Assembly: GCF_003918875.1 (NCBI RefSeq)
Contig: NW_025765214.1
Coordinates: forward strand, 1,860,001 to 1,924,000
Length of the DNA stretch: 64,000 nt
Reading direction: 5' to 3'
Source: Haliotis rubra
Taxonomy: Eukaryota
Part shown: positions 1-64,000 of the stretch, in pieces
Numbering within the stretch: the first letter of the stretch is position 1
Layout of the letters: every line of letters starts with the position of its first letter
Made by a program: the position numbers and the translations under genes
The notes under the pieces: model-generated
Database searches by the model: none
Told to the model about the DNA's origin: nothing
The model's input: only the letters and a program-made list of their open reading frames with translations

Positions 1-728
1 GACAGCATGTCAGCAAACATAATATACGCAACATGACTGATCAAACTTTACCTTGCATCNNNNNNNNNNNNNNNNNNNNNNNNNNNNNNNNNNNNNNNNN
101 NNNNNNNNNNNNNNNNNNNNNNNNNNNNNNNNNNNNNNNNNNNNNNNNNNNNNNNNNNNNNNNNNNNNNNNNNNNNNNNNNNNNNNNNNNNNNNNNNNNN
201 NNNNNNGAAAACNNNNNNNNNNNNNNNNNNNNNNNNNNNNNNNNNNNNNNNNNNNNNNNNNNNNNNNNNNNNNNNNNNNNNNNNNNNNNNNNNNNNNNNN
301 NNNNNNNNNNNNNNNNNNNNNNNNNNNNNNNNNNNNNNNNNNNNNNNNNNNNNNNNNNNNNNNNNNNNNNNNNNNNNNNNNNNNNAAAATACAATTAAGA
401 CATCCCGCATTTACAGACAGTGACAAGCCATCTGCACATCAGTGTGGATTATTAATGTACTGAACCGTCATTGCTCCCGAACTATCGTAACTCGATATGG
501 ACCACATAACATTCATGTTCCTCCAGTGCCCTGTTGTTTGACAGTCCTCTAGCGTCAAGAAATTATTTTATTCCAAAAGGAGCCGAACTAACCATGTTCA
601 TGACTGGAGGGAGATCGACTGAATGCATGGATGACGACATAAAGTGTGTAACTGCTACATTGATGAATGGATGTTCCCACTGATAGATGGCGTCGCGTAG
701 TATATGCTTCGGAGAATACACACAGAAA

Positions 729-893
729 GTGAGTGAGTGAGTTTAGTTTTACGCCGCTTTTAGCAATATTCCAGCAATATCACGGCGGGGGACACCAGAA
801 ATGGGCTTCACACAATGTACCCGTATGGGGAATCGAACCCGAGTCTTGGCGTGACGAACGAACGCCTTAAAAACTAGACTACCCCACCGCCCC
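729..893 (-). mobile_element. tRNA-derived SINE family A
   Basis: GGGCGGTGGGGTAG...GGTTCGATTCCCC head, (ACTC)n tail, TSD TACACACAGA. Confidence 0.9.
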
Positions 894-1401
894 TACACAC
901 AGAGAAATGGACTGAATGTGTGAATGTTGCTTAACGCTGCAGAACTATTCCTTTATGAAATCAAGTCTGGACTTGGAAATCCAGTGACTGAAAGCATGAG
1001 TAACATTCCAATCTGTAGGGTAGGGATGACGAAGTGAGACAAGCAGTGCTTGCCCTTAGCATGAAGAGATGCAGGCCCCAAGGACCCAGAACCATAAAAA
1101 GCTGTGGGTCCTGATCAGAATGTGTAGGCCCTATATTTTAGCTACAAAAAACAATATAAGTAATTCCCAGCAAACAAGACCATATAAATCTTGCGCGTCC
1201 GAGTGGTTTTCAGTCGGCTTCGGGCCTAGAGACCGACGCTGGAGACAAGTTATTAGTAACATAACATGACAGACAAGCAAGTCAACCGTTACGGAAAACA
1301 TATGATGCATTGGGGTCCTACTCTAACTTAGGTAGTTGGATGGACAGGGTTTTAAACAGATGTATGTAAATTCATACTTAAACAACTTTCTTTGTAGATG
1401 T

Positions 1402-1418
1402 CATCATCATCATCGTCG

Positions 1419-1486
<68 letters not shown>
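1402..1486. repeat. (CAT)n microsatellite
   Basis: Direct reading. Confidence 0.95.
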
Positions 1487-1487
<1 letters not shown>

Positions 1488-2245
1488 AGTACCTATATAT
1501 AACACTTCTAGCCATCTGTAGAGGCATATACCCATATATAGATTGGTAGTAGTAATATATACACAAGTAATCGGGAAAAGATGTGTAAGTTTGCTTCATG
1601 ATGTATGGGTATATATAGAAATGTTGTATGTCAAGATAACTGGTGGCTCACCGGGTCACATATACAAGATAAAATGACTCTGTATAACTATACAAACGTA
1701 GTCCTACTATTCCACAGTTGACATAAATTGTTATGCAGTATCAGTGACAGACACTGTCGATCCAAAAGAACAGTCCAAAAATATCTAAATGCCAGGAAAG
1801 AGATTCGTTTACAACACTTACGATTAGTTTCTGCCTGTCGACACTTGACACTTGCAGTGGATGTGTGAATGTGTCGTGCGAGCGTGCATAAGTCACGTGA
1901 TGAGAGTTCTAACCGCCATCACGTGACCATGTCTGCGACCAGCCTAACCTTTCGCACTGCATTGCTCCGTAGACTATGTCCGCTTTCAAAGAGGTAAATG
2001 GATGACTGTTTCCCGGTGTAGCGGACGTCACCCTTAAACCGGATGAATTTTCTTTTGTTGAAAAATGATCGACGTGTTTGTAAATATTGATGAATAATAA
2101 GTCTACATTTCTTAACCACCACATCTAATTCCTGTTTCAACGAAACCGAAATTGATGTTAAATTACTTTGTTCACATTCGTGTTCTCTCAGTGATGCAAG
2201 AAAAGACAAACTTTTTTTCACATTTTATCAGCTAGGATTTCACTA

Positions 2246-2479
2246 ATTGATCTTCAGTAACCCATGCTGGTCGTAAGAGGCGACTAACGGAATCGGGTGG
2301 TCAGGCTCACTAACTTGGTTGACACATGTCATCGTATCCAAATTGCGTAGATCGATTCTCATGCTTTCGATCACTGGGTTGTCTGGTTCAGACTCAATTA
2401 TTTACAGAACTCCGCTATATAGCTGGAATAGTGCTAAGTGCGGTGTAAAACTAAACTCACTCACTCACTCACTCACTCA
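2246..2479 (+). mobile_element. SINE-like family B
   Basis: CTTCAGTAACCCATGC..GTCGTAAGAGGCGACTAACGG...GCTGGAATA..GCGG.GTAAAACTAAACTCACTCA. Further copies near 4010, 21415, 26440, 37037, 43430, 49274, 50210, 50490. Confidence 0.88.
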
Positions 2480-2529
2480 CAGAACATCTTTGAATAAAGA
2501 TCAAGTAATCGTGATTGTTGTAAGTGGTT

Positions 2530-3630
2530 GATCACGTGTCATTGTACACCAAAACTTAAAGATATCGATATGTACTTGTCCAGTCAGCTTATTAAGTGTC
2601 ATTGTACACTAAATGTATCGATAGGTGCTTGTCCAATCGGGTTGTCAAGTCATCATACAGTAAAGATATCGATAGGTACTTGTCCAGTCAGCTTATCAAG
2701 TGTCATTGTACACTAAATGTATCGATAGGTACTTGTCCAGTCAGGTTATTAAGTGTCATTGTAAGCTAAATGTATCGATAGGTACTTGTCCAGTCAGCTT
2801 ATCAAGTGTCATTGTACGCTAAATGTATCGATAGGTACTTGTCCAGTCAGCTTATTAAGTGTCATTGTAAGCTAACGATATCGATAGGTACTTGTCCAGT
2901 CAGCTTATTAAAAAGTGTCAGGATTATTGTCCAGTCAGCTTATTAAAGTGTCATTGTACGCTAAATGTATCGATAGGTAATTCTGTCCAGTCAGCTTATT
3001 AAGTGTCATTGTACGCTAAATGTATCGATAGGTACTTTCATTGTACGTCCAGTCAGCTTATTAAGTGTCATTGTACGCTAAATGTATCGATAGGTACTTT
3101 CCAGTCCAGTCCAGTCACGCTAATGTATCGTACCGATGGGTACTTGTCCAGTCCACCTTATTAAATGTCATCGATAGGTACTAGTCCATAGGTACTTGTT
3201 CAGTCAGCTTATTAAGTGTCATTGAACGCTATATGTATCGATAGGTACTTGTCCAGTCAGCTTATTAAGTGTCATTGTACGCTATATGTATCGATAGGTA
3301 CTTGTTCAGTCAGCTTATTAAGTGTCATTGTACGTTTATCGATAGGTACTTGTTCAGTCAGCTTATTAAGTGTCATTGTACGCTAAATGTATCGATAGGT
3401 GCTTGTCTAGTCGGGTTGTCAAGTCATCATACACTTAAGATATCGATAGGTACTTGTTCAGTCAGCTTATTAACTGTCATTGTACACCAAAAATTAAAGA
3501 TATCGATAGGTACTTGTCCACTCAATTTGATAGGGCATTGATCGGTGCTTGTCCAGAGAGCTTATTAAGTGTCAATGTACACTGTAGGCATCCACTTGGG
3601 CTTTTCCAGGTCAGCTGATTAAGTGCCATT
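2530..3630. repeat. 53-bp minisatellite (~20 copies)
   Basis: TGTCATTGTACGCTAAATGTATCGATAGGTACTTGTCCAGTCAGCTTATTAAG repeated. Confidence 0.92.
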
Positions 3631-4467
3631 GCATATCTTTGGCACTCTTGGCTGCTGACACCACCGAGGACTAGTTTCCCAAACAACTAAGAACAGACCA
3701 ACACGGAAAATATATGTTTTGTTTTCACTTTTGTATTGTATTGTTTGGATTCAAGGTCTTCCGTCTGAAGGAAATATGTGTAATCGCTAAAACTATATAA
3801 CGTTTCCTTAAAACCACAAGGAAATTAAACAAAATCTATTAAAAATTGACACGACAAGGAAGCAGACTTGAAGGTCTTTAGAAACGGATCCTTGAATATT
3901 TATATATCATTTATTAGGAAATATCGCCAGTTTTTGTCCAAAATAAATTCAATTGCGAATACCAATAAGTGATGGTGATTCGTCAGCACCACATATTTGA
4001 CATACCGGGAGGAACCGGGTTAGCTCTGGTCTTCAGTAACCCATACTTGTCGTAAGAGGTGACTAAAGGGATCGGTCAGGTTCACTGACTTGGTTGACAC
4101 ATGCCATCGTATCCCAACTCTGCGTAGATGGATGCTCATGCTGTTGATCACTGGCTTGTGCGGCGATAAACAACAGCCAACCAACATATTTGACAAAGCG
4201 GTGACGTCAAAGGCGCCTAAGTAATATTCAAATATTTTCCTCACGGACTGACTGACTGACTGAGTTTGGTTTTACGCCGCTTTTAGCAATATACCAGCAA
4301 TATCACGGCGGGGGACACCAGAAATCTCCTCACGGAGGAAACGTTAACAATAGATAATCCTTCTTTGAGTGGCAAATTAGAAGCTGGTATGATGAAGAGG
4401 AACGAATTTTATAGATAGGCAACTTCTGTTATTGTAATAGATGCGACGTTTCGGTGTAGATGCTAAC

Positions 4468-4682
4468 AGTGTTATCATCACCTACCTGATAACGGTGTTA
4501 TCATCGCCTACCTGATAACGGTGTTATCATCGCCTACCTGATAACGGTGTTATCATCGCCTACCTGATAACGGTGTTATCATCGCCTACCTGATAACGGT
4601 GTTATCATCACCTACCTGATAACGGTGTTATCATCACCTACCTGATAACGGTGTTATCATCACCTACCTGATAACGGTGTTA
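4468..4682. repeat. 26-bp tandem repeat (~8 copies) inside an inverted-repeat element
   Basis: ACCTGATAACGGTGTTATCATC(A/G)CCT repeated. Confidence 0.92.
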
Positions 4683-5369
4683 ACTACACCATTGCAATAA
4701 AGAAGTTGTCAGTCTATAAAATGTGTTCCTCTACAGAGAATCTGTGTATATTATTTACCAAATACAGCTTCCATTGGCCATAAAAGGTAAAACAACGGCG
4801 AACACTACACTACTGATCGACCGAGATATGTGATGGTTCTATGTGGTCGCGAAAAGGGAAAGCATTTTCTCAGAGCACTCACTTAACAAAGCAACTTTCA
4901 AAACAGAAAAACACATTACACTCTACTGTAATTTCATCTCAGAGGAATGTCTTCGTCTGTAGGGCTATGGGTAATAACCATCAGTAAATATGACTGCGCT
5001 TAGGACTCAAATTAAAACTGAAATTAAAAGAGCCGGCAGCTTCTCTGCATTTGCGTACACTTTGCTCTTCAATTTGAAATACTCTTCTAGCTACAGCAAG
5101 TACAGACTGTGCTATCATAATACAGCTGACATTGGTATCAAGTAAACAAAGTTCAACGATAGTTGAACAGGATTGTTATTATGACATACTCTCATCCTTA
5201 TTCCCACGATGAACGTCCTATTGAATTGATACATTCTCTGATACCTCCCCCTTGGGCAGCGGAATATAATCTCAGTCACCATAATAACTTACAAACACAC
5301 ACCGACGCCTTTATTACATCAATAATTTCTCTTCTCCACTGTAGTAATCAATATCGACCATGAAGCAGC

Positions 5370-8160
5370 CAAACAGATATCTCTGTTTCGCTGTCGTTCT
5401 CCCTCGACTATCTCTGTTGCCTCTCCCTGTCTCTCTCTTTCCTTGTCGTTCTCTTGACTGTCTCTATCTCTCATCCGTCTCTCTCCCTGTCTCTTTTCTT
5501 GTCGTCCTGATTCTGTCCCTCTCTTTCTCCCTATCTTGTCTTCTTTCATTCTCTCTGACTGTCTCTATCCCTATCTCTCAGTTGCTCTCTCTCCTATCTC
5601 TCTTTTTCCTTTGTCGTTCTCTGCCCTTGCCTGCGTCTATCCCTATCTCTCAGTTGCTCTCTCTCCCTGTCTCTCTTTCCTTGTCGTTCTCTGACTGTCT
5701 CCCTATCTCTCAGTTGCTCTCTCTCCCTGTCTCTCTTTCCTTGGTATTCTCTGACTGTTTCTATCCCTATCTCTCAGTTGCTCTCTCCCCTGTCTCTCTT
5801 TCCTTGTCGTTCTCTGACTGTCTCTATCCCTATCTCTCAGTTGCTCTCTCTCCCTGTCTCTCTTTCCTTGTCGTTCTCTGACTGTCTCTATCTCTCAGTT
5901 GCTCTCTCTCCCTGTCTCTCTTTCCTTGTCGTTCTCTGACTGTCTCTATCCCTATCTCTCAGTTGCTCTCTCCCTGTCTCTCTTTCCTTGTCGTTCTCTG
6001 ACTGTCTCTATCCCTATCTCTCAGTTGCTCTCTCTCCCTGTCTCTCTTTCCTTGTCGTTCTCTGACTGTCTCTATCCCTATCTCTCAGTTGCTCTCTCTC
6101 CCTGTCTCTCTTTCCTTGTCGTTCTCTGACTGTCTCTATCCCTATCTCTCAGTTGTTCTCTCTCTCTCTTTAGCTCTGTCTCTCCCTCAGTTGCTTCTAT
6201 CTGACTTCGTTCTCTGACTCTCCCTCTCTTTGTCTCTCCCTATCTGTCTTCCCTGTCTCTCTCTCTTTCCCTGTCCTATCTCTTATTTCTTTCCTCACCT
6301 TTAGCCTCTCTCTCTCTTTCCTTGTTTCAAATTCTCTCTGACTGCCTCTATCCTCTATTTGTTCTCTCTCCTGTCTCTTCCTTGTTTGTTCTCTGACTGT
6401 CTCTATCCCATTCAGCTTACTCTCTGCCCTTTCCTGTCATCCCTGTCACTGTCTCTATCCCGCCCTCAGTTGTTTCTCCTGTCTCTCTCTTTCCTTTTGT
6501 CCATTCTCTGACTGTCTCTATCCCTATCCCTCAGTTGTTTCCTCTCCTGTCTCTTCTTCCTTTGTCGTTCTCTGACTGTTCTATCCCTATCTCTCAGTTA
6601 TTGCTCTCTCTCTCCTGTCTCTCTCTCTCCTTGTCCTTCCTCTGACTGTCTCATCCCTATCTCTCTCATTTGTTTCTATCTCCTTGTCTCTCTTTCCCTT
6701 TGGTATTCTCTGACTGTGTTTTCTGGTCCCTGGCCTCTCAGCTTGCCTCTCCCCTGGTTCCCTCTTTTCCTTGTCATTCTCTGACTGTTTCTTTACTCCC
6801 TTTATCTTTTCAGTTGTTCTCTCCTTGCTTCTTTCTTTCCTTTGTCGTTCTCTCTGACTATCTCTATCCATATCTCAGTTGTTCTCTCCCTGTCTCTCTC
6901 TTTACTTGTCGTTCTTCTGACTGTCTATATCCTCTCAGTTGTTTCTCCCTTGTTCTCTTTCTTTTCTTGTCGTTCTCTTGACTGTCCCTATCCCTATCTC
7001 CCGTTCTCCCTATCTCTTTCCCTGTTCTTCTGACTGTTCTTTATCCCGATCCCTATTTGTTTCTCCCTGTTCTTTCCGAGTCGTTCTTCGACTGTTCTTT
7101 ATCCTTTATCTCTGCTGTTCTCTTGTCTTCCTTTGTCCTTCGACTGTCTCGACCTTTATCCCTCATTTGTTCCCCTATCTCTTTATTTGTCGTCTCTGAC
7201 TGTTCTTTATCCCTATCTCGCTGTTTCTCCCTTGTCTTCTTGTCCTGACTGTCTCTTTATCCCTTATCCCCCTGTTGTTCTCCCCGTTCTGTCCTTCTGA
7301 CTGTCTTTATCCCTATCCTTTCCCTGTGGTTTCTTATCGCCTTCTGACCGTTCTTATCCCCTGTTCTCCCTGTCTCTTTCCCTTATCGTTCCCTTCTTGT
7401 CTCTTTATCCCTTATCCTCTTGTTTTCCCCGTCTCTTCTATCGCCCCACTTTATCCCCGGTTACCCTTCCCTGTCTTCCTTGTTCCTTGATCCGTTCTCG
7501 ATCCCATATCTCTTTGTTTGCCTTCTGTCCCTATCTTTCCTTTGTCGTTCTGACCACTTCATCCCTTATCCTCGCTTTCGTTCTCCTTGTCTGTTCTTCG
7601 ACCGTCTTTATCCCGCATCTCTTTATTTGTTCTCCCCGGTTCCTTTGTCCTTCTATCTGTCTTTATCCCTATCTCTGCTGTTCTCCCCTGTCTCTTCTGT
7701 CGCTCTGACTGTTCAACCTTTATCTCTGCTGTTCTCCTGTCTCTGTCCTCTGACTGTTCTGACCTATCTCTTGCTGTTCTCCCTGTCTTTTCCTTTGTCC
7801 TTTCTCTGACTGTCTCTTTATCCCTATCCCTCGCTGTTCTCCCTGTTCTCGACGTTCCTGACCGTCTCTATCCCTCATCCCTTGCTGTTTTCCCTGTTCT
7901 CTTTTCCCCTTGTCGTTCCTTCTGACTGTTCTTATCCTTATCTTTGCCGTTCTATCTCTCTTTCCTTATCGTTCCCTGACTGCCGACCTTGTTTCTCCTG
8001 TCTCTTTGTTCTTCGACCCTTTATCCCTTTATCTCGCTGTTTCCGTTCAAAATTTATCTCTCGTTGCCTTTGTTTCCTGTTTTCTCTGTCTTTGTTCCTC
8101 CCGACTGTGTCTGCCTCCATCTGTCTATCTTTATTTCCATGCCTCTTCCCTATTCCATTC
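5370..8160. repeat. 62-64-bp CT-rich minisatellite, decaying toward the right
   Basis: CTCTCTCCCTGTCTCTCTTTCCTTGTCGTTCTCTGACTGTCTCTATCCCTATCTCTCAGTTG. Confidence 0.92.
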
Positions 8161-9161
8161 TCCGTCCTGTTCAAAAATCATCCCCCAATTCTTCTTCTTC
8201 GAACCCTTCACGCAATCGCCCTTTACGCAAAACGATGAAAACATTTAATCCATTAAAACAAACAAACCCCAATCAAAATAATTTGTTTTACGTTTGTTTA
8301 TTTGTTTAACCCAGCATTCCAGCCGTAATAACCGACCCAGTTATCACGAACACCGACCCACGCAATAAACAATCCGTCAGCGACCCTTAAATACCTGATC
8401 TGCAGTCGCCCCTTTATTTATTTAACTGGCATCTGATAACGTAACTGGATTTGAACAATATAATTAACCCATTATCCACCTGTCAATATGTTTAATGGAT
8501 AAAATATTTGACACTTCCGTACGTTAACGCCAATCTGACGTGGTATGATTCTGTTCGTATTTGTCAATTAATAACTGATTCCACTGAAGATACCGTTTAT
8601 TTCTTTGTCACTGTTCTAACTGACACTGTTCAACTGGAATATACTTTATTTCTGTCACTAATAACTGGATAATTACTTTTAAAATCTTTATACTGTTCGG
8701 TTACGAAATTAATTAATTGTTGCTTTATCGTTCGGTTTTGTTACTGTTAACTGATATTGTTCAGGAGCGGAGAAACGTTTTTTGTTACTGAAACGACCCG
8801 AAAATTAAAGAATTGTTCATTTTGTTACCGAAACACCTGATACCTTTGAAAGATAAGGAGTAATTTTGTCATTTATTAATCTGATACCAGTGTTGTTATA
8901 TTCCTTTGTTCATTACCAGCGACCGATAATTTTGTTCAGGAGCGATAATTCTTTGTCAATTGTTCATATCGGTGAAATTATAATTATTTTCAGGAATTCT
9001 CTTTGATCTTACTCATCTTTGGTTCATATTGATTGGCTGTTTACTTTTCATCGTTACCAAACAAACCCACATAAGTTTATCTTCATATGACCACAGTGAA
9101 ACACAAACTATCCGATGTGGACTAAACTGGTCAGAAATAGTTTAGACAGTATTTGCAAGGA

Positions 9162-9256
9162 GGTGAGGTGAACTTGGTATGACTCGGCCGGTGATCGAAC
9201 CCGCGACCTTCCGCTCTCCGGGCGGACGCTCTAACCACTACACCACGGAGGCGGCT
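9162..9256 (-). mobile_element. 95-bp minimal family-C SINE (tRNA head plus tail only)
   Basis: 13-bp TSD GTATTTGCAAGGA (9149-9161 and 9257-9269). Confidence 0.88.
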
Positions 9257-9689
9257 GTATTTGCAAGGAAACTAGGGCAACTGACAAAGTTGAGACCGGT
9301 ATCGAAGCTCGGGAAAGAGACAGTTCTCGGTATAGTTCACACAACCGTCAGTCAAATTAGTATTTCAGTTGACAGTGACAGTGACAATGTACATATGTCA
9401 GATTAGAAGCTCCCTGTGTTCCGTGTAATTATGGTGACGAGTTGGTATGGACAAATAGATATCTTTTAATAGTATTTTTTGTTACGCTAAAAGAACAGTT
9501 CAGGCAACGCCCATCTCAATGTATGTATGTAGGTAAGGTATTAGGGCGTTTTGGGACCTAAAAAGGCATATATTGCCCCCAACACGTAAAAAGGTTATAT
9601 ATTTACATTGTATTTAAATTATATCACACTTCCCGTTTGTATGAGGAAGTCTAACACAGAATAAGTTTAACGCATGCAAGTCATACTTC

Positions 9690-11043
9690 AACTTCCGCTT
9701 CAGCAGTGCCCGGATGGTCATTGAAAATATATTTGGACGCTTCAAAGGAAGATGTAGGCGCATAACGTGTGTGAATCAGACCACATGTTCAACCCTGACT
9801 GGCTGGATGAGGTTGAGGTACATGATGGCGACCAAGGACCACAAGGTCAAGTTGATACCACTGGACAAGAATGTTGGACATTGGATGGATGATGGATTGG
9901 CATATGGTGTTCATGATGAACTGTAGCATACGCAATTGGTGTTCTCTGTCAGAAGCTTTCTGTCTTTCTCTTTTATCCAGTTTCCTTAGTGCAAGCTCTC
10001 TATTTTCTTTCTCTCGTCATTTTTCTCATTTCCAGCTCAATTTGTTTCTTTTCCAACTCAATCTGCCTTGTTTCAATATCTTCATTAGGTTTAGCAAACT
10101 AGTCCATGACAGTTTTCAAAGTTGTTTGCAGTTTGGGTTTTCTTTGTTTTCCTTTTTGTTTGTTTTCATATGACCATTTTGTTAGCCATTTTTAACACAT
10201 TCATAATCTCCTGGCTCAGCAAGTTCGACATCATCAGCAATGTTGTCGGTAACATGATCATCAGTAACTTCAAGATCAGATATGTCTGTATCTGATGCAA
10301 CTGACTGCTGGAGACTTTGAATGACATTGTTAGGTGATGTCGCAGGTCTTCTATCCAAAATTTAGCTGTTCATAAAATGTGCAGAGTTTTCGGGGCTGTC
10401 CACTCCTCTTAAGTGAATCCCTACACTGTCTATATGACTATGATTTTTAAGTGTTTTCGTTCTTTCTGTGCATTGTGTGGCCGTTTTCGCAAAGCCCAGT
10501 TCATGCATTACTTTGTTCACCTTTGAAAAACAGCTGTATCAGCTTTGAGGGGCTGTCCAGAAGGGACTGGATGGGCATGTCTCCGCAGATACAGAGCAGA
10601 CCCTTTGTCTCATCATCTGTCCAGGCTTAACCACGTCGTAAACGCTTGTTTATCGGAGGCATGTTGTTTCCAGTGTAGAGCTACAGATTAATGACAGGGT
10701 GGGTAGTGCATACCAACAACATACTTACCAACAAAATGCATGTCTAGATTTCCTGGAAAACCATTCCATTATAAGCAGGGATGGATGGTTCTATAAATGT
10801 ACCCCTGGTTGTATTTAGCTTGATAGACCGTTTACACGACACTTTTACCCCAAGGGGGTAGAATACCCCCGGGGGTAACTGAATTTGCTCCACCTCTTGA
10901 CCAGGGGCAGAATACCTCCCTGTGGGTATAATTTACCCCCCTGTTAGACCCGTTTATACGACACAATTTGCCTCTCAGGGGTATTTTAACCCCATGTGGT
11001 ATTTTACCCCCGGGGGCAAAGGGGTGTATGTAAAAAAGGCTTT
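9690..11043. mobile_element. Decayed PIF/Harbinger element remnant
   Basis: Plus-strand NFRFSSARMVIENIFGRFKGRCRR (HARBI1-type DDE motif) near 9690-9765; convergent minus-strand Myb/SANT-like WTDDETKGLL...KTATQCTERTKTLK near 10450-10625; GGGGTA/TACCCC-rich subterminal repeats at 10800-11043. Confidence 0.7.
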
Positions 11044-11449
11044 TAAGATGCTTCTATATATGGCCATTCAGGGGACAACATCATAACCTCAAGTCAAAAC
11101 AGCTTCGTCTCTACGACAACGCCCTACGAAGTTTAACATGTGCCGACCAGCAGTTTCGCTTTCCAAGTCAAGATATCAAAGATTGGTAACAATGAACGTT
11201 AAATGTTTAATTTGGAAATACAGATTTCTAAAACTGATTTTCCATGAAGGTCAATGGATACAAATAATAGCATATATCTAACTACCTCATATACAAACAT
11301 GCTCCGACTAACTGAATCCCTATAAACCAAAGTAGGGCTGACGGACAATAATTGAACTCATGTTTCCACCCAAACTTTAGTTGCATCATTAAAATGTCAT
11401 TTTGATGTATATTTTCAACACGTCGGTATAGTTTATTGTCATTTTAATA

Positions 11450-12956
11450 TACCCTCCCAAAAAAGAAACGCATATAGGAATTTCAACTGTATATTTATGT
11501 TTATTTTGAAAAATCTTGTAGGCTTTATGAGTCAATGAAATATAGCGAAATTGCACACTGGGAATGCAGACTTATCCGTCTTTGGCACCAACACCAGTTT
11601 GAGTGTCACATGGAGACCTGTGGTGGCGCTGAAGTCAATACCTCGAGTGACCACCGTGGGCATCCAGAACTGCACGGCATCGCCTCGGCATCGAACGAAT
11701 AAGTCTCAGAATCTCGTGTTGCCCACTCGCAGCCCACCCTGCCTGTAGTGCCTGTGCGAGTTGCTGAAGTGTCTGGGGCTGAGGGTTACGGCGTCGCACC
11801 CGTCTGTCCAGGGCATCCCACAGATGGTTTAAGTCCGGTGATCTTGAGGGCCAGGGGTGCACATTGATGTTGTGGTTCTGGAGGAAGTCCCTAGTGTGAC
11901 GTGCTGTGTGGGGCCTGGCATTGTCTTGTTGAAACAACTCCCTCTGGCGATCAATGATTGGAAGGAGGTGTGGGCGTAGGATTTCGTCACAGTACCGTTG
12001 AGCTGTCAGGTTGCCCTGGATCATCACCAAATCACTTCTCCTACGGCAGGTGATCGCTTCCCACATCATAACACTGCCCCGGCCGAATTTGTCCACCTGG
12101 GGAACGCAAGCGTCGGCGAAACGTTCACGTCGACGTCTGTACACCCGCATTCTTCCATCGCGTCGTTCCAATAGAAATCGTGATTCATCACTGAACCAGA
12201 TTCTACGTCAATTCGGTAGGTTCCAGGCCTGAACGTTGGTGCACCATTGAACTCGATGTCGACGATGTTGTTGTCGAAGCACAGGGCCAAAATAAGGTCT
12301 TCTGGCACGTAAACCAGCTTCTCTCAACCTGTTCCTGACGGTCTGTGCAGAAAACCTCCTCAATCCGGGTATTTATCGAGCGGTACTGGTCGCCGTAGCT
12401 GTTCGATGACGCAGGTGATGTACCCGGATGTAGCGATCCTGCGCCGCAGTGGTCGCTCGAGGTCGCCCACTACGAGGGGCATCTGCTACCGCATTCTGCC
12501 GGCGATATCTCTCCCAGAGCCGTGAAATGGTGCTTTGGTGAACATTCATGCTTCGGGCAACTGCACGTTGAGACTGGTCTGCTTCAAGCAAACCAATGGC
12601 GATATGACGGTTGGCTTCACTTAGACGTGGCATTTTGCGTCAACAATATTCCAAATACAGTGAATAATCGACAGACAGCGATCAACCTTTTATACCAATC
12701 ATTGAGACTATCTGATCCCCAACTTTCACGTGCATTGCATGTGAATTGTGTATTATGTGACACTACACGCCGAAATTGAAAATCATGCTGTTAACTACGG
12801 GTATTTAACGGATGGTGCGTTTTGTTGTGATGTTTCAAAACATAAACACCATAGGACTCATAAACACAGCAAAACCTTTTGTAAAATGAATCACGTTTTA
12901 ATTCATTGCTACATGAAATTGCTATTTTCATGATGCGTTTCTTTTTTGGGAGAGTA
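11450..12956 (-). mobile_element. Tc1-family DNA transposon, inactive
   Basis: TIRs TAC(C/T)CTCCCAAAAAAGAAACGCAT, TA TSD at both ends. Transposase 12633-11635 is in one frame with stops at 12375 and 12210; FSDES and QQDNA are present but PIE is deleted (DLN-HLW), removing the catalytic E. Confidence 0.95.
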
Positions 12957-12982
12957 TATTACAGAACAAAACTAGGACTCAC

Positions 12983-13118
12983 GAATTTCTGTATTAGCTG
13001 GGGTCTACAAAGTCTCATCTCGTTGATGGTCTGCAGAATGCTGATGTTGAGGTCAATCTTCAATCTTTCCAAGATGGCCGACAGGACACAGAACAGTCCC
13101 GATCTATCCACACCATTC
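12983..13118 (-). CDS. RPTP D2 exon (P-loop WNGVDRSG)
   Basis: 136 nt; NGVDRSGLFCVLSAILERLKIDLNISILQTINEMRLCRPQLIQKF|gtgagt. Confidence 0.92.
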
Positions 13119-16100
13119 CTAGACAATAAGGCTCCACAGTTTAAGGCGTTATAGTATCACGAATTTATGAAATGGAATTCGCTAATTTTTCTTCGTTACT
13201 GAGGTGAGGTGAGGTGAGGTGAGGTGAATTGTGGTGAGGTGAGGCCCAGACTCGATAGCTTGCAGCTGGAATATAGCTGAGTGAGTTATAACAATGAACT
13301 ATTCACTAACTCTATACACTGAGTGTCTATGATACAGTTGAAATTGTCTAATGCAGGCGCTTTATACCAGAAGACCAGTCGTAGTCTTATCCCCTTAATG
13401 CCGAGCGAAAGACAGGGTAACACGTAATATTGTTTAACGAGAAGCGATCAGGGGATCGAACTCATGGGCAGACACACTTTCCACAACACCACCGTGCAGT
13501 CAAGGACTGAAGGAAATGTCCTCCACGTGTTTACCACAAAATGTTTGTAATATACTACACCTGAGAACAACTAGTCTTACTAACCCCTGAAACAGACACT
13601 GTTTGACACAAAAAGCAAACTAGAAAACTATATAAATGGATTAATGAAAACTATTGAAGTTACCATAGTCTTGAATGCTGTAACCATTATCAAACAACTT
13701 TTGAGCAAGAATCGTATGACCCCCTTCGAAATGTTGACACACAGACTATCCTTAGAGTGTCAGCGATGTTGTAACCATGTGATGAGTACGAGCATAATTA
13801 TATATCACAATTATGTTTTAATTGTGTAAGTGAATGCAGGACAATTGATAACATGTTCTCTAGTCTTTGTAATGACGTTTTAGGGCTGAATGTGGGTGAA
13901 TGACGCTCTTTGAAACGTTTCAGGGCTATGTCTTCATCCCCGTCAGGTGAATAACGCGCTTTGAAACGTTTCAGTGCAACTTCTCGTCTTTCTCATGGGG
14001 TGAATGACGCTCTTTGAAACGTTTCAGGGCTATATCTTCATCCTTCATCATTTGTTACAAAGTTCTTATGCACACACAAGTGTTATGCACTCATGTTCTA
14101 CCACCTTCTAAATGCGTATCAAAGACTTGTTTTAGCGTGTATTTGAGTCACAATTGTTTAACTAATACTTTGAGATTGGATGTTGGATCATGACAATCAC
14201 TCGATTCATTCACTCTGGTTACGAACCAACAGTGGACAGTGACGGGCTTGAAGCCTGTTGCCTCACGCCAGACTTCCACTGCCTCCATCATAGCCAGCAA
14301 GGGTAAGGAAGACACGGGAGTTGTCTGCCCCTGGGGCCAACAATGGCACTGGAACAATTTGATGTTTCTGGGTTGAAGGGTCTGAAAAGAATCATTGCAA
14401 TTCTTGTCAGTATTTCTTATCAGCCGGGAAGGGTGACCCTGTCGATTTAAGGGCCGCATATTGTTCATTTAGTTTCATCTCCCTGTCCTGACACATCTTC
14501 CTTGTATTCACACGCTTGGTGTTACTACAGGTGGAAACATCCAACTGTTTCAAATAAATGCTAGTTAGCTGACTGACTGACTGACTGACTGAGTTTTGGT
14601 TTTACGCCGCTTTTAGCAATATTCCAGCAACATCACGGCGGGGAACACCAGAAATGGGCTTCACACATAGTAGTTAGCAGTCTCAGGACATGTTCAGTTC
14701 TACTGCGCGAAACATATCCTCCTCTTAACAGATCCGTGAATACAAATGCCAAGTGGTCAAATGCAACATATGATATATTGGGGGATTCCACACGTGGAAG
14801 CTGCGGTTGTTAAGTGGGTTAGATGGCTGAGTTTGTGTGACGGAGATTAGGCACTTGACGCTATAAGAGAGGGTTCTAATCCCGGATGAAGCTTTATCTG
14901 ACAAAAGTACTAGAATCTGTACTTTACTGATAAAGTATAATCCCAAACGTAACTTAAGTTAACAGATCCGGATCATCACCTCTGCATCTTCTTCATCCTC
15001 TCTGACTGATAGCGTGATGACTGAGTAACACTCGTAGTTCTCAGTCTCCAGCACCTCCACAAGGTATGGCCCGAACACCTTCTGTCTACAGTCCTGGGGC
15101 CAGTAGTAGCCCACATTCTGTCTGGTCTTACCTCTGCATCTTCTTCATCCTCTCTGACTGATAGCGTGATGACTGAGTAACACTCGTAGTTCTCAGTCTC
15201 CAGCACCTCCACAAGGTATGGCCCGAACACCTTCTGTCTACAGTCCTGGGGCCAGTAGTAGCCCACAGTCTGTCTGGTCTTACCTCTGTATCTTCTTCAT
15301 CCTCTCTGAATGATGGCGTGATGACTGAGTAACACTCGTAGTTCTCAGTCTCCAGCACCTCCACAAGGTATGGCCCAAACACCTTCTGTCTACAGTCCTG
15401 GGGACAGTGGGGCGGTGGGTTAGCCTAATGGTTAAAGCGTTGGCTCGTCACGCCGAAGACCCGGATTCGAATCCCCACATGGGCACAATGTGTAAAGGCC
15501 ATTTCTGGTGTCCCCCGCCGTGATGTTGCTGGAATATTGCTAAAAGCGGCGTAAAACCAAACTCAGTCAGTCAGTCAGTCCTGGGGCCAGTAGTAGCCCA
15601 CAGTCTGTCTGGTCTTACCTCTGCATCTTCTTCATCCTCTCTGACTGATAGCGTGATGACTGAGTAACACTCGTAGTTCTCAGTCTCCAGCACCTCCACA
15701 AGGTATGGCCCGAACACCTTCTGTCTACAGTCCTGGGGCCAGTAGTAGCCCATAGTCTGTCTGGTCTAACCTACATCTTCTTCATCCTCTCTGACTGATA
15801 GCTGGATGACTGAGTAACACTCGTAGTTCTCAGTCTCCAGCACTTCCACAAGGTATGTCCCGAACACCTTCTGTCTACTACAGTCCTGGGGCCAGTAGTA
15901 GCCCACAGTCTGTCTGGTCTTACCTCTGCATCTTCTTCATCCTCTCTGACTGATAGCGTGATGACTGAGTAACACTCGTAGTTCTCAGTCTCCAGCACCT
16001 CCACAAGGTATGGCCCGAACACCTTCTGTCTACAGTCCTGGGGCCAGTAGTAGCCCACAGTCTGTCTGGTCTTACCTCTGCATCTTCTTCATCCTCTCTG

Positions 16101-19100
16101 ACTGATAGCGTGATGACTGAGTAACACTCGTAGTTCTCAGTCTCCAGCACCTCCACAAGGTATGGCCCGAACACCTTCTGTCTACAGTCCTGGGGCCAGT
16201 AGTAGCCCACAGTCTGTCTGGTCTTACCTCTGCATCTTCTTCATCCTCTCTGACTGATAGCGTGATGACTGAGTAACACTCGTAGTTCTCAGTCTCCAGC
16301 ACCTCCACAAGGTATGGCCCGAACACCTTCTGTCTACAGTCCTGGGGCCAGTAGTAGCCCACAGTCTGTCTGGTCTTACCTCTGCATCTTCTTCATCCTC
16401 TCTGACTGATAGCGTGATGACTGAGTAACACTCGTAGTTCTCAGTCTCCAGCACCTCCACAAGGTATGGCCCGATCACCTTCCGTCTACAGTCCTGGGGC
16501 CAGTAGTAGCCCACAGTCTGTCTGGTCTTACCTCTGCATCTTCTTCATCTTCTCTGACTGATAGCGTGATGACTGAGTAACACTCGTAGTTCTCAGTCTC
16601 CAGCACCTCCACAAGGTATGGCCCGAACACCTTCTGTCTACAGTCCTGGGGCCAGTAGTAGCCCATAGTCTGGAACAGAGTTGACGCGTTTTATATCATA
16701 TGTATTTGTATCATCGTGAATGTCAACTTACCATGACATTCTGTAGGTGTGAGTGAGTGAGTGAGTGAGTGAGGATGGTAGGACATGATGGTTTCTTGCT
16801 TGAATATGCTTATTTAATATGTCCGCTTGATGTTCTGGGTGGCATATTCAGTAAGAAAACATTTTCAATTAGATCTTCAAGACGATTTGCTACTATTCGT
16901 CCATAGAACACAGAATGCAATTTGCTTCTGCCATATGTACCAGTGTTTGTTTGATTTTTAAACCTGCCATTGTGTGTGTTTGTGAAGGTGCCACCGTAAG
17001 AACATGATAGGCTTATCTTTTCGCAACACTGCAGGAGCAGGATAGGCTTACCTTTTCGCGACACCTGGTAACATCACTATTTGATGGTGAGTCTTAAACA
17101 CATGCTATATTATAGTCGGAATCGTACAATGGGCATATGATATGGTAACGGTTTTTCAACAAGAAAATATCATTTCCACACAGCATCCCTCTTGTCGAGT
17201 CTGAACATGAATTTAAGTTCTGAATGCTTTCATTCTTGACCCATTTTTGCAAACTGAAAATGAAATTATTTCATTTTTAATCTATTCTCATCGACATTCC
17301 TGTGTTGAACAATGGGTCAGTCGATATCGGGTGTATAGTTTCACTATACTGAGTTACATTCTGACCATTGCATCGTCGTTGTCGTCGTTGAGCATGACAA
17401 TGGTTTGTGAGTCCGTCTGAATCACCATCCTCCAGAAGTCGAGTACCGTGTCTGTCAGCGGCGTCTGTGTCAACAGGAAGTCCATCGGGCTCCTGTAACC
17501 CTGGGCAGTGGAAGCGCACTTCAGTAAATAAACAGGTACGTACCATTTCTCGAAACACTTATAATCACATATATTTTATCCTAATAGAATTGGGGCGACT
17601 GGATAGCCTAGTGGTTAACGCGTTCGCTAGGGACCCGGGTTCGATTCCCCACATGGGCACAATGTGTGAAGTCCATTTCTGGCGTCCCCCGCTGAAATAC
17701 TTCTGCAAACCCACTCACTCACCTAAAAATAATACACTGTTGAAACTTGAGTTAGTGAGTAACACTAACATACTAAGTAGTACGGGTAACCTTCGTTCTA
17801 TGATGATGCTTTATACTAGAACAACGAAGTTGTCATCCACAGAACTATATTATTAATCAAGTCTTATGATAACGCCTGGGCCAAGTCTCATTACATAACC
17901 ATCATGAGGTAGGGGGGTCATCAATTTTGTACACGTTTCTAGGGGGTGTGTGTGTGTGTGTGTGTGTGTCAGCAATTTTGTACATAAAAATATTTTAAAA
18001 TCATGCTTTAAAAATATGGGGTGGGTCATTGACTTTGTACATAACATGCAGGGGGGCACTTACTTTGTCCATAAATTTTTGGGGGGGTCATTCACATTGT
18101 ACAGGCTTCTCCATAAAAATCATCATCCGCCCCCCTAGCCATAAATTATGAACGGTCCCTAAATCTCAAACAATTCACATAACCCGTGCTCGGGACATAC
18201 AACCGTCTATAGTTTGGCATGAAATGCATGTGGACCCGGTTTTTGTAAAATCTCTTCATCCAATGACCCAATCGATCTCAAACTGTGCAAGTGGATGTTT
18301 TGTCAGACAACCTAATCACATTGTAAATCACCAATTTTATGCATTTGTATTAAAGAATCTGTCTATGTAACTGTCAACAAAATAAACAGCAGAACGCAGA
18401 CGGCTTGCAGAGGGAGGGAGCCAATGACCTGTAACAGCGGCAGTGTTGGGTCATAAAGGTAAATGCACGTGCAGTTCATGATAGTTACCTGTGCACTGCA
18501 CAGTGATAGACCGTTTGGATCATTCACATTGACTACTTCTATACTAGGCACATAAAGAAACTGTGCATACAAAAATTTAAAATCTAAATGTATCAAACCT
18601 ATCTAGACACATAAGGATTTAAACTCAGAGATTAGTGACATGTATCCAACATGCATGCACGTGCCACGTTCCGTGACGTCAGTGGGTTCGTCCTTGAGAC
18701 GTGCAATACGTTGTTGCACGTGCATTCCGGGAAAGAGAAACAGAGCAAATGAATGCCACACAATACTGTCACTTTGGAAAGCTCAAACCCTGCCCTTGCG
18801 ATCGTTCAAAAAATTAAACGGCTATTGAAACGCATGGCATGCCAAGGCTCACGTCAGCACAACGTCATGAGGCCATTGGGATGGTCCGTGGGGGAATGTC
18901 TCAACGACAAGTGGCTGCACATTTCCACTGCCACCGGAACACCATTTCTGCACAGGTGAGACGCTACCAGAACACAAATGACGTCATCGATCGGCCACGT
19001 TCTGGACGTCCACGTGTAACAACGCAAGACAGGACAGATGGATAAGGGTGACCCATCTGCGCCACAGGTGTCAGACTGCAGTGATGACTGCCCGAACCAT

Positions 19101-22100
19101 CCCAGGACTTCGCCGTATCCATCCCAACACAGTTCGACAACGTTTACGTCATCACGGGATCAGACCAAGACGTCCCGCCATACGGCCTATCCTGACACAA
19201 CGTCATCGACAAGCTCGCCGAATGTGGTGCCGAGACCCTTTGTTTTGGTGGAGAAATGTTGTTTTTACAGATGAGTCCAGGTTTAACATTTCCCATAGTG
19301 ATGGACGTCAACGTGCCTATAGACGCGTGGGAGAACGTTATGCACAGGCCTGTGTCTTGGAGAGGAATCGCTTTGGTGGTGGTTCCGTGATGATTTGGGG
19401 TGGAATATCAGCACGCCAAAGAACTCCTTTGGTGATTGTTCAGGGCAACTTAACTGGTGTGGGCTACAGGGATCAGATTCTTCGACCTGTGGCAATTCCT
19501 TTTCTGCAACGTCATGGCCCTGGGTTAACATTCCAACAGGACAATGCCCGCCCTCATACATACGGCAAGGGTTGCTATGGATTTCTTGCAACACCACAAC
19601 GTTGACTTACTGCCTTGGCCTGCAAATTCACCGGATCTCTCCCCGATAGAGCATGTTTGGGACGAGATGGATCGACGTCTACGCCGTCTTCCTCATCCGA
19701 CAGATAACGTCCTTGACCTTGCAACAGAACTTGAGAGAATCTGGCGTGACATCCCACAAGCCTTCCTTGCACGTTTGATAGGCTCTATGCGTCGTCGATG
19801 CACTGCTGTTCTCAATGCCGATGGTGGACATACCCGTTATTGAGCTTGTGACATGGCCGTTTGACCCCTGTCCCGCTTGTGGACTCGTGGCGTCATTGTG
19901 ATTGACGTTTCAATTGAAATTCTCCCGACTAGTTATGGTCTCATGATCCCTCCACTAAAGTTTATATGTACCTTTGACATTGTTATCGTACTTATCAACT
20001 GGGATAATATTTTGACAATGCACAGTTTCTTTATGGGGCTAGTATAGCTGTCATCATGAAAGCTTATTCAGATGATGCTAAACGTTTAATTAGAAATGTG
20101 TTGAATTTTTTTTAAAAAGAGAGCAAACGTAGCAAACCGATTTATAAGGTGTCGGATTACATGAAACGTACAACTTTTGCTCTTGGCATGAAAAAGAACA
20201 TCGTGCTAAAAATTGTGAAAAATAAACCAACAACCAATAAACAAATCCTTGTACAAAAAGGTAGGCATCCAAAGTTAGATTCTTTTGACATCAGGGTCAT
20301 CAGAGATGTCATTCGCCGGCTATTTGCTAGAAATGAACACCTCTTCATACCTGTCACGTGCATAGCTGACCTACATTGACGAACGTTGACCTTTATGACC
20401 CAACACTGACCCAACACTGTTACAGGTCATTGGCTCCCTCCCTCTGCAAGCCGTCTGCGTTCTGCTGTTTATTTTGTTGACAGTTACATAGACAGATTCT
20501 TTAATACAAATGCATAAAATCGGTGATTTACAATGTGATTAGGTTGTCTGACAAAACATCCACTTGCACAGTTTGAGATCGATTGGGTCATTGGATGAAG
20601 AGATATTTACTAAAACCGGGTCCACATGCATTTCATGCCAAACTATAGTATAAGCTACAGCGTCTGCTACAGGGAATAACCAATGTCGATTATCGGATTC
20701 AGATTCCATTGGGTGTAAAAGACCAAATTTCGGTGAAGATTATATGAATGGATCATTGAAGTCTGTGATGACACCAGGTGTCAAACACATTATTTATAAT
20801 ATTCATTTTCCATTAAAATTATGAATGTCTCAGAATGTTGAAAAATACAGACGGCATACTCAATATTCTTATCAAGTTATCTTGTTAAGTTAAGTTGGAA
20901 TTTCGAAAAATGAACTACCTACTGCCCTGAACCGGGACAGACATTTGAAATTAAGAAAAATGTTGAAACTTAAAAGTTAAATCAATATATTACTGAGCAT
21001 TAAATGGCCTCGAACCAAGATGCATTCACTCACTCACTCGAGATCCTAGTACTGTAGCATGTAACCTACCGGCAGGTAGACGGCGTTGATATAATCTGTC
21101 CCGTCCAGTGTACTGCTCGACAGGACTGGTCGATGACTGTCGCCTATTTAAGGCACAAATTTACACTTCTACAAAAATGTAACACTAAGACAAAAACAAC
21201 AACAAAAACCCACGTAAATCTGAAATATGATTGCTTCCTGAAGAAAATACGTAACTGAGCTTCATGTAAGCGTTAACGAAATATATGAAATTTCAATACA
21301 TTTTAAAAGGTAATTTACAAGGTCGTGATTAACAATTTGCTGGGTGCACAGTAATATTGGTGTTTGTGCGTTTGTTGGGAGCTTCATACTCATACACGAG
21401 TTGCTTTAATAATCAACTAACGGGATCGGGTGGTCAGGCTCGCTGACTTGGTTGACACATGTAATCGGTTCCCAATTGCGTAGATCGATGCTCATGATGT
21501 TGATCTCTGGATTGTCTGGTCCAGACTCCATTATTTACAGACCGCCACCATATAGCTGGAATATTGCTGAGTGTGGCGTAAAACTAAACTCGCCCACTCA
21601 CTCACTCACTCAACATCGTCAGCTTGGATGTGGAGGTACAATCACACCAAGTGGCATCAGATTCAGGAACTATTCCGATAACACATTATTGTTAATGCCA
21701 GTTTGAATGGCTTACGCTACCGAAACGATATAGTTCTTGATCACGTTCCATCTTTTGTGCAATTCAGAGACTAATAGTCACGATGCGCCAGAATATTTCT
21801 CGCCATAAGTTGTGTGTGTGTATGTGTAGCATAATTAAAATATTTCTGTACTGCCATGGTCGGCCTCTTGCTAATAAAATAAGATTGGAATGAGACGGAA
21901 CGACACATAGGAAAGTACCAGTAATCGACCAGCAACACGTGCTCCGTTGGTTGACATGTTGTTTTTGATGATATAATATACTCTCCCCAAAAAAGAAACG
22001 CATATAGGGATTTCAACTGTATTTTTATGTTTATTTTGAAACTATCTGATCCCCAACTTTCATGTGCATTGCATGTGAATTGTGTATTCTGTGACAGTAC

Positions 22101-25100
22101 ACGCCGAAATTGAAAATCATGTTGTTAAATACGGGTATTTTACGGATGGTGCGTTTTGTTGTGATGTTTCAAAACATAAACACGATAGGACTCATAAACA
22201 GAGCAAAACCTTTTGTAAAATGTATCACGTTTTAATTCATTGCTACATGAAATTGCTATTTTCATGATGCGTTTCTTTTTTGGGAGAGTATATATTCAGT
22301 GAATCGCTATTTCCTCGCTTTAATCAACGCATATGGTGGTCATACTCGACATTGACACCGTTCTTCTATTAGGGCGAGTCGCTCCATCTCCTGGTATCAA
22401 GTATTGTATAATTAAGTTGCTCTGATAGAACATTGATCTGACAAAGGACCAAATATTGAGTTGTTATTTTCTATAACAAGATATTTACACCCCTTTATAT
22501 ATACAGGACAGTCACTATGTTTCCGCCAGTATATATAAGAAAAGACTTTACTGGTTAATATGCCTTGAATGAAATGTATCAAATATCACCCTCTTACACG
22601 CTAGAATGTCCATGAACCGGTTCTTGGAGGCATTTTCGGGCAGCAAAGCTGTTCGGTAATCTCTCAGTCTATATGGAGGCTTCATCAACTGCAAATTCTG
22701 CGTAATAGAACATATCTTAATAGACAAACCTCGAAAATGCAAGGCATATATAATTACTATTTCAATATCTATAAGTTTTCTACAACGGTTTTATTCAAAT
22801 AGACCTTTATCCACAAAAATATTTTTGCATTCGTCCATCTTCGTTTTCTACCTTATTTTCACAGAGTTTCACCTACTCCGACTTCTACGTCAGTTCAGAG
22901 ATCCTGTGAAGGAGGTGCTGAAGCAAGGACATACAAGCTGTTTGTTCGCTTCGCCATACAGGAAATGAGCACATCAAGCATCTATCTGACACATACTCAC
23001 CTCAAACTGTTCTTTGAGCCTGGAGACGCCTGTTTCTGGGTTGTCCTGTAGGAGGTTGTCATAACTGGTTTTAAAGTCTGATGTGGAGACGGTTGTTCCC
23101 CCAGCCATCAGGGCCTCAATGAGCGCATTGTGGAGGAACTCGTATTGTTCCTGTAATGAACAATGATTATAAAGATTACTTGGAGGTAAACATGTTGCTT
23201 TGTACAAGTCTTACAGCAATGTATAGGAAATAAATGTCCCATTAACTGAGCGCATTGTGGAGGAACTCGTATTGTTCCTGTTATGTTCCTGTAAACATGA
23301 ACAATGATAGGAAATAAATGTCCCATTAACTGATTGTGGAAGTTCCTGTTATGAACAATGACAGATTACTTGGAGGTAAATATGTTGCTTTGTACAAGTC
23401 TTACAGCAATGTATAGGAACTCGTATTGTTCCTGTAATGGACACAGCGCAATGAACACATCTCCTTTTTTCACATGATCATAAGATTATTCGGCGGTACA
23501 CTTGTCACTTGGTACAAGTCTTACAGCAGCGTGCCCTTAAAGGGCCGGGTTAGAATATTGATCTTCAGTAACCCATGCTTGTCGTAAGAGGCGACTAACG
23601 GGATCGGATGGCCAGGCTCGCTGACTTGGTTGACACATATCATCGGTTCCCAATTGCGCAGATCGATGCTCATGCTGCTGATCACTGAATTGTCCGGTCC
23701 AGACTCAATTATTTACAGACCGTCGCCATATAGCTGGGATTTTGCTGAGTGCGGCGTAAAACTAAACTCACTCACTCACTCACTTACAGCAGTGTATAAG
23801 AAATAAACATTCCATTAACTGGCACATGACCAGAGAACCATTTTTCTAACCAATATCAGCCTCATGCAACTCAGCTCATGACCGTAACGAATGCTGCACA
23901 CGCCGACACATTCAGGTATTGCTTTTCTTCTTTTGTCGATTTGCTACAAGTACTATGGCAATGTTTATTACACATGTATAACCATTAATGGTCTTCAATT
24001 GCTTTGCCAGACATCGATAACTCAAACCTCACCAGTGTCTGCACCATGTTGACTCTCTCATGCCTCATCCTCTTGATACAGCTGTAGGGATCCACTGTGT
24101 CTGATGTCTTGGCCTCGTCTATCAGGTTCCATAGTGCAAGGAAGGTTCCTGTTCTCCCCACGCCATCACTGCAACCCAGTGATATCTTTACGCGTGACTT
24201 CTCGAGCCAATGACACATGCACATGATACACAATGATACCACAACAGCCAAATTACCCCGGTTCTGAAACCTAGACAATTAATGCTCCTATTGATGATTC
24301 ACTATTAAGACAATGTGAAACAGATGCGATATAAGTCAGTCTCTCAGTGCTTGGACCACAGTGTATCCCTTCCGCCAAGCCTTTTCTGCAATGCTGAAGC
24401 CCTAAATGAAACAAGGCAAGATTTCCTGAAGTTTTCAATCTCTCATCTTACTGGAGGTCCTTTTCAATTTAAAAGGAACGATTTGCTTCTATCAAAATTA
24501 TGTATATTCAGAAACTACACGTCAGTCAAGGGCGATATATTCCGGATCACCTATCTATTCGTGATTCGAAATCTACTTCTACACTACGTCTACACTATTA
24601 GTTCCGAGTATAAGCGCGTGAAACTTTGGTAGACTGTCAGTTTTACCGGAAGTCATGGCGATGAATACTATAGAAATGATCCCTAAAAGTATGAATTCTT
24701 TTCTTATCGATGACCTGTTGTACTGATCAGAATCACTACTGAAACTGCTACTAAAGTCAATATTGAAACCCAAACTGCGTCTGTCCAGCTTAAGTCGAAA
24801 CTCCATCCTCTCCTCCTTTGCGATGCGACAAACCTGCAGTGCACAACCATGGGCCCCTGTCCGTGTGTCGGTGTGTTCCTGACCTTGAAGTAGAACTCCA
24901 CCAGAGAAGCCACATCGGTAGGGATCCCTCTGTCGGGCCAGAACGCGAACTGAAAGTGTTTAACTATCCTGGTTCGAGAGGCTTTTGACCCACACTGAAA
25001 AATAGACAAAGACGAAACAACTTTAAGTAGATGTTAAACAATAAAATGCATAGGGTAGACATTTTGTTAACCATTACAGAGAAGACTGACTTTAGGTTGG

Positions 25101-25276
25101 GAGATCATTGTGTTAAACTTACAATAATGTGATAGGTACCTGAAGTATTTTACACATCTTGAATGTCCTCATTGTGCAATGCACCAGGGCCTCTTCTGAT
25201 GAACACTCAATCTCTATATTGCCATGACGATCTGCCCCGGAACCATGCTCTGGCCAGTACCTCACACCCTTGCCCT

Positions 25277-25328
<52 letters not shown>

Positions 25329-28300
25329 CCATCACTACCACCTCTAACATTCATTTCTTCAATAACCAAACGATCGTGCATTCAGTGTAGGTTGAAGTTG
25401 CTCTTAGATTAGGCGTTCAGATTTACTTGTACTCTTTAATGGCAGGTACAAAATTAACACATCCTGGTTTAAAAGCTTAATATACTTTAAGTACGTCAAT
25501 GAAGGGGCAATATTTTATCATCCACCTTCCCAAGATATTTGAAAATACAGAAATATTATATACTTTAAGAGTAAATAGAGTGCCTTACTTAATTCCACCT
25601 TCCTTTTGAAATACAGTATTGTTCAAATAGCATGCCTTACTCAATTTTGCATGCTGGTACGAAGTTGGAAAATCATCAACCAGAAATCACCGACGGTTCT
25701 ATTCATAGGACCTAAAAAGTAAATATTTCAGTAAATACACAGTTTGTCATACGCACATAATTATCGTAAACAAATTTGATATTTAATAATTTGATAATTA
25801 CCTTGAGATGCAACAAACTTGTTTGGAGCGTCAACGCCCTGTAAGACAACCACGGACATATAAAGTTTTTGAAAGGCATTTAGAAGTTAGACGAACATGA
25901 ATACATGACACGTTTTATGGATAACGACTTCTTTCTTATTCTTTACACGACGTTTCAGAGCTAATTCTTGCTTCTTCATCTCCTCCGGAGACCCAGGTTA
26001 TGTTTCCCACATGGGTAAAATATATATATGACAAGTGTACTGATGAAGGAGCAAGAATTAGCTCTGAAACGTCGTATAAAGAATAAAAAGGTTGTTATGC
26101 ATAAAACGTGTCATGTATACACGAACATATAGTGAGTGAGTATGGTTTTACGCCGCATTTAGCAATATTCCAGCAATATCACCCCACCGCCCTTCCACGA
26201 ACGTATAGTTGATGGAGTAAAGTAATAGAACCTGAGCTGTACACTGCGTCCATCGTACCCAAATACGTTGATACGTTACGATACATTTACACAGAGTTCT
26301 AGAATGTACTACAACCCTTTTGGCATCTCCCCTTACGCAGAGAACAGTATGAAAAGATGTGGTACTTTGTGATTAGGTATTTAAGGGGAGTTAACTCTTG
26401 CCTCTCACCTCACACTACTACTATGTGTGTGATAATCACCCTGTAAGGCCTATTTTGCAAGTTGGATTACATGCTAAAAGGCGACTAACGGGATCGGGTG
26501 GTCAGGAACGCTGACTTGCTCGACACATGTCACGTATCCCAGTTGCGTAGATCGATGCTCATACTGTTGATCACTGGATTGTCTGGTCCAGACTCGATTA
26601 TTTACAGACCGTCGCCATAGCTGGAATATTGCTGGAGTGCGGCGTTAAACAACCAACCAACCAACCAACCAACCAAACAACGAACCCTGTATTGATGTGT
26701 GAACTTTACTTAGTTAATTTTAGAATACAATTGTTAATAACATCATATTTCTATGTTGTTTGCTGGTCTTTTACGAGCTAATTCCCAGTTAACTTTATAG
26801 TTTCAACTTGGGAATCAACACTAAACAGTGTTTATTTGCTATTTATCTTTTGTCGAGTGAATGTGTACAAAACACTGGCTTCGGAAAATGCTCTTGTACA
26901 TCGTGTGTGCTACGTGCTCTCTACACTCACACTAACAAAACTAGCGTTGATATAATCTGAGGGAGAGTGGTCTTCGTTCAGCTCAAGAACTACACGCGTC
27001 TGGTCGTCTGAAAATAATGACATAAAAATGATAATAAGTAATAGTAATAATGTAGGTGCATTATAAATGGCCATTATTATGCTGTTTTGCTTGTTTTGTT
27101 TTCGGGGTTTTTTTCCATCTTAATCTGTAAAACATAATAATGGACATTTATACTGCACCTGTATCAACGCACTTGTGCATGCTCGATGCAATACAGTACA
27201 ATCAGGGGAGAATATAAATAAATATACATGGTGGGTTCGAAGATTCATGAAAGAATATCTCGGCAGAGAATGTAAGAGGCATACGGGCTATGTGCATTTT
27301 TAAAGTCATAACATGGATGACAGCATGTCTAGCCGTGTGTGTCCCACATTAATACAATCAAATATATAGTGTATAGTTGATACACAGTTATCACCCTTGC
27401 ATACAAGGAAGCTTTCCACTGAAACTGGGTCAGTAACTTTCAACATAATTAAATTTTATATTCAGTTAATAAAACTTGAAATGCGCCCCTCAACTAATCC
27501 ATATAATCACCGTGTAATCCCGGACGGAGATCATGGCCACTTTATACGACACCTCTCACGACACCTCGAGTACTTACATGCAAACACGTCGTTGTAAATG
27601 TTCTTTAGTCTGTTCTCCTTCTCCATAGCAGCATAGCAATCATGTAATAAACCCGACGGCAATTTCTAAAAGAACAATTCAGTTGAACCACTTTATTCTG
27701 AATCTTAATGCTTGGGGTGAGTATGAACTGATGAGATGATGAGAAAACCAATGGAATGATTTAATCACCTGACCATTCCTGAACAAATCCATTACCTGAT
27801 ACACCTGAAAGTCGCCTTTTACGACAAGTTTAATTTGTAGCTCAAACTGGGTCTTGTCTAGATAACACAATCACGCAAGCGCCTAAGCACGCACTGTCTT
27901 GTCTAGATAACACACACGCAAGCGCGCACGCACGCACGCACACACACACACACGCAAGCGCGCGATCGTGTCTGTATCTACGGTCACCACGTTTAGTGAC
28001 AATTGCCACATGGATCAAGGCGTGATGTGAATCCACATGGCATTAATCCCAAATACAAAAACCCCATCTTATATGAAGAAATATGGGTTATCACGCTTAT
28101 GTGTTTTGGGAAAGTAAATTTATCATCCAAAACTGTGTTCCACAGGAGATATCGCTTGTGTGAGATCAAACGATATCTCCTAGGAGATATCGTTGTGACA
28201 GTAGATTTTGTACAATGCCCTGACAATGCTATGGCGTCATGTACTTGATGACGTCACAATACTACGACATCGATGCACTGCAAGTCTAATGGCAGTACCA

Positions 28301-31300
28301 TGTTCAGAGATGTACATTTTTCATTGAAAATTAATAAAGAGTGATTTTGGATGATAAATAGAATCTCACCCTCGTGTCTTCTGATATCAAATATATCAAC
28401 ACTCGTTGATAAAAGTAAAAATATCCTCGGCAAGCCTCGGATATTTGTAACTTTATCAACTCGTGTTGATATAATATCAGAAGACACTTGGGTGAGATTC
28501 TCTATATCCGATTCAAGGGAAGATACTCTTACATATAACATAGTCTATAAGACGTGACGTTTGTTTATAGTCTGCAATAACGTTACGAGTATGACAGGTA
28601 CATAAAGCGACAAAATGAATCAAGGCAACACATATCTGCAGCTGTTTTAAATCGATTATAAGGTCGTAGTCGTAGAGGTCCTCAAACATAGTTCACTTGT
28701 GTCCTCGGTTAATGGGTTCGCAATGTCTATCCTCAAAGTGAACTAAATTTGTAAAATACTCAGCCATGTCCCAGTCAGAGACTGAATTTTAGTATCCTAG
28801 ACTATTGGTTTGATAAACATATCAATTATCCCTGTAGTGCCTCCTTATTCCAGATGGTTAATTCTGACTCGGTCTCCGGTTAAGAAGCGGGACGCCATGT
28901 TTGCTTGCAAAGTCTGAAAGTAGTCCCTACTTGACCTTTCATATTTGCATCTTTATCTGCATATGAACCCAAACGAATACCGTTTTTATCCGTTGGCTTC
29001 ACCAGCTGAGAAACCTACACAATACATGATATTGACTTTTACTCACGTTGAACTGTTTCTGAAAACCGCCATGCTTTCTAAGCTGCTTGACATGGTACAG
29101 GAGAGTACTTGTCATCACCCTGGTTACCAAAGGAACGTTGTAGTATTCCCTGTCCGTGGTCTCATCTCCATCTCTGTGTGTGATTCCATCATGGTGTTCT
29201 GTTCTGTCATGTTCACCTCGTGCTGGTATCCAGGGAGAAACTATAGGAAGAAGGAGACTGACCTGAACACTACCACCATGATGGTTTCATATATTATGAA
29301 CAATGGCGGCAGCAGATATCCTATGAAGACTTTCAAACCTAAAGACAACATTTTCATAATTGTTTTCAAGGTATTCAATTTCTATCTTTAAGTTTATCAA
29401 TCTGTTTTCACAATTATATGAATTGTATTAAAACAAGAAAGAAGCTGAACTGGAAAGAGATATTATCAATATCTAATTCAATATTTGAAGCTGTGCACGC
29501 GTATATACAACCTTCTTGATAATCAGAAATGGTACCCGCACTAGGGTAACCAGATATCATCTCGTATCCGTCTTCATCCCTCTCAGAAGCTGTGACAAAC
29601 CGTCTCAATGTCCCTTTCATTTTTCTTTAACGTAGAACACAAAATAGATCATGCATTATTACCATCGCAAAAATACGTCCATTTGTTATGAATACACAAT
29701 GCTATTTAGAAAGTGGTCAAAGCACACAAAGTCAGCCGCCTAACTCGCTCAGCCACCGTGACTTAAACTTTGTGTGCTGGCGATTTGGTGCCTGACTCTA
29801 AGGGGGTGGGTTCGAATCCAGGATAGGACTCAACCCTAAACAGTACTAGAATTCGTACTTTACTAGGAAAGTGTAATCCCAAGTATGATATATGTTACAC
29901 GTCCATTTGTTGTAACACTGTAAGTATGTCGCCATTAGAAAGCATATAACCATATAAATTTCAAACAATTCTGAACAATGTTAGAATATACTTTTCTTTC
30001 ACCAATGTTCCTGTGTTTTCAGGGTTTTCATATGCAAACCCATGGTGTGTGTGTGTGTGTGGGGTGGTGGGGGTGGGGCTGGGGTGGTGGGGTTAGTGAT
30101 TAAAGCGTTCTCTCGTCACGCTGATTACCCGGGTTCGATTCCCCACATGAGTACAATCTGTGAAGCCCATTTCTGGTGTCCCCCGATATTGCAGGAATAT
30201 TGCTAAAAGTGGCGTAAGTCCATACTCAATCACTCATGTGAACACTTGACGTCACAAATATCATCTTCACTATTGGATAGTGATTCAAGAACACAGACTT
30301 TCCATAGTCAGAGTCGTACAATAGACTTTCATTTGTGAAAAAATGCCTTTGCTTCATGAGTTAACAATGCCGTACAGTATTCACCATCAATATATACATG
30401 TAATATCACAGAACCAATTCATTTAGTCATTACTGACAATTTCAAGTGTTGACAGACCTCAGCTTTTTCAGACTCAGAAAAACTGCCAATAATTCCAATC
30501 TTACAGTGGACATTGTTATTTTGAAGTCCTCAAAAGATACTTCACCTTTTGTAGACTAAGAAAGCTATAACGAGGAGGACTGCTACCAGCAAGATGGCCA
30601 CAACGGCCAGGATGATGGTCAGGGCATCTGGTCCAGCACTTTTTGGACCAGGTGATGGAGCGATTATCACTGAAACAGATGAAACTGAATTTTACCAACA
30701 TGTTCGATAACAGTGATTAAAATAATACTTCTAGAAATGTTTACTTACTACAACTGAGTTAATTATGTTTGTGGGGACAAAGCATGTTGGCAGAGAAAAT
30801 CTTATATTTACAGTTAATGCATGCATGGGTTCTTTACATACTATAAATCATTCATTGATATTAAAGTTATTGCTATGTTTACCATATTCAGTCCTAATCA
30901 TGGTATCATGATGTTAATACTCACTGAAAATCTCCAAACAATTTCATCTTAGGGACACTTTCACCGTTTTCCACACAATACAGCGTTACAACTTTGTGAA
31001 ATACAAATCCTAAGGACACGAAGGCTTTCGAATCTTGAGAGAGTGAGTGAGTGAGTGAGTGAGTGAGTTTAGTTTTACGCCGAACTCAGCAATATTTCAG
31101 CTATATGGCGGCGGTCTGTAAATAATCGAGTCTGGACCAGTGATCAACAGCATGAGTATCGATCTGCGGAATGGGAACCGATGACATGTGTCAACCAAGC
31201 CAGCGAGCCTGACCACCCGATCCCGTTAGTCGCATCTTACGACAAGCATGGGTTACTGAAGGTTCATACTAACCCGGACCTTCACGGGTGCATCTTGAGT

Positions 31301-34300
31301 GAGGGTCCAATGCTTTACATGCTAAAACACTGTTAGCAATTAAATATGTCCTGTTAAGTGAACATTAATATCGATCAGACAAATGTAAATGAATACCCAC
31401 TTCTGTCAGAGCAGAAGCTGCCTCCATAACCATCCGCACATCCCATAGAACAGTTGCCATGGATACTGTCACAGGATGGATTGCCTCTACAATAACCACA
31501 TGTCCCACTGCAGTTGTAGCCATAGCGACCATACGGACATGCTAGAAACAGATGAGACTGAGTAACAGAGGAGCAATGCTGATTATGATGTTGATCATCA
31601 TCACAACAACAACAGCAACAGCATCATCAACAACAATCGGCTATATTTCAGTTTCCAGGATATATTACGCCACTTTGATAAAGTATGTTCTTGGAAAGCT
31701 TCTTCCGGTTTCTTGCTAAACTATCTGTTTTCCCACTGAACCACCAGGGCGGTGATGAAACGGTGTTCAATCTAACATGTTAGACATCAGCTTTTATGAA
31801 TGCTGTACTTGATCTTTCTTGCCTGTTGTCATGAAATTTGTGTTATAAAATTGTACCGATTCAGCATTAGGCATCCCAAAGTTTTCTTATTCGTCATGGT
31901 ATTTCTTGCTTTTATAAGGTTATAAAGTTAGTTAGACCATATCACACATTACTCCATGCAAAATAGAGACCATAAACACACTTGAATGAAGATGTTAATG
32001 CCAGAGGGCTTGTCCCCAACCTCAAAGTTTTACATTTTCAACCATAACTGAAGGGTGAGTGGTTTGACAATGATATTACACTTGAAATCCTAAAACGATC
32101 TTTGGACAAAAACAACAGTTACAAACTATATTTGCAAACAAAGTGTATGTTATAATTACCTGTGTCACATGTGCCACCCATGAAGCCCTTCTCACAACCT
32201 TGCACACACAGCCCTGAGCTCTGGTCACAGTCTCCTTCATAACATCCATCTGAGCAGGTTTTGGTGCAGTGGGATCCATACCAGCCTTTCAGACAGCCTA
32301 AATTACAGGAACCATCAACCTGAATACACTGTCTGTCATTTGATTCTCTACAATTTAAACTACAGTTCCGGTCACAGAAGTTCCCATGTCTACCTTTCTG
32401 ACACCCATAGTTGCATCTTCCTGAGTTCTGCTCACAGATATGACCATTACATGTTTTACTGCAGTTTCGGTAACATAGGTCACCATAATGTCCAGCTGTG
32501 CACCCATCTAGACATCTGCCAGTATTCTGGTCACAATACACATAGTTGTCTATACCTTCACGTGGTTTACAGTCTGTGGGACACTTGTCATCACACTTGG
32601 AACCACGGAATCCTGGTAGACATCCTTCCACACAAACTCCTGATTTTTGCTTGCAGTTCCCCTCTGCACAGTTTGGACATTCTCTCCGACATCTGTCACC
32701 AAACCAGCTTGGTTTGCACTCAGTGCAGGTGGTTTCGGTACATGACTTGCAATTAGTTGGACATGCAGTTTTGCATTTCGGACCTTTCCAGCCATCCACA
32801 CATCCATTTGTACAGGTTCCATCTTTGTCGTTACAAGTCTGATCTCTACAGGTATTACTACAATTCTGATCACAACTGCTCCCATATACTGGTGTCACTA
32901 CAGCCATTGAGGCAAGCTCCATCTCTGAAGTTACAGAACTGATCCCCGGAGTCAAATGCCTTGCACCTGTACCCACAGGACGACTGACACTGGGGGCCAT
33001 AAAAACCAACTTGACATGATGTACACAATCCTGTGTCCTTCTGACAGCCATGTTCACACTTAGCTGGACAGATCTTTCTGCAATCATCGCCATGGAAACT
33101 CTCCTCGCACACAATACAGGAATCATCTGTGCAGTTATAGCAGTGATCTGGGCATTGCTTCTGACAGTAAGATCCCTTCTTCCCATCAACACACCCATCA
33201 GTACATTCAGGAGATCCAGTTGAGTCCATCACACAATGACTGTTGCTGCAGTTAGAACTACATTCCTTGGTGCAGTTAGTTCCATACCATGTGTCCTCGC
33301 AGTCACTGCAGAGTCCAGATGTCTGGTCACATACACTGTCCCTACAATGTGTATTACAGAGCTTGTCACACTTAGCACCATGATATCCTGGTTTACAGCC
33401 TCTTTCACAGTGTCCTGATGCTTGTTCACAGGAACCGTTAAAACAGTTGGCGCAAGATTTGGTACACTTGTCCCCATACCAGCCTAGCTTGCAACCGTCT
33501 TTACAACTCCCTTTTCTCTCACAGCCATTCAGACAGTTGTTGCAGGACTTACTACAAAACCGTCCATACCATCCAACAGAACAGGCCCTACATTTACCAC
33601 TACCTCTGTAGCAGGAACCCTCACAGTTAGGGCTACAGGCAGTGGTGCAGTCTTCTCCATGTTTTCCTGACACACAGTTGCTACAATAGCCAGTCTGATT
33701 ACATCGTTTCTTGTCACAAAACTCACTACAGCTATCAGTGCATGTGTTCCCATAGAAGCCACTTGTACATCCAGCTTGACAGACACCAGAACTGGTACAA
33801 TTTTTCTTTCTACACTTTGTGCACTGTTGGTCACACTTGGGGCCATACCATGTACTTTTACAACCAGACAGACATGTCTTGTCATCGGTACAGCTATGAA
33901 GATAGCAGTTCTCACAGATTATTTCTTTAACATCACATTTATCACCCACCCACATAGGTTCACATCCATCAAGACATTCTCCACTATCTATGTCACAAGT
34001 TTTGTCCATACAATGTTCTGAGCATCTCTTGAGGCATTTCCTACCATAGAGTCCATCTTTACACGCCTCACACTGTCCAGACCAGCGATTGCACATGACA
34101 CAGTTACTGTTGGGGCATCTCTGGCTACAGTTGAAGCCATAGTTACCATCTAGACAGGTCTGTGGACACTCAGTGGGCTTCTTGTCCTCACACTGGCCAT
34201 TGTTGTCACAGCGAGATACACAGGGCTTACACTCTGGACCATAGTAGCCATCACCACACGCTGTGTCTGGGGACGCACAAGATATATAAATGTAACTTGA

Positions 34301-35380
34301 CAATTCACATATAGCATCCACAAATAAAATAATCTAACACTACCTGCAGCACAATCAGCTTTTATATGCAGGGAGACCCATTTATGATCTGCTTGATTGG
34401 TATTTTAGAAGTTGATGAATAATAAGAAAGGTATGACAACATTTTATTATATTATGATGCTGAAATAATAAAGATCTTGTCATTCATAAAATGTCATACC
34501 TTTCCTATTAGACCCCTTTACTTTCATGGATTATTCATCCTTACTCAGAATATAACAATAAACGATAATTCTTGCCTCTTGCTCCACTTCATACTATAAC
34601 CATGATCTGTAACTAGTTCAAACAAAGATTTTTGCTCAATTCACTACTGGTTTGTGCACATTCAGGAAACACTTCTCACTCCAATGCCTTAACAGTGGGA
34701 GCACATTTCAATAACAGGATGTGAGTTTTGTAATCTAGCTTAATGACGGGGATGCCTTGATGCCTTGGATGATTGGCCCATAGGTGTCCCCCCAATGAAA
34801 TCACAGAGACAAATAGTTCTGCTGAGGGCACATACATATACTGGACAAAATAAGTTAGGGATATTGGTATTTTTATGATTTATATTTTATCAGTGTGTCA
34901 ATGAATAAATCATTATTCAGAATTTCAAAAGTACATATATCCCTAATTATTTTTGTCTAGTATAGATATGTGTGGACATATAACATATCCATAAATGATG
35001 TAGCCAAGTACAACAAAACCATCTGCTTTCAATATTCATTCCAGGACATTGATTTTTTGCTGAGAAACACCCCAAACATATACAGTATATAATATTAGGA
35101 ATAGATCTATCGCTGAAAAGTTAGAACCTCTGACATTATTGCAGGGCAAATGTAAAAGTAACAACACCTACATAATCGTGATTCATGGCTATTGTGGCAG
35201 TAAATGTATGAATACAAAGTAACTGGAACACAACAGGAATACATACACATGAAGGTATTACCAGAATATAGATAGGAATGTAAATTACTGCCCCTGTATG
35301 ATGAGAACAGAATATCACCATGGTTACAATGGTGACATTGGTAACATAACAGCTATGTCAGGTTGAAAGTTTGCAGGTAA

Positions 35381-35441
<61 letters not shown>

Positions 35442-38400
35442 GTTCTCTAGGTCTATGGGTGTACCAAAAATGTGTTTTGCAAATACAAGATGTAGCATTT
35501 TCTTACATTTTGTGACAATGCGAGCTGAAGTCTTTGACACTGGATGGCACTGTTTGTACACCAAGATCTGATTTTCTATGACTCTAGTAAAAGTGATCTC
35601 CCAGTATAGTTTAGCTGCCACACTTTTGAATATGAAAAATGACAAAAATCGCTTCTGTGCTCACAACATTTCAATCGATCACTTATGAATGAATTTGTGT
35701 GTAAATTAAATGATACAAAACCTAATGAAACATATATGTTTCACCAACACATGTAATATTCGGGATTACACTTTCACAGTAGTGTATAGATTCTAGTACT
35801 TTTGTTGAGTTGAGTACCATCTGGGATTCAAGCCCACACCCTTAGAGCAAGGCATCTAATAGCGAGCACACAAAGTCAGCCATCTAACCCACTCAGCCAG
35901 CGCGGCTTCATGTTGCCATATAGCATGTGTTACACTTCACCACTTTCTATTTGACATTGTGTATTCATGTCAAAGTATATTGAATTTTTATCACTTGAAA
36001 AACGTATTACTGTATACTCCTGTGCTGGTAATGATCTATATAGACATAAAGCCATAATATTTCTGATGATGGATGATCGACTGCACACAGTCTTGTTTTC
36101 ATTGTGATAGTGAACATTTTCCCAGAAAGGTGTTAATGGTAAGTAACCAGGGCTGACTTACCTGACTCGCAGATCTTGCAAGTCTTCTTACAGTGGATGT
36201 ATGCATTGCTTGATGCACTGAGAGGGTAGCTGCAGATTGTCCTTGCGTTGTCTCCACAATAACTCACCCAGTTAGCTGTATCCTCACATGGACTGACAGC
36301 CAATACTGAAACAGCAGTCATAGTAACAGAAACCTATTAGAGATAGGCAGGCATCTATGTAAGACTGCTTGATGTTGATGTAATATAGTTACTTGAACAG
36401 GGTCCGCGAGTTTCATTTACTGCACAGTAGCATGTATCAATGATGCGATTTGACGAAACAGCAAAATGTTTGGGCTGAAATATGGAAACTTTCCCTTTGT
36501 TTTGGCATTTTCATAACACTTGTGTAATAAAGGTTGATAAAAATATCATTTAGGAAAACATGGTGCATTCTACCAGCGCGAATACAGATTCTGAGAGGTA
36601 ATGATCGGGTCAGAACAAACACAATCAGTTAATCATAAGCTGACATATCAGCAGGTATGCATACATTATGCAACGAAATGGAAAGAAAAGTTTCTCGACA
36701 GATGATGTTGCTCGAGAAATATGCGTGCCTTGCAGAAGTATGTTTGCACTGAAGGGTCTATGATAAATAATGTTTACAAAATCGTCACACTTTCAGACGA
36801 AACGTGATATAGTTAATCATTATCCACATCCTTTAACATAATACCAAAGTATAACACTATCTGCGAAATCGGTGTATGCAAGTGTTGGGGCCAAAAAGTT
36901 CCGAGTCCCGTGCTGGGATTCGAACCACGGACCTTCAACTCCGAAGTCGGACGCCTTGTCCACATGAACAATGAGGTTAACCCTGTCAGCAAGCTGACAA
37001 GGTAAGGATGTCATCTGTGGGATGACTATATTATATGTAAATAATCGAGTCTGGACCAGACAATCCAGTGATCAACAGCATGAGCATCGATTTGCGCAAT
37101 TGGGAACCGATGACATGTGTCAACCAAGTCAGCGAGCCTGACCACCCGATCCCGTTAGTCGCCTCTTACGACAAGCATGGGTTACTGAAGGTACATTCTA
37201 GCCCGGACCTTCACGGTACGATTACAAGGAAGAACTTTAACCGATGCAACGAAGATAATACCAGATGCTGTTGCAAAAGGCAAACGCAGGTATGAGAGTG
37301 TACCGACTCAATTAGCCACTAAGCTGTCACCCATCCCCNNNNNNNNNNNNNNNNNNNNNNNNNNNNNNNNNNNNNNNNNNNNNNNNNNNNNNNNNNNNNN
37401 NNNNNNNNNNNNNNNNNNNNNNNNNNNNNNNNNNNNNNNNNNNNNNNNNNNNNNNNNNNNNNNNNNNNNNNNNNNNNNNNNNNNNNNNNNNNNNNNNNNN
37501 NNNNNNNNNNNNNNNNNNNNNNNNNNNNNNNNNNNNNNNNNNNNNNNNNNNNNNNNNNNNNNNNNNNNNNNNNNNNNNNNNNNNNNNNNNGCGGTGGAGT
37601 GGGGTGGAGCGGAGTGGAGTGGGGTGGAACGGAGTGGAGTGCAGTGTCTAGTAGTGTAGTGTGGTGTAGTGTGGTGTAGTGTAGTGTAGCGTAGTGTAGT
37701 GTAGTGTAGTGTAGTGTAGTGTAGTGTAGTGTAGTGTAGTGTAGTGACTTGTAGTGTAGATAGATAGATATTCGTTATTTCCTCCACTTGAATGAAGATT
37801 ACAATATGCATTGATAATGTATACAGTATATTTACGTCAAATGATTAAGATGGATTTGTGATATAGTCAAGAATGTTCATAGACATACAAGTATTTCAGC
37901 AAGTATCGCCATTTCCTTATGAAATGGCTTACATTAATTATTACTTTCTACTTTCTACTTCCATGATACATTCTTTTGGACAAACACCAAATAAAAATGC
38001 AAGCATAACATCATCTACATAACAAGTTTCTACATCCAGAATGCTGTGTGGTTTAGTCAGGTATTTTGTTGTGTAGCGTAGTGTTTTGTTGTGTGGTCTT
38101 GTAAGGAACTGAAGGATGAGTGTAGTGTAGTGTAGTGTAGTGTAGTGTAGTGCAGTGTTGTGTAGTGTAGTGTAGTGTAGTGTAGTGAGGTGTAGTGTAG
38201 TGAGGTCTANNNNNNNNNNNNNNNNNNNNNNNNNNNNNNNNNNNNNNNNNNNNNNNNNNNNNNNNNNNNNNNNNNNNNNNNNNNNNNNNNNNNNNNNNNN
38301 NNNNNNNNNNNNNNNNNNNNNNNNNNNNNNNNNNNNNNNNNNNNNNNNNNNNNNNNNNNNNNNNNNNGTAGTTAGGAGTAGTGTAGTGTAGTGTAGTGTG

Positions 38401-41400
38401 GTGTACTGTAGTGTAGTGAGGGTGTAGTGTAGTGTAGTGTAGTGTAGTGTAGTGTAGTGAGGTGTAGTGTAGTGTAGTGAGGTGTAGTGTAGTGTAGTTT
38501 GGACAAACACCAAATAAAAATGCAAGCATAACATCATCTACATAACAAGTTTCTACATTCAGAATGCTGAGTGGTGTAGTGAGGTATTTTGTAGTGTAGT
38601 GTCTTGTTTGGTTGTGTAGCGTAGTGTTGTGTTGTGTAGTGTAGTGTTTTGTTGTGTGGTCTTGTAAGGAACTGAAGGATGAGTGTAGTGTAGTGTAGTG
38701 TAGTGTAGTGTTTTGTTGTGTAGTTTAGTGTTTTGTTGTGCAGTGTAGTATTGTGTAGTGTAAAGTACTGTTTTGTTGTGTGGTCTTGTAAGGAACTGAA
38801 GGATGAGTGTAGTGTAGTGTAGTGTAGTGTAGTGCAGTGTTGTGTAGTGTAGTGAGGTGTAGTGTAGTGAGGCGTAGTGTAGTGTCATGAGGTGTAGTGT
38901 AGTGTAGTATAGTGTAGTGTAGTGTAGTGTAGTGCAGTGTCCTGTATGAGTGTAGTGTAGTGTGGTGTAGTGTGGTGTAGTGTAGTGAGGTGTAGTGTAG
39001 TGTAGTGTAGTGAGGGGTTTTGTTGTGCAGTGTAGTATTGTGTAGTGTAGCGTAGTGTTTTGTTGTGTGGTCTTGTAANNNNNNNNNNNNNNNNNNNNNN
39101 NNNNNNNNNNNNNNNNNNNNNNNNNNNNNNNNNNNNNNNNNNNNNNNNNNNNNNNNNNNNNNNNNNNNNNNNNNNNNNNNNNNNNNNNNNNNNNNNNNNN
39201 NNNNNNNNNNNNNNNNNNNNNNNNNNNNNNNNNNNNNNNNNNNNNNNNNNNNNNNNNNNNNNNNNNNNNNNNNNNNNNNNNNNNNNNNNNNNNNNNNNNN
39301 NNNNNNNNNNNNNNNNNNNNNNNNNNNNNNNNNNNNNNNNNNNNNNNNNNNNNNNNNNNNNNNNNNNNNNNNNNNNNNNNNNNNNNNNNNNNNNNNNNNN
39401 NNNNNNNNNNNNNNNNNNNNNNNNNNNNNNNNNNNNNNNNNNNNNNNNNNNNNNNNNNNNNNNNNNNNNNNNNNNNNNNNNNNNNNNNNNNNNNNNNNNN
39501 NNNNNNNNNNNNNNNNNNNNNNNNNNNNNNNNNNNNNNNNNNNNNNNNNNNNNNNNNNNNNNNNNNNNNNNNNNNNNNNNNNNNNNNNNNNNNNNNNNNN
39601 NNNNNNNNNNNNNNNNNNNNNNNNNNNNNNNNNNNNNNNNNNNNNNNNNNNNNNNNNNNNNNNNNNNNNNNNNNNNNNNNNNNNNNNNNNNNNNNNNNNN
39701 NNNNNNNNNNNNNNNNNNNNNNNNNNNNNNNNNNNNNNNNNNNNNNNNNNNNNNNNNNNNNNNNNNNNNNNNNNNNNNNNNNNNNNNNNNNNNNNNNNNN
39801 NNNNNNNNNNNNNNNNNNNNNNNNNNNNNNNNNNNNNNNNNNNNNNNNNNNNNNNNNNNNNNNNNNNNNNNNNNNNNNNNNNNNNNNNNNNNNNNNNNNN
39901 NNNNNNNNNNNNNNNNNNTGTAGTGTGTGANNNNNNNNNNNNNNNNNNNNNNNNNNNNNNNNNNNNNNNNNNNNNNNNNNNNNNNNNNNNNNNNNNNNNN
40001 NNNNNNNNNNNNNNNNNNNNNNNNNNNNNNNNNNNNNNNNNNNNNNNNNNNNNNNNNNNNNNNNNNNNNNNNNNNNNNNNNNNNNNNNNNNNNNNNNNNG
40101 TGTAGTGTAGTGTAAGGTAGTGAGGTGTAGTGTAGTGTAGTGTAAGTGTAGTGTAGTGTAGTGTATTGTAGTGTAGTGTGTGTAGTGTAGTGTCTTTATA
40201 GTGTAGTGTAGTGTGAGTGTAGTGTAGTGTAGTGTAGTGTGAGTAGTGTAGTGTAGTGTAGTGAGTGTAGTGTAGTGTAGTGAGTGTAGTGTAGTGTGAG
40301 TGAGGTGTAGTGTGTAGTGTGAGTGTAGTGTAGTGTAGTGTAGTGTGAGTAGTAGTGTAGTGTAGTGTAGTGTAGTGTGGTGTAGAGTGTAGTGTAGTGT
40401 AGTGTCCTGTAGTGTAGTGTAGTGTAGTGTGTAGTGTAGTGTAGTGTCTTGTANNNNNNNNNNNNNNNNNNNNNNNNNNNNNNNNNNNNNNNNNNNNNNN
40501 NNNNNNNNNNNNNNNNNNNNNNNNNNNNNNNNNNNNNNNNNNNNNNNNNNNNNNNNNNNNNNNNNNNNNNNNNNNNNNNNNNNNNNNNNNNNNNNNNNNN
40601 NNNNNNNNNNNNNNNNNNNTGTAGTGTCTTGTAGTGTAGTGTAGTGTAGGATTACACACTCACGCTAACTGCTAGATTTGTAACCCTGATACACATACTT
40701 TAAATGAACAGTATACATTCATTGATACGTTGATACAGTGATTTATCAAGCTAAATATGCAATGAATACTTGTGCTGGTCAAAACGCCTTTATGCACATT
40801 AGATCTTACTCCATCCAACTATACGGACACACGCGCAAGCACACGCACTGAAGAACGCAGGCACACGTACGTGCAAGGTATGTTTTCATTGAAGAATAAC
40901 TCTCTCGCTCCTATTTCCAGGTATGGGTTTTGTGAGTATGTTTTAGCAAGCCGATTGGCCAAACATCATTTACATCATTTTATATGTAGCATAGTTACAG
41001 CGGCGGATTTATATATTGGAACAGCGGCGGTTGAGCTTTTGTGTGGTGTGAACCAATGGTGTGGTGTGGTGTGTGGTGTGGTGTGGTGTGGTGTGTGGTG
41101 TGGTGTGGTGTGAGAAAGGAGGGTGTTGTGTGGTGGTGTTGTGTGTGGTGTTGTGGTGTTGTGTGGTGTTGTGTTGTTGTGTGTGGTGTGTGTGGTGTGG
41201 TGGTGTGGTGTGGTGTGTGGTGTGGTGTGGTAATATTCACCCGTTATCCCGAGTGTTTCAATGGCCATTTGATAAACTTTAAACACACACACACACGCAC
41301 AGACAGACAGACAGACAGACAGAACCCCAACAACAAAACACACATACACAAAACACAACACAACCACACACACAATCACAACACAACCAAAAGTCAAAAA

Positions 41401-44068
41401 AGACACAAGGGCGTTTTATTGTCTCAACCACACACACAAAAAATACATAAATACACTGGTTGAGAATATACCGATTAGTAGATACAATGGAAAAGATGTG
41501 GATAACATCAGGAGGACGTTTTAGAGTAAGGTATATCTGAAATCCCATTCAACAAGTTATTTCTTAGGTCCATTCCATGTTTTACAAAGAGAGATAATCT
41601 AAATATTACATCGGCATCATTCGATGGCAAAATACAAACAAACCCTATTCTCCTCAACTTAGATGAGAAAGGTTCTGGTATATATTTAGTTCGTATTTCT
41701 GCACAATAAGGACATTCAAAGGTAAAATGTATTTCGTCTTCTATAGCAGAGTTACATAATGGACAAATTCTTTGTATTCTTTCAAGTGATATATTCCGTC
41801 CATAATTAATCATTAGTTTTGACAAGCCAAGTCTGTATTTAATATATATATTTCTTAAGTTACTATTTGTTCAAAACTAATAAAATATTTCTCCGGACTC
41901 TAATAAAGTTTTAAACGTTTTGTACAGATTATAACGTGAACTGTTTTCTAAGTTGGATTGCCAACCTTGATAGAACATATTTATTGCTACTTTATGAAAA
42001 TCATTTAGAAATAGATATAGATCGTAAACAGATTGATTAAACCATACAAACCCATATCCATGTGAGAATAATAGTGTCCTTATATGCGATACCCAAGTAA
42101 CCTTACCGATACTATCAAGATGAAAGAGCATGTTATACGTTATTTTCGGGCTGAGTCGATGATATTTAAACCAATATTTTAAACACTTTATTTGCGAATT
42201 AATGTAAATTCTCCCAAACACCCCCTTTTGTGTCGTCAACTAAACATGATTTCAGGAATAAATTCATTTTGTCTGCAGGAATAAATTCTTTCTCTTCCTA
42301 AGGAATCTATTGCAGGAGGTGTTTGAAGCTGATTATTCACTAGTGATGGCATATTGAGTGTGCATCATCTGACATATCCCTCTTACGTCAGGTCCATCGC
42401 TCTAATGATTCGTCATTCCTTTACGAATACATGAATATACTGTAAAATACCAATCAATATACGAATGTATCGTACAGATCGGCAAATTACATTCTGCTGT
42501 GTAAGCCTGATAGGTTTGTTGATGATTGATGGCAATATATTGGAGCATGTGTTTCTTTCCCTACATCTCATGAATGAAATTGTATATGCAATTCAAGAAA
42601 TGAAAACAATTTATTCCATTAATCAAATCCAAACTCATATAATGTTCATGAATTCTGAGTTGCGTTTTTATTGCTGGTCAGTATATGTCCAATATAGAAG
42701 CTTATTAGTGGTTATCAAGTTCTATATATTGCGTCGGCAATATTGCCATATAGGTGAGTTATCTTTCATATATTTCCAAGGATTGTTGCTTTCATTTACA
42801 TTAACTGAATAGATATGTGATGAATATGCATTTGCCGAAAAATACATTAATGATCAAAACGTGACTTGTAAATATTATTTCACTAGGGGTTGAGATAATT
42901 ATTATTATAAAAACACAACTTAAAAACACCCAGTGTATTTCATATGAGGATACTATAATTAGTAAACATGTGAATATCACTCACATCTATACCACTCACA
43001 CACAATCCAGTTGGGGGCGGTGGGGTAGCCTAGTGGTTAAAGCGTTGGCTCGTCACGCCGAAGACCCGGGTTCGAATCCCCACATTGGTACTATGTGTGA
43101 AGCCCTTTTGAGTTGCCGTGATGTTGCTGGAATATTGCTAAAAGCGGCGTAAAACCAAACTCAGAGTGGTAACACCCTAGTGTATATTGTCTGAGGTATT
43201 TCAATCAGGAGTTGATTTGATATTCTACAATAATCAGGGTGAGTTGATCCTACGGGAATTCATTCAGAAGGAAGGGTTTGATCCTGAGAGGAGAGTGACT
43301 TCATCCTAGGATAATTTCACTCTAGAGTGTATCAGGTCATTCCTTGTTGATTTTATCCTGGACAGGGTCACAGGAGAATGAAATTTAGGGGAGTTATTTC
43401 ATCCTAGGATAATTTCACTCTAAAGAACCAGTGACGATCCAGGTTAGATGTGGTTTTCAGTGAACCATGTTTGTTGTAAGAGGCGACTAATGGGATCGGG
43501 TGGTCAGGCTCGCTGACTTGGTTGACATATGTCATCGTATCCCAACTGCTTAGAACGATGGTCATGAGGTTGATCACTGGATTGTCTGGCCCAGACTCGA
43601 TAATTTACAGACCGCCGCCATATAGCTGGAATATTGCTGAGCGGCGTAAGACTCAACTCACTCACTCAGTCTAAAGAGTACCAGGTCATACCGTTGTGAT
43701 TCTGTCCTGATCACATGAGAATGACATTTAGTGGGGGTGATTTCCCTGCCACACGGGTCATTATTAAGTAAGTCAAAAGTTAAAACAGACAAGGAAGTAT
43801 ATATCTGGTTTCCGGCGACATTATGGTTACCAAAGTTGAAAATTCGACAGAAGATGATACACCTAGATAGTATAATAGCATCTACGTACATACAAATATC
43901 ATACATGTAGATGAAAGAATAGCCAACGTTGATAGAAGTATGTTCTACGTACATGATAACCCTTTCAGACTGTAATACTAATACGCTTCTAGGGAGTGGC
44001 GACCGGATCTTACCTTGTTTATCTAGCATCAAGAACAATGCCGCGAACAGCATCCACAGTTGGTCCAT
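12983..44068 (-). CDS. Receptor-type protein tyrosine phosphatase gene (signal peptide - ShKT - multiple EGF/laminin-EGF-like repeats - TM - PTP D1 - PTP D2), multi-exon, ~1,500 aa; last exon not securely found
   Basis: 21 exons in order on the minus strand; GT-AG boundaries and phases are consistent except two lesions (a +1 frameshift near 32890 and a garbled exon at 25589-25711). PTP motifs appear twice in order: D1 KNIY, DYINAS, ASQGP, DFW, YWP, WPDRG, VHCSDGVGRTG, VQTLEQY; D2 KNRF, DYINAV, TQTP, DFWRM, YWP, WPQG, VHCWNGVDRSG. Confidence 0.9.
14227..14381 (-). CDS. RPTP D2 exon (WPQ loop to VHC)
   Basis: 155 nt; TLQPRNIKLFQCHCWPQGQTTPVSSLPLLAMMEAVEVWREATGFKPVTVHC. Confidence 0.92.
14797..14947 (+). 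mobile_element. SINE family D (tRNA head with long variable arm)
   Basis: Related copies at 29722-29883, 35760-35910 (-) and 55120-55251 (-) share the AAAGTACTAGAATC...AAAGTGTAATCCCA tail. Confidence 0.75.
15404..15575 (+). mobile_element. SINE family A inserted in exon-array copy 8
   Basis: 11-bp TSD CAGTCCTGGGG (15393-15403 and 15576-15586). Confidence 0.93.
16532..16669 (-). CDS. RPTP D2 exon (YYWP), first copy of the tandem array
   Basis: 138 nt, phase 0-0; the only copy with a pyrimidine-rich acceptor (ctctgttccag). Confidence 0.88.
17366..17500 (-). CDS. RPTP D2 exon (TQTP...DFWRM)
   Basis: 135 nt; GYRSPMDFLLTQTPLTDTVLDFWRMVIQTDSQTIVMLNDDNDDAM. Confidence 0.93.
17591..17722 (+). mobile_element. 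SINE family A, diverged
   Basis: Head/B box and tail match other copies. Confidence 0.75.
18210..20645 (+). mobile_element. Long-TIR (~250 bp) IS630/Tc1/mariner-like element hosting the nested Tc1; truncated transposase N-terminus at 20056-20345
   Basis: 18210-18462 is the reverse complement of 20388-20645, with TA on both sides; internal MKAYSDDAKRLIRNVLNFF*KE...RTTFALG...KGRHPKLDSFDIRVIR resembles an HTH-type transposase N-terminus. Confidence 0.85.
18542..20044 (+). mobile_element. Second Tc1-family (DD34E-type) transposon, frameshifted
   Basis: TIRs TACTAG..CATAAAGAAACTGTGCAT, TA TSD. Transposase pieces 18839-19045, 19048-19605 and 19544-19843 carry MPRL..., GRPRVT, VFTDES, QQDNA, SPIEHVW. 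Confidence 0.95.
21070..21143 (-). CDS. RPTP D2 exon (DYINAV)
   Basis: CDSHRPVLSSTLDGTDYINAVYLP|gtaggt. Confidence 0.92.
21979..22290 (-). mobile_element. 312-bp internal-deletion derivative (MITE-like) of the Tc1 at 11450-12956
   Basis: Same TIRs, TA TSD; ~60 bp of one end joined directly to ~250 bp of the other. Confidence 0.93.
22598..22697 (-). CDS. RPTP D2 exon (KNRF)
   Basis: NLQLMKPPYRLRDYRTALLPENASKNRFMDILA; phase 0-1. Confidence 0.9.
23001..23150 (-). CDS. RPTP D1/D2 linker exon
   Basis: 150 nt; EQYEFLHNALIEALMAGGTTVSTSDFKTSYDNLLQDNPETGVSRLKEQFE. Confidence 0.93.
23540..23783 (+). mobile_element. SINE-like family B
   Basis: Near full-length match to the family B consensus. Confidence 0.9.
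24033..24168 (-). CDS. RPTP D1 exon (P-loop and Q-loop)
   Basis: 136 nt; SDGVGRTGTFLALWNLIDEAKTSDTVDPYSCIKRMRHERVNMVQTL. Confidence 0.95.
24834..24994 (-). CDS. RPTP D1 exon (WPD loop to VHC)
   Basis: RIVKHFQFAFWPDRGIPTDVASLVEFYFKVRNTPTHGQGPMVVHCS; phase 0-2. Confidence 0.95.
25140..25274 (-). CDS. RPTP D1 exon (YWP)
   Basis: 135 nt, phase 0-0; GKGVRYWPEHGSGADRHGNIEIECSSEEALVHCTMRTFKMCKILQ; acceptor abuts a (GAT)n tract. Confidence 0.75.
25277..25330. repeat. (CAT)n microsatellite abutting a PTP exon acceptor
   Basis: Direct reading. Confidence 0.95.
25589..25711 (-). CDS. RPTP D1 exon (GP...DFW...), 3' half garbled
   Basis: GPMNRTVGDFWLMIFQLRTS then an in-frame TGA; fragments of the expected KIVMLTNxxEGG are interleaved with short duplicated sequence. 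Confidence 0.7.
25802..25838 (-). CDS. RPTP D1 37-nt exon (FVASQG)
   Basis: GVDAPNKFVASQG; cag acceptor, gtaatt donor. Confidence 0.88.
25866..26120. mobile_element. Penelope-like inverted-repeat element with minimal hammerhead-like core
   Basis: Inverted arms 25897-25981 and 26040-26118; CTGATGA-AGGAGC aagaatta GCTCT-GAAACGTC at 26040-26073. Confidence 0.6.
26931..27007 (-). CDS. RPTP D1 exon (DYINAS)
   Basis: 77 nt; YDQTRVVLELNEDHSPSDYINASFVS|gtgagt. Confidence 0.92.
27578..27665 (-). CDS. RPTP D1 exon (KNRY-equivalent KNIY)
   Basis: 88 nt; KLPSGLLHDCYAAMEKENRLKNIYNDVFA|gtaagt. Confidence 0.88.
29047..29240 (-). CDS. RPTP exon 7, juxtamembrane/wedge
   Basis: Pyrimidine tract plus tag acceptor; ...TDREYYNVPLVTRVMTSTLLYHVKQLRKHGGFQKQFN|gtgagt. 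Confidence 0.85.
29512..29624 (-). CDS. RPTP exon 6, juxtamembrane
   Basis: Phase 2-1; KMKGTLRRFVTASERDEDGYEMISGYPSAGTISDYQE. Confidence 0.75.
30082..30236 (+). mobile_element. SINE family A
   Basis: B box GGTTCGATTCCCC and GAAGCCCATTTCTGGTGTCCCCC core. Confidence 0.85.
30546..30669 (-). CDS. RPTP exon 5, transmembrane helix
   Basis: ...GPDALTIILAVVAILLVAVLLVIAFLVYKR; ttcag acceptor, gtgaag donor. Confidence 0.9.
31042..31289 (-). mobile_element. SINE-like family B
   Basis: Near full-length; ATCTTGAG repeated on both flanks. Confidence 0.9.
31401..31541 (-). CDS. RPTP exon 4, EGF-like repeat
   Basis: 141 nt, phase 1-1: ACPYGRYGYNCSGTCGYCRGNPSCDSIHGNCSMGCADGYGGSFCSDR. Confidence 0.9.
32160..34260 (-). 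CDS. RPTP exon 3, large EGF/laminin-EGF-like repeat exon (MEGF10/SCARF-like), with one frameshift
   Basis: ORFs 32870-34321 and 32119-33198 overlap; repeated CxxGxxGxxC units. The exon is 2101 nt (3n+1), consistent with one extra base near 32890. Confidence 0.9.
34849..34962. mobile_element. Small Tc1/mariner-type MITE
   Basis: TACTGGACAAAATAAGTTAGGGATAT ... ATATCCCTAATTATTTTTGTCTAGTA, flanked by TA. Confidence 0.75.
35386..35440. repeat. (GT)n microsatellite
   Basis: Direct reading. Confidence 0.95.
36162..36305 (-). CDS. RPTP exon 2, ShKT-like domain
   Basis: 144 nt, phase 1-1; VLAVSPCEDTANWVSYCGDNARTICSYPLSASSNAYIHCKKTCKICES has six Cys with the C-x-D start and CKKTCxxC end typical of ShKT. 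Confidence 0.8.
36903..36975 (-). pseudogene. tRNA-Arg(TCG)-like degenerate sequence (tRNA pseudogene or SINE head)
   Basis: TGGACAAGGCGTCCGACTTCGGAGTTGAAGGTCCGTGGTTCGAATCCCAGC; anticodon loop and T loop present, acceptor stem does not pair. Confidence 0.55.
37591..40650. repeat. (GTAGT)n satellite with interspersed duplicated blocks and assembly gaps
   Basis: Long GTAGT runs; the block TTGGACAAACACCAAATAAAAATGC occurs near 37976 and 38499. Confidence 0.95.
41040..41230. repeat. (GTGTG/TGG)n simple repeat
   Basis: Direct reading. Confidence 0.9.
41508..42239 (-). mobile_element. LINE ORF2 3' fragment with CCHC zinc knuckle
   Basis: KLMINYGR...RICPLCNSAIEDEIHFTFECPY..IRTKY, preceded by a degraded ORF2 C-terminal region; clade uncertain (RTE-X/Proto2-like motif). 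Confidence 0.75.
43013..43163 (+). mobile_element. SINE family A
   Basis: Matches the family consensus. Confidence 0.85.
44014..44068 (-). CDS. RPTP exon 1, signal peptide (MDQLWMLFAALFLMLDKQ)
   Basis: ATG at 44068, hydrophobic core, donor AG|gtaaga; phase 1 joins in frame to the ShKT exon. Confidence 0.7.
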
Positions 44069-44461
44069 TGGTAATCGAAGTGATCAATATGATCCTATAC
44101 CTGTAGGGAGATTGCACGCGGTGATGGTGCACTGAAATACCAACACAGGAAGCGAACACCCGAAAGTGATCACGTCATCCGAAAGGAAACGTTCGTTCAG
44201 TTTCGGTTCTGTTAGTCATACCTTTGAAAAGTCTAATGTTTAACCCATGCACTGAACTCATGAGCCCTATTTCTCTATTGTTCTTTATATAAGAGGCGAA
44301 GGCGGTAGCGTAGTAGTTCGCTAATCGAACCGAGGTCCTGGGTTCGATTCCTTAGGTTCCTTATGTGCGAAAGCCATGTCTGGTGTCACTCACGATGATG
44401 CTCTCGCGATGTTTCGTCACTTGCAAGCTAGTTGAGTGTATCACCTGGTGTACAGTATAAT

Positions 44462-44826
44462 AGTGAATGAGCGAGTGAATGAGTTTAAGTTTACGCCGCA
44501 TTTAGCAATGTTGCACCAATATCACGGCGGGGTACAAAAGAAATGGGGCTTCACAGATTATATCCGTGTGGGGAATCGAACCCGGGTGTTCGACTTGACA
44601 AGCGAACGCTTTAACCACTAGGCTACCCCACTGCCGTACAAAGGTATAATAACATTAATACTTTGAGTGAGTGAGTTGGGTTTTACGCCGCTTTTTGCAA
44701 TATTCCAGCAATATCACGGCGGGGAGACCAGAAATGGGCTTCACACATTGTGCCCATGTTGGGAATCGAACCTGGGTCTTCGGCGTGACGAGCGAATGCT
44801 TTAACCACTAGGCTACCGCACCGCCC
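44462..44826 (-). mobile_element. Two adjacent SINE family A copies (44462-44635, 44665-44826)
   Basis: Match the consensus; second copy flanked by ACATTAA(T/C)ACTTTGA. Confidence 0.85.
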
Positions 44827-46725
44827 ACATTAACACTTTGATGGAGACTGCTACACACAATAACACATTAGCCGTCCCAGTCAATTGCGTGTGTGATCGT
44901 AGTCATCCTCTTGTGTCCAGTGTCATGTCAATGGTAAAACTACATATGGCTATGAACAATGAGTGAGTAAACAGTAAACATTTACGAACACTTACACCAT
45001 CAGGCTACCCAACAACACTCCTCCCCAACCCCAGCCCCCAAGAACAATGACTTCAATAACACAACATTGTTCTATTTAACACATTTACGGTGTAGCATAA
45101 TTTGGTGGAGACCTATTCGAACCCAATATCCCTCAGACTTATAAATAAAATACAGTTCGTTTTCACATGAATACGTTGTTTGAAATAAGAGACAATAAAT
45201 TGAGGTATATACCTGGTTTTCTGTTAAGCTGATCAATGTGTGAAGCCCATTTCTCGCGGCGTAAAACTAAACTCACTCACTGTTATGCTGATCCTGGTTG
45301 CATCAGGTTTGCGTCCTGGCTAAGGAGTGTCAATAGTGTACTCGTATAGACATCTTTTAAGTATATTCATTGCGTTAGGTCTTTGAAAACAAACCCATTT
45401 CAAACCCAATCGAGGTTGGGGCAATCAGATAATCTAGACATTAACTGAAAAATGATTAATTTGTAACTGTATAGAAAGTATGAGTGTCTTTGGCACAATT
45501 CTGATATTCCTCGCTCGATTTGTATCTTGAGATTGAGCAATATTACATTCCACGTGCAAAGATAAAATAATAAACGCATGGCGTTTCCTTCCAGAGTATC
45601 AAGAAGGTGCACTGTAGTGAGAGCTGCATCTACCTTATTACAATAGTGATCCGACAGTATTTGTGTATGTTGCACTGTGACTTCATCATCAATATATACC
45701 CATGGAATCGAATAAGGGAACACATGAAAGTACAAGTGTTCCTTTATTCTTTTCCAGATTTCTTCACAAGGTATGTATTGCACCGTGGGTGAAATTCTGG
45801 AAATAAAGGAACATTTGTACTTTCATGTGTTCCCTTATTTGTTTCCATGAGTATATGTCATAATACAATGAAGATAAAACTGAAACATGCTCTGTGATTA
45901 TTGCGTGAATTTCTTTATGTGCTACTGTACACTGGTGAAGGTTGTCTCTCGTTATGCATGTCTCTATATCGAATATCGTATGTACTTTAAGCCTCTGTGT
46001 TGTCCCTTCAGTACCAACGAAGGCTGACTGACTAATATCTATAACAACCTCTTTTACTTCGCGACGTTTGGATTCAGATTGTTGTAAAGTTGTCAAGCAG
46101 GAATGGAACATTAGTCTGTATAGAAACCTTCTCGCGAAATAAAAGAACTTGTCATCCAAAATGTTTGTCAATATTCTACTTCCCAGTTAAAATGCCACTC
46201 AAAAAATTGAGTAATATCTAATCTGGCAGCATAATACAAAAAACACATTGTCTTTCAACACCATAATTTGATTACAGCTGCAAGTTATTTTATAATAGAG
46301 AAGAGACAACACCTGTTCCTTAAGGATACCAGTGCAATATACGTATTGTTTATTGTGAGCTCAGGACATGAAATGTCCCTCATATAGTTTGTTCCGATAT
46401 GGTCTCTGGTTGGTAACAGACAAGCCATATTACCATGATAACCAATATAAAACACAAACGCTCGTGATAATAAATATACAAGTTTAATGGCACTCAGAAT
46501 TCGTTTTAAATAATAACAAAATATTCCAAAGCACCTGTTACAGCAGAAAGACAAAGAGAGTTGAGCTGAGATGAGAACCAGATGAGCTTGTTAATACAAG
46601 CTAGGGGAGAGGGAAGGTGGGTGGATATGTTCTGGAAGTAAGTATTCCTGGTTTGACTGAAGTTTGGGGAAGTGTGTTGGGTAACAACTCTTTGAACAGT
46701 GAGTGAGTTTAGTTTTATGCCACAC

Positions 46726-48733
46726 TATTCCAGCAATATGGTGGCGGTCTGTAAATAATCGAATCTGGATCAGACAATCCAGTGATGAACAGCATGAGCA
46801 TTGATCTACGCAATTGGGATACAATGACATGTGTCAACCAAGTTAGCGAGCCTGACCACCAGATCCCGTTAATTGCCTCTTATCACAGGCATGGGTTACT
46901 GAAGATCAATTCAAACCCAGATCTTCGCGGGTCACTTTGATCAGTGTTACAGTTTTATCAAGGTGAGAGAGCTTGAAGTTGGGCTACACTTAGCTAATTT
47001 GAGTGAGTGAGTTAGTTTAACAAGTGATACTTCATGCTGGAGGATAGACTCAAGTGATGTATGTCCTCTGTATGGGTATACTGCTGACAAACACAGGAAC
47101 CTACCCTATTTGACAAGCCAGGATCTGGACACATAATCACAGGTTTCTGTCCAAGGGATGTAACTCTGTCTAACAAACTGCAGCTTCAGACGAGTGGGCC
47201 GTCCATGCCAGGGTTTGGTTTAAGGCTGCAATGAACACTATTTCAGCCATAACATATCATATGATCTTGATGGTGGACGAAAGCTGAAGAGATGATTTCT
47301 TAGAAATGTATTAATTTGGAGAAACCAAAAGGTGCAGACCAGCCTAGAAACTTCAGGGCAAATCTTGGATTCAAACCCACAATCATAGGATTCTGGCAAG
47401 CCAAAGGGACATAATTCGGCACAGCTAATAGTAGCACCCTCTGTGACTGGTACAGGACGTGTGAATAGAGCAGTTTAAACACCTCTAATCTTCTCTGTGA
47501 GACAACCTTACACAACTCAGCCCTCTGTGAGTGGTACAGGACGTGTGTATAGAGCAGTTTAAACACCTCTAATGTTCTCTGTGAGACAACCTTACACAAC
47601 TGAGCCCTCTGTGACTGGTACAGGACATGTGTATAGAGCAGTTTAAACACCTCTAATCTTCTCTGTGAGACAACCTTACACAACTGAGCCCTCTGTGACT
47701 GGTACAGGACATGTGTATCATCCGAATAGTGAGTAGGTTTTATTTTACGCTGCAAGATCAGCAATATTCCAGCAATATGGTGGCGGTCTGTAAATAATCG
47801 AATCTGGATCAGACAATCCAGTGATGAACAGCATGAGCATTGATCTACGCAATTGGGATACAATGACATGTGTCAACCAAGTTAGCGAGCCTGACCACCA
47901 GATCCCGTTAATTGCCTCTTATCACAGGCATGGGTTACTGAAGATCAATTCAAACCCAGATCTTCGCGGGTCACTTTGATCAGTGTTACAGTTTTATCAA
48001 GGTGAGAGCTTGAAGTTGGGCTACACTTAGCTAATTTGAGTGAGTGAGTTAGTTTAACAAGTGATACTTCATGCTGGAGGATAGACTCAAGTGATGTATG
48101 TCCTCTGTATGGGTATACTGCTGACAAACACAGGAACCTACCCTATTTGACAAGCCAGGATCTGGACACATAATCACAGGTTTCTGTCCAAGGGATGTAA
48201 CTCTGTCTAACAAACTGCAGCTTCAGACGAGTGGGCCGTCAATGCCAGGGTTTGGTTTAAGGCTGCAATGAACACTATTTCAGCCATAATATATCATATG
48301 ATCTTGATGGTGGACGAAAGCTGAAGAGATGATTTCTTAGAAATTTATTAATTTGGAGAAACCAAAAGGTGCAGACCAGACTAGAAACTTCAGGGCAAAT
48401 CTTGGATTCAAACCCACAATCATAGGATTCTGGCAAGCCAAAGGGAGATAATTCGGCACAGCTAATAGTAGCACCCTCTGCTAATGTAGCACCCTCTGTG
48501 ACTGGTACAGGACGTGTGTATAGAGCAGTTTAAACACCTCTAATCTTCTCTGTGAGACAACCTTACACAACTCAGCCCTCTGTGACTGGTACAGGACGTG
48601 TGTATAGAGCAGTTTAAACACCTCTAATCTTCTCTGTGAGACAACCTTACACAACTGAGCCCTCTGTGACTGGTACAGGACATGTGTATCATCCGAATAG
48701 TGAGTAGGTTTAATTTTACGCTGCGATCAGCAA
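46726..48733. repeat. ~1-kb tandem segmental duplication bounded by family B SINEs, containing an 84-bp minisatellite
   Basis: Unit 1 is 46726-47764 and unit 2 is 47765-48733, near-identical; 84-bp repeats start at 47437, 47521, 47605, 47689. Confidence 0.95.
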
Positions 48734-51247
48734 TATTCCAGCTATATGGCGGTGGTCTGTATATAATCGTGTCTAGACCAAACAATCCAGTGATCAACAG
48801 CATGAGTATCAATCTGCGCAATGGGAACCGATGACATGTGTCAACCAAGCCAGTGGGCATGACCACCCAATCCGTTAGTCGCCTCTTACGACGGGTTACT
48901 AAAGGTTCATTCTAACCTGGACCTTACGGGTTCATGGGAATAGAGGCTAAAGTTAAACATTGATAAAGGTAACATACAAATTATATACTTAGTGCAGTTG
49001 AGAAAACAGGTGCTTACTTCATACAACATAATGTATCATTTGATTGTATAATATTTTGATAAGCAGAAAATATCTGAAACAATATGGAGAAATATTAAAA
49101 TAAACTTTGCCAAACAGACAACAGGAAACATCCCCCTCTGATATCTGTGTCTTCTAGTGTGCCAACTACCAAGCTGGAACTGTCATATAGGTGAGTGAGT
49201 GAGCTGGGTTTGATGCTGCTCTGGGCCATAATTCAATTATATCAACATTGATAGAAGGAGCACATTTAGGATTGAGTTAAGTTTTACGCCACCCTCAGCA
49301 ATATTACAGCTATATGGCGGCGGTCTGTAAATAATCGAGTCTGGACCAGACAATCCAGTGATCAACATATTAAGCCCGTTAGTCGCCTATTATGACAAGC
49401 ATGGGGTTACTGAAGATCAATTCCAACCCGGATATTCACAAGACTGCACATTTAAGAAGGTCTTAAGATACTGACGGCTTTGGTGAAACACACAAGCTGG
49501 TATGGTGTCATAAAACTAAGCAACATACAAGGGGAGCTACACTGGCAAATAACAGGATCCTTACACACCTGAGGTCGCAACTCTGAGCATTCTGACATAC
49601 GGTTATCTTTCTTATATATTATCATTTGTGGTATACATATCAAACAAAGATTCTCAATGCTAGAATGGCTATACAATGGTTGGTTACCCAATAAATGCCT
49701 CTACAATATGTATACATTTCTGTAATATACTTAACAGCTTACATAATAGATGGCTCAGACCAGATAAACACATGCAATTGCTTACACATACATACATCTT
49801 AGGCAATACAATACAACATAGAATGAATGTTTACGTGAAGTGCATGTAACACAATAAGTCTTTATAAGGTACTGCAAGCACAAGGTCTGTGGAAATGGGT
49901 AGTGTTTGATCGTAAGAATGGAACCTAAGTTCTCTGCTTGTGAAGTTACTCATCATACATACCTGTTCATACGGAACCTGAAATATCCTCTTTTGTTAGG
50001 CATAAATGTTACAAAAACAATATTTGTAGTATATGCATAAAAGGGGAGGTAAATGAGGCTAAATGATGTAGGCAACACTTTTATAGCCTCAACATAGTCA
50101 TATTTAAGTCAGTGAGTATAGTTTTACACTGCACTCAGCAATATTCCGAGGTAAATGAGGCTAAATGATGTAGGCAACACTTTTATAGCCTCAACATAGT
50201 CATATTTAAGTCAGTGAGTATAGTTTTACACTGCACTCAGCAATATTCCAGCTAGATGGCAGCCGCATGTAAATAATCAAGACTGGACCAGACAATATAC
50301 TGATCAACAGCATGAGCATCGATCTACGCAATTGGGATACGATGATGTGTCAACCTGCCCACCCCATCTCGTTAGTCGTCTCTCACAACAAGCAGGGGTT
50401 ACTAAAGATCAATTCTAACCCGGATCTTCACGGGTCATATAGTGAATCTGACATGATGAACCAACAGTCAATAATGTAAGCACGAACCAGCTGTTTGGTC
50501 GCTGTTTAACGCCACACTCAGCAATTTTCCAGCCATATGAAGGCGGTCTGGACCAGAAAACCCAGTGATTGACATCATGAGCACCATCTATGCAACTCTG
50601 ATATGACATGCATCAACCAAGTCATCGAGCCAAACAACCTGATCCGGTAACTCACCTATCATGACAAACATGGGTTGCTGACGACGAATTCTAACCTCGA
50701 TCGTAAAGGGTGCATGCATAAGTAACATTTAAACAACACAGCCAGGTGTGAAAGTTGGTCTTCCAGGAACCTCTAGGAACTACATATATTCATTCACTGC
50801 AGCCATTGTGACCAAACAATCCTTGATTCAGTCGATCATAATCTGAGCGGTGGTGCAATAAAGGTGGTGAGTGAGTGAGTGATGTCCAAGGGTGTCTTGT
50901 CTGAAGTCTGGTTATATTCTACATTCAGATGTCGAAATACTGCTTCCCTGAGCTGCATTGACACTTTCCACATCAACTGTCTTTTGCCATTTGCACTGCG
51001 TACAACAGACCTAGACTAGATGTACATCAGCATCTTCTGACAAGTACAGCTCTAACAGAGCAATAAATATTGATAAAGAAAGTTCATATTTTCTCCTAAT
51101 ACTTTCATGGACCGAAAAATGCTCAAACCTTGAAAAACCGTCATAAAACAAACATAGCTTAGCTGTTTTTACCACTGAGATGACACACAGGAGAAATCTT
51201 CAGAACAAAGCAGTATTCACTTTCAAAATCATTCACAAAACTCCACT

Positions 51248-54200
51248 TCAACTTTGACCGAGTGTCTGCCCGTCAGGAGGTGGTGCCGTTGGGACGGCCC
51301 TCTGTGCCCTTGCCTGGACAACTTGTCTGTATATTATAGTAATATATATCGCCAGGAGAAGGATGATGAACAGGTCGTCAAGGAATCCTAGCAGTCCGAA
51401 CACAGCTTCCGGAATGATGTCTAATGGAGAGATGAAATATAACAAGGCTGCAAAGAAACACACTATCACGCGGAGTCGGAACATCCAGATGAGACCCCCT
51501 ACTGAGAAGAACTCTGTATACGCGTGTCGCAGTAAAACAGGCAGGTCTCGGATGTAGTCGGTGATCTGAAAATAACAGTCAATATGCATGAGATATTTGC
51601 TAATGTGAACTTTTCTCCAAACTTTCAATACAAAACAAGTCTAAATGGCTTTAAGTTTAACAAGTTTAAGTGTTATGTGGGCTTTATTGGAACATACTGG
51701 CCTGGGTTCTCCGGAGAATCTCCGGTTGTAGTTACTAATCTGGTCTAAAATAACTCTCCGTTCTGTACTGTCCTCGTTGTTTTCTACCTCAGTGAAGTTA
51801 CGCAGGAGAAGAGTAATCTGAAAGACAGAATATATAATCCATTGATACCACCCACAATGAGAGATGATGAAATAGCAGGAACACAAATCATATATTACAC
51901 ACAAGTCTGACACTTCCAGCCAAACTTCTAAGAGAGGGAATGGTAATCTTGTCACTAGTTGTACTGGGTGGTGGGGTAGCCTAGTGTCAAAGCATCCATT
52001 CGTCACACCGAAGACTAGGGTTTAATTCCCCACATGGGTACAACGTGTGGGAAGCCCATTTCTGGTGTCCCCTGTAATGATATTGCTGTAATATTTCTAA
52101 AAGGGCGTAAAACTTAACTCACTCACTGCCACCTAAAGAGTACAACATTCAGGTATATTCACCTCAAGACACACTTGTACAATTATTGAGTTCAATATCA
52201 TGAAAAATGAATTAAATAATGTAGATTGCATTGACTGAAGTATAGAAAATAGTAGGATGGTCATACACACACAATCCCATTCAAACTATCACAGTATCTT
52301 TATACAGGTGTCAGTACACATATTTACAAACACACAGACACTTAAACATACTCACATAAATACATTACCACTAAAACACTTAACACACATATGCCTACAC
52401 CGAGGCACACACACAAACAAAATATCATACACGTAAAATACATTCATACGCGAATACTGCATGCTTCCTAACTACACACCCTCATACTCTATCCATACAC
52501 CAACATCCCATACGTAGTCTCACAAACACAAATACCCAATATTCAATATTTAAGCATTATATGGATCATAATACAGGGGGTGAAATAACTTTAAAATTGA
52601 TAGTGTACTCCGGTATAGTAGCACATGTAAAGTCACTTGCCCTGATATTTTTTCCAGTATACCGACCGTTTTCTTGCTGATTTTTTAAATAAACAACATA
52701 ATTAACATTGGAAAGTCAACTGGACAGCGGTACAGTTTGATATACAAATTTGCTTGCCCGACAGAAAAAACACTAGACTCAGATGTCGGGCAATGGGTTA
52801 TTTCCACCCCTGTAATATGAGCTATTAAATACTTTAATGTTGAAATTTGGAGTGGTCCTAACATTTTCTGTTGAGTATAGTATGTAGCACAAACAATGTA
52901 ACATGTGACACTGTCTCTGTGATTCTTCGCCCTGTTGCGTGTCATTCACATTACCTGCTAAAGGAACGTGTAAGTGAGGTTTGATCGATGACGATCAATG
53001 TTCGATGAAGCAAGCAGAGACAATGAGAAACAGTACTTACTTGTTGTCTGCACACTGGGCAGCGGACAGCTCCAAGCCACTGACCATGTTGCCAGTATGT
53101 GATGACACAGTGGCCTACAACAGGCAGAATACATGGATCATAACCAAATACTACATGTTGTCATCCACTCTACAACCTTATCATAATGATGATGATTATA
53201 GTTATTTTACATACATGAGAAATATTTATTGTCAAAGGACAAAAAGACCAAAATATTGATTTATGGGTGTAATTTAATGTTCTTAAAAGAAAAAAAGATT
53301 AAAATATTGATTCATGGGTGCAAGTTTTTTATGTCTGATATAGTCCTAATCAACAAATTTTTCAATACAACTAGATACTTATCATTGCCAAATCCTGACA
53401 TAGAGCAGAATATTTGTAAACATATCACAAACTCAATTGTACTTGCTAAATAGTGACATTGTGTGTGGTTGTTAATGTGAACGTTAACTCATGTTCAAAG
53501 ACTCTAAGATTGTTACATCGAGATAACAGTATTTAAATCTGGTCATCCAGCCACTATTCTTCCTACCCACATATTGCTTGCTGAATAGTGGTATTGAATG
53601 TGGTTGTTAATGTGAACGTTAACTCATGTTCAAAGACTCTTAAGATTGTTACATCGAGATAACAGTATTTAAATCTGGTCATCCAGACACTATTCTTCCT
53701 ACCTGGTACCCACATATTGCTTGCTGAATGTGAGAGGACTAGATTAAAGTCTCTCAAATTTTTCAGAAAGCTGGTGCATACAATACTTATGAATAAAAAC
53801 ACAGGTGAGCTTGGCATGTTGGTGTCTGAATTAAGAGTGAACCTACCTCTGTATCTGCCAAAAATGTCTTTATTAGTATTGGTATATAAATTTTCTAAAA
53901 TTCAACATTAAACTTCACTTGAAACATACCACAGAAAACATGGCCACAATTTGTTTCAATTGCAAAAGCAGCATCAGCCAAGCAGATGGGACATGTGAGT
54001 TGTCCGTTATTGTCTCGTCTGGCCCTCGATGGACGGTCTGCAGTGCCAGCCTCGTTGCGGAGCCGTGTTCGTGTCGATTCCACATTAGCTGCACTCTCCG
54101 GGTGAATGGTCTGATTATAATTTTGCTGCCTAAAATTCAAGGGACAAACTCTACAGTGGAAAAGCAGTTACATTCCATAGACATATGACAAATATGAAAT

Positions 54201-56836
54201 CATCCTATTGGTATTGCACATACTTGCTTGTTGTCGAGATCTCATACAATTCTGACAACCTTTGTAGGTGTAGTGGAGAGAGCTTCTGCCAGGACAGTGG
54301 AAGTTCAATACTCGGACATGTCACACCATTAGATCATTAGGGGATACAAGTTACTTGTTGTACCATGCCTAGTGCAAGTCTTTTGGGGATAAAAGCCGCT
54401 ATTAGCAATATTCCAGCAACATCACGGTGGGGGACACCAGAAATGGGCTTCACACATTGTACCCATGTGGGGATTCGAACCCGGGTCTTCGGCGTGACGA
54501 GCCAACGCTTTAACCATTAGGCTACCCCACTGCCCCACTCAGCTATGAAGTCCAACAACTCTGATGACAGACAAAAATACATGTCAACCTGTCAGTTAAT
54601 GAAACTTTCAACCTTGAAATGCACAGTGTGTGTATTTGCTGTTTTTCACCACACTAAGCAATATTCCTGCTGTATAACAGCAACATGTAAAAATCTGGAC
54701 CAGACAATACAGTGACTGATATAAGCTTTAATAAACTGTATTGAGGTAAGCTGACATGTAGCCACCAACCCTGACAATCAGATGCATCTAGGTGCCTCTT
54801 GTGATCAGGTTGTCAGGGAAGGATAACAATATATGGATGAACAACTTCTTTATTGCTGTGAGAGTGACATTTCGGTGTCTTCACAGCAATAAAGAAGTTG
54901 TTCATCCATATATTGTTATCCTTCCTTACTGCTCCAACTTCTAAATGCCTCTCAAAGAAGGTTGTCAGGGGCCTATTCTAACCCAGTATCCCCACGGAGA
55001 CTTCAAATGTAGACAAATTAGGTAACGAGAAAAAACATTCTTTGACAAGTTTAATTAAATGGACTTGCGACTTAATAAATATACCGGGAAACACTTAACT
55101 ATACCATGTATATGTTATATTTGGGTTTACACTTTCTCAGTAACTTTTGTTGGGTTGAGTCCCATCCAGGATTTGAACCCAAACCCACAGAGGCACCTAA
55201 TCGCCAGCACACAAAGTCAGTAGTCTAACCCATTCAGCCATCGTGGCTTCCACATTTAACTCCCTGACAGTTGACATAGAAACCGAGTATCAGATAATTC
55301 ATGTCATGTTCCAATAGTCATGATGCAATAGCAGAAAATACATGAAATGTTGGGAAGTGTCATCTGTTTGCAGTTACTTTACAAAAATATTTCCAGATAA
55401 GGTCCCCAGCAACCTCCTCTTGCCATGCATGGCGACTAAATGGACCAGAAGGTGACTGAAGGTGTTGTTTGTGTGGCAATAAACAACCAAATCGGCATAT
55501 TATCACTACACATTAGTGGTTGTCAGTATTACTACAGTCCGTTTGAGTCAGAAACGGACCGATGAATAGCAAATTTTATCATTGTACAAAATTGCCACAT
55601 AAATATAAATAGTACACGTTTATCATTTACTAATACCCAACAGCTTTCTTATATTTGAACATTTTTCGGACTCCACCAAAAGAGTTCTTTAAGAAACTAT
55701 CATTAAAATTTTGACACAGTTCACTATTTGTTACAAGGGAGGAGTGCAGAGAAAGGGACAGCCAAGTGTTAGAGAAGCACGTGCACAAGTGCCCACCAAG
55801 TTATTGATTCATTAGCCTGTGCTGTGCCGTCTCCATCCTTTCTCGCATACCTGGCTGTCCCTTTCTCTGCACTCCTCCCTCGTAACAAATAGTGAACTGT
55901 GTCAAAATTTTAATGATAGTTTCTTAAAGAACTTTTTTGGTGGAGTCTAGAAAATTTTCAAATATAAGAAAGCTGTTGGGTATTAGTAAATGATAAATAT
56001 GTGTACTATTTATATTTATGTGGCAATTTTGTACAATGATAAAATTTGCAATTCATAGGTCCGTTTCTGACTCAAACGGACTACTGCTGAAGCACAAAAA
56101 CCTTCAACTGATAACATGGCATCAGTCTGCTGTTGTCCTGGCAGATTTGATCATGTTTATTTACAGTATGGAATATATAGATATGTATATATGTTCATAC
56201 ACTGGTTACACTTCCACTGACTGTTTAAATGCATGTCAGATGCTGTAATATGATCACAAGAGCTAAAAAAGCATAGCATTTTGTTCATTTATGAACCTCT
56301 TCAGATTGAAAGTTCAATTATTTTTGTAATCAAATCAGTCAAAAAGCAAGTCTTAACAAACCTGTACTATATAGTACAGGTTTGTTAAGACTTGCTTTTT
56401 GTATATACACATGGAACATTACAATATTTGAACGATAACACTCTTATTGACATCTTATGTAATTATGTATGAAAATACAGATGCAAAGTAAACTAAATTA
56501 ACCATAGTTCATCCAATGCAGAAGTGCCACAAATGTGAAGAAGCTAAATGCAAAGTACACTGACATAATTATAGCATCTGACTGAACATATTGTAGTTCC
56601 TGTGACCTTTGACGTCACTTAAAGAACCTACCGGGTTATACAGAATCTTTAATGTATACAAGTTGTTTACATAAATGACATGTCACTCAAGCCAACGTGT
56701 GGTGTTTACCAAAATGTTACCTTTTCAACACAAATGCTACCAATGGCACCAGTATTCCCAGGAATGCTCCAAGACCATAGAGCACTTCATTTCCTATTCC
56801 CTCTACTATATTCGCCTTTCTAAGATATGACGCCAT
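51248..56836 (-). CDS. RNF170: E3 ubiquitin ligase RNF170 (C3HC4 RING, TM segments, DUF1232-type C-terminus), 5 exons, 275 aa
   Basis: Exons 56836-56721, 54129-53930, 53114-53041, 51817-51698, 51565-51248 total 828 nt, all GT-AG and in phase. Motifs: [39 protein letters not shown]...[35 protein letters not shown]. Confidence 0.95.
51965..52126 (+). mobile_element. SINE family A
   Basis: Matches the family consensus. Confidence 0.8.
52574..52812. mobile_element. MITE with CAGGGG(G)TG termini
   Basis: CAGGGGGTGAAATAAC ... GTTATTTCCACCCCTG, with TAATA on both flanks. Confidence 0.6.
54390..54536 (-). mobile_element. SINE family A
   Basis: Matches the family consensus. Confidence 0.85.
55535..56083. 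mobile_element. Foldback MITE with ~235-bp inverted arms (RNF170 intron 1)
   Basis: AGTCCGTTTGAGTCAGAAACGGAC...GGGACAGCC at 55536-55763 mirrored at 55853-56082. Confidence 0.9.
56340..56401. repeat. Perfect 62-bp spacerless palindrome
   Basis: CAAAAAGCAAGTCTTAACAAACCTGTACTAT|ATAGTACAGGTTTGTTAAGACTTGCTTTTTG. Confidence 0.97.
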
Positions 56837-56939
56837 TTCTAGATGTATGCTGTTGACAAATCACAGACATGTACTAAAATCCTCAAAAGTGAGTCAAAAA
56901 TATTCATTTGGATCCGACATGTCCAGTTTCACATTCTCA

Positions 56940-57000
56940 ACGTGTCCTTCCTGAGAGACAGCTAAATATAGACACGGAAGTATAGGCCACGTGATTTGAG
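56940..57000 (-). promoter_or_regulatory. Putative RNF170 proximal promoter
   Basis: ETS-type CGGAAGT (56975-56981) and E-box CACGTG (56988-56993), ~140-160 bp upstream of the ATG. Confidence 0.4.
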
Positions 57001-57548
57001 TTGCCATCATCTCTCCAGAGTAGAGATTGTCCACGCGTAAATGATTTGAAATGTCACGATGTCTGTTTGTCAAGGAGATACTGCTAAGTTCTTGCAGTAC
57101 CTATCTAAACATATCACATTTACGCGAATTAATGTAAACAAATATCAGTCGTAAACGTCACAGACTGGGCACCTGTCTACTTAAGCATATAAAAGCGGTA
57201 ACATTTCGTCGCGTACCAACATTAGAACCAGTTTACAAACGTCAAAGGGCTGAAAATATGTTGTACTTTCTTTACAACTATTTTATAGGATACAAACGAA
57301 AGGGCGTGAATTTGCCATAAATGCAAACACGTTCAAAAATCGATATAACACTCATGTGGTTTAATAGATCCATAGCTATTACTGTAATCTACAAACATAT
57401 TCTTGGAGAAAGATTTCTAAAATTCTAGAGTCGACAGCAATATCCTCTTCTCATTTTTATCAGGGAGAACAGAAGACGCGCTGTAGATTATCCCTGTTTT
57501 TATACATTAAGGACGACTTTATGGTGTTCTCTGGCGCTGTATTGTCTT

Positions 57549-57708
57549 GAGTGAGTGAGTTTAGTTTTACGCCGCTTTTAGCAATATTCCAGCAATATCA
57601 CGGTGGGAGACACCAGAAATGGGCTTCACGCATTGTACCCATGTGGGGAATCAAACCCGGGTGTTCAGCGTGACGAGTGAATGCTTTAACCACTAGGCTA
57701 CCCCACTT
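57549..57708 (-). mobile_element. SINE family A
   Basis: Matches the family consensus. Confidence 0.88.
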
Positions 57709-58139
57709 CATCTATATAGACTTGAACTGATCCGGTTAGACAGAGGTGGATGCTTCAGTAGACAAAGGTAGCACTCTTTAATCCCCGAAGCGAAAAGATG
57801 TGTTTATTGAGCACATAAGCAGACTCATAGAGCAATTAGGGTAAATAGTGCAAGCAGAATGTTGATTGAAATAGATAGTTTTAACTTGAATATGCCAGAA
57901 AGCGAATGAGTGTCGGACGAACCAAATTTTGCTAGTGAAAACAGTTTTGACAATTAGGGAATTGCATAGTTGAGTGAATGTATTTAAGTTGTGGCTCAAT
58001 AGTGATAATCGTGTGCACTTTGTCTTCTGGGAACAGATATGAAATATAACATACATACACGAAGTTACTATATTTAACGTGAAATTTCGTTTAATTGTTA
58101 TTTATGCATAGTACCACACCATGAATTCACTTCTTACAA

Positions 58140-58497
58140 GACCGCCTCCGTGACGTAGTGGTTAGAGCGTCCGCCCGGAGAGCGGAGGGTCGCGGGTTCG
58201 ATCCCCGACCGCGTCATACCAAAAAGACGTTAAAATATGATACTTGTTGGTCCCTGCCTGGCGCTCGGCATTAATGGGTACAACAAGGACTGGTCGACTC
58301 GGAGTCAGTATAATGTGTCTGAGTGGGGTATTCATGCTTCACTGCGGCATGGTATCTCAGTGGGCTAGCACTATAAAACCAGCTTAAGTTTGGGCTAGTA
58401 CAAGCAGCCGCACATACACATACACATGCATGCACGTCGTCATATGAGCGAAATATTCTCAAGCACGACGTAAAACCCAATTTCACCTCACCTCACC
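58140..58497 (+). mobile_element. Full-length tRNA-derived SINE with Meta-domain-like core (family C)
   Basis: A/B boxes, GTCATACCAAAAGACGTTAAAA...GCATTAA core, (CACCT)n tail, 13-bp TSD TCACTTCTTACAA (58127-58139 and 58498-58510). Confidence 0.9.
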
Positions 58498-58825
58498 TCA
58501 CTTCTTACAATACATTTAAGTACTAACGTAATTGATAATATTTCAGTGTGCATGACAGCACTTTGATGCTCATGACTTCAACCTCCAGGTTGACTCGATT
58601 ATCCAAAGACAGATCTGTCTGAGATCTATATCTGTCATATTGCTGAGTGTGGTGTAAACAAACAAACAAAAAGCAAACCAACCAACCAACAAACAAACAC
58701 CGACCCAGTAACGATAAAACGTATTAAAAATAGGGCACATTTAGCTGTATACCTTTAACTCAGCATAAATCTAAATATATGTTCACACACTTAAGAGTCC
58801 ACATTAGCAGGATGACTGTTTAACA

Positions 58826-59092
58826 GTGAGTGAGTGAGTTTAGTTTTACGCCGCACTCAGAAATATTCCAGCTATATGGCGGCGGTCTGTAAATAATCGA
58901 GTCTGGACCACACAATCCAGTGATCAACATCATGAGCATCGATCTGCGCAACTGGGAACCGATGACATATGTCAACCAAGTCAGCGAGCCTGACGACCTG
59001 ATCCCGTTAGTCGCCTCTTACGACAAACATAGTCGCCTTTTGTGGCAAGCATGGGTTGCTGAAGACCCATTCTACCCCGGATCTTCACGGGT
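58826..59092 (-). mobile_element. SINE-like family B
   Basis: Full-length; GACTGTTTAACA repeated on both flanks. Confidence 0.9.
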
Positions 59093-59919
59093 CGACTGTT
59101 TAACAAAAACGAGTAAGATCACAGTGTCTTAACGCTGTGAGAACTACCATACGTGGTTTGTCGACACAGTGGGAGGACGGAAAAGTGGTTTGTCAATCAG
59201 ATTTGCTATGCTTATCTGCAATTTGTTCTATTTCAGCCACAGTTAGATATTTATCACACAGAACTCTAGATAAATACAAAAACTAAATAGAATCAACATT
59301 AAAAAAAAATGCTGACTACTGTAGTACGCATAAGAGATAATGATTCTGCATATATATATTTGACAATTTGGGTTTTTTCAGCTTGTGTACATGAATGAAT
59401 TTACACATCACACATCTCACTGGTTCAATGTAAGTACATTTACATTCAGTGGATAATGTGCAACATCACCCTTAATGTATAGCTTACAATGCATCACGAT
59501 TTCGCCGTGATGGTCCCGACACACATAGTGCAGCACATGAACATAAAAAGCTGCCAGCAACTAAAATAGCATGGAAGTACAGCTTTTTTGAAAAAGGACA
59601 TATACTCACCTGTTCAGAAAACCGAAATGATAGGACCACGAAACCATGATGCTGATTTTGATGCTGACGATTTATTTTAACCGTTTGCTGCACTTCTATT
59701 TATGTAATATTTTCAAATGTGCTTTACCGAAACAGTAGTGAGTGAGTGAGTTTAGTTTTACGCCGCACTCAGCAATAAGAACATAAGGAAAATGATGATA
59801 TGATTACAATTATCACTAACATATACACACCAAAACATTGTCAATACATTGGTTTTGCCATCTCTTGATGTTACAACTTTCAAAAGCAACCACATTTATT
59901 CATTATCAACAGACGATGT

Positions 59920-60010
59920 GTTGAGAACACGTGAGGATATAACTAGTTGTTACAGTAGTGTATGACCGGAAGCAGATTGCGAGTTACGACCCCTGTTAAC
60001 CAATGGAAAT
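59920..60010 (+). promoter_or_regulatory. Putative Hook proximal promoter
   Basis: CACGTG (59928), CCGGAAG (59966) and CCAAT (60000) within 170 bp of the ATG. Confidence 0.4.
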
Positions 60011-60093
60011 ACCAAGATCAAACAATATTTTCTTCATGGGCTGATTAATCACTTTATTTTGATCGGAGTTTGTTTGATTTGATTTTCTCGAAA

Positions 60094-62767
60094 ATGGATA
60101 GAGACAGACTTTGTGCCAGTCTTATCACATGGGTAAGTTTGTTTGTAGACAACCTGGAAGGTCCACCAAATACTGACCTGATTCGAAACAGATGATGGGA
60201 GTGGACTAGCATTTACTTTACTTGGTGTCTTTAAAGTTCACTATGCAGTGAAACCCCGTGTGCAATAAATGACACCTTTATTGAGATACACATTGAGAAT
60301 CCTTTTTCGTTTTGCCCATGCCTGCATGTGTACCGTGAGACAGTCATAATCAGAAGTGCCTAAAAATTCGACGAGGCATGACCCCTATGAACATGCTGAT
60401 CAGCTGAAGTAAATGTCAGAATATTTTTTTCAACGTCTTAGGATAGCGTTTGCCATTTGTTACAGTTATGACTTTATGTAGTTTAATTTATGTATTCCTG
60501 GACTGGTGGGGTGAAATATCGTCTCATTGTCAATGACATTCTTTCCTTCAAGACATCCAACCAGTAAATATCAATTCACCAATCCAAAATGAAAAAAACC
60601 ACATTGAGGTTTATTTGTCTTCCTCGTCATGCTTACACTAAATACACATATTAAAATGATGTTGGTGCATGAAGGAAATTAAAACTGACTTATGTATGAC
60701 AGTATTTATAATAATATGTGACTTTTATTTAAGCAGTGTATGAAATAAGCCCCAAAAACCAGCCAGACATCAGGGCTGGTAACTTCAAAATGTTACCAGC
60801 CCCAAATGGATTTAACCAGACCAGACACCAAGATATGGCGAATTTACTCAGTTGTATGGAACATCTAAAATTATTACAGGACCATCTGGCTGGCTAGCTG
60901 TAAATTTAGATCGTCCATTAGAAATCTAGCCTGTCTCCTGTGGTCGAACAGGCTGTATTTCATACACTGCTTTAAGACTGAATATTTGGATTTCTTTCAT
61001 ACTACTACTGTTAGGAACATACAATTGTGCTTAATATTTGTGAGTATATCCTATTATGAAACACTGCTTGCAGATGACATTGATATGTGCAAAATATGTT
61101 AGTGTTATTAACAGATTAACTGAATTAGTACTAAAGCATGACATGTTGGGTTGTGGTTTGGTGATGCATGTGTTATTTCTGACTTTATCATTTTTCATGT
61201 TTATGTTTCAGCTGAAGACTTTCAATATAGATGGACCATGCAACACAGCTGATGAGCTTAGTAATGGAATAGCCATGGCACAAGTACTTCAACAGATGTG
61301 AGTTATCTTGCAGGTTATTCTCAAAACAGTATTATAAGCAATAGGGTCATGGTGTTCATGAAGTTTACTGTGAAAGTACTTGATGTCACGGATCCACACA
61401 TTTGTCAGATGAAAGAGGCAGTAGCCTGAGGCACTATATCTGATCTTCAAAAATAACTTGAGGGCCAGTAGAAATTCAGGTTTTTCAGGATGGATCATTA
61501 TGCTCATATATTATACATGTGTTTATCCCTATTCAGCTTAGTGAATGGTTTAGGTAATTATGTTTTGGGCAGGCTATTTAAGGAGTCCTCTTGATGTTCA
61601 TGCTTCATTTCGATTGCTGTCACTCATTCCATTGCATGATCCTAGGACTGAGCTGTTTTACGAAGTGATCTTAGTGCTAAGGTGATCGTTACTCCATTCT
61701 AAGTAAACTTAGGTTCAGTACTATTATTCGTTACACTGCTATACTGAGTCTAACAAACCGTAGTAGAAAGTCGCGTCACCTAACCTTTTGGATTGACCAA
61801 TCAGAACACGGCTTGCCAAATTGCACAAGTTAACATTGGCACATACTGTTTGAACCTTTAGCTCGAAAACTCAAACGATTCCGAATAATATTTTGTGCAC
61901 GATCGCTTCCGAGTGATACACATGGAGGACGCCATTATTCACAACAATGAGTTGTGTGTCATCACAACTTGAGGGCAAAATCTGAGCCATTACAAAGTCA
62001 AGGGTCTATGTTAAGACATGGGATTGGGAGTAACGATCAGTCTAGGTAAACTTAGGCTCAGTATTATTCGTTTCATTGCTATACTGAGTCGAACAAACCC
62101 TAGTAGAAGGTCACATCAGCTAACCTTTGAGCGACCTATGACCGTCCAATCAAACACGAGACGGACGAACAGCTTTAACCAATCAGACAACAGCTACTTG
62201 TTTTGGTTCAGCGGGACTTACAAAATACGGACTGTATCTGGGACCATGGTGATGGCAAGTATAAAATGTTGTGGCAAAGCATAAGTAGGTGACTTCATAC
62301 ATGGGGGTTTAATACATGCTTCACAGAAAGACTGTTCCTACTCATTCTTATGTGATTTGGTTCTTTGTGTTTTTCAGAGCTCCAGATTACTTCAGTGATT
62401 CCTGGATGTCTAAGATGAAGAGAGATGACACCCTAAACTGGAGGTTAAAGGTCAGTCATTGTATAGAAATGATAATCAATAATTAGCCTACAATTCCATG
62501 TAATGACATGAACAACTGACATGTCCATACGAACAAATGACAAGCAAACAGGAAAATATTGGGTATGAGTCTTGCTCTAGCCCTGGTAAAAGAAAGCTCT
62601 AATGATGCCCACATTCATCGTCAGTTGTAACACTATTGAGATAGTTTTAGTGACATCTTTGTTTGTTTGAATTTTCATGGTAGTTGAATTCTCATTTTTT
62701 TAACTATTATTTTCAGGTCAGCAACTTGAAGAAAATATTGAAAGGAATACTGGAATATAATCTTGAG
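60094..62767 (+). CDS. HOOK3: Hook microtubule-tethering/dynein adaptor protein, N-terminal Hook domain, first 4 exons (gene continues past the window)
   Basis: Exons 60094-60132, 61212-61297, 62378-62450, 62717-62767 give MDRDRLCASLITWLKTFNIDGPCNTADELSNGIAMAQVLQQIAPDYFSDSWMSKMKRDDTLNWRLKVSNLKKILKGILEYNLE, matching the Hook-family N-terminus. Invertebrates usually have one Hook gene, so the paralog label is nominal. Confidence 0.92.
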
Positions 62768-62933
62768 GTGGGTGAAAATTAAAGTCCATACTTTAGCAGA
62801 TTCTTTAGATTGTGGATTAAATGTAGCCAATAAACATGTATTTGCAATGTCTTATTATGTCTACTGATGTATGTCAATGTAATAGTGATGGCTGAAGTTG
62901 TGTCTAGTACCAGGTTGTCTTCGTGTGATCATA

Positions 62934-63097
62934 GGGGCCGGTGGGGTAGCCTAGTGGTTAACACGGTCGCTCGTCACGCTGAAGACCCGGATTCGATTTC
63001 CCACACGGGCACAATGTGTGAAGCCCATTTCTGGTGACCCCCGCAGTGATATTGCTGGAATATTGCTAAAAGCGGCTTAAAACTAAACTCACTCACT
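62934..63097 (+). mobile_element. SINE family A
   Basis: Matches the consensus; TCGTGTGAT repeated on both flanks. Confidence 0.88.
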
Positions 63098-63165
63098 CGT
63101 GTGATGATTAGTTTGGTTGTCAGGCCATTTGCAGATTGATGCCTTGATGAAATATGATGTGAAGT

Positions 63166-64000
63166 GTGGACATGTTCAAGTCAGCTCCCGATATGGGTAT
63201 AAGTTTAGAGCAATATAGAACTACAGTCGGCTCGTTTTCACAACCTAGAAGGACCAAACAATCAACTCATGGATTGTGTGTTTCAAAAAAGTATGTATCC
63301 TTGACTTTGAGGCTTATTCTAGCGATATCGATGTTGCTAACTCTGAGTGGTGACGTGGAGTGTAACCCGGCCCCAAGTCCACGAGGCAGTCAACTCTCTC
63401 ACAGGAGGATACAGGTGCTGTGGGGCTTACCAGCAAATACTCAACAGATGATCTAATGGACGCTATTATCGGGTTAAAGTCTGATGTGAAAACTGCAAAC
63501 GACCGCCTCGCTCAACGGGACACGAAAGTGGACAAAATGGCGGCTCAGGTGATAGAACAAAGAGACGATATAAATAAGTTGAGTGAAGAAAACATACGGA
63601 TGACTGTACAGCTACGAGTTATGAAAGATAGACTTGATGATTATGAATCCAGGTCTAGACGCAATAATCTGCTTTTTCATGGCATAGAAAGTGAAAACAA
63701 CGAAACCTGGGAAACTTCGGAGAAGAAAGTTCATGAGTTTATTCGAGACATGCTTGACATCCCTCAAGCAGACGATATTCTTATTACGAGGGCCCATCGA
63801 CTTCGGAACGGAAAACGTAATCCCCCAATAATTGCAAATTTCGCTCTCACCAACGACAGAAATGACATCCTGTTCACTGCGAAGAGGAAACTAAAAGACA
63901 GGAAGATACAACACACCGAGTCACCGAGGATCTCACACAGCGAGTGCAGGAAGCACGCAGATCAATCGCTCCTTTATACTCGCATGCCCTCAAAGCAGGT
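63166..64000 (+). mobile_element. Non-LTR retrotransposon 5' part: 2A-like leader plus L1-type (Transposase_22-like) ORF1, in a Hook intron
   Basis: LLTLSGDVECNP, then in a shifted frame a coiled coil, YESRSRRNNLLFHGI, RAHR and PIIANF; after a second shift, VTEDLTQRVQEARR. Confidence 0.85.

What the first reader, a model, noticed from the sequence alone, without database searches (positions are those of the whole stretch)
29047..44068. Unusual receptor architecture: ShKT domain capping a long EGF-repeat stalk on a tandem-domain phosphatase
Seen: signal peptide, a single ShKT-like exon, ~750 aa of MEGF10/SCARF-type repeats, a TM helix, juxtamembrane tyrosine motifs (GYEMI; EYYNV, a YxN Grb2-type site) and D1/D2. 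All ectodomain exons are phase 1-1, the pattern of exon shuffling. Known: vertebrate RPTP ectodomains use Ig/FN3/MAM/CA modules; EGF-rich RPTP-like genes are expanded in molluscs; MEGF10/CED-1/SCARF repeats act in engulfment and scavenging. Inference: a lineage-specific recognition receptor with a swappable N-terminal module, possibly immune.
Basis: partly seen in the sequence, partly recalled or inferred. Interest (0 to 1): 0.7.

Follow-up and report, generated by a model that had tools for sequence, protein, structure and literature searches.

The report
Abalone EGF-stalk tyrosine phosphatase, ShKT-like cap
This stretch of abalone DNA carries a real, expressed gene for a cell-surface tyrosine phosphatase whose long EGF-repeat stalk is tipped by a small six-cysteine, toxin-like (ShKT-like) module. 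The design is unusual by vertebrate standards, but it is already predicted in three other abalones and belongs to a mollusc receptor family described in 2025.

Summary
On the minus strand lie:
- a signal-peptide exon (44068-44014);
- a 144-nt six-cysteine exon (36305-36162);
- one giant EGF exon (34266-32160, not 34260) and a 141-nt EGF exon;
- a transmembrane exon, two juxtamembrane exons with the YEMI and YYNV motifs, then D1/D2.

All N gaps sit in intron 1, not in coding sequence.

Probable RNA contigs cover the cap exon and the TM exon exactly. Both carry unplaced flanks, so both are spliced.

RefSeq models from Haliotis rufescens, H. cracherodii and H. asinina have the same SP-cap-EGF-TM-D1-D2 order and the same cap-to-EGF junction.

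The ShKT label is weak. ShK is the only Pfam hit (E=1.8). The only two PDB profile hits are ShK-type peptides. Ten EGF control pieces give no ShK hit.

The architecture is not unique:
- a tandem paralogue lies 46 kb downstream;
- at least 11 clearer ShKT-cap plus EGF exon pairs occur elsewhere in this genome, and at least four are followed by phosphatase exons.

MEGF-type receptor phosphatases with a galactose-binding cap are published for Biomphalaria (PMC12297450). An immune role is untested here.

As assembled, this copy has an extra base at about 32891, which read contigs contradict. It also has an unchecked in-frame stop in D1.

Other windows of this scan noted related abalone EGF-receptor clusters.

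The parts
44014..44068 (-). Exon 1: start codon and signal peptide (18 codons + 1 nt, ends in phase 1)
   Evidence: ATG preceded by an in-frame stop; donor AAG|GTAAGA. Homologous to the first exon of H. rufescens P0001 and H. asinina P0164, with exon and donor conserved in DNA. The junction to 36305 is inferred from the orthologues. The RNA contig's two extra bases (AG) at 36306-36307 are compatible but not proof.
36306..44013 (-). Intron 1 (7.7 kb), holding all five N gaps (37339-37590, 38210-38367, 39079-39918, 39931-40099, 40454-40619)
   Evidence: Gaps listed. They are flanked by (GTGTA)n-type 5-nt satellite arrays. The H. rufescens intron is 5.4 kb with no exon between. Gaps were not filled.
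36162..36305 (-). Exon 2: single-exon six-cysteine ShKT-like cap (48 codons, phase 1-1; C-x9-C-x7-C-x13-C-x3-C-x2-C)
   Evidence: Splice sites. Probable RNA contig X6 record 23 covers exactly 36162-36307 with 16 and 17 unplaced bases on either side. Pfam: ShK is the only hit, E=1.8, 9.6 bits, profile 1-37/37. The PDB profile hits only 7l2g (ShTK domain protein) and 2md0 (AcK1), at E 0.5 and 0.83. In the ESM Atlas, 23 of 30 hits are ShK, score 0.90. All six Cys are conserved in four abalone species.
32160..34266 (-). Exon 3: giant EGF-repeat exon (702 codons once the extra base near 32891 is discounted; phase 1-1)
   Evidence: Acceptor CCCCAG| and donor ACAG|GTAATT. Probable RNA contigs cover 32169-34266. 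Contigs of DNA runs X1 and X2 lack one base at 32891. The H. rufescens orthologous exon is one 702-codon frame. Pfam EGF_TEN 42.7 bits, below the cut-off of 65.
31401..31541 (-). Exon 4: last EGF-like repeat (141 nt, phase 1-1)
   Evidence: Splice sites. 89% identical to H. rufescens residues 773-819.
30546..30669 (-). Exon 5: transmembrane helix (phase 1 to 2)
   Evidence: Probable RNA contig X8 record 24 aligns exactly to 30546-30669, with 27 and 84 unplaced flanking bases. Hydrophobic run of about 24 residues followed by YKR.
29047..29625 (-). Exons 6 and 7 (29625-29512 and 29240-29047): juxtamembrane region with the GYEMI and EYYNV motifs
   Evidence: Splice sites; alignment to P0001. YYNV is conserved in H. 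rufescens and H. cracherodii, and appears as YYNL in the copy-B-type protein. The YEMI tyrosine is Cys in H. cracherodii.
22977..27665 (-). D1 phosphatase exons (outside the finding's span): KNIY, WPD, HC|SDGVGRTG split by an intron, QTL|EQYEF
   Evidence: Pfam Y_phosphatase hits on exons; exon map against P0001.
25641..25652 (-). Lesion in a D1 exon as assembled: 27 nt missing (the KIVMLT...EEGR strand) and an in-frame TGA just before the donor
   Evidence: Three-way DNA alignment with H. rufescens and with tandem copy B, both of which are intact. Not verified by reads.
12983..22700 (-). D2 exons, including a 152-nt x 10.9 tandem array of one D2 exon (14978-16672). D2 has WPQ instead of WPD and HCWNGVDR.

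Best explanation
The finding is the 5' two-thirds of a real abalone (Haliotis) gene for a type I membrane receptor tyrosine phosphatase of the mollusc MEGF-type family. Its parts, in order, are:
- a signal peptide;
- a 48-residue six-cysteine cap with a ShKT-like cysteine framework, encoded by one phase 1-1 exon;
- about 22 six-Cys EGF-like repeats (one 2.1-kb exon plus one small exon), forming a stiff, glycosylated stalk;
- one TM helix;
- a juxtamembrane segment with a conserved YYN(V/L) motif;
- a D1 domain with catalytic-type motifs;
- a D2 domain that lacks the general-acid Asp and is probably regulatory.

Shown here: exon structure, splicing of the cap and TM exons in transcripts, conservation of the whole architecture in three other abalones, and purifying selection on the stalk and phosphatase exons.

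Inferred from what is known of receptor phosphatases: ligand or cell-surface binding at the tip or stalk changes clustering or dimerisation. This alters the access of D1 to phosphotyrosine substrates. The phosphorylated YYN motif could recruit an SH2 adaptor.

The gene arose by exon shuffling of a small disulfide-rich module onto an EGF-phosphatase chassis that, in other molluscs, carries a galactose-binding cap or none. It now sits as one of a tandem pair whose cap and EGF exons are kept about 96-97% identical.
For: Gene model and splice sites.

Transcription and splicing:
- The probable RNA runs X6 and X8 cover exons only.
- One contig matches the cap exon exactly (36162-36307) and one matches the TM exon exactly (30546-30669). 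Both have unplaced flanks.
- One contig runs from inside the EGF exon to 34266 plus 62 further bases. X8's depth in the bin that holds the 3' end of the cap exon corresponds to about 53 bases at that contig's depth. This is my arithmetic on the depth table, not a reported joint.

Orthologues:
- H. rufescens XP_048255595.1 (1530 aa, named 'cell death abnormality protein 1-like'), H. cracherodii and H. asinina proteins have the same order of parts and the same junctions.
- The H. rufescens locus has the same exon layout.

Selection:
- dN/dS against H. rufescens is 0.23-0.32 for the EGF exons, 0.13-0.48 for the phosphatase exons and 0.80 for the cap, which has only 45 codons.
- Our lineage has fewer unique substitutions in the phosphatase exons (16) than H. 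asinina has (31).

Cytoplasmic part: closest to PTPRS, PTPRA/E and LAR tandem domains, E about 1e-116 to 1e-102.

Cap:
- ShK is the only Pfam, PDB-profile and Atlas signal.
- Ten 47-aa EGF control pieces give no ShK hit.

Family context:
- Other members carry F5/8C caps or canonical ShK caps.
- A tandem paralogue exists.
- Published MEGF/GBD receptor phosphatases: PMC12297450.
Against: - ShKT membership is below threshold: 9.6 bits against a cut-off of 20.9.
- hhalign of this cap family against the canonical ShK caps of the same genome gives only 16.5% probability, over the last 15 columns.
- The AlphaFold model is unusable (pLDDT 57).
- As assembled, the window copy is not an intact reading frame: an extra base at about 32891, an in-frame stop in D1 at 25643-25641, and a 10.9-copy array of a 152-nt D2 exon.
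- The RNA and DNA contigs mix letters of copies A and B, and their depth is 2-4 times that of the flanks. Expression therefore cannot be assigned to this copy rather than its neighbour. The 'missing base' evidence could in principle come from copy B.
- The junction from exon 1 to the cap is not directly shown in this genome.
- No ligand, substrate, tissue or immune evidence was obtained.
Confidence: 0.75

Rival explanations
1. The N-terminal module is not a ShKT domain. It is an abalone-specific six-cysteine knot of another or unclassified fold, or a degenerate piece of the EGF repeat system, that merely shares the terminal C-x3-C-x2-C spacing.
For: - Pfam ShK scores 9.6 bits, E=1.8, far below the gathering score.
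- The PDB profile E-values are 0.5 and 0.83.
- hhalign against canonical ShK caps of the same genome gives 16.5% probability, over the C-terminal 15 columns only.
- MAFFT aligns canonical C1 to this cap's second Cys.
- The same loose cysteine regex also fires inside EGF repeats.
- The first two loops are longer than in the canonical caps.
Against: - Every weak signal points to ShK and to nothing else: Pfam full-length 1-37/37, the only two PDB hits, and 23 of 30 Atlas hits.
- Ten EGF control segments never hit ShK.
- The cap lacks the G-aromatic-x-G signature of the stalk repeats.
- It occupies the same position (a single exon between signal peptide and EGF stalk) as clear ShK caps in sister genes.
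Confidence: 0.35
2. The window copy is a broken gene (pseudogene or null allele). The intact, expressed gene seen in the read contigs is the neighbouring copy or another allele.
For: - Frameshift at about 32891 in the giant exon.
- 27-nt loss with an in-frame TGA in a D1 exon that is intact in copy B and in H. rufescens.
- 10.9 tandem copies of a 152-nt D2 exon.
- The cap-word search listed no protein encoded by this window. It returned only three proteins, from three other abalone species.
- RNA contigs carry copy-B letters at 36262 and 36264 and at many EGF positions.
Against: - Read contigs lack the extra base at 32891 and show none of copy B's ten indels. The assembly is therefore error-prone here, and an intact A-like exon exists.
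- dN/dS is 0.13-0.17 on D1 exons downstream of the lesion.
- Our lineage has fewer unique changes in the phosphatase exons than H. asinina. Any inactivation is therefore very recent, or an artefact.
Confidence: 0.2
3. The cap exon is an optional (cassette or alternative-first-exon-linked) exon. The main product may be an EGF-phosphatase without it.
For: - It is a symmetric phase 1-1 exon of 144 nt, so it can be skipped without changing the frame.
- Two alternative signal-peptide exon types occur in H. rufescens and H. cracherodii models and in the tandem copy here.
Against: - All seven listed abalone proteins of this group include the cap.
- All six cysteines are conserved across four species.
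Confidence: 0.1

Closest known systems
MEGF/GBD receptor-like tyrosine phosphatases of Biomphalaria sudanica (SudRes1 locus; PMC12297450, Nat Commun 2025)
   Same: Single-pass receptor with an extracellular multiple-EGF stalk and intracellular tandem PTP domains. Paralogues are clustered. The family is mollusc-specific, and an N-terminal non-EGF module caps the stalk. In my D1 tree, bivalve members with the F5/8C (galactose-binding) cap are relatives of this gene.
   Different: No resistance or immune association is known for it. No Biomphalaria protein was identified among the hits I checked, so direct kinship to those genes is inferred from the shared architecture.
Haliotis rufescens XP_048255595.1 'cell death abnormality protein 1-like', with its H. 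cracherodii and H. asinina counterparts
   Same: Same order of parts, same exon junctions, same cap with all six Cys. Exon-by-exon identity is about 73-90% in the structured domains and lower (55-63%) in the juxtamembrane exons.
   Different: These are automatic predictions with misleading names and no published study. The window copy carries assembly-level lesions that they lack.
Vertebrate tandem-domain receptor phosphatases (PTPRS/LAR type R2A, PTPRA/PTPRE type R4)
   Same: D1-D2 cytoplasmic region, E about 1e-116 to 1e-102 against solved structures. D1 has WPD, HCX5R and Q-loop motifs. D2 lacks the general acid.
   Different: Vertebrate ectodomains use Ig, FN3, MAM or carbonic-anhydrase modules, or are very short (established knowledge). 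None has an EGF stalk or a ShKT module.
MEGF10 / CED-1 / Draper / SCARF1 engulfment and scavenger receptors
   Same: Long run of six-Cys EGF-like repeats of about 33 aa on a single-pass receptor. RefSeq names relatives after them.
   Different: No EMI domain at the N-terminus. No NPxY motif in this copy. The tail is a tandem phosphatase instead of a short tyrosine-motif tail. This is resemblance of the stalk only.
ShKT (ShK toxin-like, PF01549) domains: ShK/BgK toxins, AcK1, MMP23, CRISP C-terminal domain
   Same: Six cysteines ending C-x3-C-x2-C with KTC, and C-x-D at the start. ShK is the only family recalled by three independent weak searches.
   Different: Scores are below threshold and the first loops are longer. 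It is tethered to a receptor stalk rather than secreted or attached to a protease. No evidence of channel binding.

Membership tests
Classical receptor-type protein tyrosine phosphatase (tandem D1-D2) | Signal peptide and a single transmembrane helix | tested here: met
   Exon 1 has a hydrophobic core. The TM exon 30669-30546 carries a hydrophobic run of about 24 residues and is confirmed as an exon by an RNA contig.
Classical receptor-type protein tyrosine phosphatase (tandem D1-D2) | D1 with the PTP signature HCX5R, WPD loop, Q loop and pTyr-recognition loop | tested here: inconclusive
   HCSDGVGR (split by an intron), WPD and QTL-EQYEF are present, and KNIY replaces KNRY. However, the exon coding the KIVMLT strand is truncated with an in-frame TGA as assembled, and this was not checked by reads.
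Classical receptor-type protein tyrosine phosphatase (tandem D1-D2) | Second PTP-like domain (D2) | tested here: met
   D2 exons lie at 22700-12983, with WPQ and HCWNGVDR. The orthologue hits Pfam Y_phosphatase twice.
ShKT / ShK domain-like (PF01549) | Six cysteines with terminal C-x3-C-x2-C spacing in about 35-50 residues | tested here: met
   C-x9-C-x7-C-x13-C-x3-C-x2-C, conserved in four abalone species.
ShKT / ShK domain-like (PF01549) | Score at or above Pfam's gathering threshold (20.9 bits) | tested here: not met
   9.6 bits, E=1.8. Orthologue N-termini give no hit at E<=5. Sister-family caps in the same genome reach 14.8-20.8 bits.
ShKT / ShK domain-like (PF01549) | ShK fold and C1-C6, C2-C4, C3-C5 disulfides | tested here: inconclusive
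   AlphaFold2 on a 9-sequence alignment gave pLDDT 57, so no fold search was run. Disulfides are not testable with these tools.
MEGF10 / CED-1 / Draper / SCARF engulfment receptors | N-terminal EMI domain | tested here: not met
   No EMI hit in Pfam scans of the cap exon or of the orthologues' N-termini.
MEGF10 / CED-1 / Draper / SCARF engulfment receptors | Short cytoplasmic tail with NPxY / YxxL motifs | tested here: not met
   The tail is a tandem phosphatase. There is no NPxY in the copy-A-type orthologues P0001 and P0152, and none is visible in the window's own juxtamembrane exons as printed. The copy-B-type protein P0163 does have NPSY and NPYY.
Mollusc MEGF-type receptor phosphatases (as in PMC12297450) | Extracellular multiple-EGF stalk plus intracellular tandem PTP on one single-pass protein | tested here: met
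   Relatives occur in at least 10 bivalve and 3 gastropod genera.
Mollusc MEGF-type receptor phosphatases (as in PMC12297450) | Galactose-binding (F5/8 type C-like) N-terminal domain | tested here: not met
   No F5_F8_type_C hit here. It is present in bivalve relatives P0015, P0059, P0135 and P0021.

The most novel reading that the evidence does not exclude
ShKT-capped EGF-stalk receptors may form an abalone-specific, tandemly expanding recognition-receptor system in which the small ShKT-like tip is the fast-evolving ligand-contact element. The system would include this tandem pair and the 11 or more clearer ShK-capped genes elsewhere in the genome, some with phosphatase tails and some with short tyrosine-motif tails. 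The same ectodomain would then be wired to opposing signalling tails, as in paired immune receptors.

Hints:
- The cap's dN/dS is 0.8 against 0.2-0.3 for the stalk.
- The cap has 6 of 45 lineage-specific substitutions against about 5% in the stalk.
- H. asinina P0044 and P0165 share an identical cap and first 262 residues but have a phosphatase tail and a short tail respectively.
Probability: 0.15. Interest if true: 0.6.

Novelty: new variant of a known kind. Interest (0 to 1): 0.35.

Why it matters
Receptor tyrosine phosphatases are usually discussed with the vertebrate set of ectodomains. Molluscs built a separate, expanded set on an EGF stalk. One branch of that set (with a galactose-binding cap) has just been linked genetically to schistosome resistance in snails.

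A second, unpublished cap type exists in abalones: a toxin-like six-cysteine module encoded by one shuffle-ready exon. It is conserved across four species and is expressed. This widens that family and gives a concrete, small, expressible domain with which to fish for ligands in a commercially farmed animal with serious disease problems.

It does not change any general principle, and the proteins already sit, misnamed, in RefSeq.

Tried and rejected
1. AlphaFold2 of the 47-residue cap with a 9-sequence alignment gave pLDDT 57, pTM 0.34. This was too poor for a fold search, so none was run. A merged alignment with canonical caps misaligned the cysteines, and no second model was made.
2. Profile-profile comparison of this cap family with the canonical ShK caps of the same genome gave only 16.5% probability. 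Common origin of the two cap types is therefore not shown.
3. The word search for transcript-derived protein fragments covering the D1 lesion (P0001:1020-1165) found no candidates.
4. The word search with the canonical H. asinina cap found only two proteins. The database distribution of ShK + EGF + PTP outside Haliotis and Gigantopelta could not be counted.
5. The EGF stalk found no solved structure by sequence at E<=1e-5.
6. Literature searches for ShKT + phosphatase + EGF, and for oyster or mollusc EGF receptor phosphatases, gave nothing on this cap. Only PMC12297450 is relevant.
7. A CED-1/MEGF10 orthologue was considered and rejected (no EMI domain, phosphatase tail). A chance ORF or intronic cysteine-rich artefact was also rejected (spliced in RNA, conserved in four species).
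8. The joined, spliced protein model was not sent to any search or folding tool. All searches were exon by exon, by reference, or used the orthologue's protein id. A local concatenation with X at exon junctions was used only inside a script for a three-way alignment.
Full report
**What is there**

The window comes from a 1.38-Gb, 2855-contig assembly.

A gene runs on the minus strand from 44068 to about 12980. Reading the splice sites directly, the 5' part consists of:
- exon 1, 44068-44014: ATG and a hydrophobic signal sequence, donor AAG|GTAAGA, ending in phase 1;
- exon 2, 36305-36162: 144 nt;
- exon 3, 34266-32160;
- exon 4, 31541-31401: 141 nt;
- exon 5, 30669-30546: the transmembrane helix;
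- exons 6 and 7, 29625-29512 and 29240-29047: the juxtamembrane region with the GYEMI and EYYNV motifs.

D1 follows at 27665-22977 and D2 at 22700-12983. Pfam recognises Y_phosphatase on the D1 exons. The stalk holds 136 cysteines in about 750 residues, which is roughly 22 six-Cys repeats of about 33 residues, with 12 N-glycosylation sequons.

**The gaps**

All five runs of N (37339-40619) lie inside intron 1. They are bordered by 5-nt satellite arrays of the (GTGTA)n kind. In H. rufescens the same intron is 5.4 kb and holds no exon. The orthologous proteins pass from the signal-peptide exon to the cap without extra residues. The gaps therefore do not touch the reading frame. I filled nothing.

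*1. The EGF exon starts at 34266, not 34260.* There are two AG acceptors 6 nt apart. A probable RNA contig (X8 record 31) aligns up to 34266. The H. rufescens protein reads ...CES|DTAC..., which needs the upstream acceptor, and that acceptor is conserved.

*2. The giant exon is split into two frames in the window by one base near 32891*.
- Contigs of two DNA runs from two organism labels lack that base.
- Without it the exon is 702 codons, exactly as in H. rufescens.
- Caveat: these contigs have 2-4 times the depth of the flanks and carry a mosaic of letters from this copy and its tandem neighbour. They merge the two copies.
- Even so, they show none of the neighbour's ten other indels. The simplest reading is that these single-base indels are assembly errors.

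**Is the cap exon really part of the transcript?**

Two small runs (about 50 million letters each, listed as 'RNA?') cover the exons and not the introns, apart from dispersed repeats.
- One contig matches 36162-36307, with 16 and 17 further bases that lie elsewhere. The exon is therefore spliced at both of the predicted sites.
- Another contig matches the TM exon exactly, also with foreign flanks.
- The contig that reaches 34266 continues for 62 bases. In that run, the depth in the bin holding the 3' end of the cap exon equals about 53 bases at that contig's depth. This fits a 36162>34266 joint, but it is my arithmetic on the depth table, not a listed joint.
- The 44014>36305 joint is not shown directly. 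It is supported by homology of exon 1 to the first exon of the H. rufescens and H. asinina models, and by conservation of exon and donor.
Expression cannot be assigned to one of the two copies.

**Relatives**

A search of 1.8 billion representative proteins with the first 464 residues of the giant exon gave one outstanding hit (E=1e-281). It is H. rufescens XP_048255595.1, 1530 aa, named 'cell death abnormality protein 1-like'. It has the same signal peptide, cap, stalk, TM, YEMI/YYNV, D1 and D2.

The cap itself recalls only three protein clusters in 5.8 billion: H. rufescens, H. cracherodii and H. asinina. The H. rufescens locus has the same exon layout.

Many further hits are EGF-stalk phosphatases:
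- bivalves: Pinctada, Mizuhopecten, Argopecten, Tegillarca, Solemya, Crassostrea, Mytilus, Mactra, Mercenaria;
- gastropods: Physella, Gigantopelta, Haliotis.

Their N-terminal modules differ. Several bivalve members have an F5/8-type-C (galactose-binding) domain. H. asinina P0044 has a canonical ShK domain (E=0.004). Gigantopelta P0041 has a short ShK-like motif. Others have none.

On a tree of D1 domains the galactose-binding members form one clade. The ShK-type members all fall in the gastropod part, unresolved among themselves. The tree needs only a few changes of cap type. Rows left out were isoforms and cluster mates, and models without a complete D1. Labels were assigned by regular expression and mislabel at least P0164 and P0055.

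**The same design elsewhere in this genome**

The cap exon occurs twice. The second copy (98% protein identity) lies 46 kb downstream on the same strand. It heads a second gene with its own signal-peptide exon of another type, EGF, TM, D1 and D2.
- Cap and EGF exons are 96-97% identical in DNA between the two copies.
- Their phosphatase exons are mostly only 50-79% identical in protein.
- This pattern suggests gene conversion of the ectodomain exons.

Searching the genome with the H. asinina canonical cap found at least 11 further ShK-type exons, each about 1 kb upstream of an EGF exon, on four other contigs.
- Nine of the ten scanned hit Pfam ShK at E = 6e-4 to 0.045.
- At least four are followed on the same strand by phosphatase exons.
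- Earlier notes of this scan describe abalone EGF-receptor clusters whose members end either in a phosphatase or in a short tyrosine-motif tail.
- In line with this, H. asinina P0044 (phosphatase tail) and P0165 (short tail) share an identical cap and first 262 residues.

**Is the cap a ShKT domain?**

For:
- It has six cysteines with the spacing x9, x7, x13, x3, x2, a C-E-D start and a KTC-x-x-C end. All are conserved in four species.
- ShK is the only Pfam family recalled, over the full profile (E=1.8).
- A profile of the cap hits only two solved chains, both ShK-type (7l2g and 2md0; E 0.5 and 0.83).
- 23 of 30 language-model neighbours are ShK clusters (score 0.90).
- Ten 47-residue control pieces of the stalk never recall ShK.

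Against:
- All scores are below threshold.
- The orthologues' N-termini give no Pfam hit.
- hhalign against the canonical caps of the same genome gives 16.5% probability.
- The structure model is unusable.

I put the ShKT fold at about 0.6-0.65. 'ShKT-like' is the right wording.

**State of this copy**

Besides the extra base at about 32891, one D1 exon (starting at 25711) lacks 27 nt relative to both H. rufescens and copy B. It reads ...LRTS-MQN-stop just before the conserved donor (TGA at 25643-25641). The lost piece codes the conserved KIVMLT...EEGR strand. I could not check this with reads, because the single call was already used.

Two indirect tests argue that any inactivation is very recent or an artefact:
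- dN/dS on D1 exons downstream of the lesion is 0.13-0.17.
- With H. rufescens as outgroup, our lineage has 16 unique amino-acid changes in the phosphatase exons against 31 in H. asinina.

One D2 exon is present as a 152-nt x 10.9 tandem array. This was already noted by the scan.

**How it probably works**

The cytoplasmic part is a standard tandem receptor phosphatase, closest to PTPRS, PTPRA/E and LAR.
- D1 has WPD, HCSDGVGR and the Q loop.
- D2 has WPQ and a Gly-to-Asp change in the P loop, so it is probably regulatory.

By analogy with other receptor phosphatases (established knowledge, also as discussed in PMC12297450), binding at the ectodomain would alter clustering or dimerisation and thus D1's access to substrates. 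The conserved YYN(V/L) motif fits the pY-x-N preference of Grb2-type SH2 domains. That is inference.

The cap evolves faster than the stalk (dN/dS 0.8 on 45 codons; 6 lineage-specific changes), which is compatible with a ligand-contact tip. The numbers are small. An immune role is an analogy only.

**Novelty**

The EGF-stalk receptor phosphatase family of molluscs is published with a galactose-binding cap (PMC12297450). The ShKT-like cap is not in the literature I could search, but it is present in RefSeq predictions. I rate it a new variant of a known kind, of moderate interest.

Noticed in passing
window 25641-25711 (minus strand): A D1 exon lacks 27 nt that code the conserved KIVMLT...EEGR strand, and it ends in an in-frame TGA just before the conserved donor. 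The exon is intact in tandem copy B and in H. rufescens. This is either an assembly error or a very recent null allele.
   Followed up: partly
G000:C324:1815000-1850300 (10-45 kb before the window start; loci L003-L007, L002): A tandem paralogue with the same cap-EGF-TM-D1-D2 layout and a different signal-peptide exon type about 400 nt upstream of its cap. Its EGF exon is 97.3% identical in DNA to the window's but carries ten single-base indels. Its phosphatase exons are much more divergent. The pattern suggests gene conversion of the ectodomain exons plus assembly indel errors, or a decaying copy.
   Followed up: partly
window 14978-16672: A 152-nt unit containing one D2 exon is repeated 10.9 times in tandem. 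152 is not a multiple of 3, so including more than one copy would shift the frame. Already noted by the scan as s1-352115.
   Followed up: partly
G000 contigs C622, C2531, C2076, C402 (loci L008-L022): At least 11 single-exon canonical ShK caps lie about 1 kb upstream of large EGF exons, in tandem clusters. Nine of the ten scanned hit Pfam ShK at E = 6e-4 to 0.045, and at least four are followed by phosphatase exons on the same strand.
   Followed up: partly
proteins P0044 and P0165 (Haliotis asinina): Two proteins share an identical signal peptide, ShK cap and first 262 residues, then diverge. One has a phosphatase tail (991 aa). The other has a TM helix plus a short tail with YETI and YEAL motifs (580 aa). 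This is the same outer part on two tail types.
   Followed up: partly
window 23248-23440: The acceptor region and first 10-15 codons of the D1 exon that begins EQYEFL occur three times within about 300 nt (near 23430, at 23277-23248 and at 23150). These partial exon-start duplications lie inside the preceding intron.
   Followed up: no
protein P0163 (H. cracherodii, copy-B type): The copy-B-type orthologue has NPSY and NPYYNL motifs in its juxtamembrane region, plus canonical KNRY and HCSAGIGRTG. The copy-A type has AYYNV, KNIY and HCSDGVGRTG. The two tandem genes share ectodomains but differ in their signalling parts.
   Followed up: no
window 15490, 17664, 30100-30233, 44440-44810, 54455, 63016 and others: A short dispersed repeat, whose translation reads ...[26 protein letters not shown], recurs on both strands in introns and between genes. 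It accounts for depth spikes of thousands-fold or more in the read contigs. Probably a SINE-like element.
   Followed up: no
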